The notes: generated by a model from the sequence alone, not told the origin. Counted from the first letter of the stretch, positions 1 to 32,000 are shown. The stretch: 32,000 nt of DNA from Trichlorobacter lovleyi SZ (GCF_000020385.1 NC_010814.1:1320001-1352000), one strand, 5' to 3'. Translations and numbers: made by a program.

Positions 1-2
1 TT

Positions 3-191
3 GTGCCGCGTCTAGGGGGGACTATCCTGGAGCGCCGTACCGGTAGTGCCAGGGTACGGATTCCGGAGGATCGTCTGCCTGAGCTGGTGGAACAGCTTGC
101 GCGATCAGGGCGGATAGCAGAGCGTCCTGTCATGGATACAACCGGTGATAAGATGCTGGAACTGCTGATAATCTGGCAGGTTGTAAAATAA
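3..191 (+). CDS. 3' end of a CDS entering from upstream of the window (function unknown)
   Basis: The frame is open from the window edge to a TAA stop at 189-191. I recognise no motif. Confidence 0.3.
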   Translation: MPRLGGTILERRTGSARVRIPEDRLPELVEQLARSGRIAERPVMDTTGDKMLELLIIWQVVK

Positions 192-282
192 ATATTTTTT
201 TGGGGAACTTTTTACTGACTGCTCCTGTCTAACGGTGCAAAGGCTTAACGCAAAAGCCAATCACCCACAACGGGAGGAAGTC

Positions 283-1107
283 ATGAAAACAATCGTAACC
301 GTTATTCTGGCAGTCATGATCAGCACAGTTCAGGTCTGGGCAGGCAGCATCGGCGACAGTGTCGAAGTTAGAGTACTGTCGGAATCCGGTTCAGAATTGC
401 CGTTTTATCCGGTCTCTGCACGCTATCCAGCCAAAAAGGTGTACGCAGAAGCGGTAAAGGGAGATCACTACAGGATTGTGGTCCGCAACAAGCTGAACCG
501 CCGGGTAGGGGTGGTGATTGCGGTGGATGGCCGCAACATTGTCTCCGGCCAGAAGTCCTGGCTGAAAAACAACGAACGGATGTACATCCTGGAACCGTAC
601 GAGCGTTATGAGTATGCCGGCTGGCGCACCGGGCAGGACCGGATCAACCGTTTCTACTTTTCCGAGGTGCCTGACTCCTACGCTGCCTCCTTTGGTGATC
701 AAAGTGCCATGGGGGTAATCGCTGTGGCGGTTTACCCGGAAGTGCAGCGTTATGAACTGCCGGTGCAGTATCGCAGCCAACACTCCGGTTCTGGAGCACC
801 GGCAGCAGAGGCACCAGCTCCTTCAGCAGCATCTGAGCGTAAAAGATCTGCTGCTGCCCCGGCAGCAAAGGCGGAAATGATGGAGAGATCCGCAGGTACC
901 GGCTATGGCAGGAGTGAGTATTCACCGTCCCAGGTTGTGGCCTTTGAGCCGGAACGCCGCTCTGTGGAAAATCTGTACATCAAGTACGAATGGCGCAGCA
1001 CGCTTTGTAAACGGGGTATCATCAGTTGTGACCGGCCCTATCCCAAGGGCCAGAACCGGTTGTGGGATAACGGTGGCTATGCACCGCCGCCGTACGGGCG
1101 GGAGTAG
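283..1107 (+). CDS. secreted hypothetical protein
   Basis: The internal ATG at 283 gives MKTIVTVILAVMISTVQVWA|GS, a Sec-type signal peptide. The track ORF starts at 235. An Ala/Pro-rich linker is present mid-protein. I recognise no family. Confidence 0.6.
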   Translation: MKTIVTVILAVMISTVQVWAGSIGDSVEVRVLSESGSELPFYPVSARYPAKKVYAEAVKGDHYRIVVRNKLNRRVGVVIAVDGRNIVSGQKSWLKNNERMYILEPYERYEYAGWRTGQDRINRFYFSEVPDSYAASFGDQSAMGVIAVAVYPEVQRYELPVQYRSQHSGSGAPAAEAPAPSAASERKRSAAAPAAKAEMMERSAGTGYGRSEYSPSQVVAFEPERRSVENLYIKYEWRSTLCKRGIISCDRPYPKGQNRLWDNGGYAPPPYGRE

Positions 1108-1112
1108 CCCGG

Positions 1113-1964
1113 CTACCTGCCTGCCAGTTGCGGTGATGCAATTGTCCCGCTGATCGGCAGGGTGTAACTGCCCGGTGCTGTCTGATAGAGCATCATCAGC
1201 AGGAAGATGGATTTCTGCCGTTCCAGGAATTCAGCGGTCGGCATCAGTTGCAGGCTGAGGTTGAGCGGGGCGTTGGGGGCGATACTGGTGGTGCCGGTCA
1301 GGCGCAGGTAGATGCCGTCACCCTGCATTGCCAGGCTGTCAACGGTGATGCGGGGGCCGCTGGTGGTCACCAGTCCCCGCGCCTCCTGCACCGTCAGATC
1401 AGGCAGCGACATGCCGGCAACACTGGCACCCTTGAGCCCCAGAGCCGTTATCTGCAGTTTGGCGGTCCCGGCAAGGATACCGGTCTGTTGGGTGGTGAAG
1501 TCGAGATCCAGCCGTGCCGTGCCGCGCAGCTGCCCCCCCAGTTTTGAGGTAAGCAGAGGGATGCTGCCCAGTTCCAGCCCCGCAATACGGATGGTTCCCG
1601 ACCGTTTTTTAAGCGGGTAGATGCTGAATGAGCCGTGCAGCGAACCGGAACCGCTCCGGCCGCTCACGCTCAGCCTGACTCTGCCGGTCAGCAGCGGGAG
1701 CAGCTGCAGACGCAGACGGAACTGCTCAACGGTAAGCCACGCCCCGTTTCCATCGCCGATGGTCAGCCGGTCTGCCGCCAGTGCAAAGGGGAGGGCCGTT
1801 CGCAGGTTTTTGGCCTGCAGTGTGAGTCCGTGCGGTTCCAGCTGTTCGCGGAGTGCCTGATCAAGGGAGCGATCGGAAATAAACCAGACCGCCAGCATCA
1901 TGACCAGTACCAGGCCTGCCAGGGCGGCGGCAAAGCCGCCTATGAGGCGCAGGAAAAGGTTCAT
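1113..1964 (-). CDS. gspN: type II secretion system protein N
   Basis: Last gene of the gsp operon, with a single N-terminal TM helix (GGFAAALAGLVLVMMLAVWF). Its start makes a 4-nt overlap with the gspM stop. The call rests on position and architecture. Confidence 0.7.
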   Translation of the reverse strand: MNLFLRLIGGFAAALAGLVLVMMLAVWFISDRSLDQALREQLEPHGLTLQAKNLRTALPFALAADRLTIGDGNGAWLTVEQFRLRLQLLPLLTGRVRLSVSGRSGSGSLHGSFSIYPLKKRSGTIRIAGLELGSIPLLTSKLGGQLRGTARLDLDFTTQQTGILAGTAKLQITALGLKGASVAGMSLPDLTVQEARGLVTTSGPRITVDSLAMQGDGIYLRLTGTTSIAPNAPLNLSLQLMPTAEFLERQKSIFLLMMLYQTAPGSYTLPISGTIASPQLAGR

Positions 1965-2512
1965 CGACGCTCTGCCGGTGCCGGTCGCAGCAGGCCAACG
2001 GTCAGGGTGAGATCGAGTTTTGCCGGATCGCTGAACCGGGTCCGCAAAAGTGCCTTGCGGATGGCAACCGGTTTTGTGCCGTACTCCAGCCGGTGCAGCA
2101 GGTTGATCGTTTCATTCAGGCTCAGACCTGAAAGTGTTATCTCGGAACTGTCCTCCAGCGAACCGCTTTTCTCCTGTTTGGGCAACGGTTTGGTCTGGAT
2201 GCCTGCCTTGGCGACAATGCCGCTCTGTTCAATGATGGCCGCCGGGCTGTCCTCCGTGGTCACGGTTGCCAGCCGGTTTGTCAGGCGCTGGGCCTCTCCG
2301 GATATTTCCCGGTAGCGCTGCTGCAGGGTCATCAGCTCCTTCAAGGTCAGCTCACGGGAGGCCAACTTGCGTTCCAGGGTTGCCAGGTGGTTTTCCAGTA
2401 ATCCGTAACAGACAAAAAAGAGTAGTACGACGGAAAGGGCAATGATCATCATGCGCCTGATTTCAGCATCCAGTGTCGATACCTGATCTGTAATTTTACT
2501 GAGTAGCGTCAT
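1961..2512 (-). CDS. gspM: type II secretion system protein M
   Basis: I use the internal ATG at 2512, which forms an ATGA overlap with the gspL stop at 2509-2511. The product is MTLLSKITDQ... with one TM helix (MIIALSVVLLFFVCYGLL). The track ORF is extended 29 codons into gspL. Confidence 0.75.
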   Translation of the reverse strand: MTLLSKITDQVSTLDAEIRRMMIIALSVVLLFFVCYGLLENHLATLERKLASRELTLKELMTLQQRYREISGEAQRLTNRLATVTTEDSPAAIIEQSGIVAKAGIQTKPLPKQEKSGSLEDSSEITLSGLSLNETINLLHRLEYGTKPVAIRKALLRTRFSDPAKLDLTLTVGLLRPAPAERR

Positions 2513-3822
2513 GGTTTTGCACCTCCACGGTTCCCTTTCAGCTGAAAGAGGATCGTTCCATCCGGCCGGCTGGTGATCTCCGGCTGTTCCACCTGCCATC
2601 CGGCTGTTAGCAGCTTTTGCCGCAAGGTGCTGATAGCGGCACTGGTCCTGCCATCTCCTTTGACTTTAAAACGGGTTCCGTCATAGTCGATTTCACTGAA
2701 CCCGCTGATCTCAACGCCCTTGTGTTCAGTCAGCAGACGCAGGAACGGCAGAATAGTGGGGCTGAGGCTGGTGCCCTCAAGCCGGCGTATTTCAGCCTTC
2801 AGTTCCGCTGCCTCATCCACCGCTTTCTTCCGGTTCGGGAAGCTCTCCCGGTAGATCTTGCCGATGGAACTGTTCAGCGATGTAATGTCCCGTGAGAGCA
2901 GGTACCAGCGGGTGCCTGCCTCTGCAAGCAGCAGAACGGCAGCGATACAGGCCAGTATCAGCGGCAGACGAAACGCTCGCAATAAACGCCTGTTTTTCTG
3001 CTTCCAGGCCAATGGCCCGCTGCGAAGATTGAACGGTTCTCCAAAACAGAACGCCAACGCTGCAGCAAAGGGGGCCGCCAGGGCCAGCGGGGCCAGCCCA
3101 TCCTGCGATGCCGGTGTCTTTAGCGCATCCGGCAGGGGGAACAGTTCGATAACCCGCTCTGACGTTGAGGCAAGAGGCAGCAACAGCGGGTCAAGGAGCA
3201 GGACCCGGTCTACCTGCAGGTCGCGGGTCAGTTCCAGCGTGGCAAGCGTCCGTTCAAGGTCGTCGCTGTTGTTGTTCAAGGTTCTGCAGAACAGCAGCTG
3301 GCCCTGGCGGCAGACGGTGACGGCGGTACTGTCGCAGATTGCCACAGTTTCAGAGGAGTCGGGCGGCAGCAGCAGATTCCAGTGCAGGCAGGAGGCGGTG
3401 ACTATCTCCGGTTCAGCCCCTGCCTCAGTCAGGGTGGTGATCAGGTCCGCAATCTGCCCCTGTGCTGCCCAGCCAGCCAGCTGGCCTCCCCCTGCCAGCG
3501 CCACCGCATCACAGACAATGGTGGCGTCATCCTGAGCGGTTTCCCCTGCCAGCTCAAACGGCAGGACAGCCCGGATTTTTGCCCGCTCGGTGATGGGAAG
3601 CTGCAGTTCGCGCAGGTTCAACAGACCGGGGGGGATGGACAGGATCGTCCTGGTCTCGCCCTTCGTGACTGAAGCCAGGCTCTCCGCTATTTTGCTGACC
3701 AGCTCTTCCCGGTTCTCTGTCTGGTGCCGGATAGCGGTAAGCGGCACCAGTTCCCTGCCGGCATGTCGGAATCTGCCAAGGGTAAAGCCGGACTCATGCA
3801 GTTGAATGACATGTATGATCAT
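2509..3822 (-). CDS. gspL: type II secretion system protein L
   Basis: 437 aa with a cytoplasmic actin/PilM-like N-domain, a central TM helix (LPLILACIAAVLLLAEA) and a periplasmic C-domain. It lies between gspK and gspM. Confidence 0.8.
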   Translation of the reverse strand: MIIHVIQLHESGFTLGRFRHAGRELVPLTAIRHQTENREELVSKIAESLASVTKGETRTILSIPPGLLNLRELQLPITERAKIRAVLPFELAGETAQDDATIVCDAVALAGGGQLAGWAAQGQIADLITTLTEAGAEPEIVTASCLHWNLLLPPDSSETVAICDSTAVTVCRQGQLLFCRTLNNNSDDLERTLATLELTRDLQVDRVLLLDPLLLPLASTSERVIELFPLPDALKTPASQDGLAPLALAAPFAAALAFCFGEPFNLRSGPLAWKQKNRRLLRAFRLPLILACIAAVLLLAEAGTRWYLLSRDITSLNSSIGKIYRESFPNRKKAVDEAAELKAEIRRLEGTSLSPTILPFLRLLTEHKGVEISGFSEIDYDGTRFKVKGDGRTSAAISTLRQKLLTAGWQVEQPEITSRPDGTILFQLKGNRGGAKP

Positions 3823-3826
3823 GGTC

Positions 3827-4756
3827 TCAATACTCCCGCCAGTAGATGATGGTGGATGTCCCGCCGTTGATACGGGCTACTGCTTCAATGGTGCGGGTAA
3901 CGTCGTTGACAGTGGCCTCGGAACGGATCCGGTAGACCGAGCCTTTGGTTACAATACGGGTTTGCAGGGCCGTGGCAATGGTTTGCATGCCGGGAACCTT
4001 GACCATTTCCGCCGGAGTCTTAAAAGGTGTTGTCAGCCGGTAGGCAATGATCTGCTCTGCCAGAGACTCGGTCATCCCCTCATCCAGTGCCAGCAATAGC
4101 TCCCGCGGTGCAGTGTTGATGTTGATCGGAGCAGCAACAGCCACGCCGGGCTGATCTCCGTAGACGGTGGTAAACGGCCGCAACTGCTCAACCAGCTCCG
4201 GGGTGAAACCTCGTATCCTGTTCAGCTCTTCAAAGGTTTCGAGCGGTTTGTTGCGAGGACGATATTTTACTTTACGTCCCTGGTACCAGGCAGACTCAGC
4301 ACCGCCCGGATGGGGGCTGTCGTCGGTATCTATCCAGTCTGCCAGACTGTCCAGCAGATCAGAGGGCTGCTTGAGGCGTGTCAGCAGGCGTTGTCCGATA
4401 CCTTTGTACTCCTCATTGAACTGTCCGTTCGGCAGGGCGATCAGATTCAGGTTGAGCTTGCCGTTCTCCTCTTCAATCGTGATCCGCAGCGAGCCGCGCT
4501 CTTCATCAAACGCAAGCGGTTTCGCCCAGACATCATTCAGTGAACTGTATGACTGGCTTGAGGTGGTTGTCGTAAGCAGCTGCAACGCGCCGGTGATGCC
4601 TCCTTCGGCAAACAGGCTGCCCTGCTGGGCCGCAACGGCATTGTGGTGCGTACCGGTCTCAAGATAGACCTCATTGATAAAGGTGACCACGAGAGCGGTG
4701 ACCAGCGCCGTCACCACCAGGGCTATGACCAGTGCAAACCCGCGCTTGCCGTTCAT
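3827..4756 (-). CDS. gspK: type II secretion minor pseudopilin K
   Basis: The N-terminus KRGFALVIALVVTALV is a pseudopilin-like hydrophobic segment. Size (309 aa) and operon position fit, and its start makes a 4-nt overlap with the gspJ stop. Confidence 0.85.
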   Translation of the reverse strand: MNGKRGFALVIALVVTALVTALVVTFINEVYLETGTHHNAVAAQQGSLFAEGGITGALQLLTTTTSSQSYSSLNDVWAKPLAFDEERGSLRITIEEENGKLNLNLIALPNGQFNEEYKGIGQRLLTRLKQPSDLLDSLADWIDTDDSPHPGGAESAWYQGRKVKYRPRNKPLETFEELNRIRGFTPELVEQLRPFTTVYGDQPGVAVAAPININTAPRELLLALDEGMTESLAEQIIAYRLTTPFKTPAEMVKVPGMQTIATALQTRIVTKGSVYRIRSEATVNDVTRTIEAVARINGGTSTIIYWREY

Positions 4757-5361
4757 CGTGACGTAATCCTCGGCTTGACCGTGGCCTGGTACGCTACCGT
4801 TTGGCCACCTTCGCGCAGCCTGATGGTAATCCGGATCAATTTGGGCACGGCTTTGGTCAGCTCAGTATCCCAGGTCTTCAGCCAACGGTTGCCATCCGAG
4901 CATTCCACCAGAAATCCTTCCAGCTCGTCCAGCAGGGGGTAGGCCTTGGGTTCATCCCCTTCCAGCAACAGGTCCTGGCTCGCTTTGGTCAGGCTAAGCC
5001 GCTCCCGGGAGGTGTCGATGCGGTACCGTACACGCAGCTGATCGGATACCGGCGCTGGGGTCGGGGCAGCCAGGGTGCTGAATGTCAGGGTTGAGGCAGG
5101 CTTGCCAAAATAGTCCCGGTCTTCCACCACAAAGCGCAGACGGCTGTCGTCCGAAAAATAGCGCAGTGACGCAAGTTCACGGCGGAGCATATCCAGGGTG
5201 GAGCGCAGGACCCGGCGCTGCTCCATACCCTGGGAGGCAACTTCATGTGCCCGGTTGAGAGAAAACAGTGTTGCATAGGCTGCGGTGATAACCAGCGTCG
5301 CAATTGCAAGGGCGATCAGCAGTTCAAGCAGGGTAAATCCGCGCCGGTTATTTGCGGTCAT
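4753..5361 (-). CDS. gspJ: type II secretion minor pseudopilin J
   Basis: Prepilin-type N-terminus RRGFTLLELLIALAI. Confidence 0.85.
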   Translation of the reverse strand: MTANNRRGFTLLELLIALAIATLVITAAYATLFSLNRAHEVASQGMEQRRVLRSTLDMLRRELASLRYFSDDSRLRFVVEDRDYFGKPASTLTFSTLAAPTPAPVSDQLRVRYRIDTSRERLSLTKASQDLLLEGDEPKAYPLLDELEGFLVECSDGNRWLKTWDTELTKAVPKLIRITIRLREGGQTVAYQATVKPRITSR

Positions 5362-5698
5362 AGGTCACCAGGGTCAGGTTGCGGCGGCCCTGCTGCCAGG
5401 AGACCGTGAGCGTAAAACGGCGCAGTCCCGGATAGTTTGAGGGCAGCTCCTCACGTTTCCAGGTCATGTCCGGATATTCCGGGGCAAATGAACCGTCGGC
5501 CTTGAGTGACGTGAGGAAGCCCGGTTCTTCAAGCTTGGCCCGGCACAAGAGCATGGCAGAGGTCTCTTCCCGATCACGCACAACCAGGGAAAGGTGCCGG
5601 TTAAAGACCACAACGGAGCTGGTCAGGACACCGGCCACCAGCGCCAGGGCCACCAGTACCTCAAGGAGGGTAAAACCGCTGGATGCCCGGCTCTTCAC
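5348..5698 (-). CDS. gspI: type II secretion minor pseudopilin I
   Basis: Prepilin-type N-terminus SSGFTLLEVLVALAL, 116 aa. Confidence 0.85.
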   Translation of the reverse strand: MKSRASSGFTLLEVLVALALVAGVLTSSVVVFNRHLSLVVRDREETSAMLLCRAKLEEPGFLTSLKADGSFAPEYPDMTWKREELPSNYPGLRRFTLTVSWQQGRRNLTLVTYDRK

Positions 5699-6207
5699 TG
5701 GATCGTCTCCTGGTATCCTGATGCTACCTTGATCGAGCCGCTGACCGGCAGTGCCTGAATGGTGAAGTAGCTGTTGTCGGGCGCGACCAGATGCAGCAGC
5801 AGGGGAGCCGAACGGCCGCCGGGGCCGTAGCTGATCAACGCCTCCCCGGTATTGATCGTGCCGAGCTGGTCCGTGGTGATGTCGCTGACACGGATACCTT
5901 TTACCAGCGGCTGACGTTTCAGGAATGGGTCGTCATCCTGTGGGGTATCGCTGCTGGCCGGTTCTTTCCGGCTGACGCTCAGACGGTCATCATCAAGGTT
6001 GATACGCAGATAGTAGGTCTTTTTGGTTGCAACGGCACGTTCTTCCAGATAGCGCATCAGGACTGCCAACTGACGGGCTGAATTGCGCAGATCGGATGCC
6101 TGGCTTGAAGGCAGACGTGGAAATATAAGTGCTGTAACCAATGAGATCAGCAGCAGCACCACAATCAGTTCCAGCAGGGTAAAACCTGCGTGCAAAGGCC
6201 GCATCAT
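5695..6207 (-). CDS. gspH: type II secretion minor pseudopilin H
   Basis: I use the internal ATG at 6207, which gives MMRPLHAGFTLLELIVVLLLISL, a prepilin motif near the N-terminus. The track ORF (to 6333) would overlap gspG. Confidence 0.75.
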   Translation of the reverse strand: MMRPLHAGFTLLELIVVLLLISLVTALIFPRLPSSQASDLRNSARQLAVLMRYLEERAVATKKTYYLRINLDDDRLSVSRKEPASSDTPQDDDPFLKRQPLVKGIRVSDITTDQLGTINTGEALISYGPGGRSAPLLLHLVAPDNSYFTIQALPVSGSIKVASGYQETIQ

Positions 6208-6235
6208 GCCGGTGGGGCCGTGCTGTCCGGTATGC

Positions 6236-6679
6236 TTACTGGATGTTCCAGTTGCAGATATCGGCACCTTTACCTTCGCCCCCCTTGACACCGTCACTGC
6301 CAAGGCTGCAAAGATCATAATCGCCATGCTCACCGGGGGAAAGGTAGATGTAGTCGCCCCCCCAGGGGTCTGTCGGCAGCTTTTTACTCTCCAGATAGCC
6401 TTCCTGGCGGTAGTTCTTGGGAATCAGCCCGGTGGTCGGTTTGGTCAACAACGCCTGCATCCCCTGCTCTGTGGTGGGGTAGTTGCCGTTATCCAGCTTG
6501 TACAGTTTGAGCGCGGTTTCAAGATTACGGATCTGTACCTTGGCGTCGGCAAGCTTGGCATCATCAGATCTGCCGATGATCTTGGGGCCCACCAGCGCTG
6601 CCAAAAGCGCCAGTATGACGATGACCACCATGATTTCTATCAGGGTAAAACCCCGCCGGTTGTTGACTGTTCTCTGCAT
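6236..6679 (-). CDS. gspG: type II secretion major pseudopilin G
   Basis: RRGFTLIEIMVVIVILALLAALVGPKI... followed by DAKVQIRNLETALKLYKLDNGNYPT, the classic GspG signature. Confidence 0.95.
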   Translation of the reverse strand: MQRTVNNRRGFTLIEIMVVIVILALLAALVGPKIIGRSDDAKLADAKVQIRNLETALKLYKLDNGNYPTTEQGMQALLTKPTTGLIPKNYRQEGYLESKKLPTDPWGGDYIYLSPGEHGDYDLCSLGSDGVKGGEGKGADICNWNIQ

Positions 6680-6702
6680 CGGTCTATTCTCCCTTCAAAC
6701 GT

Positions 6703-7914
6703 CTATTTAACCAGTTCGTTCAGCTGGAAAATCGGTAACAGGACGGCAATCACCACCAGTCCCACCATCAGGCCCATCGCCAGCACCAGCAGCGGTTCCA
6801 GCAGGGCCATAAAACGGCCGGTTGCCGCCTCAAACTCCCGTTCAAAACTGCTTCCTGCCGTTTCCAGGCTGTCAACCAGCGCACCGCTGCGTTCCCCCAC
6901 TGCAATCAGGTGGGTCAGGACCGGCGGGAACAGCTCGGAACGCTCAAGGGTGGCGGAGAGACTGCCTCCTTCTGCCAGTGAACGTCCCGCCTCGTGCAGG
7001 ACAGCGCGGTAGGCCCGGTTGACCACCGCCTCCGAAGTAATTTCAAGGGAATGCAGAAGCGGCACGCCGCTCCCCAGCAAAAGTCCCAGCACCCGTGAGA
7101 AACGGGCCAGGGCCAGCGTCTGCAGCAGCCCCCCCACCAGCGGCAGAGACACCAGAAACCGGTCGCGCCGTTGCAGGAAACTTTCCTTGAGAGACAGCCG
7201 GCGGTAGGTCAGCAGGGCGGCAACGGTCAGCAGCAACAGCAGCCACCAGCCGCTGCGAACCAGGTTGCTGACGGTCAGCAGCGCCACCGTCAAAAACGGC
7301 AGCGTGGCTTTGGTGTCGGCGAAGATGCCGGTGATCTTGGGAACGACAAAGGTCAGCAGAAAGAGCATGACGCCGCTGCCCACCACCGCCATCAGGCCCG
7401 GATAGGCCAGGGCGGTGCTGACTGAACGGCGCATCTCCTCCTGGCGTTCCAGAAAGTCGGCCAGACGCTGTAGTACCTTGTCAAGCGCTCCGCCCGCCTC
7501 ACCGGCTGCCACCATGGCGATATAGCTTTCACCAAAGACCTTCGGTTCTGAGGACATGGCCCGGGCAAGTGGTGATCCTTCTGCCAGCCGGCTGCGCAGA
7601 CGCGACAGGATGGAACGCAATTCCCCGGTCTTTTCCTGGCGGTGCAATGCTTCCAGCGCTTCATGGATCGGTACCGCCGCTGCTGTAAGGGTGGAGAGAC
7701 GCCGGGTAAACAGGGCAAGTGAGGCAACAGAAACCGCCTTGCGGCCTAAGCCCAGGATACCTGCGGGGGCTTTGGTGTCCTGTTCGGTGAGGGTTGTCGG
7801 TAAGACCCCGCGGTGACGCAGTTCCTCGCGGGCAGCCCGCAGGCTGTCAGCCTCCAGTACCCCTTTGGTCTCGCGACCGTCTGAAGAAAATCCGTTATAC
7901 TGGAAGGTCGACAT
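6703..7914 (-). CDS. gspF: type II secretion inner-membrane platform protein F
   Basis: 403 aa with the duplicated GspF-type cytoplasmic domain and three TM segments. Confidence 0.95.
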   Translation of the reverse strand: MSTFQYNGFSSDGRETKGVLEADSLRAAREELRHRGVLPTTLTEQDTKAPAGILGLGRKAVSVASLALFTRRLSTLTAAAVPIHEALEALHRQEKTGELRSILSRLRSRLAEGSPLARAMSSEPKVFGESYIAMVAAGEAGGALDKVLQRLADFLERQEEMRRSVSTALAYPGLMAVVGSGVMLFLLTFVVPKITGIFADTKATLPFLTVALLTVSNLVRSGWWLLLLLTVAALLTYRRLSLKESFLQRRDRFLVSLPLVGGLLQTLALARFSRVLGLLLGSGVPLLHSLEITSEAVVNRAYRAVLHEAGRSLAEGGSLSATLERSELFPPVLTHLIAVGERSGALVDSLETAGSSFEREFEAATGRFMALLEPLLVLAMGLMVGLVVIAVLLPIFQLNELVK

Positions 7915-9460
7915 ACTCTTCCTGGGTTACCCTCAGGACCTCTTCCAGGGTGGTGATCCCTGCGGCTACCTTGGCAAAACCATCTTCCCGCAGCGTTCGC
8001 ATACCGCATGAAATGGCATATTCCTTGATTTCACCGGCCGGGGCCTGTCTGGTGATCATGCTGCACAGCTCGGAATCAATGGTCAGCAGTTCGTAGATCC
8101 CGGTTCTGCCCAGAGTCCCCTGCCCGAAGCAGTGGTCACAGCCCCGGCCGCGGTAGAGCAGCTCCGGCAGTCCCTCAACCGGCTGTTCCGGCCGGTAGGA
8201 CTCGCGGCAGTGGGGGCAGATGGTCCGTACCAGGCGTTGTGCCAGGATGCCCGCCAGGGATGAAGCCACCATAAACGGCTCAATCCCCATGTCCATCAAT
8301 CTGGTAACGGCCGTGGCAGCATCGTTGGTATGCAGGGTCGAGAGTACCAGGTGGCCGGTCAGCGAGGCCTGCATGGCAATCTCGGCGGTTTCGGCATCAC
8401 GGATCTCGCCCACCATGATGATGTCCGGGTCCTGGCGCAGGATTGAACGCAGTCCGTTGGCAAAGGTCAGGTCGATCTTCGGGTTGACCTGTATCTGGCC
8501 GACACCGGACAACTGGTATTCAATCGGGTCTTCAATGGTGATCAGGTTCTTTTCCTGGCGGTTCAGGCGTGAGACGGCGGCATAGAGGGTGGTGGTCTTG
8601 CCGCTGCCGGTGGGGCCGGTCACCAGGATGATGCCGCTGGAGCGGCTGATCAGACGCTGCATGGTGTCGCGATCCCGCTCGGAAAAACCGATGTCGGTCA
8701 GTGACAGGATTCCCTTGTGGCGGTCAAGCAGACGCAGTACGGTCCGCTCGCCGAAAAAGGTCGGGATGATCGAGACCCGGATATCCACCTCATGGCCTGC
8801 CACCAGCACCTTGAAACGGCCATCCTGGGGCAGGCGCTTTTCCGCGATATTCAGCGCGGCCATGATCTTGACCCGCGACACCAGCGCCTCCTGCAGCACC
8901 TTGGGCGGTTCCAGGACCTGATGCAGAATGCCGTCAACCCGAAAACGGACATCTAGGGTCCGTTCAAACGGTTCGATATGGATGTCGCTGGCTCGTTCCT
9001 TGACCGCCTGGAAGAGGATCGCATTCAGGAGACGGATGACCGGTGCCTCATCGCTTAAATCAAGCAGATCCTTGGGATGGGCCAGCTCGGTGGCGATGAC
9101 CGAGAGGTCTTCATCGGCCAGATTCTCCACCACCTCACGGGCCGATCCGGCTGTGCGGCTGTAGAGCCGGTTGATTGCTGCCAGCAGCTCATCCGGCGGT
9201 ACCACCAGCACGGAGAGCGGCAGGTTATACAGCTTGGCCACCTCATCCTGGGCCAGCAGGTCCGTAGGGTTGGCCACGGCAAGCAGCAGGCGGTCCTCTT
9301 TTTCCTGCAGCGGCAACAGCAGCTTGCTGCGGGCAAAGGCAAGCGGGAGTCTGGCCAGTAACGAGCTGTTGGCCTGCTGGTCGTCAATCCGCTCCAGAAA
9401 AGGCAGGTTCAGGCGCTCAGCCGCAGTCTTAAGGTTGTCCAGGGCGTGCTCGGGGCTCAT
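7895..9460 (-). CDS. gspE: type II secretion ATPase E
   Basis: Walker A GPTGSGKTT and the tetracysteine motif CPHC...CDHC are present. The ATG shares one nucleotide with the gspD stop (ATGA). Confidence 0.95.
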   Translation of the reverse strand: MSPEHALDNLKTAAERLNLPFLERIDDQQANSSLLARLPLAFARSKLLLPLQEKEDRLLLAVANPTDLLAQDEVAKLYNLPLSVLVVPPDELLAAINRLYSRTAGSAREVVENLADEDLSVIATELAHPKDLLDLSDEAPVIRLLNAILFQAVKERASDIHIEPFERTLDVRFRVDGILHQVLEPPKVLQEALVSRVKIMAALNIAEKRLPQDGRFKVLVAGHEVDIRVSIIPTFFGERTVLRLLDRHKGILSLTDIGFSERDRDTMQRLISRSSGIILVTGPTGSGKTTTLYAAVSRLNRQEKNLITIEDPIEYQLSGVGQIQVNPKIDLTFANGLRSILRQDPDIIMVGEIRDAETAEIAMQASLTGHLVLSTLHTNDAATAVTRLMDMGIEPFMVASSLAGILAQRLVRTICPHCRESYRPEQPVEGLPELLYRGRGCDHCFGQGTLGRTGIYELLTIDSELCSMITRQAPAGEIKEYAISCGMRTLREDGFAKVAAGITTLEEVLRVTQEEYVDLPV

Positions 9461-11412
9461 CAGGGCCGGCTCTCCTGCCCTTGGCTTACCGGCTTGGTCG
9501 CTTTGCCTGAGATCTCATTCTGCACATTCAGCGGGCCGAACTCTTTGGCAGCTTCAGTGAACTTACCCTTTTGGCTCTCGGTTATGCTTGCCAGGTCACG
9601 GGCATCTTTGACCACCTGCGGGGTCAGCATGATCAGCAGGTTGGTCTTCTTGCGGGTCTTGGTGGTGGTCTTGAAGAACCAGCCCAGACCGGGGATGTCA
9701 CCCAACAGCGGCACTTTCTGGATAGTGTTGTCTTCAGTGTCCTGGATCAGGCCGCCAATCACGATGGTTTCATTGTCCTTGACCACCACACTGGTTTTGG
9801 CAGAACGCTTGGTGGTGACCAGGTCCACCGCGTCACCCTTGTCACTCTTAACTGCTGAAATTTCCTGATAGAGGTCCATGCGGATATAATCCCCTTCACT
9901 GACCTGGGGCTTGATCTTGAGGTTGATGCCGATATCCTTGCGTTCAACTGATTCTGTTGTGCCAAAGGTACTCTGGGTGCTGGAGGACTTGAACGGCACG
10001 TTTTCCCCCACATTGATCTCTGCCTCTTTGTTGTCGGTGGTCAGGATGTTGGGGGTTGAGAGGATGTTAAGCATCCCTTCGCTCTCAAGCGCCTGAAGAA
10101 TAGCTGCTCCGGTAACCGGCTTTGATGTGTTTTTCAGTTTGTCAGCAATCAGGGTGCTTAAAGGACTCGTGCTACTACCTGAACCGAGGAGGCTCCCAAA
10201 GGTGTTAAAGGGGTCATAAATACCGCCTCCCTGCAGATATTTGCCCAGTGCCCCGACAGCAAAGGCGCCACTTTGGACACCAAGGTCCCTGGATTTTGAC
10301 GGAGATATCTCGGCAATCAGGACCTGCACGAAGACCTGCTTGCTGCGGCGGTCCAGTTTTTTGATCACCTGCAGCAGGTTGTTGTAATCGGTTGGTGAGG
10401 CCATGACGACCAGCGAGTTTGATGCCTTGTCAGCCGTGATGGTGACCTTGCCGGAGTCAAAGGGGGAGCTTTGCGCACTGACGGTGCCGGCTTGCAAGGT
10501 TGTGGTTTGTGCGGTGATCCCCTTGACCACGCCATCTAGGACTTTCGCCATTTCTGTGGCATCGGTGTTTTCTAGGAAGCAGACATTGATCTTGCTGCTG
10601 GCCTCAGGCGGGGTGACATCCAGCTGGGCGATCAGGGAACGGATGTCTTTCTTGTCTTTTTCCGGTCCAAAGAGCAGCACGGCATTCAGGCGGGTGTCGG
10701 CAAGCACCTGTACCGCTCCGCTGTTTGCTGACTGGGTAGTTCCGACGGCAACCTGGCGGGCTCCACGTCCTGCCAGCCATTCCTGCAGAACCTTGGTGAC
10801 CCCTTCTGCAGAACCGTGCTTGAGGTAGACCAGTTCTGCCCCTTCGCGTCGCTGCGGTGTATCGATCAGGGAGAGGATGTCGGCCACCTTTTGCAGGTTT
10901 GAGGCAGCATCCACCACCAGCAGCATGTTGCCGGGGCCGAAGGAACCGATATGCCCTTCCTTTGAAATGATCGGCTGCAGGAAGGTCAGTGCCTCCTGGG
11001 AGGAGATCTGGGTAAGCGGGAAGACCCGGGCCAGAAAGGCATCGCCCAGGGGAATCCGTTCCTTGTCCGCCAGCTTCATACCGGCCTGTTTGGCGCTGCC
11101 GGTCGGCACCACCTTGTAAACCTTACCAGCCTGTATCAAGGTGAATCCTTTTAATTCAAGTACGGAGGTGAACAGGGCAAAGGCCTCGTCCTGCGACAAC
11201 TTTGAAGGGGAGAAGACAGAGACCTTGCCCTTTACCCGTTCATCCAGGACGAAGTTTTTGCCGGTCAACTCGCTGATAAACTTCACCATGGTGGCGATCT
11301 CGACATCGGTGAAGTTCATGATCACCCCCTGGGCCGCTGCATGGAGCGGCGAGCTGCAGAGCGTCATAAGCAACAGAGCAATCAGTAGCGCTTTCAATTG
11401 TTTCACGCACAA
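9460..11412 (-). CDS. gspD: type II secretion outer-membrane secretin D
   Basis: 650 aa with a signal peptide, N-domains and a C-terminal secretin domain carrying VPLLGDIPGLGWFF. Confidence 0.95.
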   Translation of the reverse strand: MCVKQLKALLIALLLMTLCSSPLHAAAQGVIMNFTDVEIATMVKFISELTGKNFVLDERVKGKVSVFSPSKLSQDEAFALFTSVLELKGFTLIQAGKVYKVVPTGSAKQAGMKLADKERIPLGDAFLARVFPLTQISSQEALTFLQPIISKEGHIGSFGPGNMLLVVDAASNLQKVADILSLIDTPQRREGAELVYLKHGSAEGVTKVLQEWLAGRGARQVAVGTTQSANSGAVQVLADTRLNAVLLFGPEKDKKDIRSLIAQLDVTPPEASSKINVCFLENTDATEMAKVLDGVVKGITAQTTTLQAGTVSAQSSPFDSGKVTITADKASNSLVVMASPTDYNNLLQVIKKLDRRSKQVFVQVLIAEISPSKSRDLGVQSGAFAVGALGKYLQGGGIYDPFNTFGSLLGSGSSTSPLSTLIADKLKNTSKPVTGAAILQALESEGMLNILSTPNILTTDNKEAEINVGENVPFKSSSTQSTFGTTESVERKDIGINLKIKPQVSEGDYIRMDLYQEISAVKSDKGDAVDLVTTKRSAKTSVVVKDNETIVIGGLIQDTEDNTIQKVPLLGDIPGLGWFFKTTTKTRKKTNLLIMLTPQVVKDARDLASITESQKGKFTEAAKEFGPLNVQNEISGKATKPVSQGQESRP

Positions 11413-11421
11413 CCTCCAGGG

Positions 11422-12324
11422 TTAGCGAATATCATAGGCCAGCGAAGTGGGGGCGCCGTCACGAATCAGATCAAGCTTGATCCGGCTCTGGCCTTTCAAG
11501 GTCACAAAGGATTGAATCGCCTTTTCAGGCGAATCTATGGGAAATTCGTTGATTTTCATCAGGACATCGCCGTTTTTTAGGCCCACGGCAGCAAAGACCC
11601 CCTGGGGTTTTACTTCGGAGACCTTGAAACCTTCGACTTTACCATCCTTGACACTGGGCAGCAGGCGGGCATCGGTCATGGCCTGGCCGATGTTGTCCAG
11701 GGCGGCATTCAGGGCCCGTTGATCAATAATGCCTGAACCGCCGGGTAGTGCCTGGGTCACGCCGGTTGCGGCGGTCGCAGACTGGGCAGGTTTTGCCGGT
11801 TCGGCCGGGGCTGACGGGGTGCGCAGGGTGATCAGTTGAGATCCTGAGCGCACTTCTGCCGTTTCCTTTTTGATGGCGATCAACGTGCCAAGATCAAAGA
11901 CCTTTTCGCCAAGTTTGAAGACCCGTTCTTCGTTGCTGCTGGTGCGGCGTACCAGGATAAAGCTTGTCCGGGGAGAGCCGATGGCGGTGCCAAGCAGGCT
12001 CAGGTCGCTTTGGGAAACAGGGGGGGGAGTATTGGCAGACGGCTGCAGGGCCGGGGTCAGTATCCCTTTGGTTGCCGGTCCGAACAGGGCCTTTTCAAGG
12101 ATTAAGGCAAAGCCTTGCAGTTGTGTCTGTTGTTGAAACGGCAGATTTGACTGCTGTGCGCCCTTTGTCTGCAGCTTTGCCGGGGAGGTCCCCAGTTTGT
12201 AAGAGGCGATATCCGCCAGAATGCGCGCGGCTGTTATCAGGATAACAACAGAAAACAGCAGGTTCAAAGGGAGGGCAAGTCGTCGCATAGTGGGTCGAAA
12301 ATATATACCAAATGGAGTTTGCAT
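11422..12324 (-). CDS. gspC: type II secretion protein C (PDZ domain)
   Basis: N-terminal TM helix and a C-terminal PDZ-like segment (GLKNGDVLMKINEFPIDSPEKAIQ). It is the first gene of the operon. The start could instead be the ATG at 12288. Confidence 0.8.
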   Translation of the reverse strand: MQTPFGIYFRPTMRRLALPLNLLFSVVILITAARILADIASYKLGTSPAKLQTKGAQQSNLPFQQQTQLQGFALILEKALFGPATKGILTPALQPSANTPPPVSQSDLSLLGTAIGSPRTSFILVRRTSSNEERVFKLGEKVFDLGTLIAIKKETAEVRSGSQLITLRTPSAPAEPAKPAQSATAATGVTQALPGGSGIIDQRALNAALDNIGQAMTDARLLPSVKDGKVEGFKVSEVKPQGVFAAVGLKNGDVLMKINEFPIDSPEKAIQSFVTLKGQSRIKLDLIRDGAPTSLAYDIR

Positions 12325-12537
12325 ACAAGTAATGTTAAGTATAATTCCTGATTATTAGAAATATTGTAGCTATTTTAATTTACTAATAAAAACTAATATA
12401 TGTAGAGGGTTACTCTCATCCAAAATATCAATCATGCAGTTTCGATGAAGTTAATATTCATCTTTACCGGAGATTATCTGAGAAAAAGATGGACTTTTTG
12501 TGAGACGGCCAGTGGTGATGTGTCCATCGTCTACACT

Positions 12538-13407
12538 TTATGCCGCTGAAGTAATAGGGAAATTGTCCATCTCCGCCGGATCTGCGGCCTTTTTCTTTCC
12601 GAAGATCAATGCGACCCAGATGCTGATTTCATACATCAGGTACATGGGAATCATGATGACGAACATGGTGATTAAGTCTGCGTGGAAGGCGGCTATAATA
12701 GAACTGGCCAGCAAGGCATATTTACGTTTAGGAGCCAGCATTTTGTAGCTGACAATGCCAAAGCGGGACAGAAGAAGGGTCAGAACCGGAAGTTCGAAGA
12801 TCAGACCAAAGATCAGGATCAGGCGCAGACAAAAGTTTATATAGGCACTGATGTTGAACCAACTTTGTAAGCCTTCAACTTCATAGGAAAGCGAGAAGTT
12901 GATGATGACCGGCCAGATGACAACCAGAAAGAACATGGCACCGGCGCAGAAGGTGAGGGTGGCGGCGGTGACAAAAGGAACCACCATGCGCCGCTCCTTG
13001 TCAGTGAGTCCTGGAGCTATAAACAGCCATAGCTGCAGGAAAACCACCGGTAAGGCAAATACAAACCCGAGTAACATTGAGATCTTGCACTGGATGAAAA
13101 ACGGTTCCAGTGGGGCACTGTAGTTGAGCGGACGCATTTTTTCCGGGGTGCTGATTTCCTGGTCCAGCTTATAGTAGGTATAAAGCCGGGGGGCCTGTTC
13201 TTTGACCTTGGCGTAGACCTTCTTCTTGATCTCGGTCAGGTAGGTCTTGCCGGTCAGGGGCTTTTCCACGAAGGTAAGGACCGGGCCGGAAAAGTTCCAG
13301 GCGATCCCCATGCCTATAACTACTGAAAAGACTATGATTATCAGTCTCTTGCGCAGTTCGGTCAAGTGTTCAATGAATGACGCAACGTTTTCTTTTTCTC
13401 TGTTCAT
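12538..13407 (-). CDS. tatC: twin-arginine translocase subunit TatC (divergent)
   Basis: Carries HLTELRKRL and FIAPGLTDKERR, which match the E. coli TatC HLIELRKRL and FIAPALYKHERR segments, plus six predicted TM segments. It has an extended first periplasmic loop. Confidence 0.85.
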   Translation of the reverse strand: MNREKENVASFIEHLTELRKRLIIIVFSVVIGMGIAWNFSGPVLTFVEKPLTGKTYLTEIKKKVYAKVKEQAPRLYTYYKLDQEISTPEKMRPLNYSAPLEPFFIQCKISMLLGFVFALPVVFLQLWLFIAPGLTDKERRMVVPFVTAATLTFCAGAMFFLVVIWPVIINFSLSYEVEGLQSWFNISAYINFCLRLILIFGLIFELPVLTLLLSRFGIVSYKMLAPKRKYALLASSIIAAFHADLITMFVIMIPMYLMYEISIWVALIFGKKKAADPAEMDNFPITSAA

Positions 13408-13496
13408 GGGGCTCTTTTCTGCCGTAGGTGATGCATCGTGTCGTATATTTGATTGTTTAGAAGTGGAACAAACAGTTGGCTTTCCGATGTTATTGA

Positions 13497-13817
13497 TTAA
13501 ACCGCATTAATCTTTATCATATCAGGTATAGTGGGCGGTTTATTAACTGCTTCTTGCTTGTCTACGGTATCGTACTCGACCGGTCCAATTGTTGTCGCAT
13601 GTTCAGGCACAGAACTTGTCACTGTGGGTTGCTGCTCTTTCTGCTCTTCGCCCTTGGTCTCCACCTGAACACTACGCTGGAAGTCATCAGTGGCCTTCTT
13701 GAATTCACCCAATCCCTTGCCCAGCGACTTGGCGAGTTCAGGCAATTTTTGTGGTCCTATAACGATCAGGGCAAGCACCATAATAATAACAAGCTCAGGC
13801 ATTCCAATTCCGAACAT
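13497..13817 (-). CDS. tatA: TatA/TatB-family twin-arginine translocase subunit
   Basis: MFGIGMPELVIIMVLALIVIGPQKLPELAKSLGKGLGEFKKA shows a TM helix, hinge Gly and amphipathic helix. At 106 aa it could be serving as TatB. Confidence 0.85.
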   Translation of the reverse strand: MFGIGMPELVIIMVLALIVIGPQKLPELAKSLGKGLGEFKKATDDFQRSVQVETKGEEQKEQQPTVTSSVPEHATTIGPVEYDTVDKQEAVNKPPTIPDMIKINAV

Positions 13818-13844
13818 GGTTAACTCCTTTATTTCATTCAGATA

Positions 13845-14480
13845 TTATTTGTGCGTGCGGGAGGGTATAAAATTGTTCTCAAGCCTACTGTGAAAGCCGT
13901 TCGCAGATTTTCTAAAGCGAATCCAGATGCCGTTTTCATTACGCAGAACCAGAGAACCCCTGATCTTTGCCGCAGCCAAGGCAGCATCAAAAAGAGTATC
14001 ATCAAAGTTGTGGCATTGGGGGTGCCAGTCAGGTTCAATCTTGCGCATCTTGTCAATCACCTCGTTGTGCACTTCCCGTGAACCAAATCCATCACTGATA
14101 AAGGTCTGCCCGCCTGGAGCCAGTACCCGCCAAATCTCGCGAAACACCTGGGGCAGGTCATTCCAGAAATAAACCGATCCGTGGCTGACCACCAAGTCTA
14201 CACTGCTATCTTCAAACGGCAGGCAGTGGACATCACCGCAAGCTGCCGTCACCCGATTTTCAAGCATCTTTTGGAAAATGTTTTGCTCCGCAAACTTCGT
14301 CATCTCACTGGATTCATTCAATAGACAGACTCGCAGCTTACTGTTCCAAGCCAGGGCCAGCCCCAGATAGCCGCTCCCGCTGCCCAGATCCAGACAAAAA
14401 CCGCTTTCACTGCCGGTACGATCAAGTATCTGTTGCGCAAGCTGATAATATAACGGCGCAAAGATGTTGCGGGCGATCAA
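13845..14480 (-). CDS. class I SAM-dependent methyltransferase
   Basis: Motif I LDLGSGSGYLG and post-I/II acidic residues (LLNES, GDVHCLPFED). The only canonical start is a TTG at 14480 with no clear SD, so the start is uncertain. Confidence 0.75.
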   Translation of the reverse strand: MIARNIFAPLYYQLAQQILDRTGSESGFCLDLGSGSGYLGLALAWNSKLRVCLLNESSEMTKFAEQNIFQKMLENRVTAACGDVHCLPFEDSSVDLVVSHGSVYFWNDLPQVFREIWRVLAPGGQTFISDGFGSREVHNEVIDKMRKIEPDWHPQCHNFDDTLFDAALAAAKIRGSLVLRNENGIWIRFRKSANGFHSRLENNFIPSRTHK

Positions 14481-14595
14481 ATTCAGTTTTTCTGTGACAA
14501 TTTGTATAGAGCACCCCCTTCGATTCCATATTCACGCATTATGACAAACTCTATCAACGTGAAAGCACTGCACCGGACACCATGCCAAATACGGT

Positions 14596-16212
14596 TTATA
14601 CGATTTTGAACTGACTCACGATTCGTCGCAGATCGTCGGATAGTATGGCAAGGTGATTGGCGGCAGCAGCGGAATCCTTGGAACCTTTTGATGTATTTGC
14701 GATAACCTCGGTAATCTGCTGCATATTGCTACTGATTTCAGAAGTTGTAGCCGTTTGTTCTTCTGCTGCGGTGGCAACCTGCTGAATCTGCATACTAACG
14801 TCGCTGATCTGTTGGAGGATCTCTTCAAGAGCTTTGCCGGAGTCGGATGCCTTCTCGCTTCCTCTGGCAACTTCACTGACCCCTTCGTGCATGGCGAGCA
14901 CAGCATCCTTGGTTTCATGCTGGATGGCTTTGATCATCTCGCCAATTTCCCGGGTCGCTCGCGTGGTACGTTCTGCCAGGGCTCGCACTTCATCGGCTAC
15001 AACGGCAAAACCTCTGCCCTGTTCACCGGCCCGGGCAGCCTCGATGGCGGCATTCAGCGCCAGCAAATTGGTCTGGTCGGCAATGTCCTCAATGGTGCCG
15101 ACGATCTCGCCAATCTGATCGGAACGGCTTCCCAGGCTTTCAACCGCTTTTGCAGAGTTTTTGACCCGCTCGGTAATGCTGTGCATGACTGAAATCGTAT
15201 CACTCACAACCGCTGCACCGGAAGCTGCTGCAGCACTGGCCCGCTGCGAGCCCTCCGAGGCCAGCAGGCAGTTTTGGGCAATATCGCTTGATGTGGCAGT
15301 CATCTCTTCCCCTGCAGTGGCAACAGTTTCCGCTTGGGCAGCTACATTTTCAGCACCTGCGGCCATCTGGGAAGCATTGGATTGGAGTTGGGCGGATGAT
15401 GAGGAAACCTGATCGCTTGTCTGGGCAATCTGATTGATAATATTCCTGATTTTCGTCACAAGAGAGTTGATTTCATCTGCCAGTTGGCCAAATTCATCAT
15501 TGGATGTTACGGCGATCATTTTGGTGAGATCGCCCTCACCCCGGGCAAGGTCGGTCACCTTGGCAACAAAGTCGTTCAGCCTCTTTGTAACGGTTGCCCG
15601 CAGGACAATCAGCAAACAGATAAAGCTGACAGCAAGCGCCACCCCACCGGAGGCCAAGAGCCAGAGGGCGGCTTTTTTACTGGAGCTATAGCCTTGCTCG
15701 ATGCTAGTGGTAAGTTTGAGAGCTCCTAACATCATGGTCTCTTTACTATGACAAGCCTGGCAGCGTTCTTCATTGGCAAGTGGCAATATGGTGTCAAGAA
15801 CATGTGTTCCGTTTAAAGTTTTTTCAAAACTAGCGGGTTTGTTGTTTCTCATGACGTTTGTCACCAGTTCGTCGCCCTTTGTTTTGTTACCCCGCAGTTC
15901 ACCTTTGTCGTTATAAATGGAGAAAGCCAATGCTCGCTTCTGTTCAATCACCTCCTTGATATAGTCATCGACTTTTTTCATGTCGCCAGCCATCATCGCC
16001 GATTTGATATCATCGCCCATGATATTGACAAAGGCCAGGCTGTTGTCTCGCTGTAGACCGACCAGCGCCTGTTTTTCCAGATACAGGGCGGATCCGCCCA
16101 CGATGACGAGACCTGTTATCAGAGCAAGAGTTGCCACAAGGAGAATCTTTGTAGCAATTCCAGTTCTTCTACCTGCTTGTATAGGTGAAGATGTACGTTC
16201 ATGTTGTGACAT
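14596..16212 (-). CDS. methyl-accepting chemotaxis protein with periplasmic CxxCH (c-type haem) sensor domain
   Basis: Two TM helices flank a periplasmic region of about 140 aa containing CQACH (nt 15748-15762). A HAMP domain follows, then the canonical hairpin tip DQTNLLALNAAIEAARAGEQGRGFAVVADEVRALAERT. Confidence 0.95.
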   Translation of the reverse strand: MSQHERTSSPIQAGRRTGIATKILLVATLALITGLVIVGGSALYLEKQALVGLQRDNSLAFVNIMGDDIKSAMMAGDMKKVDDYIKEVIEQKRALAFSIYNDKGELRGNKTKGDELVTNVMRNNKPASFEKTLNGTHVLDTILPLANEERCQACHSKETMMLGALKLTTSIEQGYSSSKKAALWLLASGGVALAVSFICLLIVLRATVTKRLNDFVAKVTDLARGEGDLTKMIAVTSNDEFGQLADEINSLVTKIRNIINQIAQTSDQVSSSSAQLQSNASQMAAGAENVAAQAETVATAGEEMTATSSDIAQNCLLASEGSQRASAAAASGAAVVSDTISVMHSITERVKNSAKAVESLGSRSDQIGEIVGTIEDIADQTNLLALNAAIEAARAGEQGRGFAVVADEVRALAERTTRATREIGEMIKAIQHETKDAVLAMHEGVSEVARGSEKASDSGKALEEILQQISDVSMQIQQVATAAEEQTATTSEISSNMQQITEVIANTSKGSKDSAAAANHLAILSDDLRRIVSQFKIV

Positions 16213-16299
16213 GTTAGTTCTCCCTGATGGTAAATAAGTTTGTTGCTTGTGGTCTCCATTGCGCTTCCATGTCAGTCAACTTGGAATTGAGTGTAACGA

Positions 16300-16863
16300 C
16301 TAATTCGTGGACCTAGCCTGGTCGCTGTCATGGTCTGAAAGCAATTTTTTCTCTATGGAGCTTATGACCCCATGGATATCCTTCTGGATTGCCCTGATAT
16401 TTGTGGATATCTGTTGGGTCGATACGGAGGTGGTTGTTATCAGGTTGTTTATTTCCTCCATTACCATCGTGAACTCACGACCTGTCTCGCCGGCCCGGGC
16501 CGCTTTGACGGCCACGTTTAACACCAGTAGCTTGGTCAGGTCTGTCATTTTTTCAATCTGGCTGATAATCTCGTCGATCGTATTTGAAGATTTTTCCAGC
16601 CGGCTCATGACTCCAAGCGTTTCTTCCATCCTGACACAGGTCTGGTCGGCACTCTCCGAGGTTTGTCCTGCAACGTTTTGCCTCGCCTTGGCCGAGCCGT
16701 TCACTTGCTGGGGAAGGGGGAAATCTGCCATGGTATAACGGGAGCTAATGGCAATATGTCTGGCTTGGCTGTACAGCGTCAGCATGGCCTTTTGCAGCTT
16801 TGCAACAAGGTTGACGTCTGTGACTGTTACAATACCTATTTTGTTACTGGATTTTACCGCCAC
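16300..16863 (-). CDS. small soluble protein containing only a degenerate MCP hairpin-tip segment (mini-MCP)
   Basis: TDLTKLLVLNVAVKAARAGETGREFTMVMEEINNL aligns to the MCP tip consensus. There is no TM, HAMP or long methylation helices. The GTG start at 16863 is preceded by GGGGGA. It could be a gene fragment. Confidence 0.55.
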   Translation of the reverse strand: MAVKSSNKIGIVTVTDVNLVAKLQKAMLTLYSQARHIAISSRYTMADFPLPQQVNGSAKARQNVAGQTSESADQTCVRMEETLGVMSRLEKSSNTIDEIISQIEKMTDLTKLLVLNVAVKAARAGETGREFTMVMEEINNLITTTSVSTQQISTNIRAIQKDIHGVISSIEKKLLSDHDSDQARSTN

Positions 16864-16942
16864 GCTTAATGTCCCCCATTCTTCAACCGGACTGGAAAAA
16901 TAGTCAGAAACAGCGCCCTGAACAGATCCCGGTGCGGTCCGT

Positions 16943-17386
16943 TCATCTGTACAACTCTTGATACTGGCGGCATTGATACGGCTGAACGCCGGAGATCAGG
17001 TACTGCTCAAGCATCTGGTCGTGCTTGTCGATATGCAGGCTGAGCAGCTTCCTGAGGGTCTGCAGGTCGTCGTCGATACAGAGCGCACGGGCTGCCTTGC
17101 AGCGGATACCGGCAATGGTGGTACAGATCCGGAAGTGATCAAGCTTGTGATCTTCATAGGCCAGATAGTCGATCGTAAACATATGGACGTTTTCAGACGC
17201 GGTCTGGCCCAGAACGTTGCCAAGCAGATCTTCAATCTGATGCTCCAGCTCAGCGGGCGGGACCTGATCGGCAGTCGCGATAATCGCGTCAAGCACTGAA
17301 ATTAACCTGGCCTGCCGGCTGTCATACGGCATGAGATGCTGTGTTGCAACATAACCGAAGGTATTGAGTGGGCTGTAAGAAGACAT
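16943..17386 (-). CDS. hypothetical His-rich protein (possible hemerythrin/HHE-like motifs)
   Basis: A 147-aa ORF lying 18 nt downstream of ribBA. It contains HKLDH (H-x3-H) and HIDKHD (H-x4-D) about 34 residues apart, resembling hemerythrin helices 3 and 4. The similarity is at motif level only. Confidence 0.45.
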   Translation of the reverse strand: MSSYSPLNTFGYVATQHLMPYDSRQARLISVLDAIIATADQVPPAELEHQIEDLLGNVLGQTASENVHMFTIDYLAYEDHKLDHFRICTTIAGIRCKAARALCIDDDLQTLRKLLSLHIDKHDQMLEQYLISGVQPYQCRQYQELYR

Positions 17387-17404
17387 GATCTGTTCTCCTC
17401 TTGC

Positions 17405-18607
17405 TCAGGCAGCCAGCAGGTGCCCGAGCTTGTCGCGCTTGGTCTGCAGGTAGCGCATGTTGGTGCTTAACGCCTTCATCTCGATCGGTACCCGCTCAAC
17501 AATATTCAGGCCATACCCCTCCAGTCCGATCATCTTCTTGGGGTTGTTGGTCATCAGGCGGATCTTTCTGGCTCCCAGCGCCCTGAGCATCTGGGCGCCA
17601 ATGCCGTAATCCCGCAGATCGGCCTTGAATCCCAGCGCCTCGTTGGCCTCAACGGTATCGCAGCCCTGATCCTGCAGTTCATAGGCCTTGAGCTTGTTGA
17701 TCAGGCCGATCCCCCTGCCTTCCTGCCGCATGTACAACAGGATGCCTGCGCCTTCCTGTTCAATGCGGTCCATGGCCCGGCTGAGCTGTCCGCCGCAGTC
17801 ACAGCGGATGCTGCCGAATACGTCACTGGTCAGACACTCCGAATGCACCCTGACCAGCACCGGCTCGTCCGGCCTGATCTCTCCCTTGACCAGGGCGATA
17901 TGCTCCAGGCCGTCAATATCATTCTCAAAGGCAACCACGCGGAATTTGCCGGCCCAGGTGGGCAGCTTTGCCTCCGCCACCGGTCGCACCAGTGATTCAT
18001 GCTTCAGCCGGTAGGCCACCAGATCGGCCACCGAGCAGATCCGGATGCCGTGCCGCAGGGCAAACTCCCTCAACTGCGGCATGCGGGCCATGCTGCCGTC
18101 CTCGTTCATGATCTCGCAGATTACCCCGGCCGGTTTCAGCCCGGCCAGACGGGCCAGATCCACCGAACCTTCAGTCTGGCCGGTGCGTACCAGCACCCCG
18201 CCGGCCCGTGCACGCAGCGGAAAGATATGGCCGGGGCGGGAGAGATCCTCCGGCCCGGTATTGTCGGCAATCGCGGTCAGGATGGTCTGGGCCCGGTCTG
18301 CTGCCGAGATGCCGGTGGTCACTCCATGGCGGGCCTCAATGGAAACCGTAAAGGCGGTCTGGAATGGTGAGTTGTTCTCTGAAACCATGGGCGGCAGCTC
18401 AAGCTGGTCACAGCGCTCTTCGGTCAGGGTCAGGCAGATCAGGCCGCGGCCATACTTGGCCATGAAATTGATCGCCTCCGGGGTGACATGCTCGGCTGCC
18501 ATGGTCAGATCGCCTTCGTTCTCCCGATCTTCATCATCAACCAGAATAACCATTCTGCCGTTGCGGATATCCTTTATTGCTGCCCTAATATTGCTACATG
18601 GCACCAT
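17405..18607 (-). CDS. ribBA: bifunctional 3,4-dihydroxy-2-butanone-4-phosphate synthase / GTP cyclohydrolase II
   Basis: The N-half carries [12 protein letters not shown] (DHBP synthase). The C-half carries [18 protein letters not shown] (GCH II zinc site). 400 aa. Confidence 0.95.
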
Positions 18608-18784
18608 GAATATTGTTCCTTTGCCCGAATTTAATGAATGCTCTACTGCACAGTAAGTTAATTGCCTTGGCCAAAGACGCTATCTAGTTAAGGGGTTATT
18701 ACTCCGGCAACTAATGTGCGGTAAATACCGGTTGGCGTATTTCAGAAAGTCAAGAGCAAGGTTCCGCTTAACTATCTTAAAATC

Positions 18785-18818
18785 CCCGTGGAGGAGGGAA
18801 GGGATCTCACTCCACGGG
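18785..18818 (-). terminator. intrinsic terminator downstream of the small tatA paralogue
   Basis: CCCGTGGAG pairs with CTCCACGGG as a 9-bp perfect stem, extendable by GAG/CTC with a 1-nt bulge. On the minus strand it is followed by GATTTTAAG. It lies 67 nt after the stop at 18885. Confidence 0.6.
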
Positions 18819-18884
18819 ATTCATGCAGTGCAAATCAAGTGAGGCCTCAGCCTGAGTTTGACAACATCAATGCAGGTTCTGCTA

Positions 18885-19058
18885 TCAGCTCTCCGCTTTG
18901 GGGTTGATCTCAACTTGATCCTTGCCGTCAGCTGCTCTTCTGAAGTTGCTGATGGCCTTGCCGAATGAGTTGCCCAGTTCGGGCAGTTTTCCCACACCAA
19001 ATACCAACATCAGGATTGCCCCTATGACGAGCAATTCGGGTATACCGAAACCAAACAT
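18885..19058 (-). CDS. tatA: TatA-family twin-arginine translocase subunit (57 aa, absent from ORF track)
   Basis: Hand translation gives MFGFGIPELLVIGAILMLVFGVGKLPELGNSFGKAISNFRRAADGKDQVEINPKAES*. The ATG at 19058 is preceded by AAAGGAAC. The product has a TatA TM helix, hinge and amphipathic helix. Confidence 0.8.
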   Translation of the reverse strand: MFGFGIPELLVIGAILMLVFGVGKLPELGNSFGKAISNFRRAADGKDQVEINPKAES

Positions 19059-19079
19059 AATAGTTCCTTTCTCTTCGCT

Positions 19080-19523
19080 TTAATTGTGCGGCGTACTCTT
19101 GTGACAGACGAAACAGGTGCTGTCTTGAAGGGGCTTGTGACAGCCAGTACAGTGTTTACTGCTCCAGCCTGAACGGTGGCTGGACGGTGGGGTGTTCCGG
19201 TGGCACTCTGTACAGCTGTCCTCTTTGTGACAGGCAAGGCAGGATGACCGGTCCCATCTCGCTTCAAGGCCGTGGCCTTTCTTTATCCACGTAGCGGTAT
19301 GATTGCGCGGCACGACCTCCTGATGGCATTGAATGCATGACACTTTGTCGACATGGCATTCAATGCATTCTTTCATCTGGGCTTTGCTGGCCTGGCCATG
19401 TCGACGCATCCAGGATGTGTCGTGGCTGGGCGGTTTGTTGGATTCCACGGCAAACACAGCTATAGACATTCCCAGTAAAACTATTGCAAACACCGTGGAT
19501 AATGCCGTTAACTTAGCTTTCAT
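19080..19523 (-). CDS. periplasmic hexahaem c-type cytochrome
   Basis: Signal peptide plus six CxxCH motifs (CIECH, CIQCH, CLACH, CTECH, CTGCH, CFVCH) in 147 aa. They are organised as three paired-CxxCH repeats. Confidence 0.9.
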   Translation of the reverse strand: MKAKLTALSTVFAIVLLGMSIAVFAVESNKPPSHDTSWMRRHGQASKAQMKECIECHVDKVSCIQCHQEVVPRNHTATWIKKGHGLEARWDRSSCLACHKEDSCTECHRNTPPSSHRSGWSSKHCTGCHKPLQDSTCFVCHKSTPHN

Positions 19524-19538
19524 TGTGTCCTCTTCTTT

Positions 19539-19934
19539 CTAGAATATTAAGCTCGCCTGTATTTCGGCGGTATAATTAGTATTTAGTCTGTTGTCGATGT
19601 TGTTGTAGAAACTGCCGTGCTCCATGTTAATGTCGGCCATAAAGCTTAAATGTTTGTTGGGTTTGTACTGACCACCGACATAATAGGATCTGGCCCAATC
19701 CATGCATTTTGCCTTGTTGAGGCTGGAAAGGAGGTTGGGATTGATGTCGTAATCATAGCGTTTGTAGGAGGTGCCGCCCCAGACTTCTACAGCCTTTGTA
19801 ATATTTTGGCTGAGCTGAACACCGTACTGAATGCTGTCATTCGTATTGGTGGTCGCCGTTCTTCTTATGCCCCAGTGGTCGGCACTGAAGGAAATGTAGG
19901 TTCCGTCCGTAGGAATACCGGAGATATCAAATTT
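19539..19934 (-). pseudogene. outer-membrane beta-barrel protein, C-terminal part (split by IS21)
   Basis: The frame continues exactly from 22359-23458 once the IS and one TSD copy are removed. The product ends ...AEIQASLIF, the aromatic C-terminus typical of OM barrels. Confidence 0.8.
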
Positions 19935-19992
19935 TGTCAATCGGCATTGAAATTTGACCCACCATCGGCGTCCAAAATTGACCCACCTCAGC
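19935..19992. repeat. IS21 left terminal inverted-repeat block
   Basis: TGTCAATCGGCAT...TTGACCCAC...TCGGCGTCCAAAATTGACCCACCTCAGC. The inner 28 nt are identical to the reverse complement of the right end. Confidence 0.85.
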
Positions 19993-20000
19993 GGTTGATT

Positions 20001-20765
20001 TTAGTCTGAGTTTCTGGTTTTGATTCTCCAGCTTTCATTTCCTGTTTCGACGATTTCGCAGTGATGGGTAACCCTGTCCAGAAGTGCCGTGGTCATTTTG
20101 CCATCACCGAACACCTGCGGCCATTCTCCAAAGGTCAGGTTAGTGGTAATGATAAGCGATGTTCTCTCGTACAGCTTTGATATAAGGTGAAACAGCAGCT
20201 GTCCTCCAGCCTTTGAGAACGGCAGATAGCCCAGTTCGTCCAGCACAACCAGATCAAGCCTGCAGAGTGCCTCTGCAAGCTTTCCTCCGCGTCCGCTTAG
20301 CTTTTCCTGTTCTAGTTGGTTGACCAGATCCAGCAGGTTGAAGTATCGGCCACGCTTACCGTTTCTGATCACCTGCCGTGCAATGGCAATGGCCAGATGG
20401 GTCTTGCCGGTACCGGTTCCACCTACCAGAATGATATTACTCTTTTCAGTAAGAAAGCCTCCCTCATACAGCATTCTGACCTGTGTCTCGTTGATCGGTG
20501 TATCCGTAAACTCAAAGTGATCCAGGTCCTTCTCTACTGGAAACCTTGCCTGACTCAGGCGGTAGCGGATACTTCTGATTCTCCGTTCAGCCAGCTCTGC
20601 ATTAAGCAGCTCAAACAGGATCTTCTCCGGTGTGGCCCGTTGTTTGATGCCTGTGGCGATCAGCTCGTCACAGGCAGTCTTCATGCCATGCAGCCCAAGG
20701 GTCTCCATGGCCTTTTGCAGTTTCTCACGCAGTAGCACAGGCACCTCCGGCAAGCAGCAGGTCAT
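20001..20765 (-). CDS. istB: IS21 helper ATPase IstB
   Basis: Walker [12 protein letters not shown] and a Walker B-like LVVLDELGY. 254 aa, overlapping the istA end. Confidence 0.9.
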
Positions 20766-22239
20766 ACCGCCTGCAGTCAGCTACAGGCGGTATGATCAAA
20801 ACCGGCAGTTTTGCTGCAGGATCTGCCGTTGGTGTCGGTTCTTCATCGTTTCGGGACAACAGATTAAGCACGACATCCCGACTGATGGTATTGGCTGCCA
20901 ATGCATCAGTGCATGCCTGTGTTACTGCTTCAATGCCATAGTAGGAGACAACCGCCAGTATCCCGACAAACTGCCGGTCACCATCACGGTGCTTGGCAAG
21001 GGCACTACGGATTTGCTCAATAGATTCCGGCAAATTCCATTCCTTAAACGGTGCACCGTTTCTGAGTGCTCCCGGCTTCTTCTTCAGTGCCTCCAGATAG
21101 TGCCAGGGATCATAGAAGACCTGATCACGACCAAAGTGCCGTTTGTGGAATCCTACGGTTCTGCCGCTCTGGACAAAGGTCAGACGATCAGCATAGGCCC
21201 GTACCGTGACCGGGTTGCCAACAGCAGAGACATGGACGCTGTAACGGTTGCGGTCAAATGAGACCAGGGAGGTAGAAGATACCTTGGCATCGCTTTCCAG
21301 ATAACCGTCAAACGGAACCGTTACCGTGAGAAGCTGCCGGCGTTCCTCCTTAAACAGGTCATTGATCGTCAGGAGTGGGTTGTCAGGATGTTTCTGGGTT
21401 GCTGCGTAGTCCAGACATTGTTCCTGCAGCCACTGGTTTAGCTCAGAAAGGTTGGTAAATGTCCGCCGTTTGGCGAAGAAACGCTTGCGCACAAGGCCTA
21501 CCTGATTCTCTACCTGCCCCTTCTCCCAGCCTGCAGCAGGAGTGCAGGCTATCGGTTCAAACAGGTAGTGGGAGGCCAGACTCAAAAACCGACGATTGAA
21601 TACACGATCCTTGCCCATCAGGACTTTGGTTACTACGGTTTTTAGGTTGTCGTAGATACCACGCCGACAGGCACCACCAAAGAAGCTGAATGCCTTGATA
21701 TGAGCATCCAGAACCATCTCCAGGCTCTCACGTGTGTAGGCCACGCAAAATGGCATCCGACTGTTACAGAGGCGAAACTGAGCAATCTTGACCTTTACGA
21801 TGATCCCACCCAACTCAATCTGCTCATAGCTCCAGTCAAACTGAAATGCCTCACCAGGATCAAAGGATAGCGGAATAAAGGCTGCGGCTACGCCGCCGCC
21901 GGTCTCTTTGCGCTGCTGCTGGATGTAACGACGGACGCTGTCATAGCCACCTTCAAATCCTTCCCGCTGTAGCGTCTCAAACAATAACTGGGCACTACGA
22001 CGATGGCGGACTGGCTTTACGGCATCTTCAGACAACAGTCCTTTGAGACGTTCTTCAAATGCAGCAAGCTTTGGCCTGGGCTGTTCGGTGCGGGTATAAA
22101 CCTGATCGGTTACGTCACTTCTGATGATTTTCTTGACGGTGTTCTTAGACAGATGAAACTCACGGGCTATCTGCCTGATTGGTTTCTTGTCCCGGTGGTA
22201 AGCCTGGCGGATTTTACGGATGGATTCCACTAGCAGCAT
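20725..22239 (-). CDS. istA: IS21 transposase IstA
   Basis: 504 aa with an N-terminal HTH ([18 protein letters not shown]) and a DDE-type integrase core. It shows the typical istA-istB overlap. Confidence 0.9.
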
Positions 22240-22290
22240 CTCCTTTCAAAGCTCCTCTCTCTGGATGATGCCAAAGAGAATGGAGGAGGT

Positions 22291-22358
22291 GCTGAGGTGG
22301 GTCAATTTTGGACGCCGATTACACCCGAAAGTGGGTCAATATTGCATGCCGATTCACA
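22291..22358. repeat. IS21 right terminal inverted-repeat block
   Basis: The reverse complement reads TGTGAATCGGCATGCAATATTGACCCAC...TCGGCGTCCAAAATTGACCCACCTCAGC. Confidence 0.85.
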
Positions 22359-23458
22359 AATTTACCTCCGACCCGTTCGTAACTGCGATTGTTGAAGTTT
22401 TCAGCACCTTCTACCAATCTTTCCTGGAAGGTTACTCCGATGCTAAAATGCTTCAGAAAGGCTTGATAAAGACCCACCTCGTATTTGCTGTATCTGCTAT
22501 TCGTCGCAAGGGCACTGGTCAACTGGTTTACCGCGTAGCTGCTGTTTGTGCTGCTATTGTTTAGAAGCCCCTCATACTTACCGGTCAGAATCGTCCCAAC
22601 TGAGGTCAGTTCATAGGCAACATCGGCATTTAGTGAACTGGCATTGTCAAGGTTTGTGTAGGCGAGGGCAACATTGCCGTTGGGGATTGCCTGGTCGATG
22701 CGTAACCTACCGTAATCGCTGTTAATGCTCTGGGTATAGAGACGGGTGTACTCGCCGCCAAAGCTTGTTTTCTCGGTGGCTTTTACCGTGATCCCACCGC
22801 CTACCAGATTGTCACGTCCGGTGGGGTAATAGAAGCTTACCGGTCTGCCTCCATAGGCATAGACTGATACTGCATCGTTCAGCTTTACTGTTGCATCGGC
22901 TCCGTCGAGTGCAAACGAGTTCTGGTGCACTAAGTTCACACGTCCCAGGATGATGGATGTGTTTTGGATGACATTGTCAAAGGTGGCTGTACCTAAATAC
23001 AACCGGGGTGACCAGACGTCGGGTTTGCGCTGTGTGTCCAGGGCATCCCGGAAATGGTAGTATGAATCACCTCTTCTATCCCCCTCAAATTTGCCTTTAT
23101 CTCCGTTGATATCAGCGGCAAAGCGGGCATAAGCGGAAAGACTTACGGTGCCGTTACCCAGCTTGACTTGATCGGTGCGCACCCGCAGGTACTGGTAGAA
23201 ATCCTGGTCGTTACCCATATTGTTGCTATCCACATCATTGAATCTGTAACGGTAGCGGGAGGTGAGGGTTGTGTAAACCTTGGTACCGGCAATGCCGGTA
23301 CCAACATAGTTCTCCTGTAATATGCCCGGAGATACCTGCTGCGACCAGCTATCGGGTGTGGTGTAGTTTTCAAGCTCAAAAGCCGGGGCGGTGCCGGTTA
23401 GGGCAGTGATGCAGAGCATCGCAGCCAGAGGGATGCCCCATGTTGAATATCTGTGCAC
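22359..23458 (-). pseudogene. outer-membrane beta-barrel protein, N-terminal part (split by IS21)
   Basis: A GTG start at 23458 lies 6 nt after GAAGGAGG. The signal peptide is HRYSTWGIPLAAMLCITALTGTAPA|FE. The track ORF 22319-23512 runs 13 codons into the IS before stopping. Confidence 0.8.
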
Positions 23459-23617
23459 GAAGTGCCTCCTTCTGTAATGGTTGATATGAAACCGGCCGTC
23501 GCTCACATACACGACGGTCGGTCCAGGCTACCATGGCCGGTGGGACGTTGCCTGTCCTGCAATTAAGGGCGGGCAACAGTCCGGAAGGTCTGTCTCATAC
23601 TTGATTGAGATGCGTAA

Positions 23618-24292
23618 TCACTTGCCGTAAGCAAGGGCCGCATACGACGGGTCGTTCTTGTCGAACGACCCGTCGTATGGTTTTAAAAGAGCGGACGATT
23701 GCAAGTAATATCCATAATCATTGGTGACATGCCGTTCGATTACTAGCCACTCCCCATTGCGATACTCCCACTTGTCGCAATAGCGAGCGACGCCTTGTAT
23801 TAGAGTATATGTGCCATCCCCGTTCGGAAACATTACCGGAGCCGTAACATATGTTTCCGACCCCGCTTTTTTCCCGTTGACGGTAATTGCAATATTACCC
23901 ATGAAGTGAGCGTAGAATCCGCCCGCAGCCGTTATCCCCTTGTCGGTAACATTCACGCACTTATCAACCCAGTCCCAACCGGTTCCTTTAAAAACGGGAC
24001 CCGTATCGGGGTTTGTTCCAAAATCAACATAAGAGTCTTCTGCAAACATTTTTTTGCCTTCTTCGGCATCCTGCCTGTCATCACCGCGACAATATAAACA
24101 TAGTTTGTAACGTATCTCTTCTTTTGCCTCCAAAACCCATAATCTGTCTTGTAGCTGCAAAATATCCGTTTCCGATGTGCTTGTTTCTGCGGCATCCGAA
24201 CTAGCACATGCGGCAAGCCCCATAGTCGCAACGCCTATTGTGCCGATAGCGCTTGCCTTCAAAAAAGTTTTCCGGGATAGCTTTTCATTCAC
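23618..24292 (-). CDS. NTF2/SnoaL-like lipoprotein with twin-arginine-like (RK) signal
   Basis: A GTG start at 24292 follows AAGGAGGA. The signal reads SRKTFLKAS...MGLAAC (lipobox). The body shows the SnoaL_4-type pattern (EIRYKLCLYCRGDD..., ARYCDKWEYRNGEWLVIERH). Confidence 0.8.
   Translation of the reverse strand: MNEKLSRKTFLKASAIGTIGVATMGLAACASSDAAETSTSETDILQLQDRLWVLEAKEEIRYKLCLYCRGDDRQDAEEGKKMFAEDSYVDFGTNPDTGPVFKGTGWDWVDKCVNVTDKGITAAGGFYAHFMGNIAITVNGKKAGSETYVTAPVMFPNGDGTYTLIQGVARYCDKWEYRNGEWLVIERHVTNDYGYYLQSSALLKPYDGSFDKNDPSYAALAYGK
23641..23679. repeat. 17-bp perfect inverted repeat (5-nt loop) inside the 3' end of the NTF2-like CDS
   Basis: CATACGACGGGTCGTTC ttgtc GAACGACCCGTCGTATG, which encodes PYDGSFDKNDPSY. 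Confidence 0.9.
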
Positions 24293-24386
24293 CTTTAAAT
24301 CCTCCTTCAGTAAGTCTCCTGACGTTGAATAGATTTGTGGTCTGCAAAAGCCCATGAATTTTGAGAAAAAGCAGCATGATGCCGTT

Positions 24387-24600
24387 TGTGTAGAGACTGC
24401 CCTTTATTTTGAGCCGTTTCTTCGTGATGATAATCAGCACATAGACCAATATTGTTATCCAAATCTGAGCGTTGGCAGCGTTTTCCGATGTGCCGTAGAA
24501 ACTCTTGATTCTTAGATTCTGCTTGATCCATTTAGGAGGGCAGCTCTACCTGCCAGCGACAACGGTACAGCTCGGCAATGTTCAAGTCATCTGCCCTGAG
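24387..24600 (-). pseudogene. IS4-family (DDE_Tnp_1) transposase C-terminal remnant, frameshifted
   Basis: AELYRCRWQVEL is followed, after a frameshift near 24538, by KWIKQNLRIKSFYGTSENAANAQIWITILVYVL. This reproduces the IS4 Y-x2-R-x3-E-x6-K signature. There is no N-terminal catalytic region. Confidence 0.7.
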
Positions 24601-24687
24601 CGGAGATGAAGGGCGTATGACGACCAGCAGAAGAATGACGCTGATCAGGATTTGCGATGAGATTGAGTGTGTGAACAAAATTGCAAA

Positions 24688-24713
24688 GCACCCCGCGGTA
24701 TGTCGCGGGGTGC
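24688..24713 (-). terminator. intrinsic terminator after the flavoprotein gene
   Basis: GCACCCCGCG pairs with CGCGGGGTGC as a 10-bp stem with a 6-nt loop, 15 nt after the stop. On the minus strand it is followed by TTTGCAATTTTGT. Confidence 0.75.
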
Positions 24714-24728
24714 CCATGGGTAGGATCA

Positions 24729-26438
24729 CTAACTGGCGTCCCATGCAGTTTCTTTGGCAATCTGCTGGATGGCAATGCGGCCAAAGGCAAAGGCGCCGCT
24801 TGTGCTGCCGCCGCCGACATAGTATTGGGAGTTAACGTTGGCTGTTACGGACCCAGCGGCATAAAAACCGGTGATGACGCTGCCCTTGGCAGTTAGGACT
24901 TGTGATTTTGGGTTTATACGCAAGCCGCCAGTTGTTTGAGCAAACACTCTGTTTATCTCACGTTTATAGGCATAGAACGGACCCGTTTCAATTTTCTGGA
25001 GTACGCTCGGATCCTTGTTGAACTGGTCATCCTTGCCGGCGGCAGCAAAGGTATTATATCGTGCCAACGTCTGCCCAAGGTATGGTGCGCTGATCTTTGT
25101 GGCCAGCTCATCAATTGTATTTGCAGAATGTGTGACGAGATATTGGGCGGTGGCGGCGCCGATGCTGTCATAAATCTTCTGGTCGAAGATGATCCATGCT
25201 GACGGGTAGGTGTTGACAATCCACGCACCCATTTCCGAACCAGACAGGTCTTCGGGGGCGAATCGTTCTCCTGATGGATTGACAATGATTGCTTTCACAA
25301 AGTTGTTTGTCTCGTAATAAATGGGACACCAGTTTTCAGCATTGTTGAGCGACTTGGTGCCTGCCCCAATTGCTTGCCCCATGAGGAGGCCGGTCCCAAT
25401 ATCCATACAGTTGCCTGCATAGGAGGGTACTTGACCACCGTTACATAACGCAGACTTCGGCTGATACAATTCCAGCAGGTCCTTGTTGTTGATAAAACCC
25501 CCGTTACAGAAAAGCACCGCCTTTTTTGCCTTGTAGTAGTAGGTGGTCGACTCGTCCACCACCGGTACTCCGTTGTCATCCGTTTCGCCGGCTTTTGTTT
25601 TTACTGCGGCGACCCCGACCACGCGCCCATCGGCATTGGTAATCAAGCGGGTAGCCCTGGTGTTGTACAGAACTTTGTCGTTCGTACCCATGGAGGCCAG
25701 CGCTTTGGTTTCCAGTGCAACCCACAGTGTATTGCCGGCAGTAGTGCCGAGATAGTTACCGTTTGCATCTTTTTTCTTTTCGGCCATATGCATATGCGGC
25801 ACAGCCTTGCTTGTTTTGCCGTCACGTACAAGTCGACGCTCGTTGCCGTAGATGAGAACACCACCAGATGGAGGTGACGTGTATAGGGGCTGATAATTCC
25901 CGTATGTCACTCCGGCATCTTTAAGCATGCTGTAGACCTCGGCAATGTTTTCGCTGTATGCCTTGATCAAGGCAGCATCTCCACCAACACCCACAGCAGC
26001 AAGAGTGGTGGTATAGAATTCGTCAGCAGTTTCAGTAAAGCCGGAGGCGGTTTGATCGGCAGTACCGGCACCCAACCAAGTGCCACCACCGCACTTATAG
26101 GTGCTTGGGGCGTAAACCCGTTGTCCTATGGGCTTTTTATCTTCGTCCTGGGCTTCCAGCACCAGCAGCTTTGCATTGATCCCCTTTTCCTTGTTTGTGA
26201 TCATTGCCGCCGCTGCCGCGCCGCCGAATCCGACTATTACAACATCGGCCTCAGCATCCCATGCTGCTGGTAAATTCGGATCTGTGGTGGTGTTGCTGGA
26301 GCTACCAATTCGAGTGACATTGTCCCCGCAGCCAGCAGTAAGCCCCAAAGCCATTGTTCCCATGGCAAGACCACTTGCCTTAAGAAAACCACGGCGTGAC
26401 ATATCTTCTTTTGTTTTTTGTGTGCCTTGTTTACTCAT
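24729..26438 (-). CDS. Tat-exported lipoprotein FAD-dependent oxidoreductase (fumarate reductase / 3-ketosteroid dehydrogenase-type FAD_binding_2 superfamily)
   Basis: Tat motif SRRGFLKAS and lipobox LTAGC. Dinucleotide fold VVIVGFGGAAAAA. C-terminal FAD motif GFYAAGS. 569 aa. Confidence 0.9.
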   Translation of the reverse strand: MSKQGTQKTKEDMSRRGFLKASGLAMGTMALGLTAGCGDNVTRIGSSSNTTTDPNLPAAWDAEADVVIVGFGGAAAAAMITNKEKGINAKLLVLEAQDEDKKPIGQRVYAPSTYKCGGGTWLGAGTADQTASGFTETADEFYTTTLAAVGVGGDAALIKAYSENIAEVYSMLKDAGVTYGNYQPLYTSPPSGGVLIYGNERRLVRDGKTSKAVPHMHMAEKKKDANGNYLGTTAGNTLWVALETKALASMGTNDKVLYNTRATRLITNADGRVVGVAAVKTKAGETDDNGVPVVDESTTYYYKAKKAVLFCNGGFINNKDLLELYQPKSALCNGGQVPSYAGNCMDIGTGLLMGQAIGAGTKSLNNAENWCPIYYETNNFVKAIIVNPSGERFAPEDLSGSEMGAWIVNTYPSAWIIFDQKIYDSIGAATAQYLVTHSANTIDELATKISAPYLGQTLARYNTFAAAGKDDQFNKDPSVLQKIETGPFYAYKREINRVFAQTTGGLRINPKSQVLTAKGSVITGFYAAGSVTANVNSQYYVGGGSTSGAFAFGRIAIQQIAKETAWDAS

Positions 26439-26493
26439 ATAGATAGTCCCTTTCTATGGCCTTACATGTATTAAAAACATATTGATTCATCTG

Positions 26494-27081
26494 TTACGGT
26501 TGGGTTGCCAGATAGTCTGCAATTTTCTGTAACTGTGTATCGTCCAAACCAAAAGTCATGCCGTAATTCTTGAACGCCGTTACATTTCTGAATGCCGCTG
26601 GTATGCGTGTGGGTACACCATGGCATGTTGAAGTGCCGCAGCTTTTTTTGTATTGTGCCTCTCCGTCCAACACGCCACTGCCACCGCTGGTTGTGCTCTT
26701 AAATGTGCCTGATACGTTGCCAATAGTTAATGTTGTGGTTGTGGTTGTGCCGTTTAAAGCCGAAGCGGTATGCCGTACCCGTACAGATTGCCCTGTACTT
26801 ACCGTGCCGGCAGTAGTGGTAAATTCTGCGTCTCCGATGGAGTAGCTGCCGCCTGTAACACTGATAGGCACAGCACCGGTAACGCCACTAACGGTAATTG
26901 AGTTGGAAGTTACTGTAGAAGATGGTGCTACATCAGTTTGGCTTGTAAACGTGAAAGATTTTTGAGTTGTACCACCAGTGTTAGTATCAGTTTCGTATAT
27001 TGTTTTATCTTCTCCACAGCCACTAAATGTGAATAACGAAATCAACAATACAGCAAAAATCAAATATCTTTTTAACTCCAT
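26494..27081 (-). CDS. lipoprotein with Thr-rich beta-sandwich-like domain and C-terminal class-I-like cytochrome c domain (CX4CH)
   Basis: Lipobox FSGC. The C-terminal region GEAQYKKSCGTSTCHG...NYGMTF...LQKIADYL resembles monohaem cytochrome c. The Cys spacing is C-x4-CH (nt 26620-26640) rather than CxxCH. Confidence 0.7.
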   Translation of the reverse strand: MELKRYLIFAVLLISLFTFSGCGEDKTIYETDTNTGGTTQKSFTFTSQTDVAPSSTVTSNSITVSGVTGAVPISVTGGSYSIGDAEFTTTAGTVSTGQSVRVRHTASALNGTTTTTTLTIGNVSGTFKSTTSGGSGVLDGEAQYKKSCGTSTCHGVPTRIPAAFRNVTAFKNYGMTFGLDDTQLQKIADYLATQP

Positions 27082-27224
27082 CTCTCGTTAAATCCTTTCT
27101 GTGATTTTTTGTTGCTAATTTGTGTTTAGTAGCTTCAAATGTACTGATGTAGGTCCATTACCTAGCTGCCTCCTTCCGTGTAGGTATTGATATGCTTGTT
27201 GGGATATTTTATTCTGCCAGTATT

Positions 27225-27240
27225 AGCTAAGATTGTGCCA
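27225..27240 (-). promoter_or_regulatory. sigma-54 (-24/-12) promoter for the cytochrome/flavoprotein operon
   Basis: The minus strand reads TGGCACAATCTTAGCT against the consensus TGGCAC-N5-TTGCW. GG-N10-GC spacing is exact, with one mismatch in the -12 box. It lies about 145 nt upstream of the ATG at 27081. Confidence 0.6.
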
Positions 27241-27303
27241 AAGTGGATTTGAGTGGTAATTGCCTGTAATTATTGCTTGTTTTTGGCAGGCTTTCCGCTG
27301 TTG

Positions 27304-27370
27304 GTCGTATACGACAAAGGCTTGTGTCGTATATGGTGATTTGATGTTGTTTTGTCGTATATGACGACAA
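27304..27370. promoter_or_regulatory. cluster of GTCGTAT-containing palindromes (candidate enhancer/UAS for the adjacent sigma-54 activator)
   Basis: GTCGTATACGAC at 27304-27315 is a perfect palindrome. GTGTCGTATAT lies at 27324-27334. TTGTCGTATATGACGACAA at 27352-27370 has 7-nt arms. The cluster sits about 65-130 nt upstream of the -24 element. Confidence 0.5.
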
Positions 27371-27662
27371 TAGTGGTGTGTTGGGCTTTGGGGTTGATGC
27401 GCTTTGGGTCGGGGTGGGGCATAATCGCTGGTGTTGTCAGGTGTATGTGTGAGTATTGGCTGTCATTTTATCTGGGGTGCTTTGTAGATTCTGGTCTGTT
27501 GAATTCATGCGACCGATAGCTTCAGTGGTAAATTGTCCTGTGTTCATGAAGAGTGCGGCTGTTATGGTGTGTAACTATAGTGTTAATGGCACGCTGACAT
27601 GCCTTTGGGGTGCTCGATATTGCACGTCTAGTTGTTTAATATGGTAATTATGGTGTCGTATT

Positions 27663-27678
27663 TGGCAAGGATGTTGCT
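27663..27678 (+). promoter_or_regulatory. sigma-54 (-24/-12) promoter upstream of the activator gene
   Basis: TGGCAAGGATGTTGCT has exact GG-N10-GC spacing and one mismatch to consensus. It lies 66 nt upstream of the ATG at 27744 and 1 nt after a fourth GTGTCGTAT copy (27653-27661). Confidence 0.6.
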
Positions 27679-27743
27679 GACTGTCTCATTCAACAACAGT
27701 TTGAATATGCTTCAAAATAACACTGCATCAGGAGAAGGTTGTC

Positions 27744-29300
27744 ATGACTGTCAACAAGGAAGAGTTTTTCAGGGAAATGACGTTAAGGATGTCGAGCAGT
27801 CTTGACATCAACATAGTCTTAAAACTGGTGCTGGAGTACCTACAGAGATTTATGCCTCTCAACCAAGTGCACTTGTCTTACGCTGCGGATGGACAACTGG
27901 CTGAAAGCAATACGAGCAATTGTGTCGCATTGGCAAACGACGGTATGTATCCCGACATTCGGTGTCATGCCTCTCAGCCTTCCAAAATACAACAGTGGGT
28001 ACTTAAACAGAAGAGACCTTTCATGGATAAAGATATTCTTGTAGTTAACGACTGCCAGCACATCGCTTCTGGTCCGGATAGCGCCAGCTCTCTCATTGTG
28101 CCTCTTCGAATCGACACCAAGCTTATCGGATTTTTATGGCTTTGGGCTATGGGTGAAAACAGATTTAACGCTGACCATGCCGATTTGTTGGAAAGTGTGG
28201 CCGCTCCATTTGCATTGGCGTTGTCTAATGTTAATAGCTACGCTTCATTGCTTAAAAACAGGGAGACAATCATAGACGATAACCGTTTTCTGAATAATGA
28301 ACTCCTTTCGCAGGCGGAAGGCAGAATCATCGGAGCGAGTATGGGGTTACGTGACGTGATGATACTGGTGCAACAGGTGGCACGACAAAATACCACGGTG
28401 CTGATCGTTGGCGAAACGGGAACGGGCAAGGAGGGAATTGCCAATGCGATCCATTTTGCCTCACCGCGTAAAGATGGCCCCTTTATCAAGATCAACTGCG
28501 GTGCAATTGCCGAAAATCTTATTGATGACGAATTATTTGGTCATGAAAAGGGAGCATTTACGGGGGCTACTTCTGAAAAGCGTGGGAGGTTTGAGCGGGC
28601 CAATGGTGGCACATTTTTTCTCGATGAAATCGGCGAATTACCGCTTCAGAGTCAGGTAAGGTTGTTGCGTGTATTACAAAATAAGGTGATCAGCCGTGTG
28701 GGTGGAGAGAAGCCAATTCCTGTTGACGTGCGGATAATAGCGGCAACCAATCGAGATTTGAAACAGATGGTTGCTGAAGGTCGGTTCCGGGAAGACCTCT
28801 GGTTTCGTCTGGAGGTCTTCCCTATCTCGATACCACCTCTTCGACAGCGTAAAGAGGATATTCCCGCCTTGATCCGCCACTTTGTGACGCAGAAAAGCAA
28901 GGAGCTGAACATTGCTCCTTCCCCTGCAGTTGCGCCAGGCGCGTATGAGAGACTTATGAGTTATGGCTGGCCTGGCAATGTCCGTGAGCTTGAAAATATG
29001 GTGGAACGAGAGCTGATTCGCTATCAAGGTGGGCTCCTGAGATTCGACTGTCTGTTGCTGGAAGAAAAATGTCGAGAAGCCGCTGCGGTGTCCAACAATA
29101 TCGAAACATCTACCAGGCCTTTAAGTCTCGACGAAGCAATGTGCTTGCATATCAACAATGTTTTGGAGATGACAAACAATAAGATTCATGGGACCAACGG
29201 AGCTGCAGAATTGCTTGGCATCAATCCTAGCACGTTGCGAGGGCGAATGCGTAATCTTGGAATCCTGCACGGAACAAGAAACGCAAAACGAACTAAGTAG
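27744..29300 (+). CDS. sigma-54-dependent transcriptional activator, GAF sensor + AAA+ + Fis-type HTH
   Basis: N-terminal GAF-like region (SSLIVPLRIDTKLIGFLWLWA...), Walker A GETGTGKE, the GAFTGA loop, Walker B FFLDEIGEL, and C-terminal HTH AAELLGINPSTLRGRMRNLGI. The RBS is GGAGAAGG. Confidence 0.95.
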   Translation: MTVNKEEFFREMTLRMSSSLDINIVLKLVLEYLQRFMPLNQVHLSYAADGQLAESNTSNCVALANDGMYPDIRCHASQPSKIQQWVLKQKRPFMDKDILVVNDCQHIASGPDSASSLIVPLRIDTKLIGFLWLWAMGENRFNADHADLLESVAAPFALALSNVNSYASLLKNRETIIDDNRFLNNELLSQAEGRIIGASMGLRDVMILVQQVARQNTTVLIVGETGTGKEGIANAIHFASPRKDGPFIKINCGAIAENLIDDELFGHEKGAFTGATSEKRGRFERANGGTFFLDEIGELPLQSQVRLLRVLQNKVISRVGGEKPIPVDVRIIAATNRDLKQMVAEGRFREDLWFRLEVFPISIPPLRQRKEDIPALIRHFVTQKSKELNIAPSPAVAPGAYERLMSYGWPGNVRELENMVERELIRYQGGLLRFDCLLLEEKCREAAAVSNNIETSTRPLSLDEAMCLHINNVLEMTNNKIHGTNGAAELLGINPSTLRGRMRNLGILHGTRNAKRTK

Positions 29301-29458
29301 ATCGAGGTACTAACTGCCTAGGTGGTGCATATTTGAAATAAGTAGTCTGGTGTCTGGTATAAACATGTGGGCCATACGGTTCAGAGCAATGCTGCCTGTT
29401 AGTGGTCGTACTTAAGGCGGATGGCTCAACTTTTGGATTTTGTTGTCTGTTATATTCA

Positions 29459-30472
29459 TTAAAATTTCTTGCTGAGCCCCAGGTGAAAGGTGACATCAGG
29501 GGCTGTGGCCACTGCGATATCCTCGCCAACACCGATATCAAGCTGATAGTTGCCCGGCAGTTTGAGGGTGCCGCCGGTGGTGAGCAGGGCGGTTGCCTTG
29601 CCCAGTTCGCTGAGGGAACTTTGGTTATAGAAGGCTGAGGTGAGGGAGCACTGTACCTTGAAGCTGACCCAGTCCGCCGGTGACCAGCCCAAACCGGTGC
29701 TGCCGAAGCCAACGAAGTTTTCGCGCTGGTTTTTCAGGATGTCGCCATCGCTGGTGTACAGACCCCCGACTGATGCAAACAGGCCCAGCGTCCCCCATTC
29801 TGTCCGGCGATTCATGGCGCCGCTGAGGAACAGGGCAATGTCAACACCGCCACTCCCCCGCAGGCTGGCGCTGTCGCCGGTGGGCAGCTTGAGCTGACTG
29901 CGCAGTGCAAGCGTATCATGATCGGTTTCGGTCTGCTGTTCAAACAACCGGTAGGCACCCAGAATGCTGAGATCCCCGATGCCGCCTGAGGCGTGGCTTA
30001 TATCAAGCTGCTTGACGCCGTTTCTGCTGTAATAATAGCGCAGTTTGTTTTTTTGGGCCGTGTCGCGGCCACCCTGGGGGAGTCCGAATACTCTATGCCA
30101 ATCCATGATGAAGCCATCCAGAAAACCGCCACCCTGGAGGGTTACCGGGAGTTCAAGGCCCAGCTCAAGCCTGTCGGTTATGCCGTAACGTCCGGCCAGG
30201 GTCCAGCGGTAGAGCTCGCCATCCAGCAGGATATGTTCATTGGCAGTGCTCTTGGTGCTGTACAGGCTGGCAATATCCTGGGTCAACTGCAGCTGGGAAC
30301 TGCCTGCGGCAAGCACTGTGGATGAGGTCTCTGACGGCAATCCGTAAATCTGTATCAGCGGATTGAGGTTTGTTGTACGGAAGGGAGTGATCTCAACGGC
30401 GAAGGCACTGTTTGCCCAAACCGCGGATACAAAAGCCATGATCAACAAGCGGAATGAAAAAGGCAGATTCAT
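29459..30472 (-). CDS. outer-membrane beta-barrel protein (DUF3187-like)
   Basis: Signal peptide ...ANSAFA|VE, an alternating beta-strand pattern and a C-terminal ...GLSKKF. The DUF3187 family assignment is from memory. Confidence 0.65.
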   Translation of the reverse strand: MNLPFSFRLLIMAFVSAVWANSAFAVEITPFRTTNLNPLIQIYGLPSETSSTVLAAGSSQLQLTQDIASLYSTKSTANEHILLDGELYRWTLAGRYGITDRLELGLELPVTLQGGGFLDGFIMDWHRVFGLPQGGRDTAQKNKLRYYYSRNGVKQLDISHASGGIGDLSILGAYRLFEQQTETDHDTLALRSQLKLPTGDSASLRGSGGVDIALFLSGAMNRRTEWGTLGLFASVGGLYTSDGDILKNQRENFVGFGSTGLGWSPADWVSFKVQCSLTSAFYNQSSLSELGKATALLTTGGTLKLPGNYQLDIGVGEDIAVATAPDVTFHLGLSKKF

Positions 30473-30624
30473 GTCAAATACTCCCCGGAAAACTGGTAAA
30501 ATAAAAAAAGTATGCTCGTGAAAAAAAGAGTCTGCTGTATCGGGTGGAGTAATACCGTGTTACTCTCAGCTTGTCCAGCAGAAGCAGGTTGTATTGGCAA
30601 CAGAGCCACGGAAGGAGTCGTGTA

Positions 30625-31239
30625 ATGAACTATAGAGCTGTTGTATGGTCCCTGTGTAGCCTGCTCCTGCTTTGGGGCTGTTCCTCTGCTCCGTTGTTGC
30701 AACCGTTGCCACCCGATGCCGTTGTCCTGGCTTTTGGCGACAGCCTGACGGCCGGTACCGGCGCAACGCCTGAAACCAGCTATCCCGCTGTCCTAAGCCG
30801 TCTGATCGGACGCACGGTGGTGAATGCCGGGATACCCGGTGAGGTGACCGCGGCAGGCCTGGCGAGGCTGGCCGAGACACTGGACCGGGAAAAACCGGCA
30901 CTGGTGCTGCTCTGTCTGGGAGGGAACGATTTTTTGCAGCGGCTTGATCAGGCCAAGACCGGGGAAAATCTGCGCAGCATGGTCCGCATGATGCGTGAAC
31001 GGGGGATCGCTGTGGTTTTGATCGGAGTGCCGCGGTTGGGATTCGGGGTGGATGTACCGGGGTGGTATGCTGAACTGGCCAAAGAAGCGGGTGTGCCGTA
31101 TGAAGGCAAACTGCTGAAACGGATTCTGGCCGACCGTTCACTCAAGTCGGACCCGATCCATCCCAATGCTGCCGGTTATCAGCAGCTTGCGGAGGGACTG
31201 GCTGCAGTCTTGAAGAAAAACGGGGCGCTGCCCAAATAA
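30625..31239 (+). CDS. SGNH/GDSL arylesterase-type hydrolase lipoprotein (TesA-like)
   Basis: The ATG at 30625 follows GGAAGGAG. Lipobox LLWGC. Block I FGDSLTAG, block III GGNDF and block V DPIHPN are all present. Confidence 0.85.
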   Translation: MNYRAVVWSLCSLLLLWGCSSAPLLQPLPPDAVVLAFGDSLTAGTGATPETSYPAVLSRLIGRTVVNAGIPGEVTAAGLARLAETLDREKPALVLLCLGGNDFLQRLDQAKTGENLRSMVRMMRERGIAVVLIGVPRLGFGVDVPGWYAELAKEAGVPYEGKLLKRILADRSLKSDPIHPNAAGYQQLAEGLAAVLKKNGALPK

Positions 31240-31268
31240 TGCCGGTTAGAGCGGGCAGGGGGGATTGC

Positions 31269-31982
31269 TCAGGCGGCCACAATGGCGCGGTTTCTGCCCC
31301 CCAGCTTGGCCTGGAACAAGGCCTGGTCAGCACGGGAGATCGCTTCAAAAATGTTCTGGTCCGGCTTGTACTCGCAGACGCCCAGGCTGATGGTAAGCTG
31401 GATCCCCGGCCGGTTGACCTTGAATTCGGTCATGGCAACTGATTCGCGGATCTTGTTGGCAACGGCAAGGGCACCGTCAAGTTGGGTCTCCGGCAGCAGA
31501 ACCAGAAATTCTTCGCCACCCCAGCGTGAACAGATGTCTTCATTGCGCAGGCAACCGCGCAACACGCGGGAGACCTCTACCAGAACATCGTCACCGGTGT
31601 TGAAACCATGGGTGTCATTAACCTTTTTAAAGTAGTCAAGGTCGGCCATGATGATGGAGGCTGGCCGTTGGTGCCGGTGTGCCCTGCTGAACTCCTGTTC
31701 AATCATTTCCATGATGGCCCGCCGGTTCGCAAGGCCGGTCATCGGGTCAATTCTGGTTGCAAGGTCCAGAGAACGGTTCATGTTTACCAGCTGGGTTTGC
31801 AACTGGGCCTTTTCCTTGATCATCCGTTCGGTACGCTGGGACAGGGTGCGATAAAGCTCATGCAGCTGTTGCAGTTCCGGCAAAAGGGGATTGTCCTTGA
31901 AACGTTCATCCGCCATAAGTTGCTGAAAACGATCGGCCTCAATAGCTTCAAGACTTCCGATGAGATCGCGGTCTGTTGCCAT
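31269..31982 (-). CDS. diguanylate cyclase (coiled-coil N-terminus + GGDEF domain)
   Basis: The active site is RWGGEEFLVLLPE. An RxxD I-site (RNED) lies five residues upstream of GGEEF. Confidence 0.9.
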   Translation of the reverse strand: MATDRDLIGSLEAIEADRFQQLMADERFKDNPLLPELQQLHELYRTLSQRTERMIKEKAQLQTQLVNMNRSLDLATRIDPMTGLANRRAIMEMIEQEFSRAHRHQRPASIIMADLDYFKKVNDTHGFNTGDDVLVEVSRVLRGCLRNEDICSRWGGEEFLVLLPETQLDGALAVANKIRESVAMTEFKVNRPGIQLTISLGVCEYKPDQNIFEAISRADQALFQAKLGGRNRAIVAA

Positions 31983-32000
31983 AGTACAGAACCCCTTTGG

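Follow-up and report, generated by a model that had tools for sequence, protein, structure and literature searches.

What is a cluster of six genes for when it combines a flavoprotein, two c-type cytochromes, an outer-membrane barrel, an NTF2-fold lipoprotein and an extra TatA, and all of it faces away from a sigma-54 activator? The question is posed by a block of Trichlorobacter lovleyi SZ DNA within a stretch of 32,000 nucleotides, which we call the window. The original prediction described an extracytoplasmic redox module under a GAF/sigma-54 activator and did not recognise in it any described system. Every gene it named was found on the minus strand, with the activator divergent (Table 1), and relatives in other genomes support the module as a conserved unit. 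The cluster is real and conserved and apparently undescribed; no description of it was found in the literature searched. The block is also lower in GC than flanking genes, as had been proposed (0.42-0.53 over 18.5-29.5 kb; the type II secretion region has 0.55-0.63). A second low-GC block lies in the window at 11.5-17 kb.

Table 1. Features of the locus, in window coordinates.
Feature	Position	Strand	Basis or remark
Terminator-like hairpin, then TTTT	~18778-18823	minus	MFE -24 kcal/mol, z = -3.4
tatA, TatA/E-family translocase subunit, 57 aa	18885-19058	minus	PF02416 56 bits; TIGR01411 55.3 bits vs cut-off 53.9
Hexahaem c-type cytochrome, 147 aa, six CXXCH	19080-19523	minus	motifs
Barrel gene, 3' part, C-terminus ...ASLIF	19539-19929	minus	in-frame join with 5' part after IS removal
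IS21-family element, complete, within barrel gene	19935-22358	minus	IstB_IS21 253 bits; rve; Mu-transpos_C_2; terminal inverted repeats
istB	20001-20765		inside IS21-family element
istA	20725-22239		inside IS21-family element
Outer-membrane barrel gene, 5' part	22359-23458	minus	intact homologues 460-505 aa
SnoaL_4 (NTF2-fold) Tat-like lipoprotein	23618-24292	minus	PF13577 81.5 bits; RK Tat-like motif; lipobox LAAC
IS4-family transposase 3'-end remnant, frameshifted	~24357-24660 (approximate limits)	minus	translated frames
GC-rich hairpin, directly past flavoprotein stop codon	24686-24715	minus	MFE -28.6 kcal/mol, z = -4.45
Tat-exported lipoprotein FAD_binding_2 oxidoreductase, 569 aa	24729-26438	minus	PF00890 88.5 bits; SRRGFLK then LTAGC
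Lipoprotein monohaem cytochrome c	26494-27081	minus	lipobox FSGC; single CGTSTCH (CX4CH)
Sigma-54-type -24/-12 promoter element TGGCACAATCTTAGCT	27225-27240	minus	one mismatch to consensus
Palindromic GTCGTATACGAC-type repeats, candidate activator binding sites	27303-27372		function inferred
GAF / sigma-54 AAA+ / HTH_8 activator, 518 aa	27744-29300	plus (divergent)	PF00158 237 bits; GAF_2 48 bits; AAA_lid_14

The locus and its relatives

The promoter had been called from its sequence. Taken alone the match is at chance level, but the same element, TGGCAYAnTnTTAGCW, recurs 5' of homologous operons in five loci (L001, L005, L008, L011 and L029). The repeated palindromes anticipated in the intergenic region are also there, as two GTCGTATACGAC-type sites and one half-site, 65-130 bp upstream of the -24 element. 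L011 has exactly the same sites and remoter loci have none that can be recognised; we regard the sites as candidate binding sites for the activator. The activator itself has NifA as its best NCBIfam match, under the cut-off (371 vs 529 bits), and its homologues stand divergent beside the module in L001 (69%), L011 (99%), L010, L029, L008 (53%) and L007 (39%).

Uninterrupted syntenic copies do exist. A near-identical relative, L011, has the full intact set: activator, 195-aa cytochrome, 569-aa flavoprotein, SnoaL_4 protein, 496-aa barrel, 148-aa cytochrome and TatA. Variants of the operon occur among Geobacteraceae-like genomes in L010 and in the cultured Geobacter sp. FeAm09 (L029), so that the genes are found together elsewhere too. 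The tatA gene keeps its position in L010 (86%) and L011 (100%), and a homologue (76%) closes a molybdenum-enzyme cluster in L008.

The copy in the window is damaged. Both IS-derived elements of the original prediction are present, a complete IS21 and an IS4-family remnant whose frames read ...AELYRCRWQVEL... and KWIKQNLRIKSFYGTSENAANAQIW..., motifs that we take to be the C-terminus of an IS4-family transposase. A perfect target duplication of 5 bp flanks the IS21 element (AAATT, at 19930-19934 and 22359-22363), and removing the element with one copy of the duplication gives an in-frame 496-aa barrel from the GTG at 23458; the insertion is recent on both counts. With the barrel gene split, the conduit half of this copy is non-functional; the genes for the activator, lipoprotein cytochrome and flavoprotein are intact. 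The earlier idea that the module is disabled here thus stands as far as IS21 is concerned. It does not stand for the IS4 scar and the hairpin past the flavoprotein gene. Both hairpins of the locus are real, and the one after tatA is followed by TTTT, in keeping with the terminator proposed there, but the other is no peculiarity of the IS remnant, since the intact L011 carries a hairpin, though a different one, in that place.

The flavoprotein and its lipoprotein cytochrome

The flavoprotein belongs to a rare family. It scores 19.7 bits on TIGR01409 (cut-off 16.7), and its matches in NCBIfam are all far under their cut-offs. The nearest solved structure is 4AT0, a 3-ketosteroid delta4-(5alpha)-dehydrogenase (E = 2.5e-35), nor does the flavoprotein keep the fumarate-reductase residues H365, R402, H504 and R545. 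With a dehydrogenase as its best structural relative, homology does not fix which way the reaction runs. The lipoprotein cytochrome c couples a Ser/Thr-rich, beta-rich domain to a C-terminal mini class-I cytochrome domain that carries the CX4CH motif. Every homologous flavoprotein has a homologue of this cytochrome directly upstream (70% identical in L001, 53% in L004-6, 42% in L010). In L003 and L007 the upstream gene encodes a dihaem lipoprotein version that shares a C-terminal ...QLxxIADYL helix with the window cytochrome. One conserved core consists of the lipoprotein cytochrome c and the Tat-exported FAD lipoprotein, with a GAF/sigma-54 activator in control.

This enzyme pair recurs with other types of conduit. 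In L003 its operon also encodes a decahaem MtrA-like cytochrome and, at full length, an MtrB_PioB barrel (196 bits vs cut-off 23), and in L001 it adjoins a third type of barrel together with lipoprotein cytochromes of 5 and 4 haems. Conduit genes are lacking beside about half of the loci with a type-1 flavoprotein (L004-6, L007, L036), so the pair can work without a conduit next door. A second subfamily, type 2, is only 26% identical to type 1; its nearest models are those of vinyl-phenol reductase and flavocytochrome c. Downstream of a remoter relative, L038 (34% identical), come genes for a multihaem cytochrome and a cytochrome b (Ni_hydr_CYTB), a layout typical of quinol-linked respiratory reductases, and we count it towards a respiratory reading.

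Where would these proteins sit? The original prediction had placed them at the inner membrane, on its outer face. At +2 the three lipoproteins of the window all have Gly or Ala, not Asp, and are predicted to sort to the outer membrane. The +2 rule is that of E. coli, and surface exposure is not readable from sequence. Lacking an inner-membrane retention signal, the flavoprotein and its cytochrome are expected on the outer membrane.

The barrel and the hexahaem cytochrome

Profile searches placed the barrel in no Pfam or NCBIfam family and found no DUF560/Slam similarity. A model built on P0121, an 87%-identical intact homologue, is a barrel of 22 long strands without a plug domain (mean pLDDT 71), preceded by an N-terminal motif that is conserved and unstructured. 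Its fold matches are generic beta-barrels at TM-scores of ~0.4, of the Occ/OprD, AlgE and chitoporin types. The hexahaem cytochrome is equally without a Pfam, NCBIfam or PDB relative, and its single-chain model is unreliable, at a pLDDT of 50. It has a cleavable signal peptide (AFA|VES) with a conserved signal-peptidase site, and its six CXXCH motifs and six further histidines are invariant in 28 homologues, consistent with six bis-His haems.

The two genes are inseparable in the loci compared. In 13 of 13 full-length loci the barrel gene is followed at once by the hexahaem gene, which starts no more than ~20 nt after the barrel gene ends. In some loci the longest hexahaem reading frame overlaps the barrel end. 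The pair occurs in Geobacteraceae-like genomes, Geovibrio, Seleniivibrio and other Deferribacterales, and its neighbours differ: a type-1 flavoprotein in the window and L011, a type-2 flavoprotein in L010 and L029, and DmsA/YnfE plus DmsB molybdoenzymes in L008, L009 and L012-L020. Across contexts with these unrelated enzymes the barrels remain 61-73% identical. From gene order and conservation, then, barrel and hexahaem form an obligate, separate two-gene unit, independent of enzyme type. The catalytic subunits beside it are Tat lipoproteins, having a twin-arginine motif and then a lipobox whose +2 residue is Gly, in nine of nine molybdenum enzymes and all flavoproteins examined. Remote barrel relatives are followed, without an enzyme, by 12-14-haem lipoprotein cytochromes that are partly homologous to the hexahaem protein (E = 1e-16 to 1e-21). 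The barrel had been cast as a pore for substrate; with a hexahaem gene always next to it, and its identity kept while the enzyme changes, it is more likely a conduit.

A Pcc- or Mtr-type conduit had been dismissed for want of 8-12-haem partners. That argument is not supported, since published Pcc clusters have periplasmic cytochromes of 5-14 haems and barrels of 18-22 strands (PMC4245776), ranges that include the hexahaem protein and its predicted 22-strand barrel, and the enzyme pair of L003 is operonic with genuine MtrA/MtrB. We propose a putatively new small porin-cytochrome pair, judged against Pfam and NCBIfam families.

How the module may work

At roughly even odds (about 0.5), we read the cluster as encoding a terminal oxidoreductase of respiration that sits at the outer membrane and receives its electrons from a porin-cytochrome conduit. 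It would be a sigma-54/GAF-controlled module made of two portable halves. The enzyme half would be a two-subunit flavocytochrome, in which the Tat-exported, lipid-anchored FAD_binding_2 enzyme reduces an organic acceptor by two electrons, probably at a C=C bond or one like it, and the Sec-exported monohaem lipoprotein serves as its electron-entry subunit. In the other half, the plugless barrel of ~22 strands would hold a 120-residue six-haem wire across the outer membrane. Electrons would run from the quinol pool through inner-membrane and periplasmic cytochromes to the hexahaem protein in the barrel, then to the lipoprotein cytochrome c, FAD and a substrate that may be reduced at or beyond the cell surface. 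The extra TatA may aid export of the folded, cofactor-loaded enzyme. The logic is shared with Shewanella DmsEFAB, in which an extracellular terminal reductase works with a barrel and an electron carrier in the periplasm (PMC9048795), but the proteins differ.

The same genes could be arranged otherwise. Flavoprotein and cytochrome c might face the periplasm from the inner leaflet of the outer membrane, with the barrel admitting substrate and the hexahaem protein acting as a soluble carrier from inner-membrane quinol dehydrogenases. The known Tat-exported flavin and molybdenum reductases are mostly periplasmic, and the ordinary signal peptide of the hexahaem protein, the substrate channels among the barrel's fold matches and the loci without a conduit all point this way. 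We nonetheless find it rather doubtful: a substrate-specific channel should co-vary with its enzyme, the coupling of barrel to cytochrome is tight and universal, the remote relatives pair with cytochromes and no enzyme, the enzyme pair is operonic in L003 with MtrAB, which is no substrate pore, and a plugless 22-strand barrel would be an unusually wide open pore, a point that is partly inference. Running the module backwards is unlikely. A KstD-type dehydrogenase would then desaturate an organic donor outside the cytoplasm. Its electrons would travel by way of cytochrome c and the hexahaem-barrel pair, either out to Fe(III), humics or another acceptor outside the cell or in towards the respiratory chain. 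The kinship with 4AT0, the missing acid-catalyst Arg of fumarate-type reductases and the homologues in Fe(III)-reducing lineages would suit it, but the conduit also pairs with enzymes of the DmsA/YnfE type, which are reductases where characterised, the type-2 affinities and the L038 layout tell against it, and no catabolic genes for a donor lie adjacent. Still less do we credit the barrel as a surface-lipoprotein exporter in the manner of Slam (type 11), flipping the Tat lipoprotein enzymes to the surface while the hexahaem protein is a mere electron carrier. Such an exporter would explain why all neighbouring catalytic subunits are lipoproteins and perhaps the conserved N-terminal motif, but we consider it scarcely credible given the absent Slam similarity and the remote relatives that pair with multihaem cytochromes only; type II secretion genes near the module in three loci could fill the role instead.

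There remains the model of the original prediction. It has the FAD enzyme and the NTF2-fold protein act together, at the inner membrane's outer face, on a hydrophobic cyclic ketone or enoate that enters through the barrel. Its attraction is that the SnoaL_4 fold family includes ketosteroid-isomerase-like enzymes, that the flavoprotein resembles steroid dehydrogenases and that the slot is maintained in this lineage, with two alleles in the window and L011. Synteny has already weakened it, and we hold it to be very improbable. SnoaL is missing from most variants of the module (L001, L003, L004-6, L007, L010, L029, L036 and L037), and its relatives elsewhere are unlinked to it. The steroid-dehydrogenase NCBIfam scores of the flavoprotein are 4-10 times under the cut-offs, no lipoprotein has Asp at +2, and the barrel tracks the cytochrome, not the enzyme. 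The allele in L011 has 39-43% protein identity in a locus otherwise 98.6% DNA-identical, the DNA identity dropping to nothing at 24734. The SnoaL-type lipoprotein is thus a swappable, lineage-specific accessory, and a substrate deduced from its pairing with FAD_binding_2, steroid or cyclic ketone, is therefore not supported. The probable start codon of its gene in the window is the GTG at 24292 rather than 24355, behind the ribosome-binding site GAAGGAGG.

The operon in the window and in an intact relative

Every gene named in the original prediction is present on the minus strand between 18.8 and 27.2 kb, with the divergent activator beside it (see the table). Transcription runs from a lipoprotein cytochrome c through a flavoprotein, a SnoaL_4 protein, an outer-membrane barrel and a small six-haem cytochrome (the hexahaem) to TatA. 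Profile searches of the products matched the families expected of them: FAD_binding_2, SnoaL_4 (PF13577), TatA/TatE (TIGR01411, PF02416) and the sigma-54 activators. The activator is a bacterial enhancer-binding protein, in which a Sigma54_activat AAA+ domain is combined with a sensor domain at the N-terminus and an HTH at the C-terminus; as a NifA equivalog it was rejected (370.7 bits, under the cut-off of 528.85). The lipoprotein cytochrome found nothing in Pfam or NCBIfam at E ≤ 1. Reading frames are intact for the activator, cytochrome c, flavoprotein, SnoaL protein, hexahaem and TatA.

Features of the module, its surroundings and compared loci (window positions unless a locus is named)
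Feature	Position	Strand	Remarks
GAF/sigma-54/HTH activator	27744-29300	divergent from operon	PF00158 237 bits; GAF_2 48 bits; HTH_8 weak, 17.8 bits
-24/-12 element	27225-27240
Lipoprotein cytochrome c, 195 aa	26494-27081	minus	lipobox FSGC; single CGTSTCH in C-terminal mini cytochrome c domain
FAD_binding_2 protein, 569 aa	24729-26438	minus	PF00890 88.5 bits; SRRGFLK then lipobox LTAGC; TIGR01409 over cut-off
SnoaL_4 protein	23618-24292	minus	PF13577 81.5 bits, cut-off 24; RK Tat-like motif and lipobox LAAC
Barrel gene, two pieces	22359-23458 and 19539-19929	minus	split by IS21
Conserved barrel N-terminal motif	about 23290-23400	minus	residues 26-46 of the barrel alignment consensus
Complete IS21 element in barrel gene	19935-22358		terminal repeats match; perfect AAATT target duplication
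Tandem repeats at IS21 ends	19940-19987 and 22297-22354		two copies at each end
Hexahaem cytochrome, 147 aa	19080-19523	minus	six CXXCH motifs
TatA, 57 aa	18885-19058	minus	TIGR01411 55.3 bits, cut-off 53.9; PF02416 56.3 bits, cut-off 21
ribBA	17405-18607
Hemerythrin-like ORF	16943-17386
187-aa ORF	16300-16863	minus	partial MCP signalling domain only
Chemoreceptor, 538 aa	14596-16212		full-length
TatA/B-like gene, 106 aa	13497-13817	minus	low-GC block
TatC gene	12538-13407	minus	PF00902 200 bits; low-GC block
Type II secretion operon	gspC 11422-12324, down to gspG 6236-6679		left of module
Flavodoxin_2 gene beside cytochrome c and flavoprotein genes	L001 6721-7353; L004 236-940; L036 839-1471; L037 2039-2674		azoreductase-like, cytoplasmic, FMN-dependent
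Molybdoenzyme gene of Geobacter sp. FeAm09 (L008)	L008 10925-13983		gene call split into two overlapping ORFs (887 and 218 aa)

The barrel gene is interrupted by a complete element of the IS21 family, which carries istA and istB, has inverted repeats at its ends and is flanked by a short target duplication. Excising it in silico, along with one copy of the duplication, reopens a frame of 496 aa from a GTG at 23458, the length of intact homologues; this start is preceded by the ribosome-binding site GAAGGAGG. Because the duplication is perfect and excision restores a frame of that length, the insertion is recent. With its barrel gene broken, the conduit half of the module (barrel and hexahaem) is unable to work in the window, so the original prediction was right to blame IS21 for a loss of function. 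It also blamed an IS4 scar and a terminator after the flavoprotein gene, and here we part company: L011, a near-identical relative with an intact operon, carries a hairpin at the same position, and for that reason we rejected a disruptive terminator brought in by an insertion sequence. Both hairpins cited in that prediction do fold significantly better than shuffled sequence. What lies between the flavoprotein and SnoaL genes is the frameshifted 3' end of a transposase gene, which we take to belong to the IS4 family. As a curiosity, the IS21 ends each hold two tandem copies of a ~24-nt repeat, ATCGGCnTnnAAAnTTGACCCACC.

L011 is a contig from a public sequencing run. It contains the full uninterrupted set in the order of the window: activator, 195-aa cytochrome, 569-aa flavoprotein, SnoaL_4, 496-aa barrel, 148-aa cytochrome and TatA. 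From the activator through the flavoprotein stop codon its DNA is 98.6% identical to that of the window. The likeness then ends abruptly at window position 24734, exactly where the IS4 remnant begins; this recombination breakpoint (24734 and downstream) was compared with L011 4848-5688. Beyond it, the two SnoaL genes have no detectable DNA similarity and their proteins are 39-43% identical. DNA identity is 82.5% over the 5' part of the barrel gene (22357-23481) and 91.4% over 18543-19934, which takes in the barrel 3' part, hexahaem, tatA and ~340 bp beyond. Identity this uneven indicates that the downstream half was exchanged by recombination and that the SnoaL position behaves as a swappable cassette. 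A scan of metagenomes with the two SnoaL alleles gave six loci, none of them linked to a flavoprotein or barrel, and the one relative inspected (in L032) is a cytoplasmic paralogue without a signal.

The operon had also been assigned a sigma-54 promoter. In the window alone, the -24/-12 element is no better than a chance match. A closely similar element is found again upstream of homologous operons, however, and it is from this conservation across loci that the match gains its weight; the recurrence supports the idea that the operon is under sigma-54 control. The lower GC expected of the module block, relative to the type II secretion genes to its left, is there too.

The enzyme pair and its changing partners

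Homologues of the flavoprotein are rare. In the loci compared, a lipoprotein cytochrome c precedes each homologue of the window enzyme, and the activator gene travels with this enzyme pair. Looking for uninterrupted syntenic copies, as had been proposed, yielded the intact L011 operon and variants in L010 and in the complete genome of a cultured organism, Geobacter sp. FeAm09 (L029). L010 encodes the activator, a 186-aa lipoprotein cytochrome, a 576-aa flavoprotein, barrel, hexahaem and TatA, with the SnoaL gene absent. L029 encodes the activator, a cytochrome c, a 571-aa flavoprotein, barrel and hexahaem. The flavoproteins of these two loci are of another kind, only ~26% identical to the window enzyme and nearest to a vinyl-phenol reductase model, far under its cut-off. 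Throughout, the flavoproteins examined have a twin-arginine motif and then a lipobox.

The cytochrome subunit comes in several guises. Among the monohaem versions with a β-rich N-terminal domain, those of L004 and L010 use CXXCH, and those of the window, L011 and L001 use CX4CH. In L003 and L007 there is a dihaem lipoprotein cytochrome with the same C-terminal helix as the monohaem versions. The CX4CH motif (CGTSTCH or CGTASCH, residues 148-154 of the window cytochrome) is that of the window lineage, the more distant homologues in L004, L010, L003 and L007 having the ordinary CXXCH. It appears to be a derived insertion of two residues in the haem-binding motif.

The company kept by the enzyme pair also changes. 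Its operon in L003 also encodes an MtrA-like cytochrome with ten haems and an MtrB_PioB barrel of full length. The nearest relative beyond the window lineage is L001 (flavoprotein 62%, cytochrome 70% and activator 69% identical), where the genes after the pair encode a barrel of another sort, 443 aa long, together with 5-haem and 4-haem lipoprotein cytochromes. Our barrel profile misses the L001 barrel at E ≤ 10 in a small database, and we treat the latter as a different conduit type. In L004-6, L007 and L036 no conduit genes adjoin the pair. A cytoplasmic neighbour, an azoreductase-like Flavodoxin_2 gene, joins the pair in four lineages, the window not being one of them; this could point to a quinone or some other electrophile as inducer or substrate.

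What sort of enzyme is the flavoprotein? Its closest solved relative, matched over the full length, is the 3-ketosteroid Δ4-(5α)-dehydrogenase 4AT0 (E = 2.5e-35), followed by the flavocytochrome c fumarate reductases. All curated NCBIfam models leave it far under their cut-offs. With TIGR01813 it scores 150.3 bits against 285.45, and it has no haem motif of its own; as a 3-ketosteroid dehydrogenase equivalog it was rejected at 115.8 against 789, 102.6 against 788 and 62 against 793 bits. We also considered a fumarate reductase. In Fcc3 we take H365, R402, H504 and R545 to be the substrate-binding and catalytic residues. Aligned to 1D4C, H365 falls in an insertion missing from our protein, R402 becomes Gly, H504 Ala and R545 Tyr, while the PEDxGGxEMG stretch at the R402 position is kept without its Arg in the homologues. 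With none of the four conserved, the flavoprotein is not a fumarate reductase. What it shares with Fcc3/FccA and urocanate reductase is a FAD_binding_2 domain fed by a c-type haem outside the cytoplasm. Unlike Fcc3/FccA, its cytochrome and flavin parts are separate lipoproteins rather than one fused soluble protein, the flavin part is Tat-exported and the FMN_bind domain is absent. With 4AT0 and the KstD family the flavoprotein has PED..SG and QYY..GG motifs in common; KstD enzymes are cytoplasmic or membrane-associated, without Tat signal, lipobox or cytochrome partner. Near the C-terminus of 4AT0 is what we take to be its catalytic Tyr/Ser pair: on alignment the Tyr of GGYASG pairs with the Tyr of QYYVGG, and the Ser two residues on pairs with Gly. 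The flavoprotein is best described as an unassigned member of the C=C-bond oxidoreductase class. As to direction, a reductase is favoured by the DmsAB-type enzymes of the paralogous modules and by the layout at L038, where a more distant flavoprotein relative (34% identical) has genes for a multihaem cytochrome and a membrane cytochrome b after it, as in quinol-linked reductases.

The barrel and its cytochrome

Barrel homologues are rare as well, with 27 matches among 5.8 billion proteins. A barrel-profile scan of one genome per species found 17 loci. In all 13 loci with a full-length barrel, counting those from the scan and those found earlier, a hexahaem homologue starts no more than ~20 nt past the end of the barrel gene (in some, its longest ORF overlaps that end). 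In Geovibrio, Seleniivibrio, other Deferribacterales and a second FeAm09 locus (L008), the next genes encode a DmsA/YnfE-type molybdoenzyme and a DmsB-type iron-sulphur subunit, and these catalytic subunits too carry a twin-arginine motif and then a lipobox (9/9). The barrels remain similar to that of the window beside such unlike enzymes, at 73% identity in L010, 62% in L029 and 65% in the FeAm09 molybdoenzyme locus; it is thus the cytochrome, rather than the enzyme, that the barrel keeps company with.

Neither protein belongs to a catalogued family. The barrel, including P0121, an intact homologue 87% identical to it, matches no Pfam or NCBIfam family at E ≤ 1, and the same is true of the hexahaem. 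Neither the barrel profile nor the hexahaem found a meaningful sequence match in the PDB. Among 1.84 billion representatives the barrel profile retrieves 32, 194 and 422 proteins at E ≤ 1e-30, 1e-10 and 1e-3, respectively; the names ExtI and OmbB do not occur among these distant relatives, every named member being 'hypothetical'. A structural model built on P0121 from 26 sequences (mean pLDDT 71) has 22 long strands and no plug domain. Foldseek matched it to generic barrels of 18-24 strands only, at a TM-score of ~0.4, and MtrB is absent among the 50 matches listed. At the N-terminus, between signal peptide and first strand, the motif AFExGGYTTPDSWSQQVSPGQ is strongly conserved; the model predicts disorder there (pLDDT < 50), and the motif may serve for docking or as a plug.

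Across 28 hexahaem homologues the six CXXCH motifs, six further His and an AxA cleavage site are invariant or nearly so, which fits six bis-His haems in ~120 mature residues and would leave little room for anything beyond the haem chain. A single-chain model from the 28-sequence alignment was unusable (mean pLDDT 50). If haem spacing in MtrA is taken as the yardstick for the length of such a chain, six haems should span ~45-50 Å, about the thickness of the outer membrane, and the lumen of a plug-less 22-strand barrel would be wide enough for a rod of this kind. In Omnitrophota, Kiritimatiellota, Sumerlaeota and Desulfobacteraceae (L021, L023-L028), the gene after a distant barrel relative encodes a lipoprotein cytochrome of 351-400 aa with 12-14 haems. 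Each of these cytochromes contains a segment homologous to the hexahaem, which may be a cut-down version of them.

In Deferribacterales the set of barrel, hexahaem and DmsAB-type Tat lipoprotein occurs as several paralogous clusters per genome, apparently unannotated; the loci concerned are L012, L019 and L020 (one Deferribacterales MAG), L016 and L018 (Seleniivibrio), and L008 and L009. Bacteria of these genera respire selenate, arsenate, sulphur or iron. In L008 and L009 the cluster is followed by radical-SAM or B12-radical-SAM genes and a TorD-like chaperone. The split call of the L008 molybdoenzyme gene could reflect a frameshift, a sequencing error or recoding.

Reading the module against known systems

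To our knowledge, known outer-membrane conduits (Mtr, Pcc, Ext) end in multihaem cytochromes, with the exception of Shewanella DmsEFAB. In Shewanella oneidensis this DMSO/iodate system consists of a periplasmic carrier, DmsE, the barrel DmsF and an extracellular reductase, DmsAB, which is exported by Tat before type II secretion carries it out of the cell (PMC9048795). The parallels with our module are several. Each has, in one operon, an outer-membrane barrel, a multihaem cytochrome and a Tat-exported cofactor enzyme replacing the outer-membrane cytochrome, with type II secretion genes nearby in our case, and the paralogous loci L008 and L009 even encode DmsA/DmsB-type enzymes. The differences lie in the parts: a barrel of ~22 strands rather than the 26 of MtrB/PioB; 6 haems in 147 aa rather than the 10 in ~300 aa of the DmsE/MtrA kind; and, as terminal enzyme, a flavoprotein with a monohaem cytochrome c subunit, all the module enzymes being lipoproteins. 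Neither the window barrel fragments nor intact P0121 match MtrB_PioB (PF11854 or TIGR03509) even at E ≤ 1, where the L003 barrel, as a positive control, scores 196 bits for MtrB_PioB, and the hexahaem has no significant match to the DmsE/MtrA family TIGR03508. We therefore rejected membership of the Mtr/Dms protein families for the pair. By analogy, the module looks like DmsEFAB logic built from unrelated proteins.

The Pcc clusters are the other natural comparison. Their barrels have 18-22 strands and their periplasmic cytochromes 5-14 haems (Shi et al. 2014, PMC4245776). The original prediction excluded a Pcc-type conduit for want of 8-12-haem partners; given that haem range, its ground for doing so fails. 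Like OmbB-OmaB-OmcB and the pcc clusters of Anaeromyxobacter and Kuenenia, ours has a barrel gene and then a periplasmic multihaem cytochrome gene, and the taxa overlap (Geobacter, Deferribacteres). With 22 model strands, six haems and adjacency in 13/13 loci, the barrel-hexahaem pair fits the loosely defined Pcc class in its architecture. Two-gene pcc clusters have been described for Anaeromyxobacter and Kuenenia (PMC4245776), and the distant barrel relatives with their cytochromes of ~350-400 aa resemble these. What sets the window apart is that an OmcB-type multihaem cytochrome, present in most but not all Pcc clusters, is missing, and lipoprotein enzymes take its place: the window lipoproteins are one single-haem cytochrome, one flavoprotein and one SnoaL protein. 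As for the extra tatA, the two TatA proteins of Campylobacter jejuni are an example of substrate-dedicated paralogues (PMC4148689). There too an additional TatA gene accompanies Tat-dependent redox enzymes; in the window, unlike C. jejuni, it lies inside the operon of its presumed cargo.

How might it all work? Gene content, conservation, modularity, targeting signals and haem motifs are our observations, and the evidence they provide for any reading of the module is comparative. We propose that the activator and sigma-54 would turn on the operon for the FAD lipoprotein, cytochrome c, barrel-hexahaem pair and extra TatA. The FAD lipoprotein would be exported by Tat, with the lipoprotein cytochrome c as its subunit, and the barrel-hexahaem pair would sit in the outer membrane. 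Electrons from the quinol pool would pass to the hexahaem, cross the outer membrane inside the barrel and go on by way of cytochrome c to the FAD, which would reduce an acceptor at the cell surface. From the comparisons we infer the seating of the cytochrome in the barrel, the outward display, the direction of flow and the nature of the substrate, and we give the mechanism as a whole a probability of about 0.5.

The main rival turns the enzyme towards the periplasm, makes the barrel a porin and gives the hexahaem the part of a soluble carrier. Loci without a conduit would suit it, as would the porin-like fold matches of the barrel. It sits badly with a barrel that is independent of enzyme type yet universally coupled to its cytochrome, and with an enzyme pair linked to MtrAB in L003, and we think it unlikely. 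The remaining readings are less likely again. The module could be oxidative, which we regard as improbable. The original prediction had a hydrophobic cyclic ketone or enoate admitted by the barrel. We hold this steroid model to be very improbable, and give even less credence to the barrel as a lipoprotein exporter.

In the literature searched, whose coverage is incomplete and whose silence is not proof, we found no published account of the barrel-hexahaem pair, of its association with Tat lipoprotein enzymes or of any flavoprotein tied to a conduit. The principle of a conduit-fed extracellular reductase is already known, DmsEFAB and Pcc being closest by function. The novelty lies in the proteins, in the lipoprotein-enzyme rule, and in the minimal six-haem wire and the flavoprotein terminal enzyme that we propose. 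The broader idea is that a 22-strand barrel and a 120-residue hexahaem, for which Pfam and NCBIfam hold no models, make up an unrecognised minimal trans-outer-membrane wire, a universal socket in Geobacteraceae-like bacteria and Deferribacterales for surface-displayed Tat lipoprotein enzymes; this we offer tentatively, at somewhat less than even odds.

If our surface-reductase reading is true, conduit-fed surface enzymes would be a general modular strategy, in which one small conduit is reused with molybdoenzymes and two flavoprotein subfamilies, and one flavoprotein pair is reused with three conduit types. Specialists in extracellular electron transfer would likely find that pattern surprising. 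The window module would be the first extracellular flavoprotein terminal reductase in a Gram-negative bacterium, and extracellular respiration, beyond that of metals and DMSO/iodate, would come to include organic acceptors that stay outside the periplasm, which bears on the respiration of organic or metalloid acceptors by soil and sediment anaerobes. The pair would also be a much smaller insulated haem wire than MtrAB, of possible structural or synthetic use. About 200-400 barrel clusters in public data, now 'hypothetical', become targets for annotation. Geobacter sp. FeAm09, being cultured and carrying both a flavoprotein version (near FO488_12850) and a molybdoenzyme version (near FO488_05570/05575), makes substrate and regulation directly testable.

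The surroundings of the module deserve a word. Between it and the type II secretion operon sit a TatC gene and a TatA/B-like gene. Type II secretion genes (gspC, gspD) flank the module in L010 too, and in L029 gspG and a TatA/B-like gene lie just upstream. These Tat and type II secretion neighbours could reflect shared ancestry or a functional link to surface display. Closer in, the 187-aa ORF that adjoins the full-length chemoreceptor is probably a gene fragment, and after it come the hemerythrin-like ORF and ribBA.
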